Shown: piece after piece, positions 1-64,000 of the stretch
How positions within the stretch are numbered: the first letter of the stretch is position 1
How the letters are laid out: each line of letters opens with the position of its first letter
Virus record (IMG/VR): IMGVR_UViG_3300049460_000128
Coordinates: 186,001 to 250,000 of that record
Length of the DNA stretch: 64,000 nt
Direction: 5' to 3' (one strand)
Notes under the pieces: generated by a model
What the model was told of the DNA's origin: nothing
Seen by the model: the letters and a program-made list of their open reading frames with translations, nothing else
Database searches by the model: none
Translations under genes and position numbers: made by a program

Positions 1-1058
1 TGATGGCCAATATGGGCATTATGGCGTTGTTTCAAATATTTTGCCATGTTACTGTTTCCAGTTAGTGGACCATGCTTTTCCACCAGAGCCAAATATGCAT
101 CACCGGTACAACCCCATAATTTTTCATTATTTTCCGATTTACGCTCGGCTGCTTCTCGCTTCTTACGATCAGCGGTTTTTTCCGGCATCTTACGATCAGA
201 ATACGTAATGCCATATTTGTTCAATATCTGCCCAACACGGGACCTGGACACTCCGAAAAATTCAGCAATTTGACGATACGTTGATCCGGCTTTATATGCC
301 GAAATCATTTCGGCAGTTCGTGGGTTTTCTGGTACGGATGGGATGATTTTTGGAGCGAGTTTCAAAGCTAATGCTTTGGCTTTGTTGAACACGATTTTTT
401 CTTGACGGACTCGTTCTTTTTTACGTTCGGCCGCTTCTTTTTTACGTTCGGCTCTACGGGCGGCAGCTAGTTGCAGCGCGATTTGCAATGGTGTTGGGTT
501 GGCGGGTTTAGTCGGTTTGACGATAGACTTGATCGGTTTACCAATGCCGTTTTTTCGCAAAATGAGACCAATACTCTGCGGATTCATACCAAACTCAGCC
601 CCTAACTCACCATGAGTTTTTCCCATATTGTAGCCAGCAATGATGCGTTGATCACGTTCAGCATTCTTCAATTTGAGCCCGACTGGCTCTTTGTATTTCT
701 GAACTTTCAGAGGAACTGGTGACTCCTCAGTAACCTTGCTTGGTTCCAGCAAGGGGATAAACGACCTGATCCTGTCCTTTTCCAGTTCAGCATCAACATG
801 TTTTCCATACTGACAAATGGCTTGATGGACCGTTACTTTGATCCCTTCAGTGACGGGGCCTTTATCGACATAGCATCCGCCTTCGTCAGCCTTGATACGA
901 TGCAACCGAAGCAGTTTTAGGAAACCTGCGGAGTCGAAGCCATACTCATCACGTAGTTGGGGAAAGTTTTCACCTGCTAGAAACCGTTCAAGTACCGTAC
1001 GAATCTGATTTTTATCCAACGCGAAAATTGGGATGATTCGTGATTGTTTGTTAGCCAT
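1..1058 (-). CDS. Multi-HTH DNA-binding protein, 3' end outside window (possibly endonuclease-associated)
   Basis: Not in the ORF track. Translated by hand from ATG at 1058 (MANKQSRIIPIFALDK...), open to the window edge. Three HTH-like segments, e.g. RDQRIIAGYNMGKTHGELGAEFGMNPQSIGLILRKNGI and RTAEMISAYKAGSTYRQIAEFFGVSRSRVGQILNKYGI. Confidence 0.75.
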   Translation of the reverse strand, partial: MANKQSRIIPIFALDKNQIRTVLERFLAGENFPQLRDEYGFDSAGFLKLLRLHRIKADEGGCYVDKGPVTEGIKVTVHQAICQYGKHVDAELEKDRIRSFIPLLEPSKVTEESPVPLKVQKYKEPVGLKLKNAERDQRIIAGYNMGKTHGELGAEFGMNPQSIGLILRKNGIGKPIKSIVKPTKPANPTPLQIALQLAAARRAERKKEAAERKKERVRQEKIVFNKAKALALKLAPKIIPSVPENPRTAEMISAYKAGSTYRQIAEFFGVSRSRVGQILNKYGITYSDRKMPEKTADRKKREAAERKSENNEKLWGCTGDAYLALVEKHGPLTGNSNMAKYLKQRHNAHIGH

Positions 1059-1094
1059 TCCAGGGATACTTTCGTTAGCTCTCTTGATGTTGGT

Positions 1095-1123
1095 ATTATA
1101 GTGAAATATTCACCACCACGCAA
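1095..1123 (-). promoter_or_regulatory. sigma70-like promoter TTGCGT-N17-TATAAT
   Basis: -35/-10 hexamers with a 17-nt spacer, upstream of the ATG at 1058. Confidence 0.65.
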
Positions 1124-1150
1124 GTGAACCATCTAGATATCTCTGAATGT

Positions 1151-1387
1151 TTATGACAAACTGGCGCGCAGATTTGCTAAGGAGTGTTCAACTGCCTGAA
1201 TTTGATTCAGGACTGTGTTCTTTTGCTCAGTCAACATGCCGGCTGGGCCGCGCTGGGCGATCATTTCCAGTTCATCGGCAATAGAGAAGTACATGCGCTC
1301 GCGGAACGATGCAGCCAAGCGCATCAAGTCCTGATACACTTCATCAGCAAACTCGTTGTCTGCTGGTTGAATGAATTGCTGGGTCAT
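1151..1387 (-). CDS. Hypothetical protein
   Basis: 78 aa ORF; ATGA overlap with the upstream ORF. Confidence 0.6.
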   Translation of the reverse strand: MTQQFIQPADNEFADEVYQDLMRLAASFRERMYFSIADELEMIAQRGPAGMLTEQKNTVLNQIQAVEHSLANLRASLS

Positions 1388-1776
1388 ACATTCCCTTTAA
1401 AACGCACTTCAACACGCAGATGGCCTTCATTGGTGCCCTTGATGCACAGTTCAGCCGAACGATCGGCAACCGTCACATACGCGACGATCAGCTTGTTGCG
1501 ATTGCATGCATCGGGTGTACCACTGCCGATCAGACCTTTCTTCTTGGCTGACCGCACGAAGCTGGTTGGGCTGATCAAACGCTTGGGGTGCATGACCATA
1601 CATTCGACCACTACACCAAGACCATTGCCCACGTCATATTGACGAGAACTCAGCACCATCGAACCGGTTACCAGCTCGTGAATGTGACTATGTGCAGCTA
1701 GGATGTAATCGACTGTCATTTTGTTTCTCTCGTTATATCGTAGCAACATGATACAACCAAATGAACTAAAGGTCAA
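1384..1776 (-). CDS. Hypothetical protein (likely true start ATG at 1719)
   Basis: ORF collinear with its neighbours; no recognisable motif. Confidence 0.55.
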   Translation of the reverse strand: MTFSSFGCIMLLRYNERNKMTVDYILAAHSHIHELVTGSMVLSSRQYDVGNGLGVVVECMVMHPKRLISPTSFVRSAKKKGLIGSGTPDACNRNKLIVAYVTVADRSAELCIKGTNEGHLRVEVRFKGNV

Positions 1777-1793
1777 GTATAATGCACAGTCGT

Positions 1794-1818
1794 AAAAATG
1801 CCCGGACTAGCCGGGCAT
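1794..1818 (-). terminator. Rho-independent terminator
   Basis: ATGCCCGG-CTAGT-CCGGGCAT followed by a T-run on the minus strand, just after the VWA gene. Confidence 0.75.
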
Positions 1819-1822
1819 TCAT

Positions 1823-3061
1823 TTAACTACCAGTACCTTCAGCGTTCTTGTCGTAGTACGCTGTGATGCCGAACGGAGCAACGATTTGGTCATTGCCGTG
1901 GATGACGAACAACGTGTCGCAGTAGTTGTCATCGCCCCAGCTACCACCTGGATAACCGTCGGTGAACATAACTAAGCGTTGAGGCTCGATGCCCTCGCGT
2001 TTCATCATTTCCCAGTTGACTTCAAAGTCAGTACCGCCACCACCCTTCGGATCATATTCCATGATCTCGTGGAGGTTTTCGGCCGTGAACACTTTGACGC
2101 CATACACCGCAGTGTCGAACGTCCACAGCGTCAGTTTGAAGTCACGGAAGATTTCCATGATGCCCTTAACTTCGCTCAGGAAGTCTTTCAGCATCTCGTC
2201 CGTCATCGAACCCGACGTGTCGATGGTCACAGCAATGTCGATGGAATCCATGACATTTTGGCCCGGGAAGATTGCGCTGTTGCCGCTACCCAGACTTGAC
2301 AAGCTGCGACGGCTGATTTTCTGGAACGTGAAGTCATCCTTGACGGTCGACTTGATGTGCGATTCCAGCAGAGTGCGCCAGTCCATTTTCGGCTGGGTGA
2401 ACGCTTCGATGAGGCGTTTAACGCCTGCCGGGACATTGCCAGCACCGACCGATTGAGCTGCTTGCATTGTTGCAGCGCGCACTTCGTTGCGGATTTGGTT
2501 GATGTCGTCTTCGGTCAGTTTTGGTGGGCCGTCTCTGCCCATAACGCGCACTTCAACACCGCCATCGCCATCTCCGTCATCGTCACCGGGCTGAGCCATT
2601 TCCAGGTGCTCGTCCAGGGTGATCTTGATCGTGGTCGAGTTTTTACCCAGAGTATCATACACCTCTTCCGAGGTCATGTGGTCTGTGTAGCGCTCGTCGA
2701 ACAGACCGCCCGGTGGCATGTCGCCCAGCTTTTCTTTCACCAACGTGTAGTTGACGATGTAGTCGTTGGCCATGTTCCACAGCTTCGGCTCGCGAGTACC
2801 ACGACGTCCCATGTGATCGTACACGCAATGCAGCACTTCGTGACCGAACAGGAACAGCAGCTGATTAGGCGTCAGACCTTTGATGAAATCTCGGTTGTAG
2901 TAGAAATGACGGCCGTCGGTCGCTGCGGTTTTGCACCAGCTAGACGCATCAATGATGATCAGACGCGCTGCGAGGGCACCGAAAAACGGCTTCTCCAGCA
3001 ACATCTTCACACGCGCTGAAACGATCGCGTAGACGATTGGGTCATTGAGATTGAGACTCAT
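1823..3061 (-). CDS. Metallopeptidase-like (HExxH) plus C-terminal VWA domain protein, MoxR partner
   Basis: AATDGRHFYYN and HEVLHC in the N-terminal half; MIDAS-like DTSGSM, GGGT and FTDG in the C-terminal half; adjacent to a MoxR ATPase. Confidence 0.88.
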   Translation of the reverse strand: MSLNLNDPIVYAIVSARVKMLLEKPFFGALAARLIIIDASSWCKTAATDGRHFYYNRDFIKGLTPNQLLFLFGHEVLHCVYDHMGRRGTREPKLWNMANDYIVNYTLVKEKLGDMPPGGLFDERYTDHMTSEEVYDTLGKNSTTIKITLDEHLEMAQPGDDDGDGDGGVEVRVMGRDGPPKLTEDDINQIRNEVRAATMQAAQSVGAGNVPAGVKRLIEAFTQPKMDWRTLLESHIKSTVKDDFTFQKISRRSLSSLGSGNSAIFPGQNVMDSIDIAVTIDTSGSMTDEMLKDFLSEVKGIMEIFRDFKLTLWTFDTAVYGVKVFTAENLHEIMEYDPKGGGGTDFEVNWEMMKREGIEPQRLVMFTDGYPGGSWGDDNYCDTLFVIHGNDQIVAPFGITAYYDKNAEGTGS

Positions 3062-3172
3062 ACAATGAATATCCTTATGAAATTCTTATTCTGCTAGTAT
3101 AGCGACATCGTGCCACATGCGCAATATCCCTACACTAGCAGGTCATCAACAACGGCCCGAAGGCCGCGCCAC

Positions 3173-4534
3173 TTAGTTGTTGATGATGATCTTCTTGTAC
3201 TGCTCAACGAACACGCCGAAGTTAGGCATCACTTTCGGGTTCAGCGGCAGTTTGAAGGTCGACAGCGCGGTCTTGCTGCCCATCACGATTACTTCAGGCA
3301 TGAAGTTCTTCATCATGAAGCCGATGAAGTTGTCGGCGCGTTGCAGCCACAGCGCTTTGTCTTCCTTCTTGTTGCCGTTGCGCTCGACGTTCACCAGCGA
3401 TTCACGCAGGGCGTAGCAGAGCGAGGTCGACAGTGCGTAGTGCAGCGACACGTCGCGAGTGGCCAGTTGCGGCGCTTTGCCGTTCAGGATGTCGTCGGTG
3501 CTTGGCAGCTGACTTGCTTCTTTGCGGAAAGCGTGGAATTTCATTGCCACACCTTCACCGACGGCGCCGGCGATCATGGCCAGCATGATCTGGTCATTGA
3601 TGCCGTCCGGGGCCACGTCAGCAGTGATCTTGCTGGTGAATTCCCACGAACGCGGCGTTGCGAAGCCACGCGATGCCGAAGCTGCGTCGAAGTTGTGCAG
3701 GTCGTCCTTGAACGCGCTGAGGTAACCAACTACTGCCGAATCGATGCCGGCCAGCAGTGCCCATTTTTGCCAGTCGTCGAAGTCGCTGCGCATTTCAATG
3801 TGAACGAAGCGGTTGGCGATCGGGGTTGGCATACGGAACGTGATGCCCTTGTCGTTTTCACGGTTACCAGCGGCCATAACCATCACGCCATCTGGGACAA
3901 CGTATTCACCCAGGCGACGATCCAGGATCAGCTGGTAAGCACCAGCTTGCACGGACGGCGCTGCCGAGTTGAACTCGTCCAGCATCAGGATGCCTTTTGC
4001 TTTGCCGTCGATGGTGAAGTGCAGCTTGCCTTCGACTGGCTCGCCGGCGTCGTTCAGCAGTACGGCGGTGAAGTTGTCTTGTGCTTGCGCAACGATTTTT
4101 GCCGTGGCGCCTTTGGTCAGGGACTTGACCGTGATGTCCACTTTTTGCACGTGGTGGATGCCGTTGTCGCCCAGCGGGTTGTTGAAGTAGATCACTTCTT
4201 CAACGTTTTCCAGGTTGCGGGTAGATTTGATGCGGATGTCGCGTGGCAGTGCAGTTGGCGCCGACCATTTCAAGCTAGGCACGCCGTTTTCGTTCGATGG
4301 GATTGGAACACCGCGCAGGTCAGTTGGTTCCATCTGGGACAGACGAATGTCGATGAGCGCTTCGCCGTCTTCAGTTGCTACTTGGTTAGTGATCGCGGAC
4401 TTCGCTACACCAGGTGGGCCCCAGATGAACAGGGATACTTTGCGCGGACGCATGTGACGAATCACGATTTGCGTTTCGCTAGGTTTCAGGGTGAGGGTAT
4501 CGATCTTCGATACGGATTTTGCTTTTGTTGACAT
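3173..4534 (-). CDS. MoxR-like AAA+ ATPase
   Basis: Walker A GPPGVAKS, Walker B ILMLDE, AAGNR, ANRF and TPRSW motifs. Confidence 0.9.
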   Translation of the reverse strand: MSTKAKSVSKIDTLTLKPSETQIVIRHMRPRKVSLFIWGPPGVAKSAITNQVATEDGEALIDIRLSQMEPTDLRGVPIPSNENGVPSLKWSAPTALPRDIRIKSTRNLENVEEVIYFNNPLGDNGIHHVQKVDITVKSLTKGATAKIVAQAQDNFTAVLLNDAGEPVEGKLHFTIDGKAKGILMLDEFNSAAPSVQAGAYQLILDRRLGEYVVPDGVMVMAAGNRENDKGITFRMPTPIANRFVHIEMRSDFDDWQKWALLAGIDSAVVGYLSAFKDDLHNFDAASASRGFATPRSWEFTSKITADVAPDGINDQIMLAMIAGAVGEGVAMKFHAFRKEASQLPSTDDILNGKAPQLATRDVSLHYALSTSLCYALRESLVNVERNGNKKEDKALWLQRADNFIGFMMKNFMPEVIVMGSKTALSTFKLPLNPKVMPNFGVFVEQYKKIIINN

Positions 4535-4585
4535 TCGTCTGTCCCTAGATAAAAAATGTTACTGCGGTGTGTTACAACAGTATCT

Positions 4586-4614
4586 ATAGTATATCTAGTG
4601 GCAACTAACGTCAA
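4586..4614 (-). promoter_or_regulatory. sigma70-like promoter TTGACG-N17-TACTAT
   Basis: Hexamers and 17-nt spacer upstream of the MoxR gene. Confidence 0.7.
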
Positions 4615-4674
4615 GCACTTTTCATAATAATCAACTTTTTTCTGATATATTCATTTAGTGTTGCAACGCCACAC

Positions 4675-5103
4675 TCAGTCGTCCTTGATAATTTGCTTGC
4701 TATCGCTAACAAGACGAAAACGGGCTTCTATCAGATTGTCCAGCGAACCATCTGTCATTTTTAGCATTGCACCAAGTTCTGTGTCAAACAACGTCAAATC
4801 TTTATCGGATAACCAATATGGCATTTTTGAAACACGGTCCAAATATAGCAAATGAGGCAACTTTATAGCATATCCGGCCGGCATCTGGACGTGATAACTT
4901 TTAAAGAACGATTTGAGCAGATTCAGCCCAACCTCGCTTAAACGCAGGCCTCTAGCGGCATTTTCATTACCCCGGTACGAGTGGAAAATTAAGTAACATA
5001 CCTCCTGGGTCGTCAAGCCATCTACAAACGAACGCAGTGGATGCTCTTGTTCAGTTGCATGACGAATTAATTCATCTGCGATCATAGATTGTATTGTTGC
5101 CAT
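4675..5103 (-). CDS. Hypothetical protein
   Basis: 142 aa ORF preceded by TATAAATA. Confidence 0.7.
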   Translation of the reverse strand: MATIQSMIADELIRHATEQEHPLRSFVDGLTTQEVCYLIFHSYRGNENAARGLRLSEVGLNLLKSFFKSYHVQMPAGYAIKLPHLLYLDRVSKMPYWLSDKDLTLFDTELGAMLKMTDGSLDNLIEARFRLVSDSKQIIKDD

Positions 5104-5160
5104 ATTATCTCACAAAATGAATATTAAAAGGTGATGACTACCAGTTTGAATGAACCATAA

Positions 5161-5168
5161 TATTTATA
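5161..5168 (-). promoter_or_regulatory. T4-like late promoter TATAAATA
   Basis: Exact T4 late consensus. TAAATA cores also occur in intergenic gaps at 5660, 6183, 26362, 41343, 43577, 46090, 48218, 52375, 54990 and 56300 (minus) and at 37899 and 43594 (plus). Confidence 0.65.
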
Positions 5169-5308
5169 GGTTCATTCATCTACTGGTTAGATGAAAAGTA
5201 CGTCGTGCATGAACCTTTGGTGTAAGGTTCATTGGTGGGGAAATTAAAACAGGATGAGACAGGATTCATTGCAAATCCCATAAACTTGACTATCAATCAA
5301 GTTTTAGA

Positions 5309-5626
5309 TTATTCTTCGTCGGAATCAGCTTCTTCGTCAAATTCAAACACTTTGACACCGGTTGTCAGTTTGTACACGCCAAACTTGTCGGTCTTAAACA
5401 GCTTATTCAACTTCTCGGCCAGATTGTAAGCATGGCCGCTGTTACTGAAGCTACTCTTCTTGTACTTAGGGCCCGGATAGTTGACTAAACTATTCAACGA
5501 GCGCAAATTGATTGGTTTCTCTTCATAGAAGACAGCATAAATGGCATCCGCTGCCAAAATTTGCTCGCTCTTGTATGTCTTGCTGTCAGTATGAGACAAC
5601 AGAATCTCTGGTTTTGGTCGACTCAT
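5309..5626 (-). CDS. Hypothetical phage protein
   Basis: 105 aa ORF with acidic tail; TAAATA upstream. Confidence 0.75.
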   Translation of the reverse strand: MSRPKPEILLSHTDSKTYKSEQILAADAIYAVFYEEKPINLRSLNSLVNYPGPKYKKSSFSNSGHAYNLAEKLNKLFKTDKFGVYKLTTGVKVFEFDEEADSDEE

Positions 5627-5703
5627 GGTGATACACCCCTGTGATTACTCTGGAACAAGTATTTATGCGAATAAGCGGATTCATTAACAGATGTGTTTCG
5701 CAC

Positions 5704-5727
5704 AAAAAAGGCCCCAAGAAGGGGCCC
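5704..5727 (-). terminator. Rho-independent terminator
   Basis: GGCCCC-TTCTT-GGGGCC-TTTTTT. Confidence 0.8.
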
Positions 5728-5758
5728 TTGCTACAAGGGTATTTATCGAAAAGCGATG

Positions 5759-5893
5759 TCACGTGAACGCAAGTATCAACAGCGTAACCAGGTTGGCCAA
5801 CGTGTACCCAATGATGAACCAGATAATCGCATTGACTACACGTTGACGTTCGTTGCCATCACTTGCGAGCTTTTCCAAGTAGTTGAAGAACAT
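5759..5893 (-). CDS. Small membrane protein (44 aa)
   Basis: Not in the ORF track. MFFNYLEKLASDGNERQRVVNAIIWFIIGYTLANLVTLLILAFT; TAATG overlap with the glutaredoxin stop; hydrophobic C-terminal half. Confidence 0.6.
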   Translation of the reverse strand: MFFNYLEKLASDGNERQRVVNAIIWFIIGYTLANLVTLLILAFT

Positions 5894-6153
5894 TAAAATT
5901 CTTCGTCGAAGTTGCCGGCCGCTTTTCGTGCCAGGATGTCTGACTTCATCAGCTCCTGGAAGCCACCAATGCGCTCACCATCTAGGAAGATTTGTGGCAC
6001 TGAACGAACACCTGGATAGTTGGCATAGAACGCGGTGCGTTCATCGTCATCATCCAGATTCTTTTCCTCGAATGCAATGTCATTGCTTTTCAGGAAATTC
6101 TTGGCCGACGTGCAATACGGGCAAATGGTCTTACTATAGATTATTACTTCCAT
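5893..6153 (-). CDS. Glutaredoxin
   Basis: CPYC active site, SVPQIF, IGGF. Confidence 0.92.
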   Translation of the reverse strand: MEVIIYSKTICPYCTSAKNFLKSNDIAFEEKNLDDDDERTAFYANYPGVRSVPQIFLDGERIGGFQELMKSDILARKAAGNFDEEF

Positions 6154-6185
6154 GATGATCTCCTTGTTTATCTATGGGAGGATAT

Positions 6186-6527
6186 TTAGTTCCTCTTGGG
6201 AAACCGAGCACTCTTGTCTCGTCCCGTAAATTTCGGCTCTGGGGCATCCAACTCCTGAGCCTCTTCCAATGCTTTCATTATGCCATGAACTTGCGTCTCA
6301 GACAGACCACCCTGACGCATGCGTTCAATAGCTCTTGCATTTGACCCCGTTATCTCTGGGTTCTTCAGGAACGATAGGTCCATTTTCGCCAATGCGTCAG
6401 AGGGTGACGGCTGCTGTGGTTTCACATAGCCGGTCTTTCGGCCCAGATAGATGCCCAGCCAAATACAAAACAGCAAGCCAACCAGTATGCCTACGCTCCA
6501 CAGCGCTTCAGTGTATTGTCCCATCAT
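6186..6527 (-). CDS. Hypothetical membrane-anchored protein
   Basis: N-terminal hydrophobic segment ALWSVGILVGLLFCIWLGIYLG. Confidence 0.65.
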   Translation of the reverse strand: MMGQYTEALWSVGILVGLLFCIWLGIYLGRKTGYVKPQQPSPSDALAKMDLSFLKNPEITGSNARAIERMRQGGLSETQVHGIMKALEEAQELDAPEPKFTGRDKSARFPKRN

Positions 6528-6543
6528 TTATCCTTAATGGTGG

Positions 6544-7014
6544 TCATAGCGACCGGTTCTGTGCTGCCAATTCTGTCATCATTTCAAGACGTGACTTGAA
6601 TGGTCCCATACTCTGATATTGCTCAACTGTCTTCAACAACGGGCAAAACCCTGGTACCCAACGCTTACTGAATTTGATACACCAGTAACCAGCAGCATGT
6701 TGCGTCTTGCCCCGCAGATACACTGGGCGATCACCAGCATGCTCGATAGTGATGTTCTGATGCTTCACTGGGAAACCGTTGATGTCTGATTCAACTTGAT
6801 TATCCAGGCCGTCTCCAGCTTCAACGATTTGTTCCTTTATCTTACCGCCTAGGAACTTCTCAATAGCCTTCATATCAGGAAACTTTTGTTCAACTTCTTT
6901 GGTGAGAAACAGATATGAATCTTCACTCTTGTTGATGAAAGCAACCGGAGTGCCGTTGGTATGGGCGATCCAGCTGTTTTCGGTAATCTTACGAAGCGTG
7001 TAATTTGCTGCCAT
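6544..7014 (-). CDS. Hypothetical phage protein
   Basis: 156 aa ORF in an operon context. Confidence 0.7.
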   Translation of the reverse strand: MAANYTLRKITENSWIAHTNGTPVAFINKSEDSYLFLTKEVEQKFPDMKAIEKFLGGKIKEQIVEAGDGLDNQVESDINGFPVKHQNITIEHAGDRPVYLRGKTQHAAGYWCIKFSKRWVPGFCPLLKTVEQYQSMGPFKSRLEMMTELAAQNRSL

Positions 7015-7537
7015 CTTTCAATTCCTTGACTGTTGTTTTGACTAACTGTGGTTGTACCAATTGAGTATTGAAAAAACGGCGATCGTGACGAGGCACGAAA
7101 TACACCAGATGATCTTTGACGAATGCTGGAACTTCATCCGGCTCTTCCACACCGTCTGGTAGTTCCACTTCAGCCATCACGATATAGATCTGTTGATTTG
7201 ATTCTTCATACAGGAAGTCGACTTCCCAAGTGAGATCATTGTGTGGTACCGCGATACGCACTTTGTTGATAACGCGATCAACTTTTACCCATAATGCGTT
7301 GAAATCCTCAGTAGTGATTTCAGTTTCAATTTCAATCAACTTTCCGTTGACTGGCTGCTTGAAGGTAAAGTAGTTAGCCACGAGTTCATCATCCTTCATC
7401 GTTTGACGGATGCGCGTCTGATCATTTAGATAACCTTGGCGGATGTGATACGTGGTATGTGGTCCGGTGACTCGAGACATAAATTCACTCTGTGAAATCG
7501 TCTCCAATACGTATTTGCGTTCGTTCTCAATGGCCAT
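6989..7537 (-). CDS. CYTH-domain protein (adenylate cyclase/triphosphatase-like)
   Basis: N-terminal ExExK (IENERKY), IRQGYL, RIR, KxR, WEVD, AEVE. Confidence 0.88.
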   Translation of the reverse strand: MAIENERKYVLETISQSEFMSRVTGPHTTYHIRQGYLNDQTRIRQTMKDDELVANYFTFKQPVNGKLIEIETEITTEDFNALWVKVDRVINKVRIAVPHNDLTWEVDFLYEESNQQIYIVMAEVELPDGVEEPDEVPAFVKDHLVYFVPRHDRRFFNTQLVQPQLVKTTVKELKDGSKLHAS

Positions 7538-7568
7538 AGTTAGTCCTCTATATTGCTGTCAGTATATA

Positions 7569-7600
7569 TAAAAAGACCATAATTCGCATTATGGTCTCTT
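7569..7600 (-). terminator. Rho-independent terminator
   Basis: AGACCATAAT/ATTATGGTCT hairpin followed by a T-run, after the RNase H-like gene. Confidence 0.6.
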
Positions 7601-7603
7601 CAA

Positions 7604-8629
7604 TTATTTGGCGTACGGTGCATTCAGGTATGCGGTATGATCGGTGGCCTCTTTGCTGATGTTCACCAGACCATTCTTATCACAGAAGCGAAGCATGTGA
7701 ATGCCCACGTTACCCACTCGTGCTTTCTGAACTCGCTCAACAATCACATCATCCATCAAGGCCTTAATGTCATCTGGCTGACGAGTTAAGTCGATCAGAC
7801 TTTCGTTGAACTTGTACTTGTCCTGCACCTTTACCTCGATGGGCTCGTCGTTCTCGTCATAATCAGTCCAAGTCTGAAGCATCAGATTGTTCCAGTCAAA
7901 ACCACGATCAAAGCGATCATCCCAAGCCGCTTTCATCTTGTTCTCACGAACCTTTGGATAAGCGGAGAAGATATTATCACCAGCATCGCCACGAATGCAC
8001 TTCATGAACAAGGCGCGTCTCCACCATTCTGATTCTGGAATGAAGGTAGCAGGTGGGACCACTTTCTTACCAATCTTCAGCTTACCAGCACTCGTAACTG
8101 AGAACTCCACTACATCACCATCCTTGTCGCTCACTTGGTCTTTGCTGATAAGCAACTCACGCACGCCGTCGTAAATCTTCACATTATCAGCCAGCAATTG
8201 AATGAAGTCTGTGTCGCCACTTACAATCAAGTGTTCATCGCTTGGGTGCATCTGGATCCAGCGAGCAATGAAGTCATCACCCTCTACTCGATCCTTTTGC
8301 AAGACCGTTGCATTGGTCTTGGTCACCAGAAAGTCGGTCAACTCAGTGAATGTTTCGCTAAAGATCTGATTCTCTTCGCGCTCGCGTGCGGTAATGGTCA
8401 GGTCAGCTACTCGTCGATGTGCTTTATATAGCGGGTGCGAGTCAAAGCGCCAGCTCTTGCCTTCGAGACAGAAGACCACATGCTCGCCGCCATATTCACG
8501 CCACATTTTACGAATGGAGCGGAAGATTGCATGCAGGGCCAAGCCCGCTTTACTGTACGGGTCACCTGATACTGCATGACGCGCACGGTAAAACAAATTG
8601 GCGGTGTCTATAATGATGTATTTTGTCAT
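7604..8629 (-). CDS. rnh: T4 RNase H-like 5'-3' exonuclease (FEN/PIN family)
   Basis: IIIDTAN, EGDDFIA, SGDTDFIQL, GDAGDNI acidic motifs. Confidence 0.85.
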   Translation of the reverse strand: MTKYIIIDTANLFYRARHAVSGDPYSKAGLALHAIFRSIRKMWREYGGEHVVFCLEGKSWRFDSHPLYKAHRRVADLTITAREREENQIFSETFTELTDFLVTKTNATVLQKDRVEGDDFIARWIQMHPSDEHLIVSGDTDFIQLLADNVKIYDGVRELLISKDQVSDKDGDVVEFSVTSAGKLKIGKKVVPPATFIPESEWWRRALFMKCIRGDAGDNIFSAYPKVRENKMKAAWDDRFDRGFDWNNLMLQTWTDYDENDEPIEVKVQDKYKFNESLIDLTRQPDDIKALMDDVIVERVQKARVGNVGIHMLRFCDKNGLVNISKEATDHTAYLNAPYAK

Positions 8630-8668
8630 TGATTTTTATTGTTATTTTGGAGTTGTTCGTTGCGTCAA

Positions 8669-9583
8669 TCAACTATACGAGGTTGGGCCGTTTGGGTCAC
8701 TTTCTTTTTTGATCACGCGCTTGCTGTTGAATGGCATCACGTCGCCCATATACATCTGATCTTGTGATTGAACTACGCCACGGCAAATGTCGGTGAACCA
8801 ACGCTCGACAATCTGATCTTCAGTAAAGCCCGTATAGCCAGCTTCACGCAGCTCGTCAATCCATTTATCATTCCAGTCAAACTCGAAATATAGACCATCG
8901 AGTTTGTCTTCTGGATTATACTCAGAGTTCAACACACAGATATATGGTTCACCCTTTATCGTCGCACACTGTTTCTCGTATGGTTGTTGTTCAATCAAAC
9001 CCAAGCTCAGATCGATATCCAGGATTTCCAGTTCGAGGTCAACACCAGGAGCAACCAGAATTTTGGCAACGCCAACCTTGTACTCGCGTTCTGTAATTTC
9101 ACCATGGACCCATTGAATGCGCAGCAACTCGCAAGCTAGTTCATCGCCTTCGAGGTTCAATTTCGCAAGCGCATTCATGTATGCTTTCTCGGAAATTTCT
9201 TCAAAGGACCAATCGATATGCAGCAGTTCAAACTCCAGGTCTTTGCCCGTAAGTGTGATCTTGGCTTTCTCAATTGCCAGCTTGCGTGAATTGATTTCGC
9301 CCCGTTGATGTTGAATATCCAACAGACGTAATGCTAGGTCATTGCCAGTTAGCGTGGCATGGGCATGCTTGATGTCATATTCATGACTGGTGATTTTATT
9401 GTGCTTCTTGCGATTTTTTAGTTTCGCAACAGTCAATGTCTCGGGAGCTTCGTCCCGATATTTGATTTCGGCCAGCTTGTCGTCAAGCTCAAGGCCGTTA
9501 AGTGTGTACTCAGCTTCTGCCACTTCACGTGTAGTGCCTTTCAACCCCCATGAGCTGGGCAACCAGCCAAATGGTATTTTCAT
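8669..9583 (-). CDS. Hypothetical protein with five ~33-aa helical repeats
   Basis: Internal repeats visible at aa 48-211. Confidence 0.75.
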   Translation of the reverse strand: MKIPFGWLPSSWGLKGTTREVAEAEYTLNGLELDDKLAEIKYRDEAPETLTVAKLKNRKKHNKITSHEYDIKHAHATLTGNDLALRLLDIQHQRGEINSRKLAIEKAKITLTGKDLEFELLHIDWSFEEISEKAYMNALAKLNLEGDELACELLRIQWVHGEITEREYKVGVAKILVAPGVDLELEILDIDLSLGLIEQQPYEKQCATIKGEPYICVLNSEYNPEDKLDGLYFEFDWNDKWIDELREAGYTGFTEDQIVERWFTDICRGVVQSQDQMYMGDVMPFNSKRVIKKESDPNGPTSYS

Positions 9584-9659
9584 AAATGCGAATTCCCCGA
9601 ATCAAGTTCTACCTCTACTATAGAGACTCAATCGGGGAATCGCAATATTTTACTTCAGA

Positions 9660-11627
9660 TCAAGCTTGCTGTTTCAGCCACTCTTTATTGAACGGATACT
9701 GAATGATCTCGGTACTAAGTACCATATCATCTTTAGCCAGTTCAATGAACTCCTGTTGCGCGATGGTGTTTTCCTTCAACAGTGCATTCACGATACGCGC
9801 AAACAGTGGCTTATTGCCTTTGATGAGATCCATGGCCCGAGCGTATTGATCATTCAAGATCTGTTCAATGGCTTTATTAGTTGCCGACAGATCAGTGACG
9901 TGGGTGACGCCGCCATTGCCCTGAGCATCGACGCGCGCCAGAGTATCACCAAGGCCGTAGTTACGAACCATATCGCTTGCAATCTTGGTTGCACGACTCA
10001 AGTCGTGTGACGCGCCAGAGCTGCGGTTGTTTGCGCCGAAGAACACTTCCTCGGCAACCGTGCCCGCCAGATAAGTCGCGATCTCATCCAGGTGATCCTG
10101 TTTGGTCATGATCGCGCCGCTTGTAGTAGGCAGCATGTAGCCACCTTCAAACGAAGCAGGATTGATCTTGATCTCAATCGGAGCACTCTTGGTCAGCGCC
10201 GCGAATACAAAACCGTGACCAGTTTCATGCACGGCAACCAATGTCTTGGTGTCGAGTGTGGTCTTGGACTTCTTGAGGTTCAGTTCGAGATCGACTGGGA
10301 AGTTGGTACTTGCATTGTTCCCTGTAACCACGATCGACTTCGCATCAGCACTCATCTTCATGCCGACATCCAGATAACCATTCTCGATGGCCCAGAACGT
10401 AGCATCGACCAACACACCACTGAAGATCATGTGGATCGACGAGAACACAGGACGAGTACCCTGAGTTGGATACACGGAGTTGTTGTAGATCTCACGATGG
10501 ATCGACTTGTCCAACGTGAAGACGATATCCGATACCGCAGTCATCTCGTCGATGTAACGCTTGCAGGTCGACTCAATCAAACGCTCATACGACAACTTGC
10601 TCATCGATGGATAGATGATGTGGTTGTTGCCCATACGTGCGATCTGCTCTGGACGGAAACGACGCTTCAGATGACGCTTGATGTCAGTGCTGCTGATCTT
10701 CTTGGTCATGTCATGGTAGAAGTCAGCATCGGTATCGCAATCGTCCGTGCTGTCACTGCCAGTGAATGCCGAATCCAGATTGCCGGAGATGAAGATCAGG
10801 AGCTTCGTGTAATCGATTTCCCACGACACACGCTGTTGCTTGAGATCGGCCAATGCCAGGCTGGTGCGGTCTGCATCCCATTTCATGATCTCGGAAACAG
10901 ATTCACTCAAACGCAGAAGCTTCTTGAGATTCTTGGCTTCATACGGATAGACCTTGAACGCACGTTGCTTCTTGGCTTTCTTTGGCTTTTCTTCCTCGTC
11001 CTCGTCGAGATCATCGTCGTCTTCAGTACCAACACCATCCTGGTCCCATGCACGATATGCCAACATCATCTCGATCTCAGCAAAGATTGATGCGTCGGCG
11101 GAGAATTTGCCATCACTAAGCAAAGTCCAGACGTCCTGGAAACGCTCAACCTTAACATCACCACCCACTTCATCAACAGTACGGAAGCGCTGGATCTCAT
11201 CCAACAGCAAGATGCCTGGCTTACCTTCGTCGATGGTGCTGGTACCCAACAGTTTAGTGATGCTGTTGGCATTGTAGGACGAAGTAACGGAACCACCGTC
11301 CATTTGAACTTCAACGAACTTTTCGTTGAATTGCAACAACGATACGATACGACGTACCAGTTGCGTTTTTCCCACACCAGTCATACCCCAGAGGTTGATG
11401 ATGACCGGGCGAGTAATGATATCTGGGAAGATATACCATGCCGAAATGGCAGAGATTACCTTGTCAATGATTGTATCAAGACCAAAGAACTCAGTCTTCA
11501 GTTGCGCGGCCACGCTGGCAAGCTTTGCACGCTTTTCGGCAATGACTGTATTGTCCAGTTTGGCTTTGATCGGTACTACGTTGTTGCTTGCGGTCATGGG
11601 GAAGAGCCTTTTAATAATTGGAGGCAA
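9660..11627 (-). CDS. AAA+ ATPase fused to a peptidase M41 (FtsH-like) domain, soluble
   Basis: Walker A GMTGVGKT, Walker B LLLDEIQ, Clp-like RRFRPEQIARMG. C-terminal VAVHETGH (HExxH), LAGTVAEEVFFG and GASHDLSRAT. No transmembrane segment. Confidence 0.82.
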   Translation of the reverse strand: MPPIIKRLFPMTASNNVVPIKAKLDNTVIAEKRAKLASVAAQLKTEFFGLDTIIDKVISAISAWYIFPDIITRPVIINLWGMTGVGKTQLVRRIVSLLQFNEKFVEVQMDGGSVTSSYNANSITKLLGTSTIDEGKPGILLLDEIQRFRTVDEVGGDVKVERFQDVWTLLSDGKFSADASIFAEIEMMLAYRAWDQDGVGTEDDDDLDEDEEEKPKKAKKQRAFKVYPYEAKNLKKLLRLSESVSEIMKWDADRTSLALADLKQQRVSWEIDYTKLLIFISGNLDSAFTGSDSTDDCDTDADFYHDMTKKISSTDIKRHLKRRFRPEQIARMGNNHIIYPSMSKLSYERLIESTCKRYIDEMTAVSDIVFTLDKSIHREIYNNSVYPTQGTRPVFSSIHMIFSGVLVDATFWAIENGYLDVGMKMSADAKSIVVTGNNASTNFPVDLELNLKKSKTTLDTKTLVAVHETGHGFVFAALTKSAPIEIKINPASFEGGYMLPTTSGAIMTKQDHLDEIATYLAGTVAEEVFFGANNRSSGASHDLSRATKIASDMVRNYGLGDTLARVDAQGNGGVTHVTDLSATNKAIEQILNDQYARAMDLIKGNKPLFARIVNALLKENTIAQQEFIELAKDDMVLSTEIIQYPFNKEWLKQQA

Positions 11628-11691
11628 GTTGTATTGCCAGTTGCCAGTATACTGACATTACTCTTTCTTGCAAGTGGCAAGAAATTAACTT

Positions 11692-12096
11692 TTACGGAAT
11701 CACACAGTCAAGCGACTTCAACTGATCCATTAATTGCAGCTTACGAACCGCATAATAGGAGAACCAACGATCACGATTGTCCCATATGAATTCTTCATAC
11801 CGTGCCAACCCATTGCACGGACAGTCATCTGGAAATGCCATCTCATTGATCATCACATAATGGATACAGTCAACATCACGAACGATGATGTAGCTGTCTG
11901 GATCTTCCGCTGCCATCTTCTCCAGATCTGGAACAGTTTCATCCAAGTGACATACATACTCATCATGGATGTTACTGCTATCGATGGCAATATGCTCACG
12001 ATCACAATATGAACAATTGATCGCCGTTGCACCACCACCAGACAAAGAGTTCACAAACGCATCACTGACCTTGGGTCCATCATATTTTCTTTTCAT
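11692..12096 (-). CDS. Hypothetical Cys-containing protein
   Basis: CSYC and CPC motifs; lacks the array motif. Confidence 0.6.
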   Translation of the reverse strand: MKRKYDGPKVSDAFVNSLSGGGATAINCSYCDREHIAIDSSNIHDEYVCHLDETVPDLEKMAAEDPDSYIIVRDVDCIHYVMINEMAFPDDCPCNGLARYEEFIWDNRDRWFSYYAVRKLQLMDQLKSLDCVIP

Positions 12097-12629
12097 ATAC
12101 TCAACTTAAACATTGTCATATCGGATTCAGTCATAGCAACCTTCCACTCAAAATCATGCAGCTCCTCGTCACCCAGGGCGTCATATATGGTTTTATACAA
12201 GTGAACTCTACCATTATGCCGGTTGATCAACTCATTGATTTCCGGCTTTAACATGAGATCAACATGGTGCCGTGGTACAACTATGCTATCCAACTGAGGG
12301 ACTTGTTTGAAATGAATAGTTGAACGAAACGCCTCAAAATGATCAGCAAACCAATCCTGCGAAATACGAAGCTCCGTCATATCTGGAAACTTATAGACGG
12401 ACAAGAACCAATAACCTAACTTCAACTCATAAGTCATATACTTGAGCTTGAACACTACCATATCGCCCAAGGAGTCAAACTCCATATAGGTCAAGAAGCC
12501 ATCGCCATCCGCATAACTCAACTTATGACCATCAGCCAAAATCAAACTCTCAGTGGTAAGAGCCAAGTCCCTAAGACTGGGATCATGCCCACACTGACCC
12601 TCATCATATATGGCAATGAAGTACGTCAT
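12093..12629 (-). CDS. FKLT-family protein, double unit
   Basis: Internal FDSLGDMVVFKLKY and terminal MTESDMTMFKLSI. Confidence 0.75.
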   Translation of the reverse strand: MTYFIAIYDEGQCGHDPSLRDLALTTESLILADGHKLSYADGDGFLTYMEFDSLGDMVVFKLKYMTYELKLGYWFLSVYKFPDMTELRISQDWFADHFEAFRSTIHFKQVPQLDSIVVPRHHVDLMLKPEINELINRHNGRVHLYKTIYDALGDEELHDFEWKVAMTESDMTMFKLSI

Positions 12630-12844
12630 ATCAACACATCACTATACTTGAGTCGAAACATTACCGCCTGCTCATCACTCATAAACTGAATGTGAATGAA
12701 CCCCTGATCTATGAACAAAATCGTTGAGTCATATCCCTCAGATCTCAACTCACTAACAATCTCACCCTTCAACATGGGAAAACCCGTAGGCACACACAAC
12801 GCCTTTACGGCATTAGCAGTCAATCGAATATAACTCATGGACAA
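12626..12844 (-). CDS. FKLT-family small protein
   Basis: FMSDEQAVMFRLKY. Confidence 0.75.
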   Translation of the reverse strand: MSMSYIRLTANAVKALCVPTGFPMLKGEIVSELRSEGYDSTILFIDQGFIHIQFMSDEQAVMFRLKYSDVLI

Positions 12845-13086
12845 CTCAACTTGAATAGCATCAAGTCCTCTTCAGACTCAAAGGTAAGATACGGAGCATC
12901 AGTCTCCAACTCAACCTGACCATATCTGGTGTTTATAACAAACGGCTCCCGCCTACTAGACAATACACCTTTGTACTTGGCAACAACACCAGCATACGGC
13001 TCACGAATCGAAGACGGCGCATAGACAGCATACTGATTCATGGTACACTCACACCAGTCACTCGGTATTTTGATTGATATACTCAT
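12835..13086 (-). CDS. FKLT-family small protein
   Basis: FESEEDLMLFKLSCP. Confidence 0.75.
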   Translation of the reverse strand: MSISIKIPSDWCECTMNQYAVYAPSSIREPYAGVVAKYKGVLSSRREPFVINTRYGQVELETDAPYLTFESEEDLMLFKLSCP

Positions 13087-13292
13087 AGGTGAGTCAACTT
13101 AAACAAGGCAGCCGAGGCTTCATCCGGAAACACAATACTGCAAAAACTCCAACCATGATGATCATCCCACTTAATGTCATACCCCATTCGTCTCGCTATA
13201 TCAATCACCTTATCAATATGACGGATCTGAGCAGTCGTGTAGGTATGCTGGTGATCATCAAAGACTTCAAGTTTAACGATTCCGGTCATCAC
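13083..13292 (-). CDS. FKLT-family small protein
   Basis: FPDEASAALFKLTHL. Confidence 0.8.
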   Translation of the reverse strand: MMTGIVKLEVFDDHQHTYTTAQIRHIDKVIDIARRMGYDIKWDDHHGWSFCSIVFPDEASAALFKLTHL

Positions 13293-13593
13293 TTGGTATC
13301 ACATTAAGCCAATAGTCACTCATACTCAATTTAAACAAAACAGACTGTTCTGATGTCGTAAACTCCAGGTAGGTTTTTGGATTCTCGTCAAGAGTTTCGA
13401 CAGGAATGACCAGATTCAGCGTTCTTAGGTCAAACCCAGCATCCACGATTGCTAGCTGCATTGGGTACTTGAGGCCACCAAAACTCTTGGCCAATTTGCC
13501 ACCCATCATCACACTACGATGGTTCACCCAGTTGACCCAATGATCCGGTATTTCGATACGATCCATATGCTTTATAAAAAACTTTGGTGCCAC
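13273..13593 (-). CDS. FKLT-family small protein (likely start ATG 13566)
   Basis: FTTSEQSVLFKLSM. Confidence 0.7.
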   Translation of the reverse strand: MAPKFFIKHMDRIEIPDHWVNWVNHRSVMMGGKLAKSFGGLKYPMQLAIVDAGFDLRTLNLVIPVETLDENPKTYLEFTTSEQSVLFKLSMSDYWLNVIPSDDRNR

Positions 13594-13689
13594 ATTATGG
13601 CACCATTTGTTGAGTTACTGCTGACCCATATATCATGTTACGGCGTCATGGATCGTCACCAGTCAGTCGTATGACTCTGGGATGACACC

Positions 13690-13965
13690 TTACATGTACG
13701 TGAGCTTAAACAGCGCAGCTTCGTCTTCATGCTCAAAATGCAGATATGGCAAGCTTACTGGAAATTTGAGTTTGATTGACTCGCCAGTATGAAGAGGAAA
13801 ATCGAAGATGACGTCCTCGGATTCCATCACCAGAGTTGCCGCATACTGACTTACGATGTTGATCTTTTCTGGACGTAATCCTGACTTAACTTCACCCAAC
13901 GCTGTAAACTTACGAACGCCGTAGAATATGTCGACCCAATCACTTGGTAGTTTTATTCGTATCAT
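13690..13965 (-). CDS. FKLT-family small protein
   Basis: FEHEDEAALFKLTYM. Confidence 0.8.
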   Translation of the reverse strand: MIRIKLPSDWVDIFYGVRKFTALGEVKSGLRPEKINIVSQYAATLVMESEDVIFDFPLHTGESIKLKFPVSLPYLHFEHEDEAALFKLTYM

Positions 13966-14324
13966 AGGTGGGTGAGCTTGAAAATAGTTGCCGCTGCGTC
14001 ATCATCGAATGCGACGTGTGGCCAATATTGGTCGGTTCTCTGGTAGGTATGGGACACAGTAAGACCATGCTCTGGTCCCAAGTCTGCAATCTTGACTGGG
14101 TGCATGATCATATAACCACCAGCCGCATTGACGATCTCCCAGTATTCATCATCCAAGCCATAATAGCCATGGGTTTGAGCTTTGACTACTCGATTTGACG
14201 GCAAGCCCTTGGCTGCTGAATGCCAGTAATCTCGGGCGTCGTACCACCACCAGAGATTGGGAGGGCGAAAAATTACTGGCATGATAGTTTGAACATCACC
14301 GCATCTTCTTCTGTTTGGAAGCAT
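13962..14324 (-). CDS. FKLT-family small protein (likely start ATG 14282)
   Basis: FDDDAAATIFKLTHL. Confidence 0.75.
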   Translation of the reverse strand: MLPNRRRCGDVQTIMPVIFRPPNLWWWYDARDYWHSAAKGLPSNRVVKAQTHGYYGLDDEYWEIVNAAGGYMIMHPVKIADLGPEHGLTVSHTYQRTDQYWPHVAFDDDAAATIFKLTHL

Positions 14325-14536
14325 GCCATTATTTGATAATAGGGCTTTCGCATGGTTATATACTGGTCCCCATTATGGAACGAGTAATCCATGGATGTCT
14401 TACATCGCACAAGATGGCCATTGTGTTGCTTGACCATTGCCTCATAGGGCGAGTTATCAAGCTTAGCCATGAAAGCTTCCGCGACAAAGCTCCATTCGAT
14501 AGTCACATATTCTTCTGGAGTAGGAATCTGAATCAT
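14273..14536 (-). CDS. FKLT-family small protein
   Basis: FQTEEDAVMFKLSCQ. Confidence 0.78.
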   Translation of the reverse strand: MIQIPTPEEYVTIEWSFVAEAFMAKLDNSPYEAMVKQHNGHLVRCKTSMDYSFHNGDQYITMRKPYYQIMACFQTEEDAVMFKLSCQ

Positions 14537-14787
14537 AGCTCGGTCAACTTGAACAACACTGCATCAGCGTCAGTCTCAAAGGTCAGGCATGGACGCACGG
14601 CCACGTATGGATAGCTTGTACCATCGGGCAGATGCTTGACTAGCTCGTGACGCTCAAATGTGAATTGACAATTGAACTGTTCGAGTACGTGCAGACGCCC
14701 ATCGGTTAACCCTGACAGACGAAACGTTTCTTGCTTTGCATCAAAGCCCCATTTGCACCATTCATACGGTATAATAACTTTAGTCAT
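14533..14787 (-). CDS. FKLT-family small protein
   Basis: FETDADAVLFKLTEL. Confidence 0.8.
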   Translation of the reverse strand: MTKVIIPYEWCKWGFDAKQETFRLSGLTDGRLHVLEQFNCQFTFERHELVKHLPDGTSYPYVAVRPCLTFETDADAVLFKLTEL

Positions 14788-14981
14788 AGGTGTTTGAGTT
14801 TGAAAATTGCAGCGTCACCTTCGTTTTCAAACTCAATAACCCACAGGTAATGACCATCATTATCTGGAGCAGTCGCGAACACCTTGTAGCCATCAGCCCG
14901 ATAGGCGGCTATCTTGTTGTTGAATACCACATTAGGTCTGATCCTAAAGTAATCCTCAGCTAGTATGAAATGAACACTCAT
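14784..14981 (-). CDS. FKLT-family small protein
   Basis: FENEGDAAIFKLKHL. Confidence 0.8.
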   Translation of the reverse strand: MSVHFILAEDYFRIRPNVVFNNKIAAYRADGYKVFATAPDNDGHYLWVIEFENEGDAAIFKLKHL

Positions 14982-15217
14982 AGGTATGTTAGTTTGAACA
15001 TCACGGCATCTTCTTCATTGCGGAAGATCAACTTACAATATCTCCGTACATGCGGTATCATAATACCTTTATATGGCCTTTCTGATCTTTCAGTACAGGT
15101 TTTCCGTATAGCATGAACATCAGTCAAGTATTGTTCTATTTCTTGATTGATGAAGGTTGGCTCACCCCTCCAGGCAATGGCTGCTGGGCTACCGGGAGGT
15201 ATGATAAGCTCGATCAT
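14978..15217 (-). CDS. FKLT-family small protein
   Basis: FRNEEDAVMFKLTYL. Confidence 0.8.
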   Translation of the reverse strand: MIELIIPPGSPAAIAWRGEPTFINQEIEQYLTDVHAIRKTCTERSERPYKGIMIPHVRRYCKLIFRNEEDAVMFKLTYL

Positions 15218-15465
15218 TTGCCCGCGTAGGCCTTGAGTGTCTCCTTTATTGCTTCCTGCTTGGCTTCTTCGGGAGTCAGCACTGGCTTCAAAGTTTCAAC
15301 GAGCAGAACCAGATCATGGGCTGTATTGGAAATCGACAAGCGAGTGTGTTTGCCGTATTGCTTCTTGAATTCCTTCAGGCGGTCAATTGCGTCGGTGATA
15401 TCAGTATTCAGAATTGGCAATTGATTCACTACTGCCCAGGTCATTGGTTGTGTGTTTTTAGTCAT
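15214..15465 (-). CDS. Hypothetical protein embedded in the array (no motif)
   Basis: Overlaps both neighbours; ends YAGK. Confidence 0.65.
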   Translation of the reverse strand: MTKNTQPMTWAVVNQLPILNTDITDAIDRLKEFKKQYGKHTRLSISNTAHDLVLLVETLKPVLTPEEAKQEAIKETLKAYAGK

Positions 15466-15682
15466 TTGGTATACTCAGTTTGAAAATTGCCAGATCACTC
15501 TCGGTCATGAACAGAAGAGTGTTGTTCCTGCCATTGTATATGGCGCCAAGATTATTTGCTAACTCTTGACACCAACTTGTCAACACACAGATGCGATCAC
15601 GATCCTCATTTGCCATAAGGAAAGTGACTCGATAGAAGTCAGTCTCTTTACCTGTTGGGGTTGGCAGTTTGAATGAAATCAT
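15458..15682 (-). CDS. FKLT-family small protein
   Basis: FMTESDLAIFKLSI. Confidence 0.75.
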   Translation of the reverse strand: MISFKLPTPTGKETDFYRVTFLMANEDRDRICVLTSWCQELANNLGAIYNGRNNTLLFMTESDLAIFKLSIPND

Positions 15683-15899
15683 TGTATGTCAATTTGAATA
15701 AAGCTGCGTCCGTGTCAGTCTCGAATTTGATTACGTAGCGACGATGCATCACCCATGTATATTGAGTGTCCCGTTGATATTCATGTTCAATGGCATGTCC
15801 GGCCAGGCGGAACACATTAAGGTATTCATCTTCACCTAACACAATCTCTTGACACAAATTGAAGTGCGGATGCCATCTCGAAATTGGAATTGTGATCAT
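15648..15899 (-). CDS. FKLT-family small protein
   Basis: FETDTDAALFKLTY. Confidence 0.78.
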   Translation of the reverse strand: MITIPISRWHPHFNLCQEIVLGEDEYLNVFRLAGHAIEHEYQRDTQYTWVMHRRYVIKFETDTDAALFKLTYNDFIQTANPNR

Positions 15900-16207
15900 A
15901 AGTGCGTGAGTTTGAACAAGGCAGCTTCATCTTGAGTGGGAAATACCAGCCAATAACGAAGGTCAAGTGTTTGAATGATAGTGTCGCACTTCAGATGCTC
16001 TAAGGCTGGGCGCAGGATGGGATTGAAGCGGATGAAATGTGTGATGCCGGCCGGTGGCCATTTCCATGGAGTCACTTCCAATGCGGTATCAGGCAAGGCC
16101 ACTGGATCACGATAGATCAGCACCTTACCGATAAAGAATTCACATATGAAGCGTTCGAGACGCGGCTCGTTGATGTAGTCCATATTGCCAGTATAACAAA
16201 GCCACAT
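15896..16207 (-). CDS. FKLT-family small protein
   Basis: FPTQDEAALFKLTHL. Confidence 0.78.
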   Translation of the reverse strand: MWLCYTGNMDYINEPRLERFICEFFIGKVLIYRDPVALPDTALEVTPWKWPPAGITHFIRFNPILRPALEHLKCDTIIQTLDLRYWLVFPTQDEAALFKLTHL

Positions 16208-16231
16208 GATGGCAAGTCTGGCAATATTTCA

Positions 16232-16459
16232 CTATTGAGTGAATGGTTCCATGTGGATCTTATCGGCCCACTTGAGACGAAACACGGCCATATCCTCTTC
16301 GTCGTCAAGCCATATCATCTGCTGATTATGGCCAAGTTTTGATGTGATGGATCCCACACGACCATCAAGACGAATCTCCGCAAGATGCGATTGGTATCGA
16401 GTGAAGCAATCGTGATAATTGCGCCATAGTGGCGACAAGATTATGTATGCGTAAGTCAT
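16232..16459 (-). CDS. FKLT-family small protein
   Basis: LDDEEDMAVFRLKW. Confidence 0.72.
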   Translation of the reverse strand: MTYAYIILSPLWRNYHDCFTRYQSHLAEIRLDGRVGSITSKLGHNQQMIWLDDEEDMAVFRLKWADKIHMEPFTQ

Positions 16460-16791
16460 AGGTGAGTCAATTTGAACAAGGCCGCAGCCTCTTCGGAGTC
16501 AAAGAATAAACGGGCATTCTCGATATCAATCTTCACCTGATTATCCTTACAAGTCTTATAGAAGTCTTCTCGTAGGAACCGACGGCGCACAGGCAAACCA
16601 CCGTCGTTCCATCCCGAAAGAACGGTTATGACACCAAGTGGGCAGGCCAATGAAGCCACGCCGGAAGTCGCGGCATCTTCTGGATCAACAATCTCACCGA
16701 ATATGAAACTCATATTGTAGCCTAAAAAGTACCGCGTCTGCTTCAGTCTCGAAGATAAAATACGCTGACGACATACCTTCGCCATATCCAA
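16456..16791 (-). CDS. FKLT-family small protein (start uncertain)
   Basis: FDSEEAAALFKLTHL. Confidence 0.75.
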   Translation of the reverse strand: MDMAKVCRQRILSSRLKQTRYFLGYNMSFIFGEIVDPEDAATSGVASLACPLGVITVLSGWNDGGLPVRRRFLREDFYKTCKDNQVKIDIENARLFFDSEEAAALFKLTHL

Positions 16792-16972
16792 TTTTCACCT
16801 CATCGTTGGTCTGCTTACGGGCCTCAGACATGGATTCAATGAGATCAAACAATGGACTTACCGTTGCGGGGTCGCGAGTGTAGAAGGTCAGGTGATAGCT
16901 AATTTCACCACAGTGATTTGATAGAATTCCAGATCGCTCATGTAGTCGATGAGCATTTGATGACCACGCCAT
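16694..16972 (-). CDS. FKLT-family small protein (start uncertain)
   Basis: FETEADAVLFRLQY. Confidence 0.72.
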   Translation of the reverse strand: MAWSSNAHRLHERSGILSNHCGEISYHLTFYTRDPATVSPLFDLIESMSEARKQTNDEVKIGYGEGMSSAYFIFETEADAVLFRLQYEFHIR

Positions 16973-17166
16973 AACGGGTGATCAGCCGTAGTGCTCAGAT
17001 GTTCAGGTGTCTTGGGCAAAAGCTCGTGCAAGACTATTGTGTGCAAGCCTGGGTTTTCTGGAAGAATCCAGTCGCACCAAGCTTCTGCTTCGTCTTCTTC
17101 TACATCGTATTTCTTTGCCGCGTATTCGATCAGATCGTCGGCTTCAACTCGTACATTATGGTGCAT
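16888..17166 (-). CDS. Hypothetical acidic protein embedded in the array (no motif)
   Basis: Collinear ORF. Confidence 0.6.
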   Translation of the reverse strand: MHHNVRVEADDLIEYAAKKYDVEEDEAEAWCDWILPENPGLHTIVLHELLPKTPEHLSTTADHPLWRGHQMLIDYMSDLEFYQITVVKLAIT

Positions 17167-17168
17167 GA

Positions 17169-17375
17169 TTACAGGTGGGTTAGTTTAAAAAGTGCTGCGG
17201 CATCTTCGGTTCTGAAAAACATCAAACCACGTTTGGTGTCATAGCTGATCTTGTGTTCACGCAGTAAAGCACCGAACTCAGCAGTCACATGTGACTGTTC
17301 TTTCCAGTCACTAGTGTAATAGTAGAAGATACGAAATTTGTGGGGAATTTCAACTTTAATCTTGGAACGTTTCAT
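17169..17375 (-). CDS. FKLT-family small protein
   Basis: FRTEDAAALFKLTHL. Confidence 0.8.
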   Translation of the reverse strand: MKRSKIKVEIPHKFRIFYYYTSDWKEQSHVTAEFGALLREHKISYDTKRGLMFFRTEDAAALFKLTHL

Positions 17376-17584
17376 AGGTATGTGAGTTTGAAAAGTGCTG
17401 CCTCTGCTTCATTCTGGAAGTCTATGTAATAGCATAGCTTGAAGTTGAATTGGCCATATTCTTCGTGTTTGGTTTTCACCTTAAAGCCAGCTGCTTCTAA
17501 TTTATCGAACCACGCATACTCGGCAAGGGCTGTCACACTCGAGACTGAGTATGCCATTCGATCAAGCAAAATTATTCTAACCAT
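17372..17584 (-). CDS. FKLT-family small protein
   Basis: FQNEAEAALFKLTYL. Confidence 0.8.
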   Translation of the reverse strand: MVRIILLDRMAYSVSSVTALAEYAWFDKLEAAGFKVKTKHEEYGQFNFKLCYYIDFQNEAEAALFKLTYL

Positions 17585-17765
17585 AGTGCGTTAACTTCCA
17601 AATGACTGCATCGGCTTCAGTTTCAAACTCCATCCAAATTTGTCGTCGACCATCCACTTCACCCCACCTGGGTTCATGGCCTTTACTTCGCCATTCTATC
17701 AGATCTCGAACGAAGGAATTATTGCGTGGCCTCAGTATAGCATCGTAAAGGATTACTCGTATCAT
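17577..17765 (-). CDS. FKLT-family small protein
   Basis: FETEADAVIWKLTHYG. Confidence 0.78.
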   Translation of the reverse strand: MIRVILYDAILRPRNNSFVRDLIEWRSKGHEPRWGEVDGRRQIWMEFETEADAVIWKLTHYG

Positions 17766-17959
17766 AGGAATTTCAATTTGAATATGGCAGCGTCATCGTC
17801 AGTATCAAAATCCACATAGTATCGATAGATGGCATACCGTGTGTCGTAGTTATATTGCACATCCGATCTAACCTCGAAACCAGCACTCGTTATTTGCGTC
17901 AGCAGTGTGCCCCATTGCTTGAAGTTGTATCGTGTTTGATCGAGTTCGATGTGAATCAT
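17762..17959 (-). CDS. FKLT-family small protein
   Basis: FDTDDDAAIFKLKFL. Confidence 0.8.
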   Translation of the reverse strand: MIHIELDQTRYNFKQWGTLLTQITSAGFEVRSDVQYNYDTRYAIYRYYVDFDTDDDAAIFKLKFL

Positions 17960-18174
17960 TTGACGAAGATTTCCGGATAGGTGAGTTTGAATATCGCAGC
18001 CGCTTCTTCACTACTGAAGACCACCTTGTATTTCTTGTATTTACGGCCGGTCTCATCCAGATACTCATCGAAGTCAAATTTCACTTCTTCTTTGATGAAG
18101 ACTTCTCGGGCAGCAAGCCAACGATCCTTGGTCCACAAATGGTCGATGTTGATGCCTACTGTCAAGATATTCAC
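17956..18174 (-). CDS. FKLT-family small protein
   Basis: FSSEEAAAIFKLTYP. Confidence 0.8.
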   Translation of the reverse strand: MNILTVGINIDHLWTKDRWLAAREVFIKEEVKFDFDEYLDETGRKYKKYKVVFSSEEAAAIFKLTYPEIFVK

Positions 18175-18473
18175 AGTACATTCAGCTTAAACAATGCCGC
18201 AGAAGCTTCGTCTGGGAACACCAGAGTCATACGTCGATTGTCGTTGATTGCTAGATGGGTACGATCAGTTAGATTATGTTTTTCCAAATATGCCTTGATT
18301 TCTGGCATTTTGAATTCCCAATGTGATGGGGTTCCCGGCCACACTTGTTTAGTGATACTTGCCGGATCGTATTCGTCATATACCAGTGCCGCTTTAAACA
18401 GGTGATAGGGGATAATAATAGGTACCATTCTAGCCTCATTAAGTTTGCCACATGATAGTATGGCACCACACAT
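18171..18473 (-). CDS. FKLT-family small protein (likely start ATG 18428)
   Basis: FPDEASAALFKLNVL. Confidence 0.75.
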   Translation of the reverse strand: MCGAILSCGKLNEARMVPIIIPYHLFKAALVYDEYDPASITKQVWPGTPSHWEFKMPEIKAYLEKHNLTDRTHLAINDNRRMTLVFPDEASAALFKLNVL

Positions 18474-18480
18474 AGGTAAA

Positions 18481-18690
18481 TTACATATGCGTCAACTTGA
18501 ACAAGGCAGCTTCAGTTTCATCAACGAACGGTATGTAGAAAAAACGTTTATCGGCCTCATCGTAATAGTTGACCATACATCCAAGTTTCTGATACTTAGA
18601 CGCCTGTGCGCGTAACCGCTCACGATGATCCAGTTCACTTTGTGGTGAATGATAACTGATTTTGGTGCTGCCAATTATGAGTTTGATCAT
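18481..18690 (-). CDS. FKLT-family small protein
   Basis: FVDETEAALFKLTHM. Confidence 0.8.
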   Translation of the reverse strand: MIKLIIGSTKISYHSPQSELDHRERLRAQASKYQKLGCMVNYYDEADKRFFYIPFVDETEAALFKLTHM

Positions 18691-18923
18691 AGATGAGTGA
18701 GCTTAAAGATTGCGGCGGTGGCATCATCCGAAAATCTAATCTTCAGTAAATGTGGTGCGGTCACTTCGCCATCACCAATAACAGTTCCACCCGCAGTCTT
18801 AATCAGTCGTATGGCGTCATTGGTGACGCCCCAGTACATGCAGTCGATGTACCAAGGGCTAACACTGTCTCGGGGTATAACTTCGATTAGCCATTGTTCT
18901 GGTACTGGAAGGTCGATCATCAA
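18687..18923 (-). CDS. FKLT-family small protein
   Basis: FSDDATAAIFKLTHL. Confidence 0.8.
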   Translation of the reverse strand: MMIDLPVPEQWLIEVIPRDSVSPWYIDCMYWGVTNDAIRLIKTAGGTVIGDGEVTAPHLLKIRFSDDATAAIFKLTHL

Positions 18924-19144
18924 TATGTCAATCTAAAAAGTACCGCTTCTTCTTCGGTTTTGAGGTACAGGTATGGTTCGTCAAATGGCTCGTCAACTTC
19001 AAAGTTTTCACCCAACAGTTCTTTGAGAATTGGTTTCGCATACTCAGATGGAAACTTTGCCAAAACACAATCATGGAAACATGGAGCCGATTTGATGTCA
19101 ATATCCCAACACCAAAATTTATCTGGCAACGGTACGCGAATCAT
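18920..19144 (-). CDS. FKLT-family small protein
   Basis: LKTEEEAVLFRLTY. Confidence 0.78.
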   Translation of the reverse strand: MIRVPLPDKFWCWDIDIKSAPCFHDCVLAKFPSEYAKPILKELLGENFEVDEPFDEPYLYLKTEEEAVLFRLTY

Positions 19145-19419
19145 TGGAATCGACCTGCAATAAGTTCTTCAGGGAGTTCGCTCGCATCGACGCCATATTG
19201 TAGCTTGAATACTGCTGCTTCTGCTATCTCATTATCTGGAAAGATGGCATACCAGACTGTTGGATCATCGCCTATGTATTTGGGCGAACAGTCATGTGCT
19301 ATTTTTGCCTCATCCAACTCTGCAATGATGACGTTACAACGGGCCAGACCCGCAGTAGCTTCCTCATATGTGGCACCAGGCTTGAATCTATTTTTGATGT
19401 GGAAGATGATTCGAATCAT
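19141..19419 (-). CDS. FKLT-family small protein
   Basis: FPDNEIAEAAVFKLQY. Confidence 0.72.
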   Translation of the reverse strand: MIRIIFHIKNRFKPGATYEEATAGLARCNVIIAELDEAKIAHDCSPKYIGDDPTVWYAIFPDNEIAEAAVFKLQYGVDASELPEELIAGRFQ

Positions 19420-19655
19420 AGGTGTGTGAGCTTAAAAATGGCTGCTTCGGACTCGGTGGCGAATTCACACCAGAAGATATACGAAATGCTTTTGTCATAT
19501 ATAAACGACGTTGGCAAATCCATCATGCACAGCTTTTTGTTGTCGGTTGGTCTAGCTTCGAGTTTGATGTTGTTATCTGTTAGCATTTGCAGAAATTCAA
19601 CCGTATTTTTGAAGGTGTTCATGAACACCTGGACCTTGATTGTTTGGAGTGCCAT
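19416..19655 (-). CDS. FKLT-family small protein
   Basis: FATESEAAIFKLTHL. Confidence 0.8.
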   Translation of the reverse strand: MALQTIKVQVFMNTFKNTVEFLQMLTDNNIKLEARPTDNKKLCMMDLPTSFIYDKSISYIFWCEFATESEAAIFKLTHL

Positions 19656-19909
19656 TACATGTAGGTGAGTTTGAAGATTGCTGCTTGTGTATCGTCGGCA
19701 AATACCACCACAACTTCAACATCATATTGCTCGTTGAGATACGAAAGCGAATAACCCTCGTCTTTGAGTTGGCGCTCAAGAACTGCACGACGTTCTTCTT
19801 CAATGATCCATTCAGATTTAGACCATATCTTCTCACGCATAAATGCGTACTTCAAATAGGAGTACAGGTAATGGCTTCTCATTGATGATGTCCGTATTTC
19901 AGTTTCCAC
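19655..19909 (-). CDS. FKLT-family small protein
   Basis: FADDTQAAIFKLTYM. Confidence 0.8.
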   Translation of the reverse strand: METEIRTSSMRSHYLYSYLKYAFMREKIWSKSEWIIEEERRAVLERQLKDEGYSLSYLNEQYDVEVVVVFADDTQAAIFKLTYM

Positions 19910-20148
19910 ATGACTGCTTCTTCATCACTGTTAAACACCAGATGGATATCCCAGTTAACTTTTTCTGGTTTCAACGTGTAGGCTTCAGCAGGCAATGGTT
20001 GTCTTGCGATAACCCAACCCGGGAAATCGAAACGTACACCAGTCATGTCGATGCCAATAGGTACCATTACGCGCTTGAACATGGAAGTGTACGTTGAGGG
20101 ATGAGTCACGTACTCTATCCACGAGTTTGGTACTCGTATTCTGGTCAT
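19879..20148 (-). CDS. FKLT-family small protein
   Basis: FNSDEEAVMWKLKY. Confidence 0.76.
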   Translation of the reverse strand: MTRIRVPNSWIEYVTHPSTYTSMFKRVMVPIGIDMTGVRFDFPGWVIARQPLPAEAYTLKPEKVNWDIHLVFNSDEEAVMWKLKYGHHQ

Positions 20149-20351
20149 AGGTGTGTCAACTTAAACATTGCGGCATCTTCTTCTGTATCGAATTCCATCC
20201 ATGCCTTTATCAAAATCGGGCGCATCATGAGTCCATTATATTCGGACTGACGTACGACTGGATGATTTTCGTTCTCCAACTTGTGTACACAGCGTATGGC
20301 CTCAACGGTAGATGGTGTGCCATACATGTCAAATAATAAAATCTTGATCAT
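20145..20351 (-). CDS. FKLT-family small protein
   Basis: FDTEEDAAMFKLTHL. Confidence 0.8.
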   Translation of the reverse strand: MIKILLFDMYGTPSTVEAIRCVHKLENENHPVVRQSEYNGLMMRPILIKAWMEFDTEEDAAMFKLTHL

Positions 20352-20557
20352 AGGTGCGTCAATTTGAACAATGCAGCTTCATCTTCGGTATCAAACCACA
20401 TGTAGATCCACGAGTCATCCATTGCATATTGATAGCCCAGACGAATGATCTTAACACCCATGGCATCTACTTTGGACCAATCACGCCGCATTGCTGGCAC
20501 CGCCGGGTCTTCTGGTAACTTGATGACATTTAGACGGATCATATTCTGAGCTTCCAT
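20348..20557 (-). CDS. FKLT-family small protein
   Basis: FDTEDEAALFKLTHL. Confidence 0.8.
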   Translation of the reverse strand: MEAQNMIRLNVIKLPEDPAVPAMRRDWSKVDAMGVKIIRLGYQYAMDDSWIYMWFDTEDEAALFKLTHL

Positions 20558-20739
20558 ATGGCGTATGCGGCCTCATTGGGGAATTCAATATACCATTTCA
20601 AATGACGTCCCACCTTTTCATACTTGAAAATACTGCCATCAAGCCGTGCTAAGTCGATTTGCTTTGAGACCAATTCATATCGTTCTTTAGTTACATCGTC
20701 TTCTTCTTCCGAATCTAACACCTTGATTGTTATGGTCAT
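20539..20739 (-). CDS. FKLT-family small protein
   Basis: FPNEAAYAIWKLRI. Confidence 0.72.
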   Translation of the reverse strand: MTITIKVLDSEEEDDVTKERYELVSKQIDLARLDGSIFKYEKVGRHLKWYIEFPNEAAYAIWKLRI

Positions 20740-20954
20740 AGGTGCGTGAGTTTAAAAAGCATAGCTTCCTCTTCGGTCTCAAATTCCCAATAAGCCTGAA
20801 CAAGCCCTTCTGTTTCTTCCCGCACGATTGGGCGTGGTAAGTCAGGATGAGCAGACACCCAGGTTGCAGCGGCGCCGCGTAACTTCAAATGGAGCATAAT
20901 AGTGTTTCCTGATACACCAATTGCGCCCAATTCACGAAAGATTACCTTAGCCAT
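20736..20954 (-). CDS. FKLT-family small protein
   Basis: FETEEEAMLFKLTHL. Confidence 0.8.
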   Translation of the reverse strand: MAKVIFRELGAIGVSGNTIMLHLKLRGAAATWVSAHPDLPRPIVREETEGLVQAYWEFETEEEAMLFKLTHL

Positions 20955-21177
20955 GCAATGACTCCCAATTGGTTAATTTGTACAGGGCAGCTTCTTCTTC
21001 AGTCTCAAACTCAACATAAGCTTGCACGAGACCCTGACCTTGGTTACGGGTGACTGGACGTTGCTGTGAAGGATTTTTGACGTGCCAGCGATTGTATTTC
21101 ATCATCAACCACATTTCAGTTGTGAGGGCCGCCGAGTTGGAATTGGTTTGACGTTCGTCAATGATCAATCGAAACAT
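20947..21177 (-). CDS. FKLT-family small protein
   Basis: FETEEEAALYKLTNW. Confidence 0.78.
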   Translation of the reverse strand: MFRLIIDERQTNSNSAALTTEMWLMMKYNRWHVKNPSQQRPVTRNQGQGLVQAYVEFETEEEAALYKLTNWESLHG

Positions 21178-21179
21178 GA

Positions 21180-21398
21180 TTACATGTGAGTGAGTTTGAA
21201 GAGGAGCGCCTCTTCATCGTTGGGAAATTCCCAATAGAGATAAATTTCTTCGTCTGTTTCGTCAATACTGAGTAGTGGCATCCAGTTAAATTGATTGCGC
21301 CAACCATAACTAATAAGCCTCACATCAAAGCGCTGCATGTCTTGCATAAAGTCATCGCCAGTACTGAGAGGCTCGCGGTATACTATTAGTCGATACAT
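21180..21398 (-). CDS. FKLT-family small protein
   Basis: FPNDEEALLFKLTHM. Confidence 0.8.
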   Translation of the reverse strand: MYRLIVYREPLSTGDDFMQDMQRFDVRLISYGWRNQFNWMPLLSIDETDEEIYLYWEFPNDEEALLFKLTHM

Positions 21399-21401
21399 GA
21401 T

Positions 21402-21423
21402 AAAAGGGGATTGCTCCCCTTCC
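21402..21423 (-). terminator. Terminator-like hairpin inside the array
   Basis: GGGGA-GCAA-TCCCC followed by CTTTT. Confidence 0.65.
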
Positions 21424-21453
21424 CTTACTTAATTGCTTCATTGAATAGTTACA

Positions 21454-21678
21454 TCAAGTAGCACCCGGCCACCTGTGACTCAATTTGTACATCATGGCTT
21501 CTTCCTCATCATCGAACAGAAAGTAAACACTGATGCCTTTCTTGCCGCCACGCATTTGAAGAAGTTCCTCGTCGAGCGCCGCACTGTTATTCCAGTTACT
21601 CATAAATTCCCACAAGATATCCCATGACCCAACAGGATACGGGTGAGGAACAAAGCGGACGACGAGTTCGTACATCAT
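21454..21678 (-). CDS. FKLT-family small protein
   Basis: FDDEEEAMMYKLSH. Confidence 0.75.
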   Translation of the reverse strand: MMYELVVRFVPHPYPVGSWDILWEFMSNWNNSAALDEELLQMRGGKKGISVYFLFDDEEEAMMYKLSHRWPGAT

Positions 21679-22052
21679 TGAGCCTTGAAGTCGGCCAGCA
21701 AACGCTCTTCAGCAGCCACACCAGTCAGACCGCGATACCACAAGGTAGCCGAGATAGCCACTGAGTCCCGTTGGATTTCATGCAAGACACGGTTAGCCAT
21801 TTCCAGGTTGTATGTGACCAATACTGGGGTCTGACCCGCGACACTGTCAGCAACCGCAGTAAAGCCATGGCCACTCAAAGCAGCCACGAGAGTGTCGAGG
21901 CTTTTGTGATTGCGTTCATCAACCTCAGGGTAGTGCATGTGGAGGATTGCCATCGGGGTGCCGCCCATCTCGCGAGCAAACGCCTGGAAGACGTCATTGT
22001 GGCTGAGGCCGATCATGTCGTCGGCGATGGTGCTAAAGTCTGGTGTATTCAT
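21675..22052 (-). CDS. Hypothetical protein (no motif)
   Basis: 125 aa ORF with ATGA overlap. Confidence 0.65.
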   Translation of the reverse strand: MNTPDFSTIADDMIGLSHNDVFQAFAREMGGTPMAILHMHYPEVDERNHKSLDTLVAALSGHGFTAVADSVAGQTPVLVTYNLEMANRVLHEIQRDSVAISATLWYRGLTGVAAEERLLADFKAQ

Positions 22053-22085
22053 TTTATTGGTATGCTATGTGTTTAAATTGCGAAT

Positions 22086-22367
22086 TTATTCAACGTTGGT
22101 TTTCATATCGTTAACGAAGCTATAACGCCGCAATGCCGTGATGGTGTCGTCATACGTCAATCGAAATACGACAAGCTCGGATTCGGTATCAAATTCCACA
22201 TGGTAGTGTTCAATCACGTTATAATGACTATAGCCACCTTTGGACGGGTGGATTTCTTCAGACACATGCCCCACCTTATATCCAAGTGACTCCAGCATGG
22301 CAATGAATGCCAACACCTCTTGATTACTACCACGACATGAATAGCTGTGAAACTGATACTGAATCAT
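22086..22367 (-). CDS. FKLT-family small protein
   Basis: FDTESELVVFRLTY. Confidence 0.72.
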   Translation of the reverse strand: MIQYQFHSYSCRGSNQEVLAFIAMLESLGYKVGHVSEEIHPSKGGYSHYNVIEHYHVEFDTESELVVFRLTYDDTITALRRYSFVNDMKTNVE

Positions 22368-22567
22368 TGTTGTGATGTGATGACTATTGGCAACACGACT
22401 TCGCGGAAGTGTTGCGCTGCTTCTTCGGTAGCAAAGTCAATCGCACCCTGATACTTGCCTGCCTCTTGGATTTCGCGATATTGAAATCCAGCAGCTTTCA
22501 TATTTCCTTGCATCAGCATGCGAGGGAATTGGTCTTGCTGGATTTCAAATGTAACAGTGATTGTCAT
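22364..22567 (-). CDS. Small protein with a partial array-like motif
   Basis: IDFATEEAAQHF; lacks KLT. Confidence 0.6.
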   Translation of the reverse strand: MTITVTFEIQQDQFPRMLMQGNMKAAGFQYREIQEAGKYQGAIDFATEEAAQHFREVVLPIVITSQQ

Positions 22568-22649
22568 TATTTCGCTTTCAGTTTTGACTTATGGTATTTG
22601 GTACGTATCATAGCAGAGTAACATAAACCATACCATACTAAAATAATAC

Positions 22650-23393
22650 ATGACATATCAATGCCAAGAATGCACCAAATCATTCACCACAAGGTCTGGG
22701 TTGACCGGCCACAGTCAAACACATAAGGTCAAGAAGCCTATTGTGATGAAAGAATGCTCTATTTGTTTTACTGAATTTGATGCAATGGTCAGACGAAAGA
22801 ATGGCCAATACGTGGTGAAAGAAACATGCTCAGATGACTGTCATTTGGCATTGAGAATAACCAGAGCTACTATGACCAAACGTCCTGATGTTATTTCTCT
22901 TGGCAAAAGTGTACATGGTGACAAGTTTGACTATTCACAAACTGTTTATGTTGATGCTAAAACTCCAATCATGATAGGATGTCCTATACACGGCAGTGTG
23001 AAAGTAAGTATCTACGGCCATTTGAAAAAATATGGCTGTCCTCGGTGTGGGACTGAAGTGAAGTCTAGAGCATTTGTTGATAATGTATTGAACGCACCAG
23101 GTGGAAAAATATCAAAACAAGAAACTATTTGGCTGGATGAGCTTGGTATAGTGGAAAGACAATATAAAGCTCAAACCAGCCAGCGTTCAATATTAGTTGA
23201 TGGGTATGATGCTATTACAAATACGGTGTATCTATTCCATGGCGTTTTTTGGCATGGCCATCCTGATCATTTTCCAGCAGATCAAATGCATCCAATCAAA
23301 CACGCATCATACGGAGAGCTATATGAAAAGACCCTCTTCGAAGAGGGTCTTTTGCGTGATGCTGGTTATAACGTGATTAGTAAATGGGGATAA
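22650..23393 (+). CDS. Zinc-finger plus PD-(D/E)xK/Vsr-like endonuclease, putative free-standing homing endonuclease
   Basis: C2H2 finger CQECTKSFTTRSGLTGHSQTH; further CxxC and CPIHG..H..GCPRC motifs; C-terminal VDGYDAITNTVYLFHGVFWHG; on the opposite strand to all neighbours. Confidence 0.75.
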   Translation: MTYQCQECTKSFTTRSGLTGHSQTHKVKKPIVMKECSICFTEFDAMVRRKNGQYVVKETCSDDCHLALRITRATMTKRPDVISLGKSVHGDKFDYSQTVYVDAKTPIMIGCPIHGSVKVSIYGHLKKYGCPRCGTEVKSRAFVDNVLNAPGGKISKQETIWLDELGIVERQYKAQTSQRSILVDGYDAITNTVYLFHGVFWHGHPDHFPADQMHPIKHASYGELYEKTLFEEGLLRDAGYNVISKWG

Positions 23394-24413
23394 TCATTTG
23401 CCGATGACATTGTCAAACAGGAAGCAATGTGCTCTTGTGGCCACATTATAACCACGAGCAATTGCGCCTTCAGCGACCTTGGCTTGAACCAAACGTTGAC
23501 CCGCCGCGGTGGCACCTACGGGCATGATCCAAACAGGCCAGGTGACGCCAGCAGCGCGGAACAAAGCAGTCGCACGTTCTACCTCATCCCATGCACGATC
23601 GCTGCCATCCGACACGAATTTCAGCTGGCCGGCGTTGCTGAGCGCAGCATACGCGGCTACGATTTCTGGCTTGATGGCGTCATCCCATTTTTCGCCACTC
23701 AGGAACAGTTTAGGCGACACAGACCAGAACCACTCAACACCCTGAAGTGCTTCAACGGCAGGAGGTAGGCCCGTGAACGAATCAGCGCACAGATTTTGCA
23801 GGTCAGTCATGTAGAAGCTTTGCTGCATGGCTTCGCTGTCGATGGTATCAGCATCTGGGAAATGACCGCTCAGATAGCTGGAGAATTTGTCGCGTGCCTT
23901 TTGCGTGCCGTTTGTTTCAACAGTCACGTACTTGGGCATGTTGCCGCGCTTTGCGAACTCTAGCATGATGTCCACGATTGCGTTCTGGGACATCATTGGC
24001 TCGCCGCCCGTAAAGGCCATGTGAGTCCATTGACCAGACTTTGGATGCAGGAAACGACCGTCGGGATTGCTTGGCGATTTCAGGAAGGCTTCCAGCTCAT
24101 CACAGATCTTTTCCACCGACCCTTTGCGGGCAAGGTGTGCGTATTTTTTCGACCACGAATACGAGCTGTCACAACCTTTATTGAACACTGGAAGTTCTTC
24201 CATGCTCTTGTAAGGGGTGATGTCGATCTTGCGGTAATCCAAATCCCATGTTTCAGGCTGATCTGGATTCGTTTGGCCGAAGCCCTCACATTCGAAGTTA
24301 CAGCCCCAGAAACGGATCCAAATTGTCGGAATACCGGTGTATCTTCCTTCGCCCTGGATTGTGTTACCAAAAATCTCAGAGTACTGGTACTCTTTAATGC
24401 GTGTAGTAGTCAT
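23394..24413 (-). CDS. queE: QueE-like radical SAM 7-carboxy-7-deazaguanine synthase
   Basis: EIFGNTIQGEGRYTGIPTIWIRFWGCNFEC...GCDS, FTGGEP, VETNGT, WSVSPKL. Confidence 0.85.
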   Translation of the reverse strand: MTTTRIKEYQYSEIFGNTIQGEGRYTGIPTIWIRFWGCNFECEGFGQTNPDQPETWDLDYRKIDITPYKSMEELPVFNKGCDSSYSWSKKYAHLARKGSVEKICDELEAFLKSPSNPDGRFLHPKSGQWTHMAFTGGEPMMSQNAIVDIMLEFAKRGNMPKYVTVETNGTQKARDKFSSYLSGHFPDADTIDSEAMQQSFYMTDLQNLCADSFTGLPPAVEALQGVEWFWSVSPKLFLSGEKWDDAIKPEIVAAYAALSNAGQLKFVSDGSDRAWDEVERATALFRAAGVTWPVWIMPVGATAAGQRLVQAKVAEGAIARGYNVATRAHCFLFDNVIGK

Positions 24414-24472
24414 TGTATTTCAATGTAATGTGGTGTTGCCATTCTAGACAGAAGACTTGAGTCAATCAATAG

Positions 24473-24500
24473 AAAAATATGGGCCACGAAGGCCCATATT
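24473..24500 (-). terminator. Rho-independent terminator
   Basis: ATATGGGCC-TTCGT-GGCCCATAT-TTTT. Confidence 0.75.
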
Positions 24501-24695
24501 TCACAACTTCTTCAAATATTCATACGCCTCAGCCAAATTCCAAAACTTTTTGGAGAATGACTTTAGGAATATGGTTCTGCCTGAATGTTCTGCATACACA
24601 TCGACCGATAGGTTAAAGACACCATATGACTCGGTTAACGTGTAGCTATTTGAACGTTTACTGGATCGGCGCCAGCCAACTAGATGATATGCCAT
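24501..24695 (-). CDS. Hypothetical protein
   Basis: 64 aa ORF. Confidence 0.5.
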   Translation of the reverse strand: MAYHLVGWRRSSKRSNSYTLTESYGVFNLSVDVYAEHSGRTIFLKSFSKKFWNLAEAYEYLKKL

Positions 24696-24763
24696 TTACG
24701 CTAATGAACTCCTACAACGACATTATAGCACAATCGTGCTGAAGTTGCTGTAGGCAAACAAGT

Positions 24764-25042
24764 TCATTCAGTAATTTCAACGAGCTTATAGATACGATAC
24801 GCGCCACGTGGATTGATCACTTGACCGCGTGAGTCAACCTTGCCTTCACGGCGCAGCTGGCTCTCTTCCTGACGGTTGCAATAGTCACGAAACCCTTCTG
24901 CATCTTTCATCGTACCATATTGATTGGTACCACCGTAAGAGTAAAAGCCCACATGACCATCTGGCTTTTCAGGATACCAGGGCCGGCCGACAGCATAGTT
25001 GAATTGTTCGCTCATTCGTATTCCCAAGGATAGACGATCCAT
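24764..25042 (-). CDS. Hypothetical protein
   Basis: 92 aa ORF overlapping the PRT gene end. Confidence 0.6.
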   Translation of the reverse strand: MDRLSLGIRMSEQFNYAVGRPWYPEKPDGHVGFYSYGGTNQYGTMKDAEGFRDYCNRQEESQLRREGKVDSRGQVINPRGAYRIYKLVEITE

Positions 25043-25539
25043 TCTGGCTTTTCGATCTTGTTGATCTCTTCGCCAGAATAGTCTGGACTGAACAGTGTAG
25101 CACCTAAATTGTGCTGCAACACTGCAACTCGAATACGTGCCATGTCGTATGTTTCAAGATCAACATCATAGCCATTGGCTTCAGCAACTGCGGTTGCCAT
25201 ATCGCGAGCATTGGCGAGATGGGTTTCCAACTGTTGGTGAATTTCATGCAGGGTATGACCTTCATCACAGATGTCGTCTACGATGAGCACTCGTTTATTG
25301 CTACGAATAACTTCCACCAATTTTTCAATTGGGTCGGCACCTGGATGATCACGAAGAGAATACTTGAAAGCAACCATAGGTACATCGTAGTAGTGGCTGA
25401 CATGCACGGCAGGAATCATCCCACCGCGCACAAGACCTACCACGATATCTGGTTTGTACTCATCGAGAGCCATTTGACGATACATGACATTCAGCATGTC
25501 GTGCATATCAGTGTAACCGAGATATCGTTTCTTGATCAT
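25012..25539 (-). CDS. Type I purine phosphoribosyltransferase (Gpt/Xpt-like)
   Basis: VVGLVRGG, PRPP loop VLIVDDICDEGHTL, C-terminal WIVYPWE. Confidence 0.88.
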   Translation of the reverse strand: MIKKRYLGYTDMHDMLNVMYRQMALDEYKPDIVVGLVRGGMIPAVHVSHYYDVPMVAFKYSLRDHPGADPIEKLVEVIRSNKRVLIVDDICDEGHTLHEIHQQLETHLANARDMATAVAEANGYDVDLETYDMARIRVAVLQHNLGATLFSPDYSGEEINKIEKPEWIVYPWEYE

Positions 25540-26213
25540 TTGATGTGCTTGACCGAATTCAGGAATTCAGTACGCATACCCAGTTCAGTGCGGAACTTAC
25601 CACCCATGTAGGTAGTAATGGTCGAACTCGTGGAGTCTTCAACACCGCGGGTTTGAACGCACATGTGTTCAGCATCCAGGTGGACTGCTACATCATCCGT
25701 TTTCAGAATGAACTTCAGTGCTTCAGCGATCTGAACGGTCAGACGCTCTTGGATCTGTGGACGACGTGCGAAGTATTCCACGATACGATTCAGCTTGCTC
25801 AGACCCAGTACGGTGCCATTTGGCATGTAGGCAATAGTTGCTTTGCCGATGATTGGGACCAAGTGGTGTTCGCAGTTCGATTGAACCGTGATACCAGTTT
25901 CAACAACCATTTGATCGTAGTTGATTTTGTTTTCAACTGCGGTACACTTTGGGAAATTCTCAGGATCCAGACCCCAGAAGATTTCGCTGGTGTACATTTT
26001 GGCAACGCGCAATGGAGTTTCCATCAGGCTGTCATCTTTCAGATCCATACCCAGAGTTTCCAGAATGCTCGTTACAGCTTTCTCGATCTTGGAGATCTTT
26101 TGTTTGATAGTCAGACCGTTGTCGATCATTGGAGTTTGCAGACCCAACGATTCCAGGTGTGCTTGAACTTGCTTACCCAATTCCGGGTCGGTTTTTGTTT
26201 TGTTAAAAGACAT
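25536..26213 (-). CDS. folE: GTP cyclohydrolase I
   Basis: ETPLRVAKMY, SNCEHH, GLSKLNR, RRPQIQERLT, HMCVQTRG. Confidence 0.95.
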   Translation of the reverse strand: MSFNKTKTDPELGKQVQAHLESLGLQTPMIDNGLTIKQKISKIEKAVTSILETLGMDLKDDSLMETPLRVAKMYTSEIFWGLDPENFPKCTAVENKINYDQMVVETGITVQSNCEHHLVPIIGKATIAYMPNGTVLGLSKLNRIVEYFARRPQIQERLTVQIAEALKFILKTDDVAVHLDAEHMCVQTRGVEDSTSSTITTYMGGKFRTELGMRTEFLNSVKHIK

Positions 26214-26245
26214 CAGCTACCTCTTATAGCGTAAATTGTTATGAA

Positions 26246-26360
26246 CTATGACCTCTTGCCATAGCTATGTGGGAATCATCGATCAACATGACACGGTAAA
26301 GAACGGCTCTCGTGGCCGGTTACGGGACGTCATGTTAGTCAACTAGGACTTTGTCCACAT
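26246..26360 (-). promoter_or_regulatory. Candidate structured cis-regulatory leader of folE
   Basis: Several nested inverted repeats between TAAATA (26362-26367) and the folE start. Confidence 0.5.
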
Positions 26361-26434
26361 CTATTTATGAACTCAATTAAGTATCATACAAACATGATAG
26401 CAAGTTGAGATCATGGCTCATAATTAAAGTTGAA

Positions 26435-27412
26435 TTATTTCGTGTACCACTTGTAGGCACTACCGATGATGGACTCGATATTCGAGAAGAATGGAGTCCA
26501 ATGCAATACGTCATGTGCCTCATCAGCATTGGCGATAAGTTCTGCTGGATCACCAGCACGGATGGGACCAACTTCAAGATCGAACATGCCATAACGCTCA
26601 GTCACGTAGTCGATGATCTGCTGATTACTGATGCCCTGGTTGGTGCCAAGATTCAATACTCGTGCTTGTGGTGTGTCATCGGTCAACGTCAACTCAAAAG
26701 CTTTGATGTGTGCTTGTGCGATATCCCAGACGTGGATATAGTCACGAACGCAAGTACCATCAGCTGTTGGATATTCGTTGCCATTCAACACGAAGGTCGT
26801 GTTGTTGATCTTTGCTTCAAGAACACGGGCAACGATATGAGTTGCACCTGGTTCTTGACCCAAGTCTGATGTTCCTGGCATTGCGCCAGCGGCATTGAAG
26901 TAACGGAAGCAGACACTCGGAATGCCGTAAGCTGACTGATAATCAGCCAGGATTTGTTCGGTCATTGCCTTCGTCTTGCCGTAAGGGCTGATGGGATTGA
27001 CGAGATCGCTCTCAAACGCTGGAACGTTAGCTTCGCCGTACACACTAGCGGATGAGCTGAACAATACGACTGGTGACTTCTCCATGTCTTTCAGAGCATT
27101 CAGCAGTTTGATGGTCTTCAACACATTGTTTTCGTAGTATTCGGCTGGATTCTTCACTGAAGGACCAACCAAGCTGGTACCAGCACAATGAACGATCAGG
27201 TCTGGTTTCATGTCAACGATGCCCTGAAGTGTACCCTCATTGGCGAAGTCGTCCATGATAAACCAGTCAACATCTTTCAACGTGTGACCACGACGCACAC
27301 GGTCAACAACTACCATCTTGCAATCAGGATAATGTTGCTTGAATGCGCGTACGATGTGGCTTCCAATGTAGCCGCAGCCACCTGTTACCACTATTGTTTT
27401 TTTATCTGACAT
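26435..27412 (-). CDS. galE: UDP-glucose 4-epimerase
   Basis: GGCGYIGSH, VGPSV, FSSSASVYG, YGKTK, FRYFNAAG, RDYIHVWD. Confidence 0.92.
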   Translation of the reverse strand: MSDKKTIVVTGGCGYIGSHIVRAFKQHYPDCKMVVVDRVRRGHTLKDVDWFIMDDFANEGTLQGIVDMKPDLIVHCAGTSLVGPSVKNPAEYYENNVLKTIKLLNALKDMEKSPVVLFSSSASVYGEANVPAFESDLVNPISPYGKTKAMTEQILADYQSAYGIPSVCFRYFNAAGAMPGTSDLGQEPGATHIVARVLEAKINNTTFVLNGNEYPTADGTCVRDYIHVWDIAQAHIKAFELTLTDDTPQARVLNLGTNQGISNQQIIDYVTERYGMFDLEVGPIRAGDPAELIANADEAHDVLHWTPFFSNIESIIGSAYKWYTK

Positions 27413-27454
27413 AAATTTCTCGTTTGAATGGGATTGCGGACAACCCCGTACATC

Positions 27455-28630
27455 TTAATACTTCGCAGTACTGGTGTGTTTACGATAATCCGTATCCATA
27501 CGCAACCACTCTTCGCCATTACCCTCAACGATGTCCAGGATACGGTCGATAGTGCCATCATTGTGATCCGAAATCTTGCCGATGTTGCGATGCGGTGCAT
27601 CCAGCAGTTTTTCCAGTTTCAGCAATGCATCTTCCAGACTCCAAGGCACGTACAGGCGCTCGTAGTCATTCGCGAAGGTCTCTGGGAATGAACGATAAGC
27701 TGGGTACAGGACATTCGAACCCAGAGCATCACCTTCGCTCACAGTATTGCTGACCCAATCCTGCAACGCACAGTTGAACAGCACACGAGTGTCATTCAGC
27801 AAGGCGTAGTATTCGTTCTTTTGCAAGCCTTCATGAATGGTCAGAATGCCTTTGGCTTGCAGGTCGCGAGTGCGAGCCATATAGCTGTCGTTGTTGCTCT
27901 TCAGCGCGCCACCTGACATCAGACAAAACTCAACAGGACGATTTGGATGCAAACGCTTCCATTCTTCAGCCAAGTCCATGAAGAAGTCAGGTTGCTTTTC
28001 CTGATCCCAACGCGCAGCAAAGCCAACACGATATGCACGTTCATGGAACGGCTTGATCGAGTCAACACGGCCTACAACTTCTTGTTTGCCAAATGCCAAG
28101 CCCGAGATGTTGTAGATTGGGGCCGTCCAACCAGCAATCTTCATGTGAGCGACCATTTCTTCGTTGGTGGCCAGCACACCGTCAACGAACGAGTCAACCA
28201 TCTTCTCATACAGACCCATCCACTTTTCCATCTTCCACACGTGAACGAAATCATCTGGGTCGATAGTTTGCGCCAAGCAGCGGACGAACACTTTCGGGCG
28301 ATTACTTGCTGGGGTTTGATCCATGATGTATGGCAAGCTTTCGATGCCAGGGGTGTACATGTCTTCAAACAAGATTACGTCGTCGCTGGTAACTTCGCCG
28401 TCTTTCATCATCTTGACCAGACGTGCCATCTGTGTCATTGAGTAGTAGGAACGACCGTGTGCGTCAAGGACTTGCCCAGTAACGATAGCCTTGCTGTTGT
28501 CCAGGTTATCGCCTTCGACAGTCACGAAGTCAACATCGCGACGTTTGAATACTGCTTCATACCATTGCTGCAACTGGTAGGTGTATCGTGCTTGGTAACT
28601 TTCCAAGCCAATATGAAAAAGCTTTCTCAT
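27455..28630 (-). CDS. GT-B fold glycosyltransferase (GT4-like)
   Basis: RWDQEKQP; C-terminal QDWVSNTVSEGDALG resembling the EX7E region; upstream of galE. Confidence 0.78.
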   Translation of the reverse strand: MRKLFHIGLESYQARYTYQLQQWYEAVFKRRDVDFVTVEGDNLDNSKAIVTGQVLDAHGRSYYSMTQMARLVKMMKDGEVTSDDVILFEDMYTPGIESLPYIMDQTPASNRPKVFVRCLAQTIDPDDFVHVWKMEKWMGLYEKMVDSFVDGVLATNEEMVAHMKIAGWTAPIYNISGLAFGKQEVVGRVDSIKPFHERAYRVGFAARWDQEKQPDFFMDLAEEWKRLHPNRPVEFCLMSGGALKSNNDSYMARTRDLQAKGILTIHEGLQKNEYYALLNDTRVLFNCALQDWVSNTVSEGDALGSNVLYPAYRSFPETFANDYERLYVPWSLEDALLKLEKLLDAPHRNIGKISDHNDGTIDRILDIVEGNGEEWLRMDTDYRKHTSTAKY

Positions 28631-28676
28631 CTATTATCCTCTTGGGAATCTGTGTTCCCTGTTTTCTTATCCGGCT

Positions 28677-28705
28677 ATTATACGCCACATCAAGTATTTG
28701 ACCAA
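28677..28705 (-). promoter_or_regulatory. sigma70-like promoter TTGGTC-N17-TATAAT
   Basis: Upstream of the glycosyltransferase-galE genes. Confidence 0.6.
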
Positions 28706-28712
28706 ATACTTC

Positions 28713-29099
28713 CTAGTAGTCTTCTGCCGTTTTCAATACAGGGATCCAGCCAAGATCCCTGAAGTGTTGAAGCACGTTATCTAGAACATCAGTCAACTCA
28801 TCCATGTACATGAATACGTAAGTGCTTGTGATTTTGTGATGTGACCAACGAAGTGTTTCAATGATTTGATGTGCGTATCGGTGGGAGCATGCCCACTTAC
28901 GGCGTGAATCGTAGGTGTCCATTGACAGGGCATCAATGACTTGACTTGCTTCGTCTTGGGTGACATCTCGCTGCTTGAACCACTTATATCGTGCGATCAC
29001 GGTATAAAGTTGTCGTGACGTGTCGTCCTCAATCAGCATCTCCACCAAAGCCGGCGAAGTGCTGATATCGGTTTCTAGATCAACGATCCAATCACTCAT
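28713..29099 (-). CDS. Hypothetical protein
   Basis: 128 aa ORF. Confidence 0.6.
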   Translation of the reverse strand: MSDWIVDLETDISTSPALVEMLIEDDTSRQLYTVIARYKWFKQRDVTQDEASQVIDALSMDTYDSRRKWACSHRYAHQIIETLRWSHHKITSTYVFMYMDELTDVLDNVLQHFRDLGWIPVLKTAEDY

Positions 29100-29460
29100 A
29101 CTTGAAGGTCTGCGTCATACGACCTTCCGTGATGGTGATTTCTTGGACTGGGATGATCAGCAGAGTGGCGAACTCATCCTCGATAGCATCCGTCAATTCT
29201 TCAGATATCATAGCCAACGTTTTGTGATCGGCCGTCAGGGTCTTGTTTTTGTACAGTTCATTCAACCATACCGAAACTTCCGGATGAGTCATAACATCCA
29301 GAACATCAGCATACAGCTTAACCTGGATGTCAATCGAATGACGGAAGACTTGCTTGCTCGTTGGTGCAGCCATCACAACGGTGGGATCACCACTGCCGTC
29401 AATATGCAATACACGAGTCACAACCAGATTACAGCCAAGGATCACTTGAGTTGGTTTCAT
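29092..29460 (-). CDS. Hypothetical protein
   Basis: 122 aa ORF coupled to the queD-like gene. Confidence 0.6.
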   Translation of the reverse strand: MKPTQVILGCNLVVTRVLHIDGSGDPTVVMAAPTSKQVFRHSIDIQVKLYADVLDVMTHPEVSVWLNELYKNKTLTADHKTLAMISEELTDAIEDEFATLLIIPVQEITITEGRMTQTFKYE

Positions 29461-29864
29461 TTCTCACCTTTGAATGACATGATGGCGCCGTTTTCGCCGT
29501 CTTCCGCGACTTCAATCGTGGCGTCACGACCAGGATATTTGGCCTTGATTTCATTCCACAGATCGGTGGCAATCATCTCGCACGATTTGAAGTCAAGTTC
29601 AAGCGTGCCGCCCTTGTACAGGTTTTCCAGCCAGCGTTTGAACTGGATAAACTCGATGTCACGGTCAGCATGGAAAATGTCTAGAGTGACGCGGAAATGG
29701 AAGATGTGACGATGTGGATATCCCAGGAACGAAACATCGTATTCATCGCCAGTAGCCAGACTTGGATCAGTCAATGCTGCGGGATATTTGTGGGTGCCCT
29801 CTTTCTGGAAGGTCACGAAGATCTTGGATGCGACCAAGTCTTCAGATGGAGTAAATGCTGCCAT
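29457..29864 (-). CDS. queD: QueD-like 6-carboxytetrahydropterin synthase (T-fold)
   Basis: HRHIFH metal ligands, SCEMIA, IEVAEDGENGA; 135 aa; folE/queE context. Confidence 0.72.
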   Translation of the reverse strand: MAAFTPSEDLVASKIFVTFQKEGTHKYPAALTDPSLATGDEYDVSFLGYPHRHIFHFRVTLDIFHADRDIEFIQFKRWLENLYKGGTLELDFKSCEMIATDLWNEIKAKYPGRDATIEVAEDGENGAIMSFKGEK

Positions 29865-29867
29865 GTG

Positions 29868-30140
29868 TTATACCTTTGTGATAGCCAAGATGGCCAGTTT
29901 ATTTTTGCTGCGCTCTGCCGCACGTTTGTTTGATGCACGACTGAGTTCGTTGGAACGCTCAAGATTTTTGGCACGCCAGGCAGCTTGATATTCACGTTGA
30001 TATTCACGATACTTTTCGCGATTGCTATCACGCCATTTTTGCAATTTAGCCGCATGCGGGCTAACCAGCCGAAGCTCGCCAATGCGGGGACGACCTGGCT
30101 TAAAGCCCGTATTCCAAGGTTTCTTTTGTGTCTCAGTCAT
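29868..30140 (-). CDS. Small basic helical protein
   Basis: KYREYQREYQAAWRAKN basic coiled segment. Confidence 0.55.
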   Translation of the reverse strand: MTETQKKPWNTGFKPGRPRIGELRLVSPHAAKLQKWRDSNREKYREYQREYQAAWRAKNLERSNELSRASNKRAAERSKNKLAILAITKV

Positions 30141-30613
30141 TATTTGTCTTTGTGTGCGCGGTGAACAAATCTAGGAAAATCCGTTTCACCTAGTGGGTCA
30201 TAGTAGTAGTCATGCAGGTCTTGGTTCAATTGAGCAAACTCATCGGACCATACCTGACAAATGTGCATGGTATGATTTGCCACGCCATTCGTGGGCGCAT
30301 CAACCTGCATGTAGTAGAGGATAGACTGTCCCACTTTACTTTGCAATTTAGACTGCTCCAATTCTGCCAACGCAGGATCCATCTTTGCCCAAGTGGCTGC
30401 ACGCCGATACTCAATCATGCTGTTGATTGCTTCGTGTGTGGCCGGTTTGGTGCGAGCCATCTGTTCGAGGAAGTATTGATTCAAATCGTGATGCATATTA
30501 GCCATTAAAAGGAAGAGGGGAAAGTGAACGCTCAGAACAGAAAGCCAATTTGAATAGAGTAGCATCGTCACTAGTTGTGAACATAAAGTAACTGTTGACA
30601 TTATACCAATCAT
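30140..30613 (-). CDS. Hypothetical protein (start uncertain)
   Basis: ORF overlaps the upstream gene; true start probably downstream. Confidence 0.5.
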   Translation of the reverse strand: MIGIMSTVTLCSQLVTMLLYSNWLSVLSVHFPLFLLMANMHHDLNQYFLEQMARTKPATHEAINSMIEYRRAATWAKMDPALAELEQSKLQSKVGQSILYYMQVDAPTNGVANHTMHICQVWSDEFAQLNQDLHDYYYDPLGETDFPRFVHRAHKDK

Positions 30614-30824
30614 TCACTTCAAAATTGGCAATGCACCATTCCTCTGCTTCGCGGCGCTGTCTGATATCAAGGATTGACATCTCTATAAATCGCCCATAGT
30701 AATGAGTCATCTCATACTTGGATGGAATATGCTGACCTGTTTTGCCATAGTAGCGATCCATGAATTTGCGGACAGGCTCGCCTGCAATCTCACTCAATAC
30801 TTCGTAGTGTTCGTTCAAACTCAT
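30498..30824 (-). CDS. FKLT-family protein (second cluster)
   Basis: FTTSDDATLFKLAF. Confidence 0.7.
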   Translation of the reverse strand: MSLNEHYEVLSEIAGEPVRKFMDRYYGKTGQHIPSKYEMTHYYGRFIEMSILDIRQRREAEEWCIANFEVNDWYNVNSYFMFTTSDDATLFKLAFCSERSLSPLPFNG

Positions 30825-31186
30825 TTGTCAGCCCAGGTTAATTTGTACAAGACAGCATCATCCATATTGACGAACACGTAGCCATACATCGCATTGTTGA
30901 AGTCGTGCTTTTTGTCAAGTAAGGGGATGAACTTGTATGTTTTTACTCCCTTGGATTGTATCCACTCCTTGCACTCTGGTGTCCGCAATTGACGAATAAC
31001 ATCAGCCAACGGCATTAGTACCAGAGTGTGATCTGCATGCCACTTATACGTTTGTGGATCAACGACCACGTAGCCACATTCATCCATTGCCGGATCTGCC
31101 AAGTCATAGTTGTTTCCAAACCAGACATGCGGGTCGCAACCTTGCAGTTTGCATTTTTGATTTATTTCTTGCTGAACTTGTTCCAT
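30821..31186 (-). CDS. FKLT-family protein (second cluster)
   Basis: FVNMDDAVLYKLTW. Confidence 0.72.
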   Translation of the reverse strand: MEQVQQEINQKCKLQGCDPHVWFGNNYDLADPAMDECGYVVVDPQTYKWHADHTLVLMPLADVIRQLRTPECKEWIQSKGVKTYKFIPLLDKKHDFNNAMYGYVFVNMDDAVLYKLTWADK

Positions 31187-31722
31187 AGCATCAAATCGAA
31201 GTCAGCTGGAGTCATATTCACTTTCTTGGCTTCTGCCAAGAAAGCTTGCTCCAATACTGGATATTGTTTCGGGCTGGGCGTGCCGGTTGGTACATCATAG
31301 CCAAGCGTTCCCAGGTACTTTGTGATGTGGCGATCTAACACCGCGATGTTTTGATTTGGGCGACTGTGGATCAAAAAGAACCTTGCTGTTTTGTCACCCA
31401 CACCCGTTATGGCTTTCAGCCCGTCAACATCAACCGTGCGCAAATTCAATGCAACACTTTGAGCAAAGCCTTGTGTCAAACGAGTATATTGCCCCAGTCG
31501 TGCTTCTTTCAAATTCGCCGCCAAGGTATCTTTGCTCATCATAACCCGAATACGATCAAATGGCGAACCTGATGTTTCAATCAACAGGAACTTTTCCAAT
31601 GCCCTAGCTTGCGTCCTTGCGGTCTTACCAGCAACTACCTGACAGAACAGCCAATACAATTCTAACTCGGCATCAGTCCTCGTGTAATTGGTTACGATAG
31701 TTGGATCAACAAGTAAATTCAT
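31162..31722 (-). CDS. HhH-GPD DNA glycosylase-like (Ogg2/8-oxoguanine glycosylase-like)
   Basis: HhH LKAITGVGDKTARFFL with a Lys; AVLDRHI with the conserved Asp. Confidence 0.75.
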   Translation of the reverse strand: MNLLVDPTIVTNYTRTDAELELYWLFCQVVAGKTARTQARALEKFLLIETSGSPFDRIRVMMSKDTLAANLKEARLGQYTRLTQGFAQSVALNLRTVDVDGLKAITGVGDKTARFFLIHSRPNQNIAVLDRHITKYLGTLGYDVPTGTPSPKQYPVLEQAFLAEAKKVNMTPADFDLMLWNKFSKK

Positions 31723-32147
31723 TAACGACGCCCATTGTCAAATGCACGACGTGTGATGTCGTTCATGGTCTTGAGATCATGGATAGACATATTGACTTCA
31801 CCCAGGTAGCCGATGATTGAGCGAATGAAAACCACAATATGTGGCTCATGATCGGGCATTGTTTCGAGTTCCTTGAAGGCGTCTTGGAACGACGGATAAA
31901 CGATTTTAGAGTCTTCCTGCTCCGCAACCTCACGAGCGATGTCAATAAGCTTTTCCATGACGTCCTCGCCATAATACCAGCGCATTGCACCCAACAGATC
32001 AGACATCTCAATCAAAGCCATGATGACGCAGAACTGTTCAAATGCGTCCATGCACTCAAGGTATTCTTCTCGAATCTTGGAGAATTCCCCCAAGACGCCT
32101 TTTTCGATTACACGAATATGGTAACCAGGATTTTCTTCTTTGCTCAT
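31722..32147 (-). CDS. MazG-like all-alpha nucleotide pyrophosphohydrolase
   Basis: KIREEYLECMDA ... LIEMSDLL matches the EExxE...ExxD metal motif. Confidence 0.6.
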   Translation of the reverse strand: MSKEENPGYHIRVIEKGVLGEFSKIREEYLECMDAFEQFCVIMALIEMSDLLGAMRWYYGEDVMEKLIDIAREVAEQEDSKIVYPSFQDAFKELETMPDHEPHIVVFIRSIIGYLGEVNMSIHDLKTMNDITRRAFDNGRR

Positions 32148-32530
32148 ATATCTGAATAGGTTAAACGAAACATTACGGCATCTGCCAGATCATCAAAGCC
32201 AAGCAGGTAACCACCTGAGATTAAAGATCGCGGCGATGCCATTTGAGTTACTGCATAACGACGAGCCGTGATATTACCAACTGTCATAATATCCGATGTT
32301 ACAAGACCAAACCATTTTGTCGCTGGAGTATCTCTACGTAAGGTCAAACGCTTTACGCCACTGTTGAGCAACACAAAGGTTTGGCACTGGTGCTCCAACA
32401 ATTCGTCATACATGCTGGGCTTCATCCAGAATAATACGCCCGGAATATTGATGTCACCATAGGTTGATACGCGCTCGTCAGTCACGATACACTGTATATC
32501 AACACCTGGAAGGGTTACGGTTATTGCCAT
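32144..32530 (-). CDS. FKLT-family protein (second cluster)
   Basis: FDDLADAVMFRLTY. Confidence 0.72.
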   Translation of the reverse strand: MAITVTLPGVDIQCIVTDERVSTYGDINIPGVLFWMKPSMYDELLEHQCQTFVLLNSGVKRLTLRRDTPATKWFGLVTSDIMTVGNITARRYAVTQMASPRSLISGGYLLGFDDLADAVMFRLTYSDI

Positions 32531-32856
32531 GTTAGTTTGAACATCGTTGCTACTGAAAGGTCATTGAACAGAAACAACATGTGGGGCGTATAATCGCCCA
32601 AGTAGATGTTGCCATTGGAGATGATATGAATAGGCACAGACGCATATGGACATGGCATTGGGTCAGACCAAGATTCCACAGTCCAATCCTCATATGCTTC
32701 ACGTGTGATGATGACGCCAATTTCCCAATCGTACAACGTTTTGTCAGTGAAGTGTGAAAACCACTTGCAAGTGGAGAACCCGTCATTTTCCGTCTTACGC
32801 GAACGAGTGGTCCAGATTGGTTCACTAACGCCTGCGGGCTTAAAGATCATGACCAC
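32521..32856 (-). CDS. FKLT-family protein (second cluster)
   Basis: FNDLSVATMFKLTWQ. Confidence 0.72.
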   Translation of the reverse strand: MVMIFKPAGVSEPIWTTRSRKTENDGFSTCKWFSHFTDKTLYDWEIGVIITREAYEDWTVESWSDPMPCPYASVPIHIISNGNIYLGDYTPHMLFLFNDLSVATMFKLTWQ

Positions 32857-33230
32857 CTCAACTTGAAAAGTGCCGCAATGTCTTCACGTTCAAACACAAA
32901 GATACTATGGATATCATTTGAACTACTAGCCAGATTGATAGCATGCACCAGTTCATACTCGCCAGGATCATCAATGCCGAGATTATTGTGTGTGGTGATA
33001 TGTTCCTTCAATTTGGTGGTGGTTTTCGATGAAACCAGCACAGCATAGCCATCCGTCAGGCTGATGGATTTAGTCACAGTGAACCAGTGACTATCGAGTG
33101 CCGCAGCCGAATTGAACGCAGATAGGTCAGCATCGAACCATATCGCACCGTCAAGGCCTTTTAATTGTATTTGCATGATGAATTGGTAGATTAGGTGCCA
33201 TAGTATGGCACGCCAAACTGGTTGCCACAA
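32847..33230 (-). CDS. FKLT-family protein (second cluster; likely start ATG 33176)
   Basis: FEREDIAALFKLRWS. Confidence 0.72.
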   Translation of the reverse strand: MWQPVWRAILWHLIYQFIMQIQLKGLDGAIWFDADLSAFNSAAALDSHWFTVTKSISLTDGYAVLVSSKTTTKLKEHITTHNNLGIDDPGEYELVHAINLASSSNDIHSIFVFEREDIAALFKLRWS

Positions 33231-33241
33231 TAATACCTGAA

Positions 33242-33583
33242 CTATAGCCAGGTAAGCTTGAACATCACGGCATCTTCCAGCGCCCTAAAACCAAACAATG
33301 TTAAGCATTGCACTCTAGAATTTTTGCCAACTACATACCACACTGGCGTTTTAGTGACCGGATAGCCAATTTCTGATAGAAATTCATCCCAAGCGGTAGG
33401 GGTTTTGAACTTTAGGGTGGCAGATGGCACCAGGATGTACTGTGTATTTTGCGAATTTATAAGTGGCAAAAACTTGTTACCATCAATAACGTATTTCGTT
33501 TGATCATCTATAATTCGCAGAAATGACAAATTGTCAGACAGAATGTGAATAGGATGGGGCACGCCCTTGAGATTAACTATCAT
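33242..33583 (-). CDS. FKLT-family protein (second cluster)
   Basis: FRALEDAVMFKLTWL. Confidence 0.74.
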   Translation of the reverse strand: MIVNLKGVPHPIHILSDNLSFLRIIDDQTKYVIDGNKFLPLINSQNTQYILVPSATLKFKTPTAWDEFLSEIGYPVTKTPVWYVVGKNSRVQCLTLFGFRALEDAVMFKLTWL

Positions 33584-33906
33584 GGATAGGTCAACTTGAA
33601 CAAAACGGCTTGAGTTTCATCTTTGAAGCCAAACATCATAACGGCATCAAGCTCTCGCCCATTTTCGACCGGATACACGGGGCCCATGATCACTCGGGAA
33701 AAGTCCGGATTGTTAACTATGTCAAGCGAAATGACACGAGAATGCTGATACGGACGTATCAAACAATGCACACAATCCGCGTAGACATTTTTCATGAATG
33801 GCGAACGATATACATCAGTTGAGTTACGGATACCGTTGAATGATACAGGGCCTATGCCTGGTAGAATTACTTGCATGAATACTCCTTTGTTGTCAGTATA
33901 AAGCAA
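33580..33906 (-). CDS. FKLT-family protein (second cluster)
   Basis: FKDETQAVLFKLTYP. Confidence 0.74.
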   Translation of the reverse strand: MLYTDNKGVFMQVILPGIGPVSFNGIRNSTDVYRSPFMKNVYADCVHCLIRPYQHSRVISLDIVNNPDFSRVIMGPVYPVENGRELDAVMMFGFKDETQAVLFKLTYP

Positions 33907-33953
33907 AAATCCCTTAGAACAAATCTGGAGTAACCAGCTGTTCTAAGGGATTT
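33905..33953 (-). terminator. Terminator-like long hairpin
   Basis: AAATCCCTTAGAACA...TGTTCTAAGGGATTT inverted repeat with a T-run, after the clamp gene. Confidence 0.65.
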
Positions 33954-33986
33954 ACTTGTCACTTGGGCCTCACGACCCAAGCTTCA

Positions 33987-34733
33987 TTAACGACGTCGTG
34001 CTGGAAGGATATAAGCATAGGTTGCATTCTCAGTAGCTACACTGATTTGCATTGCACCTTTGCTCGTCACATTCACGGAGTAGTCATTGCCGTCTGCCAT
34101 TTTCAGAATCGACAGGAACTGTTGGATTGGCCACAGCAGTTCGCCTTTCAGCTCGCCAGTGATCTCAGTAGCGAAGACCATCTGGGCACGGTGGGTTGCT
34201 GAACCTTCATCGCCGATTGCCAGTACAACATTGCTGTCTTTGGTTTTCACCGAGAAGAACTGCTCGCCTTGCGAGTACAGGCCAGCCAGCGCCGCAAACT
34301 CTTGGATCTTGCTCTTGGTTGGAACGAACGAAATGTCCCATTTGATGTCCGCAACCAGCGGTTGCTCAGGTACCAGATTGCCCGACATCAGGCGGAAATT
34401 GGAACCCATACCGTTTTCGTCACGGAATTCAAACTCTTCTGGAACGCTTTTGCCGCCCAGGTCACGACGTTTAACGTTGAAGGTCGCAGCTTCAGTTTGA
34501 TAGCTGGAGAAGTTCAGCAGACCAGTCAGCAGCGGCAGCGAGCTAACACCAAAGTCGCCGATCAGCGACTCTTGAGTTTCTGCCAGTTTGGCCTTGATGA
34601 TAACGGTCTTTTCGCCATCAACTGCTTCGATCTTGGTTTCTTCAGCTGAACCAGTTACTTTGATGGTGTCGATAAAGCCCAGACCACCAATTTTCTTCAT
34701 CACTTCTTTGAGTACAGTTTGCATATTTGTCAT
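33987..34733 (-). CDS. Putative sliding clamp (gp45-like processivity factor)
   Basis: 248 aa, alternating beta/alpha pattern, C-terminal YAYILPA, directly downstream of the polymerase; assignment by size, context and recall. Confidence 0.65.
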   Translation of the reverse strand: MTNMQTVLKEVMKKIGGLGFIDTIKVTGSAEETKIEAVDGEKTVIIKAKLAETQESLIGDFGVSSLPLLTGLLNFSSYQTEAATFNVKRRDLGGKSVPEEFEFRDENGMGSNFRLMSGNLVPEQPLVADIKWDISFVPTKSKIQEFAALAGLYSQGEQFFSVKTKDSNVVLAIGDEGSATHRAQMVFATEITGELKGELLWPIQQFLSILKMADGNDYSVNVTSKGAMQISVATENATYAYILPARRR

Positions 34734-34825
34734 ACCTTTGTTGTTATTGTTTTCTTGTTGTGCCAGGTGCAGCTCAAGTGTTTGTATTCTACATGAGCTG
34801 CCCTTGATAGCAAATTAAATCTGGC

Positions 34826-37804
34826 TTACCACTTGAACAAATCGTTACTTACATCTTCGTTGGTCAAGGTCAAGTCCCACTTCAAAACACCCAAGAGGTT
34901 GTTCAATTTGAAGTCGATGATTGTCTCTTCCATCGTAGTGTGATCAAACGGCAATTCTTTGAACCACTGCGGCAAGTGCGGCTCGTCAATCGGATAAGCG
35001 ATTGAGGTCATACCCATCGGATTTGGCTTCAGTTTGCAAACAATGATCTTCTGACCATCAGTCAATGACATGGAGAAATTGTCGTTGTGCATCTTACGCA
35101 ATTTCATGTAATTGATCGAGGCCAAAACGTGCCCAGCAATGATGTCTCGCTTCTTCTTTTCATTGGCTTTGTGGCCAGCGTAAATGTCCAGCTTACCAGC
35201 ACTTGCATTATTGACCATGTTCGTTTTCTCAGTCAAGCCATTGCACTTCTTAGGCGAACCTTTTTCCCAACCTGGTTTGTTCCTGAACTCTTTCCTGAAC
35301 ACTTTGATCATGTCAAAGATTTCATCCTGGGACTTACCAGTCAGCGTTGCCATCAGCACGTCTTCCAAGAAGTCTTGCATGTATTGTGGCGTGTCTGAAC
35401 GTTTCAGGTCCAAGCCCATAACTTTCAGCTTACCAGGTTTGCCGTCAATGTCGTAGCGCTCACCCTCTTTGTCGTACATGAGGACCGCGTACTTCTTCTT
35501 CTTGATGAACAAGCCCTTAGAAGCGACGAGTTCGCGACCTGCTGCGATAATTCCACCGCGCTCGATGCCAGTGTTGAAACCCTTGTGCATGAACTCTGGG
35601 AAGCTCTCATTGACTGCATCACCAATGCCATCATACAGTTGAATAATGTTGTCACGAGTGAATTCAAAACTTGCATATTCAGGACGCTTCTGCCATACAG
35701 CTTTCGCACTGAAGTAACTGGAGTCAGTATCCGCGTAGATGATTGCCTCACCCTTGAAGTCATACTCACCTGTGATGATCTCGTTAATCTTCGAGTTCAT
35801 GTGTTTGGCAATCGAACGACCAGTCAACGTTACTGATTGACCAATACGTTTGTCGTAGAACTTCATGCTGGAGTTCAACAACGCACCATACAAACTGTTA
35901 AGCAGAATCTTACGCGCTTGCTGACGTTGATTCCAGAATGTCTTCCAATACTTGGCATCCTTTTCATCATTAGCAGTAATGCGCCCATCTTCGATCACAA
36001 AATTGTGATTGACCATTACCTGAGCTACAACCTTGGCATCTTTCTTGTACAGGGCTTTCGTGAACGCGCCCGAGTCCAAATCATTTGCGGTCAGGGTTGG
36101 CAGCAATCCATTTACTTCAGAGATGAAAGCACTTGGATCAGCATCGAAAGTCTTTGCCAAGTTGGTGCTCTTATCAGTCACATATGCGAAAGTTTTCTCG
36201 CGTGCCTGCATCTCTTTACGCTGACGATACCACGTCGCCAGCAAGCTTGGAATCACGCCAACTTTGTCAGTGCGGAAGATCGTGCCGTTTGCAGTAATGC
36301 ACAGTGGGCGACCTTCGTGGAAGATGAAGTTGTACAGTTCATCAGCCCTAAATACCTTAGTTGTGCCATCTTCAAAGTCAACCGTAATTGCATCCTTGGT
36401 ACGAGCCATAACCTTGTCGTATTCCAGAGTAGAGAATACATTTTCCCACAGTTCAGGCTTTGGTACTTTGTTAGCAATCCGCATTGCGATCATGGCTTCA
36501 GTATCCAGCGGACGAATGTGACCATACAACGTCTCAGGACTCATGTTCAATGCGCGCAGCGTTGATGGGTACAGGGAGTTAATGTCGCAGCAACCAATCT
36601 CATCCTGAATACCAGTCTTCGGCTTGGCCACGTATGCGCCAACGGCCGCATTGCTCAAGTCTTCTTCGTCATCATCGTCCGAATCAAATTCTTCGTCGAA
36701 CTCGTCATCAACTACTTCGGCGGCTTTACGGTCAGGGATGACCATACCCAGGTCATGTGCTTCCAGCATGATCGAGTTTTCGATCAAGGCCACGGAGCCA
36801 TTAGTGGTCTTCAACAGCACGCAGTTGGTGTGCGCAATCTGATTGGCCAGTTCGATGAATTTCTTCTTGGCATCAATCTTAACCATCAGCATAACGTCTT
36901 GACGGTTGTATTCAAGGAAGCGTTCAAAGTCCTTCTTGTACAAGTCGTCTAGCGTACCTTCGTAGACGGTCTTGTTTTCTTTCACCTCAATCTCGCCAAC
37001 GAAGTCAAGACGATATGAGTGCAACTGCTGTGGATTGTGCTTCTGATACAGTTCCAGATAGTCAAGGTGAATACGACCCACTGTATCGTAGGTGATACTT
37101 TTCTTCTTGAACTTGATGTACTCACGACGACGTGGCAATTGATTCCACAAACAGAAGCGACGAGTCTCATCTTTGCTGATCACTCGAGTGATTCGATTCA
37201 CCAAATATGGTACGTCGAAGCCGGTTGAGTTCCAACCAGTAATCACATCTGAGTCTTCAATGATATCCAGGAATGCTTTCAGCATATCACCTTCGTCTTC
37301 GAACAAGAAGCTGTTCTCAAACTTGTCATTGATACGCTGTGCTTCTTCGATCGCCATACCTGGAGGTGGCATGCACAGCGTTACCAATTGATTAGCCCAA
37401 CTCAAGTATACGGAAATTGCGGTCACGTTATTGAACGGGTCTTCGGTTGGTGCGAATCCTCGTTTAGTATCAAACGCGACCTCAATGTCGAAAAATGCGA
37501 TATTGAGTGCTGGTGCTTCAATGTTTCGGTAGTTTTCTTCCAGACTGCGGAAGACAGGATTGACATCGCTTTCAAACAAACGCTTGTTTGCTAGGATGTT
37601 TTTTTCACGGTTAAATGCTTTACCGTTATTGGTACTATACTTGCTGAGGGCATCACCAAAAATACTAACATGGTTGCCTCGTGTATCAGGGTAATACAGT
37701 GTGTAGTTACATGGCAGAGTCTTGTGAACTCGTTCTCCATTTACACGTTCAACGACCAGGATCTGATCTTTCTCCCGGACGTGCATCGCATCAATATAAC
37801 TCAT
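34826..37804 (-). CDS. polB: Family B DNA polymerase with 3'-5' exonuclease
   Basis: ExoI FFDIEV, ExoII GWNSTGFD, ExoIII YNRQD; motif A DINSLYPS, motif B KILLNSLYG, motif C YADTDS, KKKY. Confidence 0.96.
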   Translation of the reverse strand: MSYIDAMHVREKDQILVVERVNGERVHKTLPCNYTLYYPDTRGNHVSIFGDALSKYSTNNGKAFNREKNILANKRLFESDVNPVFRSLEENYRNIEAPALNIAFFDIEVAFDTKRGFAPTEDPFNNVTAISVYLSWANQLVTLCMPPPGMAIEEAQRINDKFENSFLFEDEGDMLKAFLDIIEDSDVITGWNSTGFDVPYLVNRITRVISKDETRRFCLWNQLPRRREYIKFKKKSITYDTVGRIHLDYLELYQKHNPQQLHSYRLDFVGEIEVKENKTVYEGTLDDLYKKDFERFLEYNRQDVMLMVKIDAKKKFIELANQIAHTNCVLLKTTNGSVALIENSIMLEAHDLGMVIPDRKAAEVVDDEFDEEFDSDDDDEEDLSNAAVGAYVAKPKTGIQDEIGCCDINSLYPSTLRALNMSPETLYGHIRPLDTEAMIAMRIANKVPKPELWENVFSTLEYDKVMARTKDAITVDFEDGTTKVFRADELYNFIFHEGRPLCITANGTIFRTDKVGVIPSLLATWYRQRKEMQAREKTFAYVTDKSTNLAKTFDADPSAFISEVNGLLPTLTANDLDSGAFTKALYKKDAKVVAQVMVNHNFVIEDGRITANDEKDAKYWKTFWNQRQQARKILLNSLYGALLNSSMKFYDKRIGQSVTLTGRSIAKHMNSKINEIITGEYDFKGEAIIYADTDSSYFSAKAVWQKRPEYASFEFTRDNIIQLYDGIGDAVNESFPEFMHKGFNTGIERGGIIAAGRELVASKGLFIKKKKYAVLMYDKEGERYDIDGKPGKLKVMGLDLKRSDTPQYMQDFLEDVLMATLTGKSQDEIFDMIKVFRKEFRNKPGWEKGSPKKCNGLTEKTNMVNNASAGKLDIYAGHKANEKKKRDIIAGHVLASINYMKLRKMHNDNFSMSLTDGQKIIVCKLKPNPMGMTSIAYPIDEPHLPQWFKELPFDHTTMEETIIDFKLNNLLGVLKWDLTLTNEDVSNDLFKW

Positions 37805-37811
37805 TTTAATT

Positions 37812-37846
37812 CCTCATATCCCATTTTTGGCTGGGTGACCCTATTG
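37812..37846 (-). repeat. 35-bp direct repeat, copy 1 (functional polymerase leader)
   Basis: cctcatatcccatttttggctgggtgaccctattg; 33/35 identical to 38585-38619. Confidence 0.9.
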
Positions 37847-37967
37847 AATTATCACATTTCAGTGATACTTGAGTTTAACAAAGCCATCTAAAAACTCATA
37901 AATAGAAAATGCCAGTCGCGATGTCCCCACATCCACTGGCTCTAACTACTTTCAAGGAGTAATCAGC

Positions 37968-38555
37968 GTGGCTATTTATAGCATCTACACCTTTACCAAT
38001 ATGACTAATCAAAAAGTGTATGTTGGTATATCAAACAACCCAGAACGACGTATGAAGACTCATATTTCTATGTCAAACAACAGTTCAAACTATCTGTTAC
38101 ATAAGGCAATCCGTAAATATGGCGTCGACAAATTTACGTTCAATGTAATAGCTCAAACGTGGACGAAAGAACTGGCATTTTCATTAGAGCAATATTTCAT
38201 TGATGATTTGGCATCGTATTTTCATGACTCTAGATTTGGTGGATACAACATGACCAAAGGTGGCGATGGTGTTGATTCCGAAACTGCTCGTAAAAATATT
38301 CAAAAACGAAATAAGTCGGCGGTTGCCGCTGGCACCCATAATTTTCAAGGCGATACTGGCTCGCAAATGCAAAAGGATAGATTTGCTGCCGGTACACATA
38401 ACTGGTCTGGTGATAATGGCAAGCTACTATCCAAGCAACGGTTTGATGATGGCACACATAATCAATTACTAGTTCATGTATGTCCACATTGCCAAAAACG
38501 AGGAAAAGGGGCAGTGATGTTTAGACATCACTTTGAACGGTGCAAACATCGTTAA
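37968..38555 (+). mobile_element. Free-standing GIY-YIG homing endonuclease (Seg-like)
   Basis: IYTFTN...VYVGISNNPERR, conserved E and N (GGYNMTKGGDG), C-terminal CPHC; GTG start with AAGGAG; own TAAATA promoter; flanked by the duplicated leader. Confidence 0.88.
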
Positions 38556-38584
38556 TTGCATCAACGTATGACATTACTTACTTA

Positions 38585-38619
38585 CCTCATATCCCATTTC
38601 TGGCTGGGTGACCTTATTG
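38585..38619 (-). repeat. 35-bp direct repeat, copy 2 (orphaned original polymerase leader)
   Basis: cctcatatcccatttctggctgggtgaccttattg, followed on the minus strand by ATG TCA TAC GTT GAT GCA (MSYVDA). Confidence 0.9.
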
Positions 38620-38661
38620 TGGTTTGGCAGTCAGTATATGGCTTCTATACTGACTTGCCTA

Positions 38662-38967
38662 TTAACCGTGCCAGGTATTCCACAGTCCCACAATATCAAT
38701 ACACCAGAAGAACAGATTCAAGAACACCCAGAACCCATTCGACCGCATGTAACTTGATACCATGAGCAAACTGCTACCACACAGGTAGAAGAAATACACT
38801 TCAAGCAAATTTGGATTCGGCGCGGTTATTGCCAATGACCCACTTGCTATCATACATGACAGCGTGCCAGCCATTTCAATCCAAAAGACCAGGGGATTTT
38901 CACGCAAGTCCTTGCGCCAATTCTCGATGATCCCGTCGAAGAACTGCTTATTGAAAATATTACGCAT
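38662..38967 (-). CDS. Small multi-pass membrane protein
   Basis: Three hydrophobic segments. Confidence 0.7.
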   Translation of the reverse strand: MRNIFNKQFFDGIIENWRKDLRENPLVFWIEMAGTLSCMIASGSLAITAPNPNLLEVYFFYLCGSSLLMVSSYMRSNGFWVFLNLFFWCIDIVGLWNTWHG

Positions 38968-39427
38968 TGCTATCCTTATCAGTCGGAGCCAATGCCATTA
39001 GCCATTCCGTGAATGTTTCGTTATGAAGAGCATCAGCTCCTCGTTCAGCACGAATGTGCTCTATGGCGTCACCAGGCGTCATACCGCGCTTGATCAACGC
39101 AAGAGCTATAACCAGTGCTGAACGGTTCAAACCCGCGCTACAGTGAACGAGGGTTGGTCCCATACTTGTGAATCTGTTAACAGTTTCAGCAAGCTCATGA
39201 AGCTTTGTCAAATCAGGCATCCAGGCAGCATCGTCGAATGGATAAACAATCGCCATTGTGCCATTAGGAATGTGATAAGTTGGAGCCTTATTTACCGCAA
39301 TGATGTACTGATATCGCATCGCATCAACGGGATTGCCACCAATCCAAAGATTGTCAGCAATCTTGTCTTCGTTGTTGACCAGAACAATTCCGCCAAAGCT
39401 TGACTTCAGTTTGTCACTTATCTTCAT
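38960..39427 (-). CDS. Dual-specificity protein phosphatase
   Basis: CX5R loop HCSAGLNRS; upstream PFDD acid loop. Confidence 0.9.
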   Translation of the reverse strand: MKISDKLKSSFGGIVLVNNEDKIADNLWIGGNPVDAMRYQYIIAVNKAPTYHIPNGTMAIVYPFDDAAWMPDLTKLHELAETVNRFTSMGPTLVHCSAGLNRSALVIALALIKRGMTPGDAIEHIRAERGADALHNETFTEWLMALAPTDKDSNA

Positions 39428-39821
39428 TTAATCCCAATGCCTTTCGGTCACTATCTGACAATTTGTCCAGTGCTTCTTTACGTTGACGAGCAAACTGGAT
39501 GGCCTTGAACTCTTCGTCGCTCATTGGCTTGCCAATTGTTGCCTTATAGACATCAGTCTTACCCTCACGATATGCTTCGTTGGTGACTGCCTTGTCTGGG
39601 CAAATGACCACATTCATGGTAGCCAGATATACTGAACTTCCATTTGGCTTATACCAAGACAGATCACCAACTTCACAATTACGGAAGGTGCCATATTTTA
39701 CAAACTTGGCTTCATTGCTCTTGCCTTGCAGTACATCCTGGACGATTGGCTCGTTGGGATCTTTACTACATGCAGACAGGGCAACCGCCAGCAAACTTGC
39801 TACTAAGAGTGATTTCTTCAT
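39414..39821 (-). CDS. Putative lipoprotein
   Basis: MKKSLLVASLLAVALSAC lipobox. Confidence 0.75.
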   Translation of the reverse strand: MKKSLLVASLLAVALSACSKDPNEPIVQDVLQGKSNEAKFVKYGTFRNCEVGDLSWYKPNGSSVYLATMNVVICPDKAVTNEAYREGKTDVYKATIGKPMSDEEFKAIQFARQRKEALDKLSDSDRKALGLNEDK

Positions 39822-39849
39822 GATTTAATGGGGCGCGAAGCCCCGTTGA

Positions 39850-40128
39850 TTACGAACCGCGACCAGCAGCTTCCAGAATTTCTTCCAGAGTGTCTTGTTC
39901 TTGACGAGCTTTGCTAATGCTCGATTTGAAAGCAACACGAATTGCTTTGTTGAGTACGCCTGGTTTCACGCGCAGTTCTGCGGCTACTTCTTTGACAGTT
40001 TCAGACAGACCAGTGCGCAGGTCTGCGATCTCTTGGGATACTTTGATACCCAAATCAATGGCGTGCTTGATCTTCTTCTTGTCTTCGGCGGTGAGGTCTT
40101 TCATTACATCGAAATCAGTATTAGACAT
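39850..40128 (-). CDS. DsbA/GapR-like dsDNA-binding protein
   Basis: 92 aa helical; pattern KEVAAELRVKPGVLNKAIRVAFK recalls T4 DsbA. Confidence 0.55.
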   Translation of the reverse strand: MSNTDFDVMKDLTAEDKKKIKHAIDLGIKVSQEIADLRTGLSETVKEVAAELRVKPGVLNKAIRVAFKSSISKARQEQDTLEEILEAAGRGS

Positions 40129-40208
40129 GTGTCTTCCTTTGTTATTGTTATTGTGTGTACTGCGGAGTTTTATAATATGATGCTAACTTGATTTCACAAA
40201 ATTGTTTA

Positions 40209-41225
40209 TCAAGTTTTACTGCGTTGTTCGTTGAGTTGATCACTAGCCAGGTTCTTCATCTTTGCTTCAACCTCAATATCCATCCAAGACAAGTGACTCA
40301 ATGCCCAGTCATTGGTGGCTTGATTCCAGCAGTAGTCGGAGTGAGCACGCAAATCACGCAAACTCTTACCAGCCGCCCGTTGTTCATGGAAGTCGGGAAG
40401 TACCAAGGGATCAGCATTAACCAATGCTTCAGGCCTACTGATACTGTAGTGACCTAATGGGCGAACACCACGCCAACTTGCTTTCACATAGTCGATACGA
40501 TGATCGTCAGGTTGAATGAAGTGACCTTCACTCTTAATCCACTCGTGGTGAATGTCCAAGACAATGGCGGCGTGATCGGCCAAGTATTCCAGTTCAGTCA
40601 ATCCGAAAGAGTACTCATCATTCTCAATAGTGATGAGATTTCGCCCATCTTCGCTCAAGCCTTCAAGACCACGAATCAAGCCCGCTACACCACCGGCGCG
40701 ACTGCCTGTATGGATATTGATAGCTGCGCCATTGGGGTGCCAGCCAGTAGCAAAGCCCATCATACGCATCATCTCGACGTGGTATTCGAACTCGGCGATC
40801 GCGCGATAGTATGTTGATTCATTGACTGAATTCAGAACACAGTATTGGCCAGGATGGAATGAAACTCTAACGTCGTATTGGCGTGCGATAGCGCCAATCT
40901 TTTCAAAGCCTGTTTCCATTACTTCGCGCATGGCAGGTTCGCCATATACCCAATTACCAACGTCATGCGTGTAGGCGGGCAGTAGATCAGAACCGAAACG
41001 AATCATTCGTTGTTCTTCTGGAAGCAAGCTGATATGCGTGATCAGACGTTCCGTTGTATCCATGTTGTGGGTCACAAGACCCAACAGCTTGGTGATGAGT
41101 TGATTGTCTGTCAGCTTGCCCAATGACGTGATTGTTGTTGTTTTGGGATTCATTAATCCCTCGGCTGCTTCGTCGCGTGTTGGACTGAGCCAATTACAAC
41201 AAAAACCTAATCTTCCTTGTGTCAT
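40209..41225 (-). CDS. uvsE: UV damage endonuclease (UVDE)
   Basis: RLGFCC, MIRFGSDLLP, SFHPGQY, NIHTG, TIENDE, VLDIHH, EAKMKNLA. Confidence 0.92.
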   Translation of the reverse strand: MTQGRLGFCCNWLSPTRDEAAEGLMNPKTTTITSLGKLTDNQLITKLLGLVTHNMDTTERLITHISLLPEEQRMIRFGSDLLPAYTHDVGNWVYGEPAMREVMETGFEKIGAIARQYDVRVSFHPGQYCVLNSVNESTYYRAIAEFEYHVEMMRMMGFATGWHPNGAAINIHTGSRAGGVAGLIRGLEGLSEDGRNLITIENDEYSFGLTELEYLADHAAIVLDIHHEWIKSEGHFIQPDDHRIDYVKASWRGVRPLGHYSISRPEALVNADPLVLPDFHEQRAAGKSLRDLRAHSDYCWNQATNDWALSHLSWMDIEVEAKMKNLASDQLNEQRSKT

Positions 41226-41361
41226 GAGTAACCGTTCTAGCTGATGATTCAGCTTTTATTATTGTTGAATGCCAGTGTACTATTGGCTATGTGGAATGTA
41301 CAGAAAAAGCAGTGACAGAAGCGCAGATTGCGCCCAGTCATCTATTTAGTATTGTACGTAC

Positions 41362-41850
41362 TTAATACGGGTATGCGTCTGTGTCACGACGTGGGTAATC
41401 GTTGCTGTAATTCCATTCCATGTTGTGTTCACCATATTCCAAAGCATCATCTTTCCACCGCATTTTGGTGGTGATGTGCTCTGAAAACTTCAGAGCGAAT
41501 GCTACTTGACTCGCTTCACTCTCAAAGAAGAATCGATAGTAGCCATGGCTCACAGAGTAACCGTAATCACTATACGGGCGCCCTTTGATTTTTGGTTTGT
41601 GGTAATAACCAAGCCCCAAGTATGCCATGATCACCGTGTCACTCAATACGTGTTCGACGAATTGACGTATCTCGCCTTTGAGACGATTTCGGTTCTCATA
41701 ATCGTAAGTGTCATCCATTAGTTTGATGTGGATGGAGCATTCATACTTGAAGACTGGACATCGGTTATCAACAATAGCCATACCGTGCGGGCAATACCAA
41801 GGCAGCATGCCAGTATCTTCCAGGTGTTTAAGAGTGTGAAGTTGACCCAT
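41362..41850 (-). CDS. Hypothetical protein with an array-like motif
   Basis: FFFESEASQVAFALKF. Confidence 0.65.
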   Translation of the reverse strand: MGQLHTLKHLEDTGMLPWYCPHGMAIVDNRCPVFKYECSIHIKLMDDTYDYENRNRLKGEIRQFVEHVLSDTVIMAYLGLGYYHKPKIKGRPYSDYGYSVSHGYYRFFFESEASQVAFALKFSEHITTKMRWKDDALEYGEHNMEWNYSNDYPRRDTDAYPY

Positions 41851-42860
41851 TATATGTTTGCGAATCTTATAGAGTTTTTGTTCTTGTTCTTACCAACCTG
41901 ATACGGCGCATCAGGATCTTTCACATAGATACTAAAGTGACCTTCATCATATACCATCTGAGCAAATTCTTCCAAGTTAGCCTTACCTTCGGGAGTGTTA
42001 CAGTTGACCGTCAGTTTCTGTACCATGCGATAATTGGAATTTTGCAAACGAAGCATTACCCCCAATGCACCACTCAATATGGCCTGTCGTTCGTTGTATG
42101 GAATAAAGCATTCACCCTTGTAATAATCTTGAAGCGGCATGCAGTCGTATAGATGAATTATAATCACGTCGTTGATGCGTTGAACCACCACCTCAAGTGC
42201 CATACTGCATGGTAGTATGTCAAATGATGCCAATGGATCTAGCAAGATCCGATGTCTCGTTTGCCCAACTTCATAATATGCAGTGACTGACTGATATTCT
42301 TTATCGAGAACCAAAATAGCAGGATCGCCCGTAATTACAGGTACGATTACCTTCGTGCCCTTAATCTTATCCAATTGATTGATCTTGTTTTCGATATGAT
42401 GGCCTTGCAGCTCAAACTCACGCACCATATAACCCAAAGTCTTCGGATCACTCAACGACAGTTTCTTGAGGATCTTGTTGATGGTTTGGATTTTCACCCA
42501 AGGCCACGAACGCAACAGGATGTGACGATAGAAGTCATTCCACTCCTTAGCATCAACGATGCTCGCAGCATCGTTGATGAGCTGTTTCCGTTCCTTGGTG
42601 GTCAAGTATCGGTGTCGCAGTTTGTTGCAAAGTTGATGAAAATCCACGAAGGTGAATGGAGATACAAAGTCATCTTCGTCATCACCAGGTTCAATTGTGG
42701 CAATGGTGAATATGTCGTAGTTGATGTCGAAATTACGTGCCAGTTGTGCGGCAGTAAAGAAGTTTCGTTCACCAGACATCCACAAATCAATTAAGATTTG
42801 TTCGACGGCCAAACGATCTTTTGCTGTATCTAATGAATGAATGATGTCCAGTATTGCCAT
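41850..42860 (-). CDS. ATP-dependent DNA ligase-like protein, apparently catalytically dead
   Basis: Ligase-like DBD (EWNDFYRHILL, TINKIL), LYDCMPL, VKDPDAPY; the KxDG motif position reads VITGD; no OB domain. Confidence 0.62.
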   Translation of the reverse strand: MAILDIIHSLDTAKDRLAVEQILIDLWMSGERNFFTAAQLARNFDINYDIFTIATIEPGDDEDDFVSPFTFVDFHQLCNKLRHRYLTTKERKQLINDAASIVDAKEWNDFYRHILLRSWPWVKIQTINKILKKLSLSDPKTLGYMVREFELQGHHIENKINQLDKIKGTKVIVPVITGDPAILVLDKEYQSVTAYYEVGQTRHRILLDPLASFDILPCSMALEVVVQRINDVIIIHLYDCMPLQDYYKGECFIPYNERQAILSGALGVMLRLQNSNYRMVQKLTVNCNTPEGKANLEEFAQMVYDEGHFSIYVKDPDAPYQVGKNKNKNSIRFANI

Positions 42861-42906
42861 ATGCTCTCCTGACGTCAGGATAACACCATGGCAACACTGT
42901 ACAAAA

Positions 42907-43545
42907 TTAATTGATATCGCGGAGGATTTTGAGGAGTGATCCCAGCTCAGATTGCTTCACGACTGCAAAGCCCTGGCTGTTGAGGAACGTCAGAAAGTTT
43001 TCTGGATTGTTCGTGTTGATATCACGATATTGTTCGGGCAAATCGTCCCATGCTCTCATGAGAGGATGGGTTTTGTTCTTGAGACTCAGAACTGCACCAA
43101 AACTCCATCCTTCATTTGCTTTCTCACGCATCCAGGACGCATGTTGAACTTTTGCCAATTGAGCACACAGAGCCTGATATTCGTCTTGTGGTAAGGTTAA
43201 ATCGGCTACTGCTTGATTGAGCTTTTGATCTTGGGTAGGATTGATGGCAATCTGGAAGTTGCCAGGAGGACTTACACGCTTCCATGCGTCAGCGACTTTT
43301 GCAAGTTCGCTTGGCAACAAGTCGCGCATAAGAGGAATAATGAATTCAGTTTTGTCATTGTATGAACGTCGAACCATGCGCGTAGTTACGGGCTGGCCAT
43401 TCAGATCCAAAGTTTCAACACCAGTCATGATGCCCTGCGGCGCATTGCTCATAACGGTTTTAAACCAAAGACGTCCATCCGTAACAGTGATGTGGTCATC
43501 ACTGACTAATTTGATATATCGTGGAATATTGGCTTGTTTGAGCAT
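42907..43545 (-). CDS. RyR-domain protein
   Basis: LAKVQHASWMREKANEGWSFG...KTHPLMRAWDDLP. Confidence 0.85.
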   Translation of the reverse strand: MLKQANIPRYIKLVSDDHITVTDGRLWFKTVMSNAPQGIMTGVETLDLNGQPVTTRMVRRSYNDKTEFIIPLMRDLLPSELAKVADAWKRVSPPGNFQIAINPTQDQKLNQAVADLTLPQDEYQALCAQLAKVQHASWMREKANEGWSFGAVLSLKNKTHPLMRAWDDLPEQYRDINTNNPENFLTFLNSQGFAVVKQSELGSLLKILRDIN

Positions 43546-43629
43546 TGAAAATCATCCGAATTATTGGTTCATTAGGTATTTATAAAACCCTACTAAATAG
43601 TCTACAACGCCAATCTGGAAGGATCAATT

Positions 43630-44010
43630 ATGAAGAAAGTTGAGAAAATCGACAAAGAACAAGTCTGGAAGCAAGCGTGGAGACCAGCGGCGGCCTATCT
43701 GTATTTGGCAATTTGCTTTGCTGACTTCATTGGCTTTCCCGTATATTACATGGCACTGGCACGCGTCAATGATGCAGCAGTGGTTGAGCAAGCACTAAAG
43801 TTCAAAGATGGTACGGCCCAGGTGGAAGTACTGAAGACATTGCGTCATGAACAAACATGGACACCAATTACCACGGTAGGCGGTGGTATGATTCACATCG
43901 CATTGGGATCAATCATTGGAGTTTCTGCGTGGACACGAGGTCAAGAGAAAATTGAACTGGTGAAACAAGGACCAGGAACTGAGGGCGGTGAGCCTCCTCA
44001 GAATTCGTAA
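43630..44010 (+). CDS. Holin-like membrane protein (GTA 3TM holin-like)
   Basis: WRPAAAYLYLAICFADF, GGMIHIALGSIIGVSAWTRGQEK. Confidence 0.72.
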   Translation: MKKVEKIDKEQVWKQAWRPAAAYLYLAICFADFIGFPVYYMALARVNDAAVVEQALKFKDGTAQVEVLKTLRHEQTWTPITTVGGGMIHIALGSIIGVSAWTRGQEKIELVKQGPGTEGGEPPQNS

Positions 44011-44014
44011 AGGT

Positions 44015-44042
44015 AAAAAAGCCCGGAACCTCCGGGCTTTTC
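44015..44042. terminator. Bidirectional terminator between convergent genes
   Basis: AAAAAA-GCCCGGA-ACC-TCCGGGC-TTTT. Confidence 0.8.
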
Positions 44043-44044
44043 GT

Positions 44045-46063
44045 TTATGCCTGAATGTATTCGATAACCAGAACAGCCGCACCTGCTGCGGGACCACCTG
44101 TTACCGTTACAAGCAATTGTGTATCAGTTGCATAATTGGTACTTACGTTCATGTCATACAGCCCAACCGAAGTTTCATCAATCATGTTAGCATCAACCAA
44201 TTCATCAACTGCGCCAACACGACCAACGGTCAATTGTGCGCCAGCTGAGTAAGCGGTTGTTACCTTAACCATCACACGACGTACCAGACCCTTGATAACC
44301 TCACCAATGTTCATGGTTGCAGTCGACAATGTGATTTCGCGAGTTTGCAACGAACCAACCTTGTTTGCAACACCAGCATCACCAACAACCGAAGCCAACT
44401 GACTTACGTTGACTGCATCAGTTGGGGCAACACCATTCGCAACATTGACAATGGTAGTGCTATTGGCACTGATCTTACCAGCACCCTTAGGGGCCAGGAT
44501 CAGATCAATGTCTACTTCCGAACCACCAGTGCTGTATGTGAACGAGGTAGTACCGCTGATCAGTTTACCCTGGCTGGTAGAGCCAGTTGTCATTATGAAA
44601 TTGGTGTGTGTATTACCCGCACCAGTTTGAATAATAACGTCGCCTGAACCCAGAGTACCATTACCACCACGCAGGACCAGATCACCACCAACGGTGTCAG
44701 AGTCGCCACCGGCAACGATCAGGTTAGCATCTCTATCAGCAACGATTTCTGATGTTGAACCAGTTTCACCAATGATTACTTCGCCTAGTGGGCCCTTGGC
44801 ATTCAGACGCAGATTAACATTGTCTTCCAGACTATCAATCGAGAATGTAAACTCGCCGGCAGTCAAGTTGCTGAACACACCGCTCGTATCAGCATTTGGA
44901 CCTGATGCAAAGGTCGCAACACGAGTAGCTAGATCACTTACACCTTTCGCATCAATGGTAACAACACCAACAGATTCGTCAGTTGCAACCATGGAAGTTG
45001 GCGTAGTTTTGTTATCAACAATGCGAGTCGAGCTGAGGTTAGCGATGTCTGAAGCCAAAGCAATCAGTTCATCGGAAACCGTACCGGCATTGTAGGTTAC
45101 ATCACTAGCACTCAACTTAGCATTGATCCAAGCCGTACCATTGTATTTCAGTGCCTGACCGGTAACTGGCGAGGTGATTGTTACATCACTCAGGTCATCA
45201 ATACCATTCGTACCAAATGACAGATTAGTACCGTCACTCTTCAGAATTGTACCAGCAGCACCAACAGCCAGAGTACCCAATGGACCCGTGCCGTTACCAA
45301 TAATCAGTGCTTTGGGTGTGAATGTAGTGGCACCAGTACCGCCATGAGCAACATCAATCGTCGCGCCATTCCAGGTACCAGTGGTGATTGTACCCAGTGT
45401 AGTAATCGATGCTTGACCCAGATAAGTGGAATCAATATCAATACTATCGGCATTGACCAAGATACGACCATTGGTACCAACAACCTTGATTTCTTGACCA
45501 TTACGAACCAGACCATCACCCGCAACAATCAGACCAGCTGATGAGAACTGAGTGAAGTTCAGTGGGGTAGTGCCTACGACAATCGCATCGTCAGTGCTAA
45601 GTGTCCAACCGGTGTCATGGTTAGTCGTGCCTTGCTCCACAAACGTAAATGCGCTTGCGGTAAGGTTTGTACCGTTTGCGTCGCTGGAACGTACCCAGGC
45701 TGACACGGCAACAGTATAAATGCCGTTTTGTGTTGCGTCTGCTTGATCTTTAACCAGGACACGATCGCCTGCCGAAACCATAACATCGTCAATCAGTTGA
45801 CCGCCAGACAGAGTGATGGCAGCAGTAGTTGCAACTTTTACTGATTGTTTTACATCAAGACCTTGGACTCGGTCATCAACATATTTTCGTGTGGCAGCAT
45901 GATTATCATCAGTTGGTGCTGCGACTGAGACATTCGCGTAGCTTTGTTCGTTGGCTGTTCTGAAAGTGAAAGCATCACTTGCCTGAAACACTTTGGCGCC
46001 GCCTTTGCCAAATTGTAATTTAGTACCAACCCCAACTAAGCTGAAATTTTTAATATCGGCCAT
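44045..46063 (-). CDS. Virion fibre/structural protein
   Basis: YVDDRVQGLDVKQSVKVAT...GDRVLVKDQ fibre module, VAHGGTG, Gly/Thr-rich. Confidence 0.8.
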   Translation of the reverse strand: MADIKNFSLVGVGTKLQFGKGGAKVFQASDAFTFRTANEQSYANVSVAAPTDDNHAATRKYVDDRVQGLDVKQSVKVATTAAITLSGGQLIDDVMVSAGDRVLVKDQADATQNGIYTVAVSAWVRSSDANGTNLTASAFTFVEQGTTNHDTGWTLSTDDAIVVGTTPLNFTQFSSAGLIVAGDGLVRNGQEIKVVGTNGRILVNADSIDIDSTYLGQASITTLGTITTGTWNGATIDVAHGGTGATTFTPKALIIGNGTGPLGTLAVGAAGTILKSDGTNLSFGTNGIDDLSDVTITSPVTGQALKYNGTAWINAKLSASDVTYNAGTVSDELIALASDIANLSSTRIVDNKTTPTSMVATDESVGVVTIDAKGVSDLATRVATFASGPNADTSGVFSNLTAGEFTFSIDSLEDNVNLRLNAKGPLGEVIIGETGSTSEIVADRDANLIVAGGDSDTVGGDLVLRGGNGTLGSGDVIIQTGAGNTHTNFIMTTGSTSQGKLISGTTSFTYSTGGSEVDIDLILAPKGAGKISANSTTIVNVANGVAPTDAVNVSQLASVVGDAGVANKVGSLQTREITLSTATMNIGEVIKGLVRRVMVKVTTAYSAGAQLTVGRVGAVDELVDANMIDETSVGLYDMNVSTNYATDTQLLVTVTGGPAAGAAVLVIEYIQA

Positions 46064-46136
46064 ATAGGTTCTCCTGAGGAATGTACGGGTATTTATGCGT
46101 TCAAATGAACAAATGTGCGTACACTTAATTCAAAAA

Positions 46137-46160
46137 GTAAAGGGCACCGCAGTGCCCTTT
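46137..46160 (-). terminator. Terminator-like hairpin
   Basis: AAAGGGCAC-CGCA-GTGCCCTTT. Confidence 0.6.
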
Positions 46161-46184
46161 ATCATGTCTACCTACCAGTAAAAA

Positions 46185-48170
46185 TTACAGGTATTCAACA
46201 ACCACAGTACCTGCAACCGTACCAGCCGCAACGAAAATCTTCAGCGCGGTGTCAGTTGCGTAGATCTGGTTAACTTCAACCACGTACACGCCAGTGCCAG
46301 TCGAATCGACATCAGCGGTAGAAGCGAGTTGATTGTTAACAGTCAGAGTACCAACTTGTACGTCAGCATCGGTAGCGCCAGCAGCAGTGATGTACACTTT
46401 CACGCGGTGAACCATACCCTTCACGGTGCCCAGATCGACAACAGTTGCCGAACCAGTTGCAGTGAATGTGGCGTAAACGGCACGGCCAGCATTAGCAACA
46501 CCAGCAGAAATCTTGCTGTCGGTGTAAGCCTTGGAATCAACCAGAGCTTGGTCAGCCTTAGCAGTTGCATCTGCGGCAGCAGCATCGATTGCATCAGAGA
46601 TCTCGCCTTCCAGCAGAGTTACTTTGCCATCAACATACGCCAGCAGCGACGAATTCAGTGCAGTGTCAGCAGCCTTGTAAGCTGTGTCCATTGCCTTGAG
46701 AGCAACGTCAAGAGCGGTCAGGGAGCTAACAACCGAAGTAGCCGAATTCAGGTAGTTGGTACCTGTGAATGTGGCAAACGTACCGTCAGTGTTCAGACCA
46801 ACAGCGCCTTCAATTGCATCAACTTCATCTTGCAGGGCCGTGATCGAACCCGAACCCAGAGCAGCCAGTGCATCCGATACCGATTTGATCTGTGCATCCA
46901 ACAGGAAGTCCGCACCTTTCAGTGTGGTAGCGCTGTTGATGTAGTTCGAAGTGGTTTCAGCTACATAAGCACCAGCAGCCGACAGACCAGCACCTGCTTG
47001 CGTAGCATCCAGTTCACCCTGAACAGCAGTGATTGCAGCGCCACGAGCAGTAACTTCAGCCGACAGGTCAGTACGCAGAGCGGTGATTTCGGTAGTCAGA
47101 GCATCCGAAACCTTAACACCAGTTGCACTCATCGACAACGACGAACCATCCAGTTTCAGAGTCAGAGTCGAATCAGCACCAACTTCATCTGGTGTGAAGT
47201 GCAGACCACCAGTGCTCGATACTTGTACATCCAGACGGTTACCGTTTTTCAACAGACCCAGACCAGCAACGATCTGACCGGTACCAGTGAACTGGACCCA
47301 TGCAGTACCGTTGAATACCCAACCTTGTTGGTCAGCATCGTCAAACAGTGCCCAGCTTGTGCTTGGAGTTTGACCACCGTCAAAATCAGCACCGTCGAAG
47401 GTGTAGATCTTGTTGTCAGCGTCAACCAGAACGCGATCGCCAGCAACCGAAGTCAGGGCATCACGTGCAGCAATGTCAGCAACCTTAGCGGTTACTGGAG
47501 CTTGCCAGGTCAGACCACCAGCAACGGAGTCAACGTAGTTCTTGGTAGCAGCGCCGAGTGGCAGTGTAGGGTCAGCATTCAGAATCAATGCGCCAGTCAG
47601 TGTGCCACCAGTCAGGTTCAGTTTCAGTGCTTCAGCGGCAGTTGCACGAGCAACTTCAGCAGCCAGTGCATCGGATACGCCAGTTACAGCAGTTGCGCGG
47701 TCAGCGATTTCGCCGGTCAGAGCAGCACCGACAGCTTCCAGAGCTTCTTTGAACGAGGTCTTACCGAATGCAGCAGAACCAGCAGCGAACGCAACCAGAG
47801 TACCATCAGTACCCAGACCAACAGCGGTCTCGATAGCATTTACTTCAGTTTGCAGAGCAGTCGTGTTAGCGGCAGCTTGAGCAACAGCATCAGCAACAGC
47901 AGCGGTCAGCTGGCTGAAGTTGATTGCGTCACCATTTGCAGTACCATTTGCCACGTTAGTGACTTTGTTGGCACCCATGTCGATCGTTGCAGTAGCACCA
48001 ACGGTCAGACCTGCAATCGTTGCGTTACCCGCATTGATTGGAGCAGCGGCTGAGCCAGCTGCATTTTTGAAAGTGAAAACATTTGTGTCGTTGATCAGAC
48101 GTGGACCAGCTTTACCAAACTGAACGTCTGTTGCTACACCAACGAGACCAAAATTCTTAATATTAGCCAT
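46185..48170 (-). CDS. Virion fibre protein with Ala-rich coiled coils
   Basis: N- and C-termini paralogous to 44045..46063; repeated LDxALK-type heptads. Confidence 0.8.
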   Translation of the reverse strand: MANIKNFGLVGVATDVQFGKAGPRLINDTNVFTFKNAAGSAAAPINAGNATIAGLTVGATATIDMGANKVTNVANGTANGDAINFSQLTAAVADAVAQAAANTTALQTEVNAIETAVGLGTDGTLVAFAAGSAAFGKTSFKEALEAVGAALTGEIADRATAVTGVSDALAAEVARATAAEALKLNLTGGTLTGALILNADPTLPLGAATKNYVDSVAGGLTWQAPVTAKVADIAARDALTSVAGDRVLVDADNKIYTFDGADFDGGQTPSTSWALFDDADQQGWVFNGTAWVQFTGTGQIVAGLGLLKNGNRLDVQVSSTGGLHFTPDEVGADSTLTLKLDGSSLSMSATGVKVSDALTTEITALRTDLSAEVTARGAAITAVQGELDATQAGAGLSAAGAYVAETTSNYINSATTLKGADFLLDAQIKSVSDALAALGSGSITALQDEVDAIEGAVGLNTDGTFATFTGTNYLNSATSVVSSLTALDVALKAMDTAYKAADTALNSSLLAYVDGKVTLLEGEISDAIDAAAADATAKADQALVDSKAYTDSKISAGVANAGRAVYATFTATGSATVVDLGTVKGMVHRVKVYITAAGATDADVQVGTLTVNNQLASTADVDSTGTGVYVVEVNQIYATDTALKIFVAAGTVAGTVVVEYL

Positions 48171-48257
48171 CTTTAACTCCTTGTTATGATTTAAATCCCC
48201 GAGTGGGTTTTCGTGGATATTTATATGAACCTAGGCGCCAATTTAACTCTGTGTTAA

Positions 48258-50252
48258 TCACAGATATGAAACAATGACTTTCGCCGCGCCTGTTGATGAA
48301 CCAGCGGAGTCAAGATGTACAAATAATTCACCATCCTCATCACCTTCGTAGATGTAAGTGGTGTTGGCTTCGTACGAACCAATGTTTGAAAGATCAGTAT
48401 TGTCGCTAGTGATAACCTCGTCTGGGGTTGAGGCTGTACCAACACTGATAGTTGCTTGTGAGTTGAATGGAGTAGTCACCACAACAGTCACGTTCACGAT
48501 TCGAGTACCTGACGAGACATTACCCAAAGAGACGACTGCCGAGTCTTTGGTGACGTCTACCGTCATTGTGCTGGCATCGGTCTTCGCTGAATCGTAGTTG
48601 GCAATCATGGTCCAAGTTGCACCAGTGCGAACATAGAGTTCCCATTCACCAGTCGTATTGCCATTTTGAACATAGACTTGATCACCAGAACGTGGGCTCG
48701 CGATTGCATTCAAGGCTGTGAGATTTGCAACAATCTGCCCGCTGCTGGTAGCAGTCATAGTTTTGTCCACAACCAAAGCCAAAGGCAACGAGCCGTTTGC
48801 GGCACTTTGAATGCCCGCGTCAATAGTGAATTGACCTGAAACATCCGTAACTGTGATTGCTCCGCCATCTGCGCGAATCAATTTCAAACGAGTTGTCGCC
48901 GCTGCTGGATTATTTTCCGGCACACCCAACATATCCGTGACCGTCTTGTCCTCGCCTGAAGTGGTTGTAGGTGTGACGTTTACGAAGTTGATATCAAGTC
49001 CTTCTGATTGCGTAAAGACAACAAAACCGGTATTGGAATCAAATGATGCATAGACGCCATGGATTGCAGTTTGCTCATTAACCGATCGAATAACATCCCA
49101 CCAACCAACTTGCCCAGAAGTACCAAAACTGATACTAGGGAGTGATACAATGGTTGATACTCCATTGATAGTGAATTGCATATTAGTGGTAGGAGTCGAT
49201 GTTGGATACGCTACTGTACCAGATACGATAGTGCTTGGCGACCCCATAGATGCCGTGACACCATGATTTGCCGTTGTCGAATTGATGGCAGATATGATGC
49301 TTGACGCATCAACCGTTGTATCACCTACAAAAGGAATTACATGATTATTCAGCTTAATGATGTTGCCAGGATATGTAACGGGCGTGTCAATTGATCCAAC
49401 CGTAAATGCTTTAACAGCATTGGTCATCTTGATGTAAAGGGCATTATTTCCACCTGTAATCACAGCACGGTCCCCGGTCACAGGATCAATGCCCAAAAGG
49501 TCACCTGCCACACCTGGTAGTCCAGGTTCAAGATCATCAATGATCTTTGTGCTTGGCGACAGATAAAAATAATGCGGCCCTGGTCCTACTGCCAATACGG
49601 TACCGGCAATGTAGATGTCGTCACTTGTAGCATTGACGAATTTACCCGTGACGTTGTCAATACGTACCACTTGCCCTTCAGCAAATCCATGATTCAATTG
49701 GAAGAAACGGTTCTCTACAGTTGGATTGAACACACGAAAACGCGATTCAATTTGACTGGTGATCGTCAAGTCGATACCAACTGGTAATGGATTCAACACT
49801 GGCAACCCGTCATCGCCAAGTTCAAAAAATACCAAATTATTATTGGAAGCAAATGCTCCAGTACCTGTCTGTGATGCATCAGCGAACGTGTTATAACGAT
49901 CGACGTCTTCAACGATGCATTGGATTGACGTATCACTAAGGCTAATTATTGATACAATACGCACGGCCCGTGGCTCTGTGACGGAAAACACCCACATTCC
50001 AGGTGTGATGTCCAAGCCCGTGTATGTATTTGGCACACGAGTCAGGTGACTGCTGTGTGCTGCTGAAAAAACATCGGCCGTTAAAATCCAACGAACTGGA
50101 GCACCGATTACGCCTTGCCACCATTGATCACCAAAGCCATCGTCATACAGCCAACTCTCCAAACCCACAATAGTTTGCCCATAGCCAGTAATGACCTTGC
50201 TGGGCAAATATTTGCGAATTGAGCTACTTGTTAAATTATTCTGAATTGCCAT
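48258..50252 (-). CDS. Virion structural protein
   Basis: C-terminal ~80 aa shared with the two downstream fibre genes. Confidence 0.72.
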   Translation of the reverse strand: MAIQNNLTSSSIRKYLPSKVITGYGQTIVGLESWLYDDGFGDQWWQGVIGAPVRWILTADVFSAAHSSHLTRVPNTYTGLDITPGMWVFSVTEPRAVRIVSIISLSDTSIQCIVEDVDRYNTFADASQTGTGAFASNNNLVFFELGDDGLPVLNPLPVGIDLTITSQIESRFRVFNPTVENRFFQLNHGFAEGQVVRIDNVTGKFVNATSDDIYIAGTVLAVGPGPHYFYLSPSTKIIDDLEPGLPGVAGDLLGIDPVTGDRAVITGGNNALYIKMTNAVKAFTVGSIDTPVTYPGNIIKLNNHVIPFVGDTTVDASSIISAINSTTANHGVTASMGSPSTIVSGTVAYPTSTPTTNMQFTINGVSTIVSLPSISFGTSGQVGWWDVIRSVNEQTAIHGVYASFDSNTGFVVFTQSEGLDINFVNVTPTTTSGEDKTVTDMLGVPENNPAAATTRLKLIRADGGAITVTDVSGQFTIDAGIQSAANGSLPLALVVDKTMTATSSGQIVANLTALNAIASPRSGDQVYVQNGNTTGEWELYVRTGATWTMIANYDSAKTDASTMTVDVTKDSAVVSLGNVSSGTRIVNVTVVVTTPFNSQATISVGTASTPDEVITSDNTDLSNIGSYEANTTYIYEGDEDGELFVHLDSAGSSTGAAKVIVSYL

Positions 50253-50953
50253 TAGAAGGTCACCACAATTTGAACAAAACCGTTGGCAATGGTCGCCATT
50301 GTTGAGACCAATTGATACTGGAAAGTTGTGGTGTTCAAGGCCGTCGTACCAGAGGTCGCCATCTTGACAACACCGGTTGCGGCTGTATTACCACCTGAAA
50401 CATAGACATAGAGTGGATTAGAAGTTGACGTAGTACCAACCCAGAAATTGACTGATTTTGGTGGACGACCAACGTTGTGCGTAATGGTCGTAACGCCACT
50501 AGCAACGGATACAGACCAACCAGATGGCAAATTAGTTGTCAGCGTGGTTGCGGCATCAGCACCATTGGTTGTAGTATTACCGGCATTCATTTGGGAAGTG
50601 AAAATAAACACACCTGGGGCGATACTGTTCGCAGGATTGGCACCACCGCCACCTGATGCTGCATCGAGCGTAACGGTGGTACCGTTGTCAGTAACAGTCA
50701 TGTTGGTGCCAGCAACCAGCTTCTTGAATTCGAAATTACTACCAGTCTTTTGATTGAACACACCCACGCCAGTTGCACCAACGTTCGATGCCGTTTCAGC
50801 ACCAATTTCAACAATGGAATCAGAGCCATTATTCTTCTTCATGAACAGCTTACCATCATTGGTATTCATTGCCAACTCACCCAATGCCAAGTCGGTTGTC
50901 AGTGGAATCTTTGATGCTACCGCGCTACGTTTAATCTTAATCACTTGTGCCAT
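50252..50953 (-). CDS. Fibre protein with Mtd-N-like N-terminal domain
   Basis: IKIKRS...GELAMNTNDGKLF. Confidence 0.72.
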   Translation of the reverse strand: MAQVIKIKRSAVASKIPLTTDLALGELAMNTNDGKLFMKKNNGSDSIVEIGAETASNVGATGVGVFNQKTGSNFEFKKLVAGTNMTVTDNGTTVTLDAASGGGGANPANSIAPGVFIFTSQMNAGNTTTNGADAATTLTTNLPSGWSVSVASGVTTITHNVGRPPKSVNFWVGTTSTSNPLYVYVSGGNTAATGVVKMATSGTTALNTTTFQYQLVSTMATIANGFVQIVVTF

Positions 50954-50969
50954 ATGGCCTCCAGAAGGT

Positions 50970-50996
50970 AAAAAGGGGAGCTATATAGCTCCCCTG
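50970..50996 (-). terminator. Rho-independent terminator
   Basis: AGGGGAGC-TATATA-GCTCCCCT-TTTT. Confidence 0.75.
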
Positions 50997-51022
50997 TGGT
51001 TCAACTATATGTTCCTATTTAC

Positions 51023-52312
51023 TTAGAACGAGCCGCCATCCAAATCAGCAGCAGTCAAGTAACCAGCATCATTGGTGAATGCACTAACGACGGTTGGAGC
51101 CGTGTACGAAATTACACCCGTTGATGTGTTGTATGCCAGCGAACCAGTTACCGATATTGCTGCACGAGCGTTCGTGTCAGTGTAAGCAGCTGGGATGGTT
51201 GGTTTGTTGGTCAAGTCAGTGTAGCTGCCCGATGTAGCTACAGTTGCCAGACCAGTGATCTTGGCAGTTGACAAAGTACCACCGATCGAACCCAAGCTCA
51301 AGTTTGCCTGGTTAACGTCAACCGAGATCGAACCACTCGAAGTGATTGGCGAACCTGAGACAGTGATCGTACCGCTCGACGACAGAGCAACACTAGTAAC
51401 CGTACCAGTACCACCACCAGTAGCCAATGCGGACAGATCCAAGATACCAGTTGTCGAATTGTAGGTAGCACCTGACGAGCCAGCAGTCAAGCTGATGGCT
51501 GCACGAGCCAAGGCGTCAGTGTATTGAGTTGGGATTACTGGTTTGTTGATCAGGTCAGTGTATGAACCCGTAGTAGCGACTGTGGTCAGAGCTGGTTTAC
51601 CAGTCAACGATGCATAAGCGCCATCGAACAGTGTTGGTTTGTTGGTCAAGTCAGCATACGAACCTGATGTTGCAACGGTTGCATATGTTGGTTTGCCAGT
51701 CAATGACGCATACGTGCCATCGAATGTTGGCGTACCTGACAGATCGGAGTAAGCACCCGAGAAAGCGACCGTTGCCAGTGCCGAGGTGTTTGCCTTCAGG
51801 GCAATGCTGTTGGTAACAGTGGTTGCAAAGTTTGCATCAGCACCCAGAGCATCCGACAGTTCTTTCAGGGTATCCAGTGTGCCTGGTGCGCCGTTGACCA
51901 AAGAAGCAACCTTGGTATCAACATACGACGTTGAAGCAGCACCAGAGATGTCACTGGTGGTCAGTACAACGGCGCCAGTACGACCGGCGACGGAAGTAAC
52001 AGCACCACCGGCGCCCAGTACAGCGGCGTCCAATTGACCTTTGGTGATTGCATGACTAGCCGCTGTACCATCTGGAATGGTTACTGCGGCTGTGAATGTT
52101 TTTGCACCCGTGATAGTATCATCACCGGTGATCGACACCATTGCTTTACCACCGATTGCTTCAATTGTAGTTGCAGAACCACCAGCGCCACCAGTACCTT
52201 TACCGTAGTACAGGACGCCATCAACTTCATTGAATGCCAATTCGGCATTTTGCAGGGATGCTGGAGCGCCAGCTGCACCGCTTGTACGGCGTTTAATACG
52301 AATAACTGACAT
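51023..52312 (-). CDS. Fibre protein with ATVAxSGxYxDLxxKP repeats
   Basis: IRIKRR...ELAFNEVDG N-terminus; repeats; ends DGGSF. Confidence 0.78.
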   Translation of the reverse strand: MSVIRIKRRTSGAAGAPASLQNAELAFNEVDGVLYYGKGTGGAGGSATTIEAIGGKAMVSITGDDTITGAKTFTAAVTIPDGTAASHAITKGQLDAAVLGAGGAVTSVAGRTGAVVLTTSDISGAASTSYVDTKVASLVNGAPGTLDTLKELSDALGADANFATTVTNSIALKANTSALATVAFSGAYSDLSGTPTFDGTYASLTGKPTYATVATSGSYADLTNKPTLFDGAYASLTGKPALTTVATTGSYTDLINKPVIPTQYTDALARAAISLTAGSSGATYNSTTGILDLSALATGGGTGTVTSVALSSSGTITVSGSPITSSGSISVDVNQANLSLGSIGGTLSTAKITGLATVATSGSYTDLTNKPTIPAAYTDTNARAAISVTGSLAYNTSTGVISYTAPTVVSAFTNDAGYLTAADLDGGSF

Positions 52313-52403
52313 ATGAATATTCCTTCAAAAAGCGACGAACATTTCCGAGGTTGGTCGCTGGAGTTAAGTATTGTTATTTAGTCGAGATATTGATTTATCT
52401 CGA

Positions 52404-54533
52404 TTAGAAGTTACCGCCGTCTGTCAAATCTGAAACAATCATTGTGGTGTTCCATTTTTGTGCTTCAGCATCCCAAACCAAAATAGATTGATCTGTTAAA
52501 CCTGCAATCACTACATCGTCCAAACCATTCAGGAAGGTCGCCCCTGGCAAGCCATCAGCGCCAGCTGGGCCTTGTTCGCCCTGTGGACCTTGTTCACCCG
52601 GCAAGCCCTGTGGACCGATTGGACCTTGAATACCCTGTTCGCCTTGCGCACCATCAGTACCGTCTACACCGGCTGGACCAATTGGGCCAATTTCGCCAGG
52701 AACGCCTTGTGGGCCCTGAATACCCTGGTTACCAGTGTCACCCTTGTCGCCTTTAGGGCCGGTTGACGAAGTCCAGTTATAGTTGGTACCATCCCAGTGC
52801 AGATACGTATCAGCTACTGATGGAGTCGCGACTGTGGACAGATTGCCCGTGCCGTTACCAACGATCAGAGAGTTCGAGGCAAATGCCGTTACACCAGTAC
52901 CACCGTGTGCAACATTCAATGTACCACTCAGGTTGTTCAAGGTCAGGTTCGATTCAACCAGATCAATAACGAATGAACCGTTTGATGTGATTGGGCTGCC
53001 AGTTACTGACAACTTGTTCGAACCAGAAGTCAATGCCACACTTGTTACCGTGCCAGTACCGCTAGATGCCAATGCCCAAGTAAAGGCTGTGCCATCCCAT
53101 TTCAGAACACTATTGGCCAATGTCGGAGCAGCAATGAAGTTCACTGCGCTTGTACCATTACCAACCAGGATGCCATTTACGGTATGAATCGTACGACCAG
53201 TACCACCCTTTGTTGTGCTCAACGAACCACCCAGGTTGTTCAAAGTCAGTGCTGACTCATTGACGTCGAAGTCAAATGTGCCGCTGCTTGTGATGGTGCC
53301 ACCGTTTACAATGATCTTGGAACTCAATGCGTTAGCGGTGATGCTAGTAACCGAACCCAAGCCAACTGCTGGTTTGTTCGTCAGGTCGTTGAACGAACCC
53401 GAGAATGCAACCGTGGCAAATGTTGGTTTGCCCACGATATCGTTGTACTGACCAGTCGTTGCAACCGTGGACAAATCAGCGAGATCGGAAGCCGACAGAG
53501 TTGCGTATTCCAAGCCGGATGCAGAGCTGTTGACACGCATGACTTGCTTGGCCGAACCGATAGTCGTCAGACCCGTACCGCCCTTAGCTGTTGGTAATAC
53601 ACCGCCAATGTTAGCGTGGTTCAAGTTTGATTCAACGATGTCTACCGTGAAGGTGCCAGTCGAAGTAACTGGGGAACCAGTCACAGTGACTTTGTTGGAT
53701 GCAGCCGACAAGCCAACACTCGTAACCGTACCCAGAGTACGCCATACAAATGCCGAACCATTCCACATGATGGTTTGATTTGCCGCAGTCGGTGCGACAG
53801 TTGAGGTCAATGCAGAGCTACCACCAACCATCAGACCATTGGTCGTGAAGGTCGTTGCGCCAGTACCGCCTTTGCTAACTGCCAGATTACCAGACAGGTT
53901 ATTAATTGCGATGTTGGATTCAACCACATCCAAGGTCACAGTGCCCGTCGAAGTAACGGTACCATTGACAATGCTCAGACGTGACGAATTGGCTTGCAGT
54001 GTGATGCTCGTAACACCGCCGCTACCGCTACCGTTACCGTTACCATTATCAGCTGGGACGATCCATTCATAGTCCATACCATTCCAGGTAAGAACTGCGC
54101 CTAAGTCTGAAGGAACTGCGATTGACTGAATAGCAGCAGCACCGTTACCCAACAACAGAGCATGGACGGGCAAGCCGTCTGCACCTGCACCAGTACCACC
54201 TTTCTGCACATTCAGGATACCTTGAAGTTCGTTCAAGGTCGTGGAAATTGCACCAGTTGCCGTCAGTGTAAGGGTCTCTGCATCACCTTCGATAGAGATA
54301 CCATCACCAGCTACAATTGAGCGGAATTGAAGCTTTACGTCGTGTTGGCCGTTTGAACCCGCATAGATGCCGTTGCCGATACCCAGGTTGTCACCCAACA
54401 CCGATGAGACTGTATTTGTTGCTGAATCACCAGCAGTATCCGATGATGTAGATGGGCCTGTAGTTGGGCCCGCATCAACCGGAGTATTATAGATCGGTTT
54501 ACCGTCAGTACCGATGCCGTATTGTTGTGACAT
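52404..54533 (-). CDS. Fibre protein with VTSV/GGTG repeats and a collagen-like segment
   Basis: Five GVTSI/VTSV...KGGTG-type modules; about 25 Gly-X-Y triplets; ends DGGNF. Confidence 0.82.
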
Positions 54534-54553
54534 ACAAATTCTCCAGAAATATC

Positions 54554-54988
54554 TTAATTATTAATTAGCACTCGGTCAACCTGACCAAGGAGGCCCGCCA
54601 GTACATTTGCTTCTGTTCCAGGAATGGACAGATCACGATCTACTCGCACGCGGATCCATGTAAAATTTCCAATTATGTTCATGCCAACCGTACCAGTATC
54701 ACCCGTAATACCAGTAGGGTTTACGGGATCTTTAGGATAATTCAAAGAAGGACTGCCCTGAATGATGATCGGAAACCAATCAAATTCTGTCGGATCGTTG
54801 GCAATACTGGCTTCAAACCAAACACGCCCAGTAAAATTCAACAGGTAGATGGATACAGTATGGAGACCATCCGTATAGCCATACCAACCATCAGCACGAA
54901 TTTTATCACCCGTGACCGCTAGCTGACCCATAGTATTACTTAACATTACGATGCTAGTTTTGCTCATGATAGATCCTTGGATTTTCAT
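54554..54988 (-). CDS. Hypothetical beta-rich protein (likely start 54967)
   Basis: In the fibre gene block; TAAATA upstream. Confidence 0.65.
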
Positions 54989-55033
54989 CTATTTATTATT
55001 TGAGGACCAGAATTAAAGCAGTATCATCCACTC

Positions 55034-55717
55034 ATGACCTCATTACACACATTCGCAGCATGGCGCAATGATCCCATTTGCAAATCATTTGAATATCTGG
55101 ACACCCTGCTGGATGGACTCAACTATGTGATTGCTGGTGGCTCGGTTAGAAAATTATTCCTGCACGAGCCCATTGAAGACTCAGACATTGATGTCTGGTT
55201 TTATGACGAAGAGTCGTTGACTACAGCTAAGAATCGCCTGATGGATATCATGCGCCCAAATATCCATCACAATGTCAATCTACCGTGGAGTAAGCCATTC
55301 TTCAATACGTTTAGCCTGTGTTCACATTCAGAATTTGGCTATACGCTCGTGTATGAAGATGTAATTGGTTTGACTACGGGAACAACAGTTCAATTGCTAC
55401 GCAAGCAATCAACCAATAATGGCATTGACGGTGTGATTGGAGTCTTCGACTATACGATCTGCCAGTTTGGATACTCGAAAGGAACGATCTATGCTACACA
55501 GGCAGCGATGGCTGATCATCAGGCAGGCATACTACGCCTCAATGAAAAATACGATCCCAAGGTCTGCTATGACCGCGCCTTGAAGTATATTGGGAAGGGT
55601 TATACGCCAACAAGAGACCTGTTCGACAAACTGTTTCTGCATGACCGTCAAACTTTGACGCACAGCTCAATCGATATTGAAAATTTGAACTATACGGATA
55701 TATTCAAACGTGTCTAA
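55034..55717 (+). CDS. Nucleotidyltransferase (Pol-beta superfamily)
   Basis: IAGGSVR...DSDIDVW, FDYTICQFG. Confidence 0.78.
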   Translation: MTSLHTFAAWRNDPICKSFEYLDTLLDGLNYVIAGGSVRKLFLHEPIEDSDIDVWFYDEESLTTAKNRLMDIMRPNIHHNVNLPWSKPFFNTFSLCSHSEFGYTLVYEDVIGLTTGTTVQLLRKQSTNNGIDGVIGVFDYTICQFGYSKGTIYATQAAMADHQAGILRLNEKYDPKVCYDRALKYIGKGYTPTRDLFDKLFLHDRQTLTHSSIDIENLNYTDIFKRV

Positions 55718-56105
55718 ATTCAACGACCTTGACGTCTCATTGGTGATGAGCAAGCTGAGTTCCGGAATTGCATACACTCAGGTAAAAACTACGCGAAAGA
55801 ACTGGCAAATTGTTGTAGTGGCCGGAGTACCAATTGAATTCCGTCAACTGTGCATTCTCATGCTGTCTTGGGCAAGTGGTAATTTTAGAGATGAGTTACG
55901 AAATCAATTCCATGACGACACCATGGCAATGTGGAGAGACATCAAATGGCTTCCTGGCAAGAAAGTCAAAGATGACGAGTGGGACTTGCCGTTTTTCTGT
56001 ATGAAGGCATTGAAAGCAGCATCGAGTGATACTGCTGCCGAACTTGATCTGCTGCCACTTGCACAGCAGATCAGTCGAGAACTACACGAAGCAGTTACTC
56101 TTTAG
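55710..56105 (+). CDS. Hypothetical protein
   Basis: Overlaps the NTase stop. Confidence 0.55.
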   Translation: MSKFNDLDVSLVMSKLSSGIAYTQVKTTRKNWQIVVVAGVPIEFRQLCILMLSWASGNFRDELRNQFHDDTMAMWRDIKWLPGKKVKDDEWDLPFFCMKALKAASSDTAAELDLLPLAQQISRELHEAVTL

Positions 56106-56274
56106 AGACTTCCACTACAGCGCCAGTACCAGCAACCAGTTCACCAACAATTGCTTCCAATTGTTCGCATACTTCAACGGGGGTGGCGTGGTCCTCTGCT
56201 ACGAAATCTTCCGGGTTGCCCTTTACTACTTTGCTGATAGTGACTTTGATGGTTTCGGTGTGAATGAATGCCAT
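56095..56274 (-). CDS. Small hypothetical protein
   Basis: ATG at 56274 with AAGGAG and TAAATA upstream. Confidence 0.65.
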   Translation of the reverse strand: MAFIHTETIKVTISKVVKGNPEDFVAEDHATPVEVCEQLEAIVGELVAGTGAVVEVSKE

Positions 56275-56321
56275 GATAATACTCCTTGAGTTAAAGTAGT
56301 ATTTATCTTTCATGTAAAGAA

Positions 56322-56342
56322 AAAGCCGGGTTGCCCCGGCTT
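56322..56342 (-). terminator. Rho-independent terminator
   Basis: AAAGCCGGG-GCAA-CCCGGCTTTTT. Confidence 0.75.
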
Positions 56343-56346
56343 TCGC

Positions 56347-56757
56347 TTATTCCTCGGAGTATTCCAAGTCATCTTCGTCTTCGTCTTCGTCTTCGTCTGA
56401 TTCATATACCACATCAGCTTCTGGACGAACTTTTGGCTTACGGCCACGGCGTTTAGGTGCGTCGTTATTCATGCCATCTGCCCTGATACCATGAATCAAT
56501 CCCAATGCGGCTGGATCCAGGCCTTCAATTTTCTTCAGACCCAAGTAGTCAGTTTCAACTACCTCCATGGCATCGTTGGTCAATTCAATAATGGTATTGA
56601 ATGCAAACGGGTGAGTATAAAAACGCTTGACCTTAAATGTACCTTTGGCTTTTACCAACTTTCCTTTCTCATTTTCTTTGTCATATTGGGCTTCAACGGT
56701 CATTCCCGGAGTGATCAGTTTCAGTTCGAGAAGGCGGCGAAAGAGTGCTGGGTGCAT
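56347..56757 (-). CDS. Hypothetical protein with an AT-hook-like motif and acidic tail
   Basis: PKRRGRKPK; EDEDEDEDD. Confidence 0.7.
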   Translation of the reverse strand: MHPALFRRLLELKLITPGMTVEAQYDKENEKGKLVKAKGTFKVKRFYTHPFAFNTIIELTNDAMEVVETDYLGLKKIEGLDPAALGLIHGIRADGMNNDAPKRRGRKPKVRPEADVVYESDEDEDEDEDDLEYSEE

Positions 56758-57430
56758 GAATGGTACCTTTGTTATTGTTATTATTTTTGGTATGCACTAC
56801 TGGTTCAACTATGATTGCACGAGCAACATTTTTGATAATTCCAGAATACGTCAATTTTGTCATAAGCACGTCATCCTCGTGTTTCAAATAACAGATGAGG
56901 GATGCACTTGACGATCGTAGTTTAACACGACTGGCGTCGTTTTCGTCAGCCAAGGTGGCAACACACCACTGTATTACTTCAGCGGTTGTTTGCTTGCCAA
57001 GATTTGTCTGAAATGTGACCTTCCATTCATACTCGTTATGAAACCAATGTGAACGATACACAACAAAGCCATTCGATCGCAAAACGTCAATCTGATCCTC
57101 AACACTTGGTTGCATGATCTCAGATATATGATAGCGACACGTGATCTCAGCCACCTTACAAAAGTGGTCAAAGTCAGTTTTTTCCGCGAAGTAGAATTTC
57201 CAAGAACTACGGCGCCCCTTTGTGAGCTTGAACCGTTCCTCGGTATCTGGGCATGCAGCCATAAGAGCGTCAAGTGACTTCTTTGACATGCGCCCTACAC
57301 GGTAATCCATTTGATCCCTGAAAACCCAAGACCCACCAGGATTATGAATGGCAACCACATAGGCGTACTTCCCCCACATGATTTTAGGCAGAGTCGAATA
57401 CTTGACCCTGTGCTTTGATGCTAACGACAT
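56693..57430 (-). CDS. Hypothetical protein with an array-like motif
   Basis: YLKHEDDVLMTKLTY. Confidence 0.65.
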   Translation of the reverse strand: MSLASKHRVKYSTLPKIMWGKYAYVVAIHNPGGSWVFRDQMDYRVGRMSKKSLDALMAACPDTEERFKLTKGRRSSWKFYFAEKTDFDHFCKVAEITCRYHISEIMQPSVEDQIDVLRSNGFVVYRSHWFHNEYEWKVTFQTNLGKQTTAEVIQWCVATLADENDASRVKLRSSSASLICYLKHEDDVLMTKLTYSGIIKNVARAIIVEPVVHTKNNNNNKGTIHAPSTLSPPSRTETDHSGNDR

Positions 57431-57509
57431 TGGTTTTTATTGTTATGAATGTTTGGCACTACGATGTTACGGCAACAGGGGATCAGCCTCGCCAATCCCC
57501 TGTTTTTCG

Positions 57510-59816
57510 TTAAGCCGCTACCGCGACTGATTTGAAGCTGTCCAGCTTAATCTCGCCGTTTTCCAACACGACATTCACAACCGAACCTTGGCCCAATTGA
57601 TCGAAGATCATAGCTTTACTGAGCGGCTTCTTGACCTTGTCTTGAATCAGACGGTCAAGTGGGCGGGCGCCCATCGCCGGATCGTAGCCCTTGTCGGCCA
57701 GATAACCCAGTGCTTCGTCGCTGAAGTTCAGCGTGATGCCTTTTTGACCAACTTTGTCCACCACCACTTTGATGAACTTATTGACAATTTTCAGCATGTT
57801 GGTGCGGCCCAAAGCTTTGAAGCGCACGATTGCATCCAGACGATTGCGGAACTCTGGAGAGAACAAACGATTCACCACATCCTTGTCTTCGTCTGCGCGA
57901 TCCTGCATTGCAAAACCCAACGGAGCCTTGGCTGCATCACTAGCACCCGCGTTACTGGTCATGATGACAATAACTTGATTGAATGGTACCATCTTACCAG
58001 CACTATTCGTCAGCTCGCCGTGATCAAACACTTGCAGGAACAAGTTGAAGATATCCGGATGCGCCTTTTCAACTTCGTCGAGCAGCAGCACGCAGCTTGG
58101 CGTCTTTTCAATCGCATTCACGAGCAAGCCATTGCCAGCACCGCCTTCGCCGTAACCCACGTAGCCAGGAGCCGCGCCGATCAGTTTGGCAACCGAGTGT
58201 TTTTCCATGTATTCGCTCATATCGAAGCGAACGATTGGCAATGACAGCGATTCAGCCAAGATCTTGGCGGTTTCAGTTTTACCGACACCAGTAGGGCCAG
58301 TGAACAGGTATGCGCCGGCGGTCTTGTTGTCGTCACGCAGACCAGCACGAGCAACAATCACGCCGTCATTCAGGGTTTCCAGTGCGCCATCTTGACCCAT
58401 TACACCAGCTTGCAACTTGCTTTGCAGCTTCAGCAGAACTTCGCGCTCATCGCCGTCGATGTTTTCAACTGGGATATGGGCTACTTTGCTGACTTCCACC
58501 TGGATGAGTTCCGAGGTGATGACCGTGGCTTTGTCAGCGTCCTTGACACGTTGGCGCGAACCAGCAGCATCCAGAATGTTGATAGCTTTGTCAGGCAGTT
58601 TCTGGCTTGGCATGAAACGAGCAGTCAGGTCAACTGCTTTATCCAGGGCTTCGTCCGTAAAGGTGACGCCGTGGAAAGCTTCGTACGATGCACGCAGACC
58701 ACGCAGGATCAGTTTGCAATTTTCAATCGAAGGCTCGTTGACGTCCAGCTTGTGGAAGCGGCGCATCAGGGCGCGATCTTTCTCGAAATACTTGCGGTAT
58801 TCTTCGTAAGTGGTCGAGCCGATGCAACGCAGTTTGCCTTTTGCCAAAGCCGGTTTCAGCAGATTGGCAACGTCCATGCCGCCCTGATTACTACCCGCAC
58901 CAGCACCCATGATCATGTGGATCTCGTCGATGAACAGGATTGGATCTTCGATGAACGACAGCGCTTGCAGGACGTGTTTCATGCGCTCTTCGAAGTCACC
59001 GCGGAACTTTGTGCCGGCGATCAGGTTGCCGATTTCCAGACTGTACACGACACTGTCGCGGATGATCGATGGGACTTTGCCCTGGACAATCATGTGGGCC
59101 AGACCTTCAGCAATGGCGGTCTTACCAACACCAGGATCGCCGACCATGATGACGTTATTGGAGCGACGACGTGCAGTGATCTGGATGATTTCTGCAACTT
59201 CGTTTTCACGGCCGATAACAGGATCGATGTCGCCGTTTGCTGCTACTTCGTTGAGGTTGATCGTGTACTTGGCCAGGAACGCGACAGCTTCGTCTTTGTT
59301 CGTGATGTCTTTTTGGCGCACTTCGCCGTCAGGACCACGCTGGACGTTTGGTTGACCTTGTGGGCTTGCTTCTTGTTCGCTGGCACCGAAGTATTCTTTC
59401 AGACTCAGCGGATCGAGGCCGATCTTGTGCAGGAAGTGGGCGGCATGACTGTCGTCTTGTTCGGCCACACCCAGCAGCAAGTCAGCAGCGGTTGCTTGTT
59501 TGCGCTTGGTGAACATCGCATGGGCAACGACGTGTTGAACAGTGTTGCCCAACGTTTCGGTTTGGCGAACTTGCCAATTGGCAGGGGCTTGGGGAATGAA
59601 TGGACCTTCCATGTAGTCGGTCAGGATACCACGCAGGTCATCTTGATCGATTTGGAAAGATTCGAAGATCGTTTTTACTTCTTGTTCTTCGATCAATGCA
59701 AACAGCAAGTGTTCTTGTGTTACGTATTCGTGGTCATACTTCCGTGCAAGCTCAAATGCTGCGCGCACGATGCGTATCGCCTCGGCGTTGTCAAACTCCG
59801 TGGATTTATTGCTCAT
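57510..59816 (-). CDS. clpA: ATP-dependent Clp protease ATP-binding subunit ClpA
   Basis: Clp N domain; two AAA modules (GDPGVGKT / FIDEIH and GPTGVGKT / LLDEVEK); LGF loop; PEFRNRLD; MGARP. Confidence 0.93.
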   Translation of the reverse strand: MSNKSTEFDNAEAIRIVRAAFELARKYDHEYVTQEHLLFALIEEQEVKTIFESFQIDQDDLRGILTDYMEGPFIPQAPANWQVRQTETLGNTVQHVVAHAMFTKRKQATAADLLLGVAEQDDSHAAHFLHKIGLDPLSLKEYFGASEQEASPQGQPNVQRGPDGEVRQKDITNKDEAVAFLAKYTINLNEVAANGDIDPVIGRENEVAEIIQITARRRSNNVIMVGDPGVGKTAIAEGLAHMIVQGKVPSIIRDSVVYSLEIGNLIAGTKFRGDFEERMKHVLQALSFIEDPILFIDEIHMIMGAGAGSNQGGMDVANLLKPALAKGKLRCIGSTTYEEYRKYFEKDRALMRRFHKLDVNEPSIENCKLILRGLRASYEAFHGVTFTDEALDKAVDLTARFMPSQKLPDKAINILDAAGSRQRVKDADKATVITSELIQVEVSKVAHIPVENIDGDEREVLLKLQSKLQAGVMGQDGALETLNDGVIVARAGLRDDNKTAGAYLFTGPTGVGKTETAKILAESLSLPIVRFDMSEYMEKHSVAKLIGAAPGYVGYGEGGAGNGLLVNAIEKTPSCVLLLDEVEKAHPDIFNLFLQVFDHGELTNSAGKMVPFNQVIVIMTSNAGASDAAKAPLGFAMQDRADEDKDVVNRLFSPEFRNRLDAIVRFKALGRTNMLKIVNKFIKVVVDKVGQKGITLNFSDEALGYLADKGYDPAMGARPLDRLIQDKVKKPLSKAMIFDQLGQGSVVNVVLENGEIKLDSFKSVAVAA

Positions 59817-59850
59817 TAGTTTTCCTTATGCTGGCCCGTTTTGCTTCTCT

Positions 59851-60309
59851 TCACCTGCCATTCTTGCGATATTGCAGATTGGCTTGGTATATACTGTTAG
59901 CCAGTGTAACACCTGCTTGTAGTTTGTCAAGGCAGAATTTGCCATTTCCTAAAAAAATGGCATGATGGATTTGGTCACGATATGGCGTCAGTTCGCGCTG
60001 AATGAGCGACACAATTGCTTGACGGTCGCTGTGACGAACAAAGTAGCCAGATTGGGATTTAGTTTCGAGACCATACAGCTCGCCATTTATCTCCTCAACA
60101 CGCTGGTCGAGATCATGTTCGGCATCGATGCAAGTTTGAGCACCGCGTTGCGATTGGCGAACAACACCGTCATTTACACCCTGGGCAATGGGAATGCCAG
60201 CTTCGTTGTACTGTTGCGCCCATACAACTTCTGGCAATGCCAGGGCTAACAGCAAAATGACAGATTTCATTTGTGTGCTCCAGTATATCGTAATACCACA
60301 TTGTTGCAC
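59851..60309 (-). CDS. Hypothetical exported protein
   Basis: MKSVILLLALALPEVVWA signal-like segment at an internal Met. Confidence 0.55.
   Translation of the reverse strand: MQQCGITIYWSTQMKSVILLLALALPEVVWAQQYNEAGIPIAQGVNDGVVRQSQRGAQTCIDAEHDLDQRVEEINGELYGLETKSQSGYFVRHSDRQAIVSLIQRELTPYRDQIHHAIFLGNGKFCLDKLQAGVTLANSIYQANLQYRKNGR
59903..59930 (-). promoter_or_regulatory. sigma70-like promoter TTGACA-N16-TACACT
   Basis: Upstream of clpA. Confidence 0.65.
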
Positions 60310-60324
60310 ACAAATGAATAAAAA

Positions 60325-61299
60325 TCAACTACTTAATGAGTCGCGAATGTCAACAAGTTCAAGTATCTGAGCATCAGTCAATTGCATGATATCTGGAACC
60401 ACTGACACAAACTCAATAAACATGTCACCACGACGGCTAGCATGTTGGATGTTCATGCCATGATTTGGAATACGAATTTTGGAATGGGGCTGAGTGCCGG
60501 CACGAACTTGAACGAGCAGCTTCTTACCATCAATGGTCGGTACAGTAAGTTCAGTACCAATCATCAAATCCAAGACATTGATTTTTTGCAAGAATGTAAT
60601 CGTGCTATCTTCACGCAAAAACTGTTCATGCTTAGTAACATGGATGGTCACATACAAGTCGCTGATCTTCACATTGGCATGTTGCCGCCAACCACCACCC
60701 TTACAACGAACTTGTTGACCGTCGTTAATACCAGGCGGAATGGTAACTTGCACCGTGATTGGTGTGAGATTGGACGTATTGTAGAACCGTGATGACGCCG
60801 ATGGCTTTGGAACATACGTGACATTACTGACAATGCCCGTATGTGCTTCTTCCAACGTAATATTAACGTCAACGAACTGGTCAGGATTTACCTTGTTACC
60901 CCAGTCGCTATAGTCATCTTGCGGGTAGGCTTTGCTATGACGACGCAGCAGTTCATCAATATCGTCAAAGTCGCCGCGCTTGGACTCCCAGGCTTCCTTG
61001 AAGTAGTCGGCCGAATCCCAGGAACGAGTACTGGCACGTGGTCTCGTGCTGCGATCATATGTATCACGCTTATCTGGGTCAGTCAAGACCTCATATGACT
61101 CTTTGATTTGTTTGAACTTATCTTCTGCGCCTGCATCCGAATTGCGATCCGGATGGTATTTCATGGCGAGCTTGCGATATGCTTTTTTGATTTCATCCTC
61201 GGTTGCCGTTTTGGCTACACCGAGGATTTCGTAGTGATCATTTTTTTGTTGTGTCATTCTGATCTTTCGGGGTGGTATCACGACGAAGGTTGATAACAC
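60325..61299 (-). CDS. dnaJ: DnaJ-class (type II, CbpA-like) co-chaperone
   Basis: J domain DHYEILGV...KYHPDRN; C-terminal peptide-binding domain; no zinc finger. Confidence 0.9.
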
Positions 61300-61669
61300 C
61301 TGTTGTATATTGGATCACAGATTTCTGCTCCAAAATATACCGTTGCATTTCGTCAAGGTTGCCAGTCAAATTTTGGAGATTGTCTTGGTCCAGTGAGTAT
61401 AGCACGATGGTTGCCGTCTTGTCTGTTAGCAGCTTTTCTAATTCTGGTCTAGTCAAAATAACCCAATTAACTGGCTTCAAAACCATAGGCTGTGCGGTTG
61501 GGATTGACGCAATGTCACCAATTGGCTGTGGGACAATCACAACTTCTGGCTTCTTGGTCTCCCACAATGCACATCCACTAAGACCGAACAGCAATATGAA
61601 TATGGCTAGAATTTTACTTACCATTTTGAACACCCTTCGTGGCAGTATTGAGCTTGTCAAAGTAATCAT
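61238..61669 (-). CDS. Putative o-spanin (Rz1-like lipoprotein)
   Basis: LLFGLSGC lipobox; Pro-rich; overlaps the i-spanin end. Confidence 0.7.
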
Positions 61670-62051
61670 TGAACGACTTGTTCAATTGATTTTGCGAGTC
61701 CTTAACGTTAGACGTAACTTGTGTTTTGAACTTAGACGAATTGACCACATTCGACAACGCATTGGCATTGGCGCGAATGTTCGTCAACTGAACGTTGAAG
61801 GTGTCATTCAGCTCTTTGATGCTCTTGATGTCAGACGCCAATACTTCATTTGCTGCTTTGATCTGTGTGTTTTGTTCTTGCAAACTGGCAATGATGGCCT
61901 TGTTGGATTCAACGGTGGCTTTCATATTTTCCAGATATGAATACAAGAAAAATACGCCGCCAAGAATCAATCCAATACCAATAATCCAAGGCAAAAACTG
62001 CTTCAGATATTTGCCTATTGTGTTTGATGCAAACCATTCAAGTAGAAACAT
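61614..62051 (-). CDS. Putative i-spanin (Rz-like)
   Basis: One N-terminal TM segment followed by a long coiled coil. Confidence 0.7.
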   Translation of the reverse strand: MFLLEWFASNTIGKYLKQFLPWIIGIGLILGGVFFLYSYLENMKATVESNKAIIASLQEQNTQIKAANEVLASDIKSIKELNDTFNVQLTNIRANANALSNVVNSSKFKTQVTSNVKDSQNQLNKSFNDYFDKLNTATKGVQNGK

Positions 62052-62084
62052 ATAAACCTCTTGGGGAGCGAACTCCCCCGTAAA

Positions 62085-63998
62085 TTAAGCGTAAACGCCA
62101 GTCATGGTGTACCATTGGCTAGTGGTGGTGGCAACAAACATCAGACGAGCGTTCGGGCCCAGCGAATAGGCGGCATTCAAGCCCAGTGCATCAATTGCGA
62201 CACTCGCCGACGGGAACACACTGATTGTCACCCCGGTAGTATTGATCAAGATACACGTCTGACCTGCGACTGGTACTGGCAATACTACCGCCTGCGCGGT
62301 ACCAGCAGTCGCAGTAGAAATTACTGTGATCTGATTGGTGATGCTTGCTCCATTACCCTGTGTACTACCAGCAGCCGCCAAACTTGGTGATACCGAACTG
62401 ATAACAAAACGTCCTGTCACATTACCAGTCGCAGTAATGTTTGTGGTGGACGTAATAGCACCGGCAACATTCAATGACGTCAATGTGCCAACCGAGGTAA
62501 TTGCTGGTTGAGCTGCATTGGTGACCGTCTGTGCGCTGGTGGCGGTGGCAGCATTGCCAGTTGTGTTACCTGATGCATCTATGTTGAGGGCGACGATCTT
62601 TGCCAACACACCACTAGCAGTAATACCATTCCATACGTTCACTTGCGTGATAGCACCAGATGCTCCCCGGTAGTTCATATTCAACTGCCCGCCAGCGAAG
62701 CCATTAGCCAGTGTCATCTCATTGGTATTGTCAACGTTCTTATAGCCCGTCAGATTGCCCGTCAGATTGCCCGTAAATGATGGCGCGGTAACAATACCAG
62801 GGACAGTCAACGCACCAGCATCAGTCACCGTCAAAATAGGGGTCGAGTACGCGTCGTTGAGAACTTGGAAGTTGCCATTTTGTGAGCGGACATATTTGAT
62901 TGGAGTTGTCGCACCATTACCAACCAGTTTGATATTGGCTCCGTTTGCACCGGTGTCAGTGATCAATATTGAGGTTGATGAACCTGATGTAGTTACATTC
63001 AAATTGCCCGTCAATGTGCCACCAGTAAGCGGCAGTTTTGTGGCATCAGCAACAGTTATATTCGCGGTACCGTCAAATGCGACACCATTTATAGTACGAG
63101 CAGTTTGAAGCTTGGTTGCAGTTGCCGCATTGCCCGATGTGTTACCTTGGGATATCGCATTAGTTACAAATGCCGTAGTTGCAATTAGCTGTGAGTTATC
63201 AGATGGTGGCTGAGTTCCGGCTGTCCACAAACCACTCAAATTCATTGTCGTGTCTGAAATTTGCTGGATCGATGCCATTGCAACACCAGCCCCGTAGGTG
63301 CTAGTGCTAGTCAGGAACGAAATTGGTTGAGTAACCGCCGTATTACTGGCTGGTTTCAAGGCAATACCATACTGAGTTCCATTCCCCGTGTAATTGATAG
63401 TCACACCCGAGCTGACACCCGTATATGCGCCAGTTGCACCATTGAGGTAAGCAAGACCAGTACTCTGAAGGTTGGTTGCACTAAGGGTACCGCTTACGGT
63501 AGCACCTAAGGTGGTAGTTTGGAATCGTTGACTACCTGCAACGAATGATGTGAATGTACCATCAGGAGCAACCGTAACTCTTGAGGTATTGCCAACCATA
63601 TCAAAAAGAATCAAGTTAGTTCCACCTGCGGAGCCATCAACACCTACAGCCCAACCCAGAACACCAGTATCACGGTAGAATTTAATTTGACCATTGCCGC
63701 CAACACTAGCAGTTGGATTACCAGCAAACACATGACCAGTTGCATTGACTGAGGTCGCTGACGTAATGGCTCCAGATACAGTCAATGGGCCAGTCATAGC
63801 ATCGCCTGCCTTATTGACTGGTGTAAAACCCAACGCACTAGTGATATCACTCGGAATCACGGAAGTCGTCCCCGTCACACGGCCGTAACCGTCAGTATTC
63901 AATTTACGGAACAAGCCAGTACCTGAGTCAGTAACCAGAGCTAAATCCAGTCCGCCAACACTTGATACAATACGGGTTGCAGAAGCCGACAGTGCCGA
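62085..63998 (-). CDS. Tail fibre protein, 5' end outside window
   Basis: Frame stays open to the window edge; ATKLQTARTINGVAFDGTANIT, GTLTGNL, ITSVGTLTSL fibre motifs. Confidence 0.85.
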   Translation of the reverse strand, partial: SALSASATRIVSSVGGLDLALVTDSGTGLFRKLNTDGYGRVTGTTSVIPSDITSALGFTPVNKAGDAMTGPLTVSGAITSATSVNATGHVFAGNPTASVGGNGQIKFYRDTGVLGWAVGVDGSAGGTNLILFDMVGNTSRVTVAPDGTFTSFVAGSQRFQTTTLGATVSGTLSATNLQSTGLAYLNGATGAYTGVSSGVTINYTGNGTQYGIALKPASNTAVTQPISFLTSTSTYGAGVAMASIQQISDTTMNLSGLWTAGTQPPSDNSQLIATTAFVTNAISQGNTSGNAATATKLQTARTINGVAFDGTANITVADATKLPLTGGTLTGNLNVTTSGSSTSILITDTGANGANIKLVGNGATTPIKYVRSQNGNFQVLNDAYSTPILTVTDAGALTVPGIVTAPSFTGNLTGNLTGYKNVDNTNEMTLANGFAGGQLNMNYRGASGAITQVNVWNGITASGVLAKIVALNIDASGNTTGNAATATSAQTVTNAAQPAITSVGTLTSLNVAGAITSTTNITATGNVTGRFVISSVSPSLAAAGSTQGNGASITNQITVISTATAGTAQAVVLPVPVAGQTCILINTTGVTISVFPSASVAIDALGLNAAYSLGPNARLMFVATTTSQWYTMTGVYA

Positions 63999-64000
63999 AA

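What the first reader, a model, noticed from the sequence alone, without database searches (positions are those of the whole stretch)
12093..22367. 10-kb tandem array of 38 small paralogs sharing only a C-terminal FxxExxAxxFKLT(H/Y)L motif
Seen: 38 of the 42 ORFs in this span (62-178 aa as called) end in, or carry near the end, F-x-x-(E/D)-x-(E/D)-A-x-x-(F/W/Y)-(K/R)-L-(T/S/K)-(H/Y). Examples: FPDEASAALFKLTHL, FETDADAVLFKLTEL, FDTEEDAAMFKLTHL. Everything upstream of the motif looks unrelated between members. The motif is conserved as amino acids with synonymous codon variation, so selection acts on the protein. I do not recognise a named family. Inference: a lineage-specific expansion in which a constant terminal element carries a diversified payload. 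The constant element could be a docking, packaging or protease-recognition tag, or a structural core. The payload could be a library of host-takeover or anti-defence effectors, or specificity subunits for one common partner.
Basis: partly seen in the sequence, partly recalled or inferred. Interest (0 to 1): 0.92.

Follow-up and report, generated by a model that had tools for sequence, protein, structure and literature searches.

The report
Giant-phage array of 46 mini-protein paralogs
An uncultured giant phage carries about 46 copies of one unnamed, fast-evolving 65-residue protein domain, which probably acts as a set of small binders against host or rival targets, though no function has been shown.

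Summary
On the minus strand, 38 ORFs in 12093-22367 carry the C-terminal F-x-[TDN]-E-[EA]-[ED]-A-A-L-F-K-L-T-[HY]-L block. A 39th member lies at 22364-22567 and seven more at 30498-33906. Synonymous codons in the block are scrambled, so selection acts on the protein.

The "constant tag plus unrelated payload" reading is not supported. Compact members align end to end. AlphaFold2 gives one confident small domain (strand-helix-strand-strand-helix, pLDDT 90.6) whose last helix is the motif. This domain is a ferredoxin-like fold lacking its fourth strand.

No Pfam, PHROG or NCBIfam family matches, and no solved or viral structure is significantly similar. The family occurs only in giant-phage contigs. 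The cultured Sinorhizobium phage Phosso has at least six dispersed, unannotated copies.

Two syntenic relatives carry 26-33 copies at the same position. Most window copies have their best match in another genome, so the expansion is old. Array members diverge about five times faster than flanking genes.

Best guess: these are cytoplasmic, co-translated small binders used for host takeover or counter-defence. Links to a protease or to RNA binding remain possible but are weaker.

The parts
12093..12629 (-). Two-domain family member, 178 aa. Domain 1 ends in an internal VFKLKYM and domain 2 ends in MFKLSI. It is the last array gene before the 134-aa ORF and the AAA-M41 protease gene.
   Evidence: Two motif hits. 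Only five homologs exist among 5.8 billion proteins, all 176-181 aa. The AF2 model has pLDDT 74, and residues 1-65 repeat the strand-helix-strand-strand-helix order. Orthologs occupy the same position in L003 and L011.
12626..15217 (-). Ten back-to-back single-domain members: 12626-12844, 12835-13086, 13083-13292, 13273-13593 (true start probably the ATG at 13566), 13690-13965, 13962-14324 (a 106-aa form starts at the in-frame ATG 14 codons downstream), 14273-14536, 14533-14787, 14784-14981, 14978-15217.
   Evidence: Motif in each. HMM E-values range from 7.7e-4 to 1.5e-16. Several begin M-I-x-I-x-[LI]-P-x-x-W, a subfamily of about 12 members.
15458..16972 (-). Six members: 15458-15682, 15648-15899, 15896-16207, 16232-16459, 16456-16791, 16694-16972.
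   Evidence: Motif in each. HMM E-values range from 5.1e-3 to 9.1e-11, except 15458-15682, which is found by regex only. Clear orthologs in L003 for 15458, 15648, 15896 and 16456.
17169..21678 (-). Twenty members, mostly compact (62-100 aa): 17169-17375, 17372-17584 (the one modelled), 17577-17765, 17762-17959, 17956-18174, 18171-18473, 18481-18690, 18687-18923, 18920-19144, 19141-19419, 19416-19655, 19655-19909, 19879-20148, 20145-20351, 20348-20557, 20539-20739, 20736-20954, 20947-21177, 21180-21398, 21454-21678.
   Evidence: Motif in each. HMM E-values range from 2.1e-3 to 5.2e-19. AF2 of 17372-17584 gives pLDDT 90.6 and pTM 0.74. 20736-20954 and 20947-21177 are the only recent in-genome pair, at 57.5% identity.
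22086..22567 (-). The two promoter-proximal members. 22086-22367 (93 aa) has a 22-residue tail after the motif.
   Evidence: HMM E 1.2e-7 and 1e-9. Both align colinearly with the family.
30498..31186 (-). Second cluster, part a. Two longer members: 30498-30824 (108 aa, FKLAF plus tail) and 30821-31186 (121 aa, YKLTWADK).
   Evidence: HMM E 3.7e-4 and 2.2e-4.
32144..33906 (-). Second cluster, part b. Five longer members directly downstream of the clamp-like gene and DNA polymerase: 32144-32530, 32521-32856, 32847-33230, 33242-33583, 33580-33906 (108-128 aa, ending FRLTYSDI, FKLTWQ, FKLRWS, FKLTWL, FKLTYP).
   Evidence: HMM E-values range from 1.8e-4 to 5.2e-3, except 32521-32856, which is found by regex only. 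The W-type ending is the one seen in distant phages L001, L013 and Phosso.
15214..15465 (-). 83-aa ORF embedded in the array, not a family member. The other embedded non-members are 16888-17166 (92 aa) and 21675-22052 (125 aa).
   Evidence: No motif. No Pfam or PHROG hit. 15214-15465 and 16888-17166 have orthologs inside the L003 array at 41-44% identity.
13585..13605 (-). GC-rich hairpin followed by a T run, in the only sizeable gap of the array. It may be an internal terminator or an RNA processing site.
   Evidence: Nine-pair stem with T-rich tail. Overall, promoter-like and terminator-like counts in the array are at chance level.
9660..12096 (-). Context genes immediately downstream on the same strand. 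11692-12096 is a Cys-rich 134-aa ORF. 9660-11627 is a soluble FtsH-like AAA+/M41 protease with Walker A and HExxH motifs and no membrane segment evident.
   Evidence: Pfam Peptidase_M41 6.3e-28 plus AAA. The same order (array, two-domain member, roughly 135-aa ORF, AAA-M41) occurs in L003 and L011/L012. It does not occur in more distant carriers of the protease.

Best explanation
Shown:
- Each ORF encodes one copy of a previously unnamed, phage-only mini-domain of about 65 residues, with order strand1-helix1-strand2-strand3-helix2. This is a ferredoxin-like or RRM-like half-sandwich that lacks the fourth strand.
- The flagged motif is the end of strand 3 (aromatic-hydrophobic-E-F), a helix N-cap (T/D/N-E-E-[ED]) and the whole of helix 2 (A-A-L-F-K-L-T-[HY]-L). 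It is therefore the fold core, not a detachable tag.
- Other conserved positions are strand 1 (M-[IV]-[RK]-[VIL]-x-[LVI]-[FY]-[DN]) and the helix1/strand2 junction (G-[YF]-x-[VI]).
- Helix 1, the strand1-helix1 loop and the strand2-strand3 hairpin vary freely in sequence and length.
- The window holds 46 copies, about 19% of its DNA, in two same-strand clusters inside the replication and nucleotide-modification gene block.
- 22 of 41 gene junctions are ATGA stop/start overlaps and few genes have their own Shine-Dalgarno-like sequence.
- The duplications are old, the paralogs persist as separate lineages, and they diverge about five times faster than flanking genes.

Inferred:
- The products are soluble, mostly acidic cytoplasmic proteins made together from long, translationally coupled transcripts, early or in the middle of infection.
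- Each uses its variable surface to bind a different host or competitor target, as a germline-encoded repertoire for host takeover or counter-defence.
- The missing fourth strand leaves strand 1 as an open edge. The helix-free face of the sheet carries conserved residues ([RK]3, [FY]7, [YW]53, E55). These features suggest dimerisation or strand-addition binding as the common docking mode.
For: - Whole-length colinear alignment of 63 compact members, from the window and from databases.
- AF2 model with pLDDT 90.6 and pTM 0.74: E2-11, H18-31, E37-43, E47-56, H59-69.
- Column statistics show that both faces of strands 1 and 3 are conserved, as is all of helix 2.
- An N-terminal-only profile built from external sequences recovers window members well above shuffled controls.
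- No Pfam, PHROG or NCBIfam family matches. No significant PDB or BFVD fold match; the best hits are generic ferredoxin-like, ACT, PII or NusE folds at E>=0.18, and uncharacterised phage proteins at E 0.019.
- The family is restricted to phages. There are 117 representatives at E<=1e-3 among 1.84 billion proteins, all short and none named in the clusters looked up. None was confirmed in 185,579 cellular genomes.
- Tandem arrays recur elsewhere: L003 has 32-33 members, L011 has 26, L010 has 11 of 12 ORFs, and L001 about 15.
- Fast evolution between window and L003: median dN is 0.52 for array pairs against 0.10 for flanks. Amino-acid identity is 35-69% against 65-97%. Gene order is partly scrambled.
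- The expansion is old: 38 of 45 members are closer to a member in another genome than to any paralog of their own, and there are no long DNA repeats.
- Median pI is 5.5, and no member has a clear membrane segment or signal peptide; one of 46 is borderline for hydrophobicity.
- ATGA overlaps occur at 22 of 41 junctions. Shine-Dalgarno-like sequences precede 5 of 42 array genes against 10 of 18 large genes.
- In the distant phage contig L013, members sit among SIR2, ART-PolyVal ADP-ribosyltransferase and methyltransferase genes, which is a conflict-type neighbourhood.
Against: - There is no direct evidence of expression, timing, binding partners or phenotype.
- dS between window and L003 is saturated, so positive selection cannot be separated from relaxed constraint. 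Where dS could be computed, dN/dS is about 0.3-0.5 against 0.03-0.16 for flanks.
- Conserved residues on the open sheet face and all around helix 2 could mean one shared partner rather than many different targets.
- I had no model coordinates. Which residues are buried or exposed is deduced from strand alternation and helix periodicity only.
- The longer members (P-x-x-W subfamily and second cluster) were not modelled. Their N-terminal parts are not recovered by the profile.
Confidence: 0.5

Rival explanations
1. Protease-linked set. The proteins are substrates, adaptors or inhibitors of the phage's own AAA+ proteases (the adjacent soluble FtsH-like AAA-M41, or the ClpA-like gene at 57510-59816). 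The non-polar C-terminal end (THL, TYL or TW followed by the carboxylate) would act as the recognition element.
For: - The array, the two-domain member, a roughly 135-aa ORF and AAA-M41 lie in the same order on one strand in three related phages.
- 25 of 45 members end exactly two residues after the conserved T.
- The array in L001 lies about 4 kb from a ClpX-like gene.
- One member sits directly after the protease gene in L018.
Against: - The C-terminal block is a well-packed helix in the model (pLDDT 96-97), not a free tail.
- About 40% of members carry extra tails of 1-22 residues after the motif, so the terminus is not fixed.
- A carrier of the protease at 57% identity has no member within 10 kb. 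One at 61% has only three scattered members.
- Phosso has at least six members, but no AAA-M41 was found in the syntenic 43-kb region L014, and a tblastn of the window protease listed no Phosso hit among its 12 best of 20 phage records.
Confidence: 0.12
2. RRM-like nucleic-acid binders. The domain is a truncated RNA-recognition-motif relative. The open sheet face would bind RNA or single-stranded DNA, using the basic residue on strand 1 and aromatics on strands 1 and 3. The paralogs would give sequence-specific control of phage or host transcripts.
For: - The topology equals an RRM without its fourth strand.
- The strand3-helix2 junction resembles RNP1 plus the helix start. The profile's best named natural PDB hits are nucleolin RRMs (E 0.089-0.9), aligned at exactly that place in several RRMs of the protein.
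- Single weak Pfam hits to RRM_NFXL1 (0.017) and RRM_Nup35 (0.042).
- Conserved [RK]3, [FY]7 and [YW]53 fall on alternate strand positions.
Against: - None of these matches is significant and none recurs across members.
- Foldseek gives no RRM among its top PDB hits.
- The proteins are mostly acidic: median pI 5.5, net charge -3, and only 3 of 46 have pI above 8.
- The fourth strand is absent.
Confidence: 0.12
3. Self-assembling building blocks. The open strand-1 edge lets the paralogs form homo- or hetero-oligomers, which would make a structural or scaffold assembly (virion decoration, intracellular compartment or chaperone-like cage) rather than act on host targets.
For: - The fold is incomplete, with an exposed edge strand, and both sheet faces are conserved and hydrophobic.
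- Translational coupling suggests near-equimolar synthesis.
- A natural two-domain fusion exists.
Against: - Structural components usually evolve slowly and keep their copy number. Here divergence is five times faster than in the flanks, and copy number differs between relatives: 45 in the window, and 33 and 26 in the sequenced parts of L003 and L011, which may not cover their whole arrays.
- The genes lie in the replication block, not the virion block.
- The interdomain geometry of the two-domain model is of low confidence.
Confidence: 0.08
4. One reading: a constant C-terminal docking or packaging tag fused to unrelated effector payloads.
For: Pairwise similarity upstream of the motif is close to background. 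The longer members (100-128 aa) have N-terminal parts that the family profile does not recover.
Against: - Compact members leave no room for a separate payload. They align end to end and fold as one domain that includes the motif.
- The N-terminal-only profile detects many members.
Confidence: 0.05

Closest known systems
RRM / ferredoxin-like beta-alpha-beta-beta-alpha-beta domains (RRM_1, ACT, PII, ribosomal S10/NusE)
   Same: The order of the first five secondary-structure elements is the same. An aromatic-rich central strand 3 is followed by an acidic-capped helix with a small Ala. Weak profile hits fall on nucleolin RRMs at that junction. The weak Foldseek neighbours are ferredoxin-like proteins.
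   Different: The fourth strand is missing. No sequence or structure match is significant: best PDB Foldseek E 0.18 with TM 0.33-0.44, best natural-protein HMM E 0.089 (nucleolin; a de novo designed protein scored 0.039). The members are acidic, 62-80 aa and stand alone.
Zn-ribbon expansion of about 35 copies in Bacillus phage G (Iyer et al. 2021, PMC7824862)
   Same: It is a very large within-genome expansion of one small domain in a jumbo phage, with function only guessed.
   Different: The fold is unrelated (a metal-binding ribbon against an alpha/beta half-sandwich) and so is the phage group. The present family is shared by many uncultured giant phages and forms translationally coupled tandem arrays.
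Clusters of small early genes in large lytic phages, such as the T4 early 'monkey-wrench' ORFs and the SPO1 host-takeover module (my own knowledge, not tested here)
   Same: The genes are small, tightly packed, on one strand, poorly conserved between relatives, lie next to replication genes, and encode cytoplasmic products.
   Different: Those clusters consist mostly of mutually unrelated proteins. Here about 46 genes are one family built on one scaffold.
C-terminal degradation tags recognised by AAA+ proteases, ssrA-type (my own knowledge)
   Same: There is a short non-polar C-terminal end, and a neighbouring FtsH-like protease gene and a ClpA-like gene.
   Different: The block is an integral helix of the fold. 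The terminus is often extended. The gene adjacency is not kept outside close relatives.

Membership tests
RRM (RNA recognition motif, Pfam RRM_1 clan) | Significant profile match to an RRM family model or to solved RRMs | tested here: not met
   Across 46 and 63 members, Pfam gave only single hits: RRM_NFXL1 at 0.017 and RRM_Nup35 at 0.042. The best natural-protein hit of the profile against PDB sequences was nucleolin at E 0.089.
RRM (RNA recognition motif, Pfam RRM_1 clan) | Four-stranded sheet (beta1-alpha1-beta2-beta3-alpha2-beta4) with RNP2 on strand 1 and RNP1 on strand 3 | tested here: not met
   The model ends with helix 2 and most members stop 2 residues after it, so there is no fourth strand. 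Strand 3 keeps an RNP1-like aromatic-hydrophobic-x-F pattern, and strand 1 has [RK]3 and [FY]7.
RRM (RNA recognition motif, Pfam RRM_1 clan) | Binds RNA or single-stranded DNA | not testable with these tools
   The only indirect evidence is that 32 of 46 members have pI below 6.
Ferredoxin-like fold, structural class only | Beta-alpha-beta-beta-alpha(-beta) order with helices on one face of an antiparallel sheet | tested here: inconclusive
   The element order fits. The Foldseek neighbours are ACT, PII, NusE and a designed ferredoxin, but with TM 0.33-0.44 and E>=0.18. I could not inspect the coordinates.
Any curated protein family (Pfam-A, PHROGs v4, NCBIfam 20) | A recurrent match across members at or near the curated threshold | tested here: not met
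   No family was matched by more than 2 members, and none came near its cut-off.
C-terminal protease-recognition or docking tag | The tag is an unstructured, transferable terminal peptide at a fixed distance from the C-terminus | tested here: not met
   The block is predicted as a packed helix at pLDDT 96-97. Tails after the motif vary from 1 to 22 residues.
C-terminal protease-recognition or docking tag | Conserved association with the cognate protease gene | tested here: inconclusive
   The adjacency holds in three close relatives. It is absent or weak at 57-61% protease identity. Phosso has members but no AAA-M41 in the syntenic 43-kb region examined, L014.
Recent, DNA-level tandem duplication or gene-conversion array | Long near-identical DNA repeats between copies | tested here: not met
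   The only repeats are the 27-61-nt motif block at 60-82% identity. Codons are randomised. Most members have closer relatives in other genomes.

The most novel reading that the evidence does not exclude
The array is a germline-encoded repertoire of about 46 mini-binders on one truncated ferredoxin-like scaffold. Each paralog would neutralise a different host defence or host factor by strand addition at its open edge. That would make it the largest single-family counter-defence or host-takeover arsenal known in a phage, and a natural binder scaffold.
Probability: 0.2. Interest if true: 0.85.

Novelty: new variant of a known kind. Interest (0 to 1): 0.6.

Why it matters
Giant phages carry hundreds of unexplained small genes. 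This one unnamed domain accounts for about a fifth of a 64-kb stretch of such a phage, and it recurs in many uncultured giant phages and in one cultured phage.

Its old but rapidly diverging paralogs, packed into coupled arrays, look like an arms-race locus. If the copies prove to be target-specific binders, they would open a large, structured set of phage-host interaction probes and offer a compact natural binding scaffold.

If they instead share one partner, the family would point to an unknown core process of this phage group. Either way, the family deserves a name and a profile so that these ORFs stop being annotated one by one as 'hypothetical'.

Tried and rejected
- Megablast of the array against GenBank phages found no match. 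tblastn of single members, including a consensus-like one, found nothing. Cultured relatives can be reached only with a profile.
- The Pfam hit to DUF2786 (two members, E 0.06) covers only the Ala/Glu-rich helix and was dismissed as compositional.
- KH-domain hits for the two-domain model (E 0.028, TM 0.21) were dismissed because the model is of low confidence and the topology differs.
- I looked for population-level variation among L003-L006, but those contigs are identical in sequence.
- dN/dS was attempted, but dS is saturated or not computable for most array pairs.
- Sigma-70-type promoter and terminator scans are at chance level in the array.
- The search for related loci could not confirm divergent relatives, because confirmation uses only the first sequence. 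It confirmed 1 of 74 viral stretches, 0 of 21 genome stretches and 0 of 324 metagenome stretches.
- In the 43-kb Atu_ph07 region around the polymerase there are only look-alikes without FKL, at E>0.5. I do not count them as members.
- A diversity-generating or recent-duplication mechanism was rejected, because there are no long repeats.
- A T4-style prohead-protease or capsid-targeting signal was considered and dropped. The motif is C-terminal and helical and does not fit the L/I-x-E cleavage pattern (that pattern is my own knowledge).

Full report
**Origin of the window.** The window belongs to the 296,594-bp contig IMGVR_UViG_3300049460_000128. It is from a giant tailed phage. Identified genes:
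- family-B DNA polymerase at 34826-37804;
- 5'-3' exonuclease;
- a weak ATP-dependent DNA ligase match (41850-42860, PHROG E 3.7e-6);
- ClpA-like ATPase;
- MoxR-like AAA plus a DUF2201 metallopeptidase/VWA pair;
- QueE-like radical-SAM enzyme and GTP cyclohydrolase I;
- several tail-fibre genes.

The polymerase is 51.6% identical to that of Sinorhizobium phage Phosso, 49% to Agrobacterium phage Atu_ph07 and 42% to RaK2-type phages. At DNA level nothing in GenBank phages resembles the array.

- A six-frame regex scan finds the C-terminal block only in the three minus-strand frames.
- Thirty-eight ORFs of 62-178 aa in 12093-22367 carry it.
- A profile HMM hits 44 six-frame ORFs in the window, all on the minus strand.
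- Codons at conserved residues are randomised, and the block is only 53% identical at DNA level.
- No longer DNA repeat exists, so conservation is at protein level.
- The family is larger than reported. There is a divergent copy at 22364-22567 and seven longer copies at 30498-31186 and 32144-33906.
- The 178-aa ORF is a two-domain fusion.
- In total there are 46 members, 12.1 kb, or 19% of the window.

**The family is one small domain, not a tag with payloads.**
- Pairwise, the parts upstream of the motif are barely similar.
- Even so, 63 compact members from the window and from databases align colinearly over their full length.
- Conserved positions, numbered on 17372-17584, are M1, [IV]2, [RK]3, [VIL]4, [LVI]6, [FY]7, [DN]8; G33, [YF]34, [VI]36; Y52, [YW]53, [IVL]54, E55, F56; then [ED]57, T58, E59, E60, [ED]61, A62, A63, L64, F65, K66, L67, T68, [HY]69, L70.
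- AlphaFold2 with this alignment gives pLDDT 90.6 and pTM 0.74. The elements are strand 2-11, helix 18-31, strand 37-43, strand 47-56 and helix 59-69.
- The motif is therefore the end of strand 3, a helix cap and the last helix.
- A profile of the N-terminal 50 positions, built only from non-window sequences, finds 13 of 46 window N-terminal parts at E<=0.1 against 0.45 in shuffles. It finds 24 at E<=1 against 4.2.
- The first domain of the two-domain protein repeats the same element order, though that model is only moderately confident at pLDDT 74.

**Comparison with known families.**
- Pfam, PHROGs and NCBIfam give no recurrent hit.
- Foldseek finds nothing significant in the PDB. The best hits are generic ferredoxin-like proteins at E>=0.18.
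- In BFVD the best hits are uncharacterised phage proteins at E 0.019.
- The profile's best named natural PDB sequence hits are nucleolin RRMs, aligned at the strand3-helix2 junction, at E 0.089-0.9. This is a resemblance, not membership.
- No paper in the library contains the motif in a protein context; the single text match is unrelated.
- The jumbo-phage survey PMC7824862 describes other expansions, such as about 35 Zn-ribbons in phage G. This family did not come up in a term search of that paper for 'paralog' and 'expansion'; I did not read it in full.

**Distribution.**
- A profile search of 1.84 billion representative proteins gives 117 hits at E<=1e-3. Twenty-seven are the window's own. 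One, a 1037-aa protein with no matched stretch, is probably spurious. All the others are 55-181 aa, and most match end to end; none of the clusters looked up carries a functional name.
- Every context examined is a phage-like contig, often very large (211-438 kb), and usually shows tandem runs. L003 has 32-33 members, L011 has 26, L010 has 11 of 12 ORFs, L001 has about 15, L013 has about 7, and L008/L009 are short arrays.
- No copy was confirmed in 185,579 bacterial and archaeal genomes.
- The cultured phage Phosso has at least six dispersed members of 100-140 aa, all annotated hypothetical.
- In the 43 kb of Atu_ph07 examined there is no clear member.

**Evolution.**
- L003 and L011/L012 are syntenic relatives. 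The QueE-like gene precedes the array in the window and L003. In all three the order is array, two-domain member, a roughly 135-aa Cys-rich ORF (in L003 and L011/L012 with a 62-66-aa ORF before it), AAA-M41 protease, a 304-aa gene, then the exonuclease.
- Between window and L003, flanking proteins are 65-97% identical with median dN 0.10. Reciprocal-best array pairs are 35-69% identical with median dN 0.52, and their order is partly scrambled. dS is saturated.
- Thirty-eight of 45 window members score higher to a member in another genome than to any paralog of their own. About 20 have clear orthologs. Only one recent in-genome pair exists.
- The expansion is therefore old. Paralogs are retained as separate lineages, they diverge quickly, and some are gained or lost.
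- Phosso shares the surrounding synteny but has neither the array nor the protease at that place.

**Expression signals.**
- All members share the strand of the replication genes.
- 22 of 41 junctions are ATGA overlaps, and only 5 of 42 genes have a Shine-Dalgarno-like core, against 10 of 18 large genes. This points to translational coupling.
- Promoter-like and terminator-like sites are at chance level, apart from one strong hairpin at 13585-13605.
- The products are mostly acidic and lack membrane or signal segments.

**Mechanism.**
- Shown: one fold, a core motif, old tandem paralogy, fast divergence, restriction to phages, and coupled gene organisation.
- Inferred: these are soluble intracellular proteins made together. 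Their variable helix 1 and loops would give each paralog its own binding specificity for host or rival targets.
- Also inferred: the missing fourth strand and the conserved residues on the helix-free sheet face suggest dimerisation or strand-addition docking.
- The protease-linked rival is weakened. The motif is folded, the tails vary, and adjacency to AAA-M41 disappears in carriers of the protease at 57-61% identity.
- The RRM-like rival rests on non-significant similarity and is at odds with the acidic charge.
- I rate the main model at about 0.5 and no rival above 0.12.

Noticed in passing
window 9660-11627 (-): A soluble FtsH-like protease (AAA+ plus Peptidase_M41, with no evident membrane segment). 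It has 1848 homologs at E<1e-10 in metagenomes, on contigs up to 523 kb. Its only matches in GenBank phage records are partial and distant (24-36% of the query, 27-35% identity; 12 best of 20 records seen). It looks like a hallmark gene of a large uncultured giant-phage group.
   Followed up: partly
window 11692-12096 (-): A Cys-rich 134-aa ORF that always sits between the array and the AAA-M41 gene in the window, L003 and L011/L012. It is 64% identical to its L003 ortholog and has no Pfam or PHROG match. It may be a zinc-binding partner of the protease.
   Followed up: partly
window 22650-23393 (+): The only plus-strand gene near the array: a 247-aa protein with a C2H2 zinc finger and DUF723. 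It lies between the array and the QueE-like gene. L003 has no counterpart there, and DUF723 genes also flank the protease in L018. It is probably a mobile homing-endonuclease-type insertion.
   Followed up: partly
window 23394-26213 (-): A QueE-like radical-SAM gene (23394-24413) and GTP cyclohydrolase I (25536-26213), with the same genes in Phosso (annotated preQ0 pathway). This suggests 7-deazaguanine modification of the phage DNA.
   Followed up: no
window 1823-4534 (-): A MoxR-like AAA ATPase (3173-4534) next to a DUF2201 metallopeptidase/VWA protein (1823-3061). PMC7824862 describes a MoxR-vWA chaperone pair as typical of group 2.2 jumbo phages, and this may be that pair.
   Followed up: no
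window 13585-13605: A perfect 8-9-bp GC-rich hairpin with a T run in the only roughly 100-nt gap of the array. It overlaps the GTG start called for 13273-13593, so that gene more likely starts at the ATG at 13566.
   Followed up: partly
window 15214-15465, 16888-17166, 21675-22052 (-): Three ORFs inside the array lack the motif and match no family. Two have orthologs inside the L003 array, so they are stable passengers rather than decayed copies.
   Followed up: partly
L013 (ENA ERZ23498405, 211-kb contig) 1-20420: In a distant giant-phage contig, about seven family members are interspersed with SIR2, an ART-PolyVal ADP-ribosyltransferase and several methyltransferases. This is a neighbourhood typical of conflict systems.
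   Followed up: partly
L016 (Atu_ph07) 35017-35325, 32650-32934, 18818-19222: Small Atu_ph07 ORFs end in look-alike blocks such as ...AFEDSDDALQFVLRY and ...VFENEEDMLTAALVL, but without F-K-L. They may be very distant relatives of the same fold. HMM E-values are above 0.5, so this is unproven.
   Followed up: no
window 44045-54533 and 62085-63914 (-): A run of large tail-fibre-like genes with collagen-like and fibre PHROG matches. This fits the 'hairy' virions described for Atu_ph07-type phages in PMC7824862.
   Followed up: no

What the first reader, a model, noticed from the sequence alone, without database searches (positions are those of the whole stretch)
13083..20739. Array genes are chained by an invariant CTA-TGA / ATG junction (CTATGA)
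Seen: at 13 junctions (13083, 13962, 14533, 14784, 14978, 16456, 17372, 17762, 18687, 19416, 20145, 20348, 20736) the plus strand reads TCATAG. The last codon is Leu CTA, the stop is TGA, and the next ATG overlaps them. The FKLT codons occupy the place where a Shine-Dalgarno would be, and none is evident. Inference: each gene end doubles as the start signal of the next gene (translational coupling), making units self-contained cassettes. The roughly 25-nt semi-conserved 3' block could also serve as micro-homology for accordion-like gain, loss and shuffling.
Basis: partly seen in the sequence, partly recalled or inferred. Interest (0 to 1): 0.65.

Follow-up and report, generated by a model that had tools for sequence, protein, structure and literature searches.

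The report
Stop-start overlap chaining phage paralog array
A giant soil phage carries about 40 small related genes in a row, most joined by a four-base stop/start overlap and lacking ribosome-binding sites; the mechanism is ordinary, but the gene family is undescribed and its shared tail marks where a gene was swapped in a relative.

Summary
All 13 TCATAG sites are real. Each reads Leu-CTA, stop TGA and an overlapping ATG on the minus strand. There are 15 plus-strand hits in the interval against 1.7 expected.

The junction is not invariant. The array runs from 22567 to 12093 on the minus strand, with 42 genes plus one terminal non-family gene. It has 42 junctions: 13 are CTATGA, 12 are other 4-nt overlaps, and 17 differ.

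The hexamer is where a conserved protein tail (…A-A-h-F-K-L-T-H/Y-L) meets an ATGA overlap. The overlap forces the genome's rarest Leu codon, CTA. Other codons in the tail vary freely.

Array genes carry Shine-Dalgarno-like motifs at background rate (14%), against 50% for other genes of the phage. Junctions are G-poor and unstructured. Termination-reinitiation is the best reading, but it is untested.

The family has 53 copies in this 297-kb record and no hit in Pfam, PHROGs, PADLOC or PDB sequences. It has a predicted β-α-β-β-α fold and also occurs in the cultured Sinorhizobium phage Phosso.

Paralogs are old, so there is no recent accordion. Relatives differ by whole genes. One near-identical contig pair shows a gene swap bounded by two FKL tails, and another contig has converted tails.

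Verdict: a new variant of a known kind.

The parts
12093..22567 (-). One-strand array of 42 small genes (62-178 aa). 39 match the family HMM. Close-coupled runs of 13, 10, 10 and 6 genes are separated by a few gaps.
   Evidence: ORF map and junction table; HMM hits at E<0.01; family alignment A1.
13083..13088 (-). CTATGA junction: Leu-CTA, stop TGA, overlapping ATG of the next gene (13086..12835).
13962..13967 (-). CTATGA junction
14533..14538 (-). CTATGA junction
14784..14789 (-). CTATGA junction
14978..14983 (-). CTATGA junction
16456..16461 (-). CTATGA junction
17372..17377 (-). CTATGA junction
17762..17767 (-). CTATGA junction
18687..18692 (-). CTATGA junction
19416..19421 (-). CTATGA junction
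20145..20150 (-). CTATGA junction
20348..20353 (-). CTATGA junction
20736..20741 (-). CTATGA junction
15896..15901 (-). TTATGA junction: the same architecture with the other Leu codon that ends in A. The orthologous junction in relative L035 is CTATGA.
18171..18176 (-). CTGTGA junction: terminal Leu CTG, stop TGA, overlapping GTG start.
15648..15899 (-). Family gene whose stop has drifted. After FKLTY the frame runs on for 11 codons and overlaps the next gene's ATG by 35 nt. The ortholog in L035 lost its stop in a different way, and the downstream ATG is kept in both.
12093..12629 (-). 178-aa gene made of two fused family units, with an internal FKLKY followed by M. It is fused in one metagenomic ortholog (P0062) and is two separate genes in relative L049.
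13585..13605 (-). Terminator-like hairpin with a T-run in the 123-nt gap. It is the clearest intrinsic terminator inside the array. The start of this gap is conserved in L035.
11692..12096 (-). Last gene of the chain. It is Cys-rich and not a family member, is joined by ATATGA, and is conserved in relative L049.

Best explanation
CTATGA is not a signal in its own right. It is the point where three constraints meet in a tightly packed array of small paralogous phage genes.

(1) The family's conserved C-terminal helix ends …A-A-h-F-K-L-T-H/Y-Leu.
(2) The stop TGA and the next ATG overlap by four bases (ATGA). The last sense codon must therefore end in A, so Leu can only be CTA or TTA.
(3) The next gene's second codon must begin with A, which fits the common Met-Ile/Thr/Ser starts.

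The genes lack Shine-Dalgarno sequences, and the junction RNA is G-poor and unstructured. The most likely mechanism is therefore termination-reinitiation: a ribosome that has just terminated on gene n restarts on the overlapping AUG of gene n+1, through runs of 6-13 genes between a few gaps.

Shown here: the anatomy, the codon bias, the lack of SD, the open structure, and conservation of the arrangement in relatives. Inferred: that downstream translation depends on upstream translation.

A secondary effect is shown once at base resolution in a relative. Because every unit ends in the same tail, recombination between tails exchanges whole genes in frame.
For: Junction anatomy. 25 of 42 junctions are 4-nt overlaps, and 32 of 42 have stop and start within 8 nt.

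Codon bias. CTA makes up 3% and TTA 4% of Leu codons in long ORFs. In the array, 13 of 16 terminal Leu are CTA (P=8e-18) and 14 of 16 end in A. F, K and T codons in the same tail follow genome usage. So selection acts on the overlap and the protein, not on the block's nucleotides.

Shine-Dalgarno. SD-like 4-mers occur in 6 of 43 array genes against 67 of 133 well-defined long ORFs (Fisher P=1.5e-5). Strong 5-mers occur in 1 of 43 against 38 of 133. Among candidate ATGA pairs genome-wide, 1 of 24 with a family tail have an SD-like motif, against 27 of 92 others.

Structure. The mean MFE of 50-nt windows at starts is -5.0 kcal/mol, and -2.8 at the 13 CTATGA sites, against -8.0 array-wide (P=2.6e-8).

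Relatives. The arrangement persists in relatives whose orthologs share only 30-69% amino-acid identity. L035 has 21 of 37 four-nt overlaps, 12 of them CTATGA. L034 has 9 of 12. Where the upstream stop has drifted, the downstream ATG is kept.

Literature. Strict coupling at ATGA/TGATG pairs was shown experimentally in 13 of 14 pairs (PMC6728339).

Protein basis of the tail. AlphaFold2 on 51 sequences gives pLDDT 90.5 with the tail as helix α2.
Against: There are no expression or ribosome data. The only run holding this DNA is the probable source metagenome, kept as contigs.

In E. coli, removing the SD cut reinitiation by 60-90% in three of five pairs and abolished it in one. An SD-less relay through 10 or more genes could therefore fade steeply.

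Open, G-poor start regions also permit direct SD-independent initiation.

Other lineages with the same protein tail use TAA or TAG plus a 1-4 nt spacer, or a terminator-promoter cassette with the ATG about 7 nt after the -10 box (L047, L005, L046). The 4-nt overlap is therefore not obligatory for the family.

My SD statistics rest on crude ORF-based gene calls.
Confidence: 0.6

Rival explanations
1. Independent SD-less initiation. Each ATG is found directly by free 30S/70S ribosomes because the junction is unstructured and A/C-rich. The 4-nt overlap is then only genome compaction inherited with the unit.
For: Junction windows are the least structured part of the array, at 17% G and -2.8 to -5.0 kcal/mol. 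The first genes after gaps also mostly lack an SD. Relatives place family genes directly behind promoters with almost no leader.
Against: Compaction alone does not explain keeping the rarest Leu codon at 13 of 16 terminal Leu across deep divergence. It also does not explain keeping the downstream ATG within reach of a drifting stop. Measured ATGA pairs are almost always coupled.
Confidence: 0.3
2. Identity by descent only. The hexamer is a frozen relic of recent duplication of one unit and is under no selection.
For: All units are paralogs with one tail. A few adjacent pairs are detectably closer to each other.
Against: Paralogs share only 12-51 bits and their synonymous sites elsewhere in the tail are randomised. 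Orthologous arrays at 30-69% amino-acid identity still use CTATGA or TTATGA.
Confidence: 0.05
3. CTATGA, or the 25-nt block, is a nucleotide-level signal such as a recombinase or endonuclease site, or an RNA processing site.
For: It recurs 13 times on one strand. Recombination breakpoints fall in the tail in a relative.
Against: The block is 63% identical between copies, with free synonymous variation. Twelve other NNATGA forms serve at equivalent junctions. Lineages differ, using TTATGA or TAA plus a spacer. There is no Rfam match. Only 3 other candidate gene pairs in the genome use the hexamer.
Confidence: 0.03
4. Programmed -1 frameshift at C-CUA-UGA fuses successive units into multi-domain proteins.
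For: After a -1 slip the A site would read AUG in the next gene's frame (read directly from the sequence). Natural two-unit fusions exist.
Against: CUA to CCU re-pairing is poor, which is an inference from codon-anticodon rules. There is no slippery heptamer or downstream structure, since junctions are the least structured windows. The natural fusions arose by stop loss, not frameshifting.
Confidence: 0.02

Closest known systems
Translational coupling by termination-reinitiation at ATGA/TGATG overlapping gene pairs (Huber et al. 2019, PMC6728339)
   Same: Co-directional genes with a 4-nt (ATGA) or 1-nt (TGATG, TAATG) stop/start overlap. Expected dependence of the downstream gene on upstream translation.
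   Different: Here it is iterated through runs of up to 13 paralogous genes and essentially without SD motifs. In most bacteria the downstream gene of an overlapping pair has one. Coupling is not demonstrated here.
PeSL (promoter-early stem-loop) modular shuffling in T4-type phages (Arbiol et al. 2010, PMC2839356; PMC4122927)
   Same: Short repeated elements at the borders of small non-essential genes serve as recombination points. Close relatives therefore differ by whole-gene insertions, deletions and replacements.
   Different: The repeated element at the one mapped swap is the coding tail of the genes themselves, not an intergenic promoter/terminator cassette. The window's array shows no excess of promoter- or terminator-like sites. 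PeSL-like cassettes (hairpin plus a -10 box) are seen by eye only in relatives L005 and L046.
Poxvirus-type gene accordions (my own knowledge; not tested against a paper here)
   Same: Tandem arrays of one gene family in a large viral genome.
   Different: Accordions are recent expansions of near-identical copies. These paralogs are ancient and individually conserved as orthologs.
Hypothetical-protein clusters of Sinorhizobium phage Phosso (PV764938.1), a RaK2/Atu_ph07-like jumbo phage
   Same: Same superfamily tail (…A-M-L-F-K-L-T-W-L/S/C), at least 30 HMM matches, small clusters with 4-nt overlaps including CTATGA and TTATGA. The DNA polymerase is 51.6% identical.
   Different: In Phosso the copies are dispersed in short clusters between core genes rather than in one 10-kb array. 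All are annotated only as hypothetical proteins.

Membership tests
ATGA-type translationally coupled gene pairs | Co-directional genes whose stop and start codons overlap by 4 nt (or 1 nt) | tested here: met
   25 four-nt and 2 one-nt overlaps among 42 junctions.
ATGA-type translationally coupled gene pairs | Downstream translation depends on upstream translation | not testable with these tools
   No RNA or ribosome data. The only run is the source metagenome, held as contigs.
ATGA-type translationally coupled gene pairs | SD motif inside the upstream gene's 3' end (typical, not obligatory) | tested here: not met
   1 of 24 family-tail ATGA pairs and 6 of 43 array genes have an SD-like 4-mer, which is background level.
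PeSL-type modular shuffling | Repeated promoter plus stem-loop cassettes flanking the variable genes | tested here: not met
   Promoter-like sites: 28 against 25.6 expected. Terminator-like sites: 9 against 8.6 expected in 11500-23000. Only one clear hairpin terminator was found.
PeSL-type modular shuffling | Indels or replacements between close relatives are bounded by the repeated element | tested here: inconclusive
   One replacement between L046 and L047 is bounded by two FKL tails. This is a single event seen in metagenomic contigs.
Gene accordion | Recent tandem copies with near-identical sequence and variable copy number | tested here: not met
   The best paralog pair in the window scores 51 bits. 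Adjacency shows no enrichment (permutation P=0.24). No variant form appears in the one run.
Any curated protein family (Pfam, PHROGs, PADLOC, PDB sequences) | Significant profile match | tested here: not met
   No hits. None of the 51 members shares a Pfam family.
Ferredoxin-like / SPOR-like α+β fold | β-α-β-β-α(-β) sandwich superposable on solved members | tested here: inconclusive
   The model has pLDDT 90.5 and is β-α-β-β-α. The best match has Z 5.6 at rmsd 2.5 Å over 62 residues to a SPOR domain. Dimeric α+β barrels score Z about 5. Foldseek finds nothing at E<0.1. This level is common for small α+β folds.

The most novel reading that the evidence does not exclude
The array is a 'ribosome relay' cassette store. 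One ribosome-loading event is passed without SD through up to 13 cistrons by reinitiation at ATGA. The same conserved C-terminal coding block that provides the open reinitiation site also acts as the in-frame recombination boundary that lets whole genes be swapped between phages. The result would be a coding-sequence-embedded analogue of PeSL or integron cassettes, maintaining a diversifiable arsenal of about 50 small host-directed proteins.
Probability: 0.2. Interest if true: 0.7.

Novelty: new variant of a known kind. Interest (0 to 1): 0.48.

Why it matters
Stop/start overlap coupling is textbook. Here it is iterated through dozens of SD-less paralogs, which makes the array a natural test of how far reinitiation can carry expression without an SD.

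The family is large and undescribed. This record has 53 copies, cultured phage Phosso has at least 30 matches, and metagenomes contribute about 49 further representative proteins. It probably belongs to the accessory or host-interaction gene set of soil jumbo phages, though that role is an inference.

The tail-bounded gene swap suggests that a conserved coding tail can do the job that intergenic PeSL cassettes do in T4-like phages. Because Phosso is cultured on Sinorhizobium meliloti, all of this can be tested at the bench.

Tried and rejected
- Megablast of the array against INPHARED phages found no match. tblastn of one member found nothing credible.
- Loci fetched through the two flanking genes, L006-L033, hold no family member. 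This includes L032, whose FtsH-like gene is 56% identical. Atu_ph07 has none either.
- The word-index protein search found only the window's own proteins plus one JGI protein. I therefore used the exhaustive profile search.
- Fold searches gave only generic α+β matches. The protein atlas returned only unnamed phage clusters.
- PADLOC, Rfam, PDB sequences and Pfam run over all 51 members gave nothing.
- Sigma-70 promoter and terminator scans were not above shuffles.
- A recurring GCCAT…ATGGC hairpin in the gaps proved too loose a pattern to call a motif.
- Sequencing runs: only one holder, the probable source rhizosphere metagenome, kept as contigs. Laid on 14750-20749 (6,000 bases, within the operators' limit), it is one identical contig with no variants. 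The two 'joints' reported are 20-31-nt tail look-alikes within the same contig.
- Two further look-ups for close variants of L046/L047 gave colinear contigs with no new events.
- I did not run complex prediction, because I make no binding claim.
- No alternative genetic code was used.
Full report
CONTEXT. The window is bases 186001-250000 of a 296,594-bp linear IMG/VR virus record (CheckV about 70% complete, 46% G+C). Its family-B DNA polymerase is 51.6% identical to that of Sinorhizobium phage Phosso (469 kb). It is 49% identical to Agrobacterium phage Atu_ph07 and about 42% identical to RaK2-like phages. The only public run that holds the DNA is a rhizosphere metagenome. This is therefore a soil jumbo myovirus of the RaK2/Atu_ph07 kind.

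OBSERVATION. TCATAG is on the + strand at all 13 stated positions. The genes lie on the minus strand. There each site reads CTA-TGA, with ATG spanning the A of CTA and the TG of the stop, and that ATG opens the next ORF. The interval has 15 + strand hits against about 1.7 expected (P about 4e-10). The hits at 14442 and 17239 are internal to genes.

The array is larger than the finding's range. It runs from 22567 to 12093 and holds 42 genes, followed by one non-family gene that ends at 11692. An HMM of the family finds 39 members there and 53 in the whole record.

Of the 42 junctions:
- 13 are CTATGA;
- 12 are other 4-nt overlaps (CAATGA x4, ATATGA x3, AAATGA x2, TTATGA, CCATGA, and CTGTGA with a GTG start);
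- 2 are 1-nt overlaps, 3 are 8-nt overlaps and 2 are 2-nt spacers;
- 5 are longer overlaps;
- 5 are gaps of 24-123 nt.

'Invariant' is therefore wrong, but tight stop/start proximity is the rule: 32 of 42 junctions have stop and start within 8 nt. The gaps divide the array into close-coupled runs of 13, 10, 10 and 6 genes, plus two pairs at the upstream end. Starts at the non-ATGA junctions are my own choices.

WHY CTATGA. The family shares an N-terminal strand (M-I-x-I/V…) and a tail …F-x-T/D-E-E-D/E-A-A-h-F-K-L-T-H/Y-L. In long ORFs of this genome CTA is 3% and TTA 4% of Leu codons. In the array, 13 of 16 terminal Leu are CTA and one is TTA (P=8e-18). F, K and T codons in the same tail follow genome usage.

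The nucleotide constraint is thus confined to the overlap itself. ATGA needs a last sense codon ending in A and a second codon starting with A. The rest of the '25-nt block' is conserved as protein. Copies are 63% identical in nucleotides, with a median exact run of 8 nt and a maximum of 17 nt.

AlphaFold2 on a 51-sequence alignment gives a confident model (pLDDT 90.5, pTM 0.75) with the order β1-α1-β2-β3-α2. The tail is helix α2.

TRANSLATION.
- SD-like 4-mers at -20..-3 occur in 6 of 43 array genes (14%). Random positions give 13%, and 133 long ORFs with well-defined starts give 50% (Fisher P=1.5e-5). Strong 5-mers occur in 1 of 43 against 29%. The phage does use SD elsewhere.
- Among candidate ATGA pairs genome-wide, 1 of 24 with a family tail have an SD-like motif, against 27 of 92 others.
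- Predicted structure is weakest at the starts. The 50-nt MFE is -5.0 kcal/mol at starts and -2.8 at the 13 CTATGA sites, against -8.0 across the array (P=2.6e-8). G content there is 17%.
- Where an upstream stop has drifted, the downstream ATG is preserved. This is seen at 15899..15648 and, through a different change, in its L035 ortholog.
- Published work shows strict coupling at 13 of 14 tested ATGA/TGATG pairs, but also that SD removal usually lowers reinitiation in E. coli (PMC6728339).

I therefore favour termination-reinitiation (confidence about 0.6). Direct SD-independent initiation on the open junction is the main rival (0.3). Neither can be decided without expression data.

RELATIVES AND THE CASSETTE IDEA. 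The family has no match in Pfam, PHROGs, PADLOC or PDB sequences. An exhaustive profile search of 1.84 billion representative proteins gave 72 hits. Of these, 22 are the window's own, about 49 are true relatives of 56-181 aa with the same tail, and 2 are repetitive false hits.

Contigs carrying the relatives show similar arrays:
- L035: 9.3 kb, 38 genes.
- L034: 3.1 kb, 13 genes.
- L046-L054.

L035 and L034 are colinear with the window through reciprocal-best orthologs of 30-69% identity. Whole genes are present or absent between the anchors. Orthologs score up to 100 bits, far above paralogs within a genome at 12-51 bits. Adjacency is not enriched in the window (P=0.24). The expansion is therefore old and each member is individually conserved. 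This is not a recent accordion.

Junction style varies by lineage. L035 uses CTATGA (12 of 37 junctions). L051 uses mostly TTATGA. L047 uses mostly TAA or TAG plus 1-4 nt and then ATG. L005 and L046 include a hairpin plus a -10 box about 7 nt before the ATG.

Two results speak for exchange at the tails:
- L046 and L047 are 99.6% identical over 727 nt. They then carry unrelated genes (88 and 77 aa). Identity resumes at L046:3503 / L047:935, which is the first base of the A-A-L-F-K-L-T-W-L tail. The left break falls right after the upstream gene's F-K-L-K-Y. L047's form is confirmed by a second run (L048). This is one event in metagenomic contigs, and the shared runs are below the assembler's 31-mer (k = 31 is my recollection of Logan's assembly method, not a tool result), so a graph chimera is unlikely.
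- In L051 the last 51 nt of two genes are 98% identical, with a 48-nt exact run, while their bodies are 52% identical in nucleotides and 24% in amino acids. Two neighbouring genes in L051 are tandem duplicates.

Unit fusion and fission also occur. The gene at 12629..12093 is two fused units. It is split into two genes in L049 and fused in P0062.

CULTURED RELATIVE. The family HMM finds at least 30 matches scattered through Phosso and none in Atu_ph07. The Phosso copies end …F-K-L-T-W-L/S/C. They sit in short clusters with 4-nt overlaps, including CTATGA and TTATGA, and are annotated as hypothetical proteins. The paper on the similarly sized (471.5 kb, 47% G+C) Sinorhizobium jumbo phage AP-J-162 does not mention such a family (PMC11242549).

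FOLD AND FUNCTION. Foldseek finds nothing at E<0.1. The wide structural search gives Z 5.6 or less, to a SPOR domain and to dimeric α+β-barrel proteins. The atlas returns unnamed phage clusters and SPOR domains at TM about 0.6. This amounts to a generic ferredoxin-like arrangement, and function stays open. By inference only, I take the genes for accessory or host-interaction genes.

VERDICT. The hexamer is a by-product of a conserved protein tail meeting an ATGA overlap. Coupling is likely but unproven. Cassette exchange at the tail is supported in relatives, and an accordion is not. The mechanism is known in kind. The SD-less iteration, the undescribed family and the tail-bounded swap make it a new variant of moderate interest.

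Noticed in passing
window 30821-33942 (- strand): A second, smaller cluster of longer family members (about 120-138 aa) ending …F-K-L-T-W/Y…. They resemble the Phosso type. Junctions are mixed: CCATGA, TCATGA, ATATGA, and one CTATAG.
   Followed up: partly
outside the window: genome 93.7-108.9 kb (+ strand), G000:C1: A run of ATGA-joined ORFs whose tails read D-D/E-x-x-h-h-x-R/L-L-x-h. This may be a second, more divergent branch of the same superfamily.
   Followed up: no
window 9660-11627 (-) and 57510-59816 (-): An FtsH-like AAA+/peptidase M41 gene lies directly downstream of the array on the same strand. A Lon-like ATP-dependent protease (phrog_4871) lies further on. Whether the shared C-terminal tail relates to proteolysis is pure speculation.
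   Followed up: no
window 16888-16891 (- strand): The gene whose only ATG start (16972) would overlap its neighbour by 85 nt probably starts at a CTG in a 'CTGA' overlap with the upstream stop. Its L035 ortholog starts at exactly that point.
   Followed up: partly
window 13585-13605, 16201-16213, 18447-18464, 33197-33209: Hairpins of the form GTGCCAT…ATGGCAC sit in the few intergenic gaps next to family genes. Only the first has a clear T-run. The pattern is too loose to call a motif.
   Followed up: partly
window 22052-21675, 17166-16888, 15465-15214, 12096-11692 (- strand): Four non-family genes are embedded in or end the chain. Three of them (17166..16888, 15465..15214, 12096..11692) have orthologs at the same relative position in L035, L034 or L049, so they are stable parts of the array.
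   Followed up: partly
L005:1290-1375 and 1565-1650; L046:3240-3320: In relatives some units are separated by a GC hairpin with a T-run, then a TTGCCA-17-TATACT/TATAAT-like promoter with the ATG about 7 nt after the -10 box. These look like PeSL-style cassettes with leaderless-like starts.
   Followed up: partly
window 22650-23393 (+): A divergently transcribed C2H2-zinc-finger-like gene borders the array start. The same gene borders the array in relative L005. Its distant homologs are widespread in IMG/VR contigs that lack the family.
   Followed up: partly

What the first reader, a model, noticed from the sequence alone, without database searches (positions are those of the whole stretch)
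23394..29864. 7-deazaguanine pathway (folE, queD-like, queE) physically merged with a purine PRTase, GalE and a glycosyltransferase; no queC/dpdA in view
Established: FolE, QueD and QueE convert GTP to 7-carboxy-7-deazaguanine (CDG). QueC makes preQ0, and DpdA transglycosylases insert deazaguanines into phage DNA. Seen: here these three genes are interleaved with a GT-B glycosyltransferase and galE, and folE is coupled (ATGA) to a Gpt-like PRTase. No queC, dpdA or tgt lies in the window. Inference: a possibly undescribed route in which the PRTase salvages a deazaguanine base to a nucleotide for pre-replicative incorporation, and/or the base is glycosylated with a UDP-Gal-type sugar. The product would be a sugar-decorated deazaguanine in DNA or tRNA.
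Basis: partly seen in the sequence, partly recalled or inferred. Interest (0 to 1): 0.82.

Follow-up and report, generated by a model that had tools for sequence, protein, structure and literature searches.

The report
Sugar-linked 7-deazaguanine DNA modification cassette
This jumbo-phage gene cluster belongs to a widespread, uncharacterised version of the phage system that swaps guanine in DNA for 7-deazaguanine. Here that system is tightly joined to a sugar-adding enzyme and a purine salvage enzyme, which suggests a new sugar-decorated DNA base that shields the phage from host nucleases.

Summary
One needs relabelling. The 135-aa "queD-like" protein is DpdL, the QueD paralogue with the LxxxHRHxF motif that has been proposed as a CDG decarboxylase. 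No true QueD, QueC or DpdA/TGT lies in the 64 kb.

The clustering is not chance:
- DpdL sits beside this GT4-like GT-B glycosyltransferase in 77 of 80 related IMG/VR loci.
- The same pairing occurs in five cultured phage lineages and next to three GT homologs only about 30% identical.
- The Gpt-like PRTase occurs in only 21 of 50,697 phage records, all of them 7-deazaguanine phages. These include the two lineages shown to replace 100% of G.
- The PRTase lies between or next to QueE and FolE in four lineages.

A TGT-superfamily DpdA lies next to DpdL in 69 of 80 relatives and coexists with the PRTase in 20 of 26 loci. The PRTase is therefore an addition to DpdA, not a replacement. In this phage DpdA is probably encoded outside the window, as it is in its relative Phosso.

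Best reading: a glycosylated 7-deazaguanine DNA hypermodification. The PRTase either recycles excised guanine or activates the deaza base. This is a new variant of a known kind, its chemistry is untested, and it is of high interest.

The parts
29457..29864 (-). DpdL (135 aa). A T-fold QueD paralogue with the LxxxHRHxF motif (LGYPHRHIF), proposed to be a CDG decarboxylase.
   Evidence: The motif and its invariant residues show in alignment A1. It is 72% identical to Phosso, 55% to ACP17 gp125 and 33% to phiST CGPG_00067. The family is defined in PMC10516641. The family HMM gives E=2.6e-73. There is no Pfam PTPS hit.
29092..29460 (-). Degenerate DpdL paralogue (122 aa). It has lost the His motif, and its stop overlaps the DpdL gene.
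   Evidence: The DpdL HMM gives E=3.3e-7. BLAST to ACP17 DpdL and to the window's DpdL gives E of about 1e-3 to 4e-4. No homolog was found in the other 79 loci.
28713..29099 (-). Orphan 128-aa ORF between the DpdL paralogue and the GT. Function unknown.
   Evidence: It has no Pfam, NCBIfam or PHROG hit. Among the 80 loci it is found only in the window's own contig.
27455..28630 (-). GT-B fold, GT4-like (retaining-type) glycosyltransferase (391 aa), the conserved partner of DpdL. The predicted donor is a UDP-hexose. The acceptor is proposed to be 7-deazaguanine, either free or in DNA.
   Evidence: The AlphaFold model has pLDDT 94.2 and pTM 0.91. Foldseek top hits are SPS, BshA, MshA, SenB and PimA, with E of about 1e-12 and TM 0.6-0.7. 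R207, E211 and K212 are invariant, and there is a D291-x7-E299 motif. It is 65% identical to BUCT-ZZ01. It is adjacent to DpdL in 77 of 80 loci. The family has 798 clusters at 50% identity.
26435..27412 (-). GalE, UDP-glucose 4-epimerase (325 aa). It probably supplies UDP-Gal (or UDP-Glc) to the GT.
   Evidence: TIGR01179 scores 291 bits against a cutoff of 262. PF01370 gives E=7.5e-45. GalE is present in 34 of 80 related loci, usually just after the GT.
25536..26213 (-). FolE, GTP cyclohydrolase I (225 aa), the first step from GTP.
   Evidence: NF006824 scores 300.6 bits against a cutoff of 202. PF01227 gives E=2e-63. FolE is present in 64 of 80 loci.
25012..25539 (-). Gpt-like type I purine phosphoribosyltransferase (175 aa). 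Its start overlaps the folE stop (ATGA).
   Evidence: PF00156 scores 52.6 bits. PDB matches are 1vdm (E=1.9e-12) and GpT-1/2. The PRPP loop is VLIVDDICDEGHT. The overlap is visible. The family occurs only in 7-deazaguanine phages. It is present in 26 of 80 loci.
24764..25015 (-). 83-aa ORF translationally coupled to the PRT gene by a second ATGA. Function unknown.
   Evidence: The sequence is. It has no family hit. It was not found in the other loci.
24474..24502 (-). Terminator-like hairpin with a 12-bp stem followed by a T-run. It separates the FolE-PRT unit from queE. A promoter-like site follows at 24441-24469.
   Evidence: The overall site counts there are not above the shuffled expectation, so only the strong hairpin is noteworthy.
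23394..24413 (-). QueE-like radical SAM enzyme (339 aa), predicted CDG synthase. It has a CX3C-X38-C cluster motif.
   Evidence: phrog_2076 gives E=3.4e-47. The N-terminal QGEG and cluster region aligns to E. coli and B. subtilis QueE structures 6nhl and 5tgs. Cys38, Cys42, Cys81, QGEG and GGE are invariant in 30 homologs. It scores below the NCBIfam QueE cutoffs.
31162..31722 (-). HhH-GPD (EndoIII/Ogg-like) DNA glycosylase-like protein (186 aa, pI 9.5), 1.3 kb upstream of DpdL. It may be associated with the cassette.
   Evidence: PF22175 Ogg-HhH scores 25.7 bits against a cutoff of 27. The motifs GVGDKTAR and VLDRH are present. hhalign gives 82% probability against the Phosso 'glycosylase' that directly precedes DpdL.

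Best explanation
The cluster is one member of a large, so far uncharacterised branch of the phage 7-deazaguanine DNA-modification systems. The conserved core of this branch is DpdL plus a GT4-like glycosyltransferase.

Proposed pathway:
1. FolE converts GTP to H2NTP.
2. A QueD converts H2NTP to CPH4. This QueD is not in the window, so it is the host's or is encoded elsewhere.
3. The QueE-like radical SAM enzyme makes 7-carboxy-7-deazaguanine (CDG).
4. DpdL removes the carboxyl group to give 7-deazaguanine. This is the proposal of Cui et al. and is unproven.
5. A TGT-superfamily DpdA exchanges the product for guanine in phage DNA. DpdA is adjacent in most relatives. Here it is presumably encoded outside the window, as in phage Phosso.
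6. The glycosyltransferase adds a hexose from a UDP-sugar, either to the base before insertion or to the deazaguanine already in DNA. GalE provides UDP-Gal or UDP-Glc.
7. The Gpt-like PRTase is translationally coupled to FolE. It most simply recycles the guanine released by base exchange into GMP, then GTP, which is FolE's substrate.

The expected result is a hexosyl-7-deazaguanine in virion DNA that blocks restriction and other nucleases.

Shown by homology or structure: the identities of FolE, GalE, the PRT fold, the GT-B fold, the QueE-like radical SAM protein and DpdL family membership, plus the gene linkages. Inferred: every chemical step after CDG, the acceptor and atom that is glycosylated, the PRTase substrate, and the presence of a DpdA in this genome.
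For: Gene identities.

DpdL-GT linkage:
- It holds in 77 of 80 IMG/VR loci, with the conserved order pol - clamp - DpdA - c7 (173 aa) - DpdL - c3 (77 aa) - GT - (GalE) - FolE / PRT - QueE.
- It holds in BUCT-ZZ01, Phosso, ACP17, PA5oct, and the Xanthomonas and Burkholderia phages.
- It holds next to three GT homologs about 30% identical, in family-A-polymerase phages or other mobile elements. One of these (L193) was confirmed by HMM to carry DpdA-like, DpdL, GT and QueE genes together.

DpdA: the upstream ~510-aa protein carries the TGT motif LGDSGGFQ. The top three PDB fold matches of its model are archaeosine TGT, the DNA preQ0 insertase DpdA and QTRT1/2. Phosso keeps its copy 170 kb from the cluster.

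Sugar supply: related loci carry variable sugar-nucleotide genes. These are GalE, a DegT-like aminotransferase, a cytidylyltransferase and a second GT, as expected if the sugar is diversifying.

Phenotype in relatives: PA5oct DNA resists enzymes with G in their recognition sites, and its modification is still unidentified (PMC12191111). phiST has DpdL without the GT and has plain dDG (PMC10516641).

Chemical precedent: GTs are known to glycosylate free 7-deazapurines, as in huimycin HuiG (bioRxiv 10.64898/2026.04.15.718813).

PRTase: the family is confined to deazaguanine phages. It retains the residue equivalent to the HGPRT general-base Asp. Its nearest cellular relatives are stand-alone salvage-type PRTs.
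Against: - No DpdA of any of four types was found in the window. Two targeted scans did not retrieve one on the window's contig.
- 7-deazaguanine has no obvious hydroxyl for O-glycosylation. The attachment atom (N2, a ring carbon, or another) is speculative.
- DpdL's decarboxylase activity has never been demonstrated; heterologous tests failed.
- The GT's closest solved structures act on small molecules, not DNA. It is no closer to phage DNA glucosyltransferases than to generic GT4 enzymes.
- GalE (34 of 80 loci) and the PRTase (26 of 80) are accessory, not universal.
- There is no direct chemical evidence for a sugar on any of these phage DNAs.
Confidence: 0.5

Rival explanations
1. Nucleotide-level (pre-replicative) route, essentially the first reader's idea. 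The PRTase acts like TubE or ToyH and condenses the deaza base (CDG or 7-deazaguanine) with PRPP. DpdL decarboxylates at the base or nucleotide level. Kinases and ribonucleotide reductase yield 7-deaza-dGTP, which the phage polymerase incorporates. DpdA is dispensable or has another role. The GT decorates the base or nucleotide, or the DNA afterwards.
For: - TubE is a proven CDG-specific PRTase in a QueC-less pathway that also needs a decarboxylase (PMC6112128).
- The phage PRT family is found only in 7-deazaguanine phages. These include phiST-like phages (dDG, 100% of G) and Flavobacterium immuto_2-6A (fdPreQ1, 100% of G).
- The PRT gene is embedded between or next to QueE and FolE in four lineages.
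- phiST has a MazG-like NTP pyrophosphatase beside DpdL, and its PRT lies near the RNR gene.
- DpdA3 activity could not be shown experimentally.
- The window and L019 have the PRT but no adjacent DpdA.
- Cui et al. never considered a PRTase.
Against: - The PRTase coexists with an adjacent DpdA in 20 of 26 loci, and with DpdA3 in immuto and phiST. It therefore does not substitute for DpdA.
- Only 26 of 80 DpdL-GT loci have the PRTase.
- It keeps the Asp that acts on N7 in 6-oxopurine PRTs.
- Its closest cellular homologs are stand-alone PRTs that are not linked to FolE or QueE.
- No dGTP-clearing enzyme or dedicated kinase was found in the window.
Confidence: 0.25
2. The GT and GalE are unrelated to deazaguanine. 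They glycosylate something else, such as another modified base, a phage or host protein, or a host surface glycan, and merely share the replication-gene neighbourhood.
For: - GT4 enzymes are generic, and the top structural matches are small-molecule or polysaccharide enzymes.
- GalE is present in only 34 of 80 loci.
- 7-deazaguanine has no obvious chemical handle for a sugar.
Against: - The GT sits next to DpdL, often with overlapping or near-abutting genes, in 77 of 80 loci. This holds across unrelated backbones, including T4-like, jumbo and family-A polymerase phages and an element with a resolvase.
- All 23 cultured-phage records with the GT family also carry QueE-like or DpdL genes.
Confidence: 0.1
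3. The products are small molecules rather than nucleic-acid bases. Candidates are a glycosylated pterin (as in cyanobacterial pteridine glycosides made from FolE, a PTPS-type enzyme and a glucosyltransferase) or a huimycin-like glycosylated deazapurine or nucleotide, used to manipulate host metabolism or immunity.
For: - FolE, a PTPS-fold protein and a GT is also the logic of pterin glycoside synthesis (my own knowledge, not tested here).
- HuiG-type glycosylation of free deazapurines exists.
- The GT's structural neighbours act on small acceptors.
- No DpdA is present in this window.
Against: - A TGT-superfamily DpdA is adjacent in 69 of 80 loci.
- The cassette sits among replication genes.
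- PA5oct DNA itself is modified at G.
- phiST DNA carries dDG.
Confidence: 0.08

Closest known systems
Phage dDG system of Cellulophaga phage phiST and ACP17-type phages (FolE, QueD, QueE, DpdL, DpdA; Cui et al. 2023, PMC10516641)
   Same: It shares FolE, a QueE-like enzyme and DpdL with the LxxxHRHxF motif, has no QueC, and sits next to replication genes. ACP17 itself carries the same DpdA-GT-DpdL-QueE arrangement.
   Different: - The GT4-like glycosyltransferase, GalE and the PRTase are not part of the published scheme.
- phiST lacks the GT and has plain dDG.
- The DpdA in most relatives is a ~510-aa family, or phrog_10773, rather than the 259-aa DpdA3.
- The window has neither QueD nor DpdA.
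Tubercidin and toyocamycin biosynthesis (TubE and ToyH deazapurine PRTases; PMC6112128)
   Same: It combines GTP cyclohydrolase I, CDG synthase and a type I PRTase with a decarboxylation step and no QueC. TubE uses CDG plus PRPP.
   Different: - The phage decarboxylase candidate is a T-fold protein, not UbiD.
- The phage cluster has no GMP-reductase or Nudix tailoring genes.
- The phage PRTase was not compared with TubE or ToyH, because no sequences were available through the tools.
- Its nearest cellular relatives are unclustered salvage-type PRTs.
Huimycin and dapiramicin glycosylated 7-deazapurines (HuiG glycosyltransferase)
   Same: A GT-B type glycosyltransferase uses a UDP-sugar to glycosylate a 7-deazaguanine-derived base.
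   Different: - These are secondary metabolites of actinomycetes built from preQ0 after O-methylation.
- They have no link to DNA.
- Homology between HuiG and the phage GT was not tested.
T-even phage glucosyl-hmC system (alpha- and beta-glucosyltransferases)
   Same: The concept is the same: a phage replaces a base and then decorates it with a UDP-sugar through a GT-B enzyme, and the sugar chemistry diversifies between phages.
   Different: - The base is different (hmC, made pre-replicatively).
- The phage GT here is no closer to a cyanophage DNA alpha-GT than to generic GT4 enzymes (rank 22, TM about 0.5).
Pseudomonas jumbo phage PA5oct (Wroclawvirus) 'modified G'
   Same: PA5oct gp168 (DpdA-like), gp167 (GT), gp166 (DpdL), gp163 (PRT) and gp162 (QueE) form the same cassette. 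Its DNA resists restriction at sites containing G.
   Different: PA5oct keeps DpdA adjacent and has no GalE in the locus. The chemical identity of its modification is unpublished in the texts I could search.

Membership tests
DpdL (QueD paralogue, proposed CDG decarboxylase) | Signature LxxxHRHxF in place of the QueD motif CxxxHGH | tested here: met
   The window has L47-G-Y-P-H51-R-H53-I-F55. L47, H51, H53 and F55 are invariant in A1 and A7. The motif is defined.
DpdL (QueD paralogue, proposed CDG decarboxylase) | Sequence homology to the named members (phiST CGPG_00067 and the ACP17 homolog) | tested here: met
   Identity is 33% to phiST (E=1.5e-13) and 56% to ACP17 gp125 (E=7e-47).
DpdL (QueD paralogue, proposed CDG decarboxylase) | T-fold (PTPS-like) structure | tested here: inconclusive
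   hhalign of the shallow DpdL and QueD alignments gave only 40% probability, over the C-terminal part. No PDB sequence hit was found. A distant homolog's neighbour carries a weak PF01242 hit. No structure was predicted.
DpdL (QueD paralogue, proposed CDG decarboxylase) | CDG decarboxylase activity | not testable with these tools
   The activity is also unproven in the literature.
QueD (CPH4 synthase) | Catalytic Cys in CxxxHG(H/Y) and a PF01242 match | tested here: not met
   No ORF in the window matches PF01242 or the phage QueD HMM. The 135-aa protein has Leu at the Cys position.
QueE (7-carboxy-7-deazaguanine synthase) | Radical SAM three-Cys cluster site plus the N-terminal substrate motif (QGEG) and the GGE SAM motif | tested here: met
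   Cys38, Cys42, Cys81, QGEG 20-23 and GGE 136-138 are invariant in 30 homologs. The spacing is the unusual CX3C-X34-40-C.
QueE (7-carboxy-7-deazaguanine synthase) | Score above the curated QueE equivalog cutoffs | tested here: not met
   The best NCBIfam score is 41.6 bits against a cutoff of 200, and only the N-terminal 40 residues match. It does match the phage family phrog_2076 over its full length, the family to which the QueE-like gene of Vibrio phage nt-1 belongs.
GTP cyclohydrolase I FolE | Score above the curated equivalog cutoff | tested here: met
   NF006824 scores 300.6 against 202, and TIGR00063 scores 232.8 against 181.6.
GalE UDP-glucose 4-epimerase | Score above the curated equivalog cutoff | tested here: met
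   TIGR01179 scores 291.3 against 262.3.
6-oxopurine PRTase (Gpt/Hpt type) | Type I PRT fold with a PRPP loop and the acidic residue following it | tested here: met
   PF00156 scores 52.6 bits. The loop is VLIVDDICDEGHT. PDB matches are 1vdm and GpT-1/2.
6-oxopurine PRTase (Gpt/Hpt type) | Score above the curated XPRT or HGPRT equivalog cutoffs, or demonstrated substrate specificity | tested here: not met
   The best NCBIfam score is 31.6 bits against a cutoff of 138. The substrate cannot be inferred.
Deazapurine PRTase (TubE/ToyH) | Homology to TubE or ToyH, or clustering of cellular homologs with CDG genes | tested here: inconclusive
   No TubE or ToyH sequence was available. In phages the family is always in deazaguanine genomes.
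GT-B / GT4-like glycosyltransferase | Two-Rossmann GT-B fold with a C-terminal nucleotide-sugar site (K/R plus an E/D-x7-E motif) | tested here: met
   The model has pLDDT 94. Foldseek probability is 1.00 against BshA, MshA, SPS and PimA. R207, K212 and D291-x7-E299 are conserved. Pfam GT1 hits are sub-threshold and seen only in homologs.
DpdA / TGT superfamily (in the window) | TIM-barrel transglycosylase with a DSGG(F/L)Q catalytic motif | tested here: not met
   No motif, HMM or phmmer hit occurs in any of the six frames. Relatives do have it.
QueC / preQ0 branch | A QueC (PF06508) gene | tested here: not met
   No hit in any scanned ORF. None was seen in the related loci either.

The most novel reading that the evidence does not exclude
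These phages, which are abundant in environmental viromes and include the cultured PA5oct, ACP17, BUCT-ZZ01 and Phosso, carry a previously unknown DNA base: a glycosylated 7-deazaguanine. It is made by the DpdL-GT pair. The sugar may be attached by an unusual N- or C-glycosidic bond, because 7-deazaguanine has no hydroxyl. In addition, the conserved Gpt-like PRTase would reveal a nucleotide-level (pre-replicative) or guanine-recycling arm of 7-deazaguanine DNA modification. That arm would explain complete G replacement in phiST-type and immuto-type phages, contrary to the current view that all such modifications are purely post-replicative.
Probability: 0.35. Interest if true: 0.9.

Novelty: new variant of a known kind. 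Interest (0 to 1): 0.78.

Why it matters
7-Deazaguanine DNA modifications are a major phage counter-defence, and eight derivatives are known, none of them glycosylated. This analysis shows that DpdL is almost always partnered with a dedicated glycosyltransferase family. That family has about 800 clusters at 50% identity and thousands of members. It is often accompanied by sugar-nucleotide genes and a phage-specific PRTase. None of these three components appears in the published pathway schemes.

If the predicted hexosyl-7-deazaguanine exists, the consequences would be:
- It would be a new natural DNA base and possibly a new type of glycosyl transfer chemistry.
- It would identify the unknown 'modified G' of the jumbo phage PA5oct, which is a target of END nucleases.
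- It would affect sequencing, restriction and phage-therapy work on these phages.

The PRTase link also makes a standing question directly testable: how do some phages replace 100% of their guanines?

Tried and rejected
- Near-identity DNA search of the region against 50,697 phage records found no match.
- Sequence-level PDB searches with the GT, DpdL, ACP17 gp123 and the DpdA-like profile found nothing useful.
- Profile-profile comparison of DpdL with QueD on shallow alignments gave only 40% probability.
- Prediction of a DpdL-GT protein complex returned 'no answer' and is evidence neither way.
- Attempts to find a DpdA on the window's own 296.6-kb contig all failed to retrieve that contig:
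  - The scan with a Phosso-type alignment returned 23 loci, none from this contig.
  - The Phosso helicase, used as a synteny anchor, returned only 2 loci.
  - No protein-database hit had a longest contig of 296,594 bp.
  - Walking the contig in 10-kb steps was judged too costly.
  - Repeats in the window were examined as handles for fetching more of the contig, but they are divergent coding repeats.
- Bulk pI cannot tell a DNA acceptor from a small-molecule acceptor for the GT, because the presumed DNA enzyme DpdA is equally acidic.
- I considered that the 391-aa protein might itself be a divergent DpdA3. I rejected this because it is clearly GT-B fold, not a TIM barrel.
- I considered that the QueE-like gene might be an unrelated radical SAM enzyme. 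I kept it as QueE-like because of the QGEG and three-Cys conservation and its constant linkage with FolE and DpdL.
- Promoter and terminator scans were not above the shuffled expectation, apart from one strong hairpin.

Full report
**Source and setting.** The window is bases 186,001-250,000 of the IMG/VR contig IMGVR_UViG_3300049460_000128, which is 296,594 bp long. Almost every gene is on the minus strand. The family-B DNA polymerase is 52% identical to that of Sinorhizobium jumbo phage Phosso (469 kb) and 49% to Atu_ph07. The source is therefore a jumbo myovirus of the T4/Rak2-like superfamily. No phage in the 50,697-record collection is close at the DNA level. The window has no tRNA genes.

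**What the genes are.** Reading 5' to 3' on the minus strand:
- 29864-29457, 135 aa. It matches only phrog_17812, a family of unknown function.
- 29460-29092, 122 aa.
- 29099-28713, 128 aa.
- 28630-27455, 391 aa, with no Pfam or PHROG hit.
- 27412-26435, GalE. TIGR01179 scores 291 bits, above its cutoff.
- 26213-25536, FolE. NF006824 scores 300 bits, above its cutoff.
- 25539-25012, a type I phosphoribosyltransferase. PF00156 scores 52.6 bits.
- 25015-24764, an 83-aa ORF.
- A strong terminator-like hairpin at 24502-24474.
- 24413-23394, a 339-aa QueE-like radical SAM protein. phrog_2076 gives E=3e-47.

The ATGA overlaps between folE and the PRT gene, and between the PRT gene and the 83-aa ORF, are visible in the sequence.

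**The 'queD-like' gene is DpdL.** Cui et al. 2023 (PMC10516641) defined DpdL as a QueD paralogue in which the QueD signature CxxxHGH is replaced by LxxxHRHxF. They proposed it as the CDG decarboxylase that leads to 2'-deoxy-7-deazaguanosine (dDG), but could not show the activity. The window protein reads LGYPHRHIF. It is homologous to phiST CGPG_00067 (33% identity) and to the ACP17 homolog (56%). The 122-aa neighbour is a degenerate paralogue without the His motif (DpdL HMM E=3e-7). No protein in the window matches PF01242 or a phage QueD profile. CPH4 synthesis must therefore rely on the host QueD or on a gene outside the window. In PA5oct the PTPS gene is likewise far from the cluster.

**The QueE-like protein.** Only its N-terminal 40 residues align to curated QueE models or to QueE crystal structures. 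However, the QGEG substrate motif, the GGE SAM motif and three cysteines (C38, C42, C81) are invariant in 30 homologs. The cluster motif has the unusual spacing CX3C-X34-40-C. Vibrio phage nt-1 carries a member of the same family (38% identical). Hutinet et al. list a QueE for that phage.

**The 391-aa protein is a glycosyltransferase.** An AlphaFold model built on 68 diverse homologs has pLDDT 94 and pTM 0.91. It matches GT4-type retaining GT-B enzymes (sucrose-phosphate synthase, BshA, MshA, SenB, PimA) with probability 1.00 and TM 0.6-0.7. R207, E211, K212 and a D291-x7-E299 motif are conserved. The family is large: 798 clusters at 50% identity have E<=1e-3, and a word-indexed search saturated at 8,000 candidates. 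Among viral models the best matches are an unnamed protein and ACP17 gp124. A cyanophage DNA alpha-glucosyltransferase is only rank 22.

**The clustering is conserved, not accidental.**
- Synechococcus phage BUCT-ZZ01 (156 kb, complete) has QueE-PRT-x-QueD-FolE-GT2-DpdA-DpdL-GT.
- Phosso has clamp-'glycosylase'-DpdL-GT-x-FolE-...-QueE.
- ACP17 has QueD-x-FolE-x-DpdA-GT-DpdL-QueE.
- PA5oct has DpdA-GT-DpdL-x-x-PRT-QueE.
- A scan of IMG/VR with the DpdL alignment found at least 588 loci. In the best 80, the counts within the 10-kb flanks were GT in 77, FolE in 64, QueE in 32-33, GalE in 34, PRT in 26 and QueD in 21.
- The typical gene order is pol - clamp - DpdA - c7 (173 aa) - DpdL - c3 (77 aa) - GT - (GalE) - FolE / PRT - QueE.
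- Three GT homologs only about 30% identical to the window's GT, from other kinds of elements, still sit beside a small DpdL-like or weak-PTPS gene and near PTPS, radical SAM or FolE genes. One of them (L193) was confirmed by HMM to have DpdA-like, DpdL, GT and QueE genes together.
- Among cultured phages, all 23 records with the GT family are phages that also have QueE-like or DpdL genes.

**DpdA.** The ~510-aa protein upstream of DpdL in 69 of 80 loci has no Pfam or PHROG match. PA5oct gp168 belongs to this family. It carries the transglycosylase motif LGDSGGFQ. The top three PDB matches of its AlphaFold model (pLDDT 85) are archaeosine TGT, the DNA preQ0 insertase DpdA and QTRT1/2. The TM-scores are low, so this is superfamily-level evidence only. 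ACP17 gp123 and the BUCT 416-aa protein (phrog_10773) carry DSGGLQ.

The window has none of these. There is no motif, and no HMM or phmmer hit for four DpdA types, including DpdA3 of phiST and immuto. Of the loci with enough upstream flank, only the window and L019 lack an adjacent DpdA. Phosso, the nearest cultured relative, encodes a DpdA of this family 170 kb away, beside its primase and helicase. A displaced DpdA is therefore the most economical expectation. Three indirect attempts did not retrieve one on the window's contig. Because relatives have 430-480-kb genomes, the 296-kb contig may be incomplete. This point is unresolved.

**The PRTase.**
- Its best structural relatives are archaeal purine or 6-oxopurine PRTs.
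- It keeps the acidic residue that follows the PRPP loop (VLIVDDICDEGHT).
- Its 80 nearest homologs in bacterial genomes (28-36% identical, mostly Sphingomonadales) have no FolE, QueE or QueD neighbours.
- In phages the distribution is very narrow: only 21 of 50,697 records. These are phiST, phi13:1 and phi19:2 (dDG replacing all G), the Flavobacterium phage immuto group (fdPreQ1 replacing all G), BUCT-ZZ01 and the PA5oct group.
- In immuto_2-6A the gene lies between QueE and FolE, and DpdA3 is five genes downstream. In phiST it lies near the ribonucleotide reductase gene.
- Cui et al. do not mention any PRTase, PRPP or salvage.
- In the 80 loci the PRT coexists with DpdA in 20 of 26 cases. 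It is almost mutually exclusive with a locally encoded QueD (26 against 21 loci, one with both). I cannot explain that pattern.

Two readings of the PRTase fit the data.
- (a) Guanine recycling. Base exchange by DpdA releases one guanine for every deazaguanine inserted. A Gpt-like enzyme coupled to FolE would return that guanine to the GTP pool that feeds the pathway.
- (b) A TubE/ToyH-like activation of the deaza base to a nucleotide. TubE is a proven CDG-specific PRTase in a QueC-less pathway that also requires a decarboxylase (PMC6112128). This would allow pre-replicative incorporation and would neatly explain 100% replacement.

I favour (a) slightly, because DpdA is nearly always present and the N7-directed Asp is retained. 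Reading (b) is a serious rival.

**What the glycosyltransferase does.** The strict DpdL-GT pairing argues that the GT acts on DpdL's product or its DNA form. So does the variable set of sugar-nucleotide genes in the loci: GalE, a DegT-like aminotransferase, a HIT protein, a cytidylyltransferase and a second GT. phiST has DpdL without the GT and has plain dDG. PA5oct has the GT, and its DNA is resistant at G-containing sites with an unidentified modification. HuiG provides precedent for GT-B glycosylation of a free 7-deazapurine. The acceptor atom is unknown, and 7-deazaguanine has no hydroxyl. An exocyclic-N or a C-glycoside are the options, and this is the weakest link in the model. The DpdL-GT complex prediction was uninformative, and so was bulk charge.

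**Verdict.** The glycosylation idea and the involvement of the PRTase gain strong comparative support. The 'no DpdA, hence a PRTase route' inference is weakened by the relatives but not excluded. In the literature I could search I found no description of a glycosylated 7-deazaguanine in DNA, of this GT family, or of the phage PRTase link. I classify it as a new variant of a known kind of system, with a substantial chance of a new DNA base.

Noticed in passing
window 12800-21500 (minus strand), outliers at about 30540, 32520 and 33240-33620: An array of at least 14-18 small paralogous genes of about 65-90 aa. Their 3' ends share a 40-60-nt motif (repeat families D1-D9) and usually overlap the next gene's start. 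Function unknown.
   Followed up: no
window 31162-31722 (-): A 186-aa basic (pI 9.5) HhH-GPD/EndoIII-like DNA glycosylase. It has both the Lys (GVGDKTAR) and the Asp (VLDRH) of the catalytic pair. It is homologous to the Phosso 'glycosylase' that directly precedes DpdL. The two phages whose DpdA is not adjacent to DpdL both have this protein there instead.
   Followed up: partly
window 22650-23393 (+): This is the only clear plus-strand gene in the region. It encodes a 247-aa protein with a C2H2 zinc finger and DUF723, and it abuts the queE stop codon. It looks like a homing-endonuclease-type insertion.
   Followed up: no
window 9660-11627, 57510-59816, 60325-61299 (all -): The phage encodes its own proteostasis set: an FtsH-like AAA plus M41 protease, a ClpB/ClpA-like double-AAA chaperone and a DnaJ.
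   Followed up: no
window 38960-39427, 40209-41225, 42907-43545 (all -): A dual-specificity phosphatase-like protein, a UvdE UV-damage endonuclease and a RyR-domain protein lie downstream of the DNA polymerase.
   Followed up: no
window 23394-24413 and 30 homologs in loci L007-L086: This QueE-like family has a non-canonical radical SAM cluster motif, CX3C-X34-40-C. A 34-40-residue insert separates the second and third cysteines, and all three cysteines are invariant.
   Followed up: partly
IMG/VR loci L007-L086: - The PRT and a locally encoded QueD are almost mutually exclusive (26 against 21 loci, one with both).
- The PRT travels with an unknown 157-aa protein (c28). QueD travels with a DegT-like fragment (c30).
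- Two unknown proteins, c7 (173 aa) and c3 (77 aa), flank DpdL in more than 60 loci but are absent from the window.
   Followed up: partly
L194 (Flavobacterium phage immuto_2-6A, 8980-9375) and L195 (phiST, 5995-6423): Both experimentally verified 100%-G-replacement phages carry the same PRT family. In immuto it lies between QueE and FolE, and in phiST it lies near the ribonucleotide reductase gene. The paper that described their modifications does not discuss this gene.
   Followed up: partly
L193 (Logan SRR12203296 contig, 7.9 kb): A distant DpdA-like / DpdL / GT / QueE cassette sits next to a RES-domain protein and a resolvase. The cassette may therefore also travel on non-phage mobile elements.
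   Followed up: no
window 44045-54533 (-): A run of large fibre or adhesin-like proteins with internal repeats and shared segments (repeat families D10-D15). They match tail-fibre PHROGs and give weak YadA-stalk and flagellin-IN hits.
   Followed up: no
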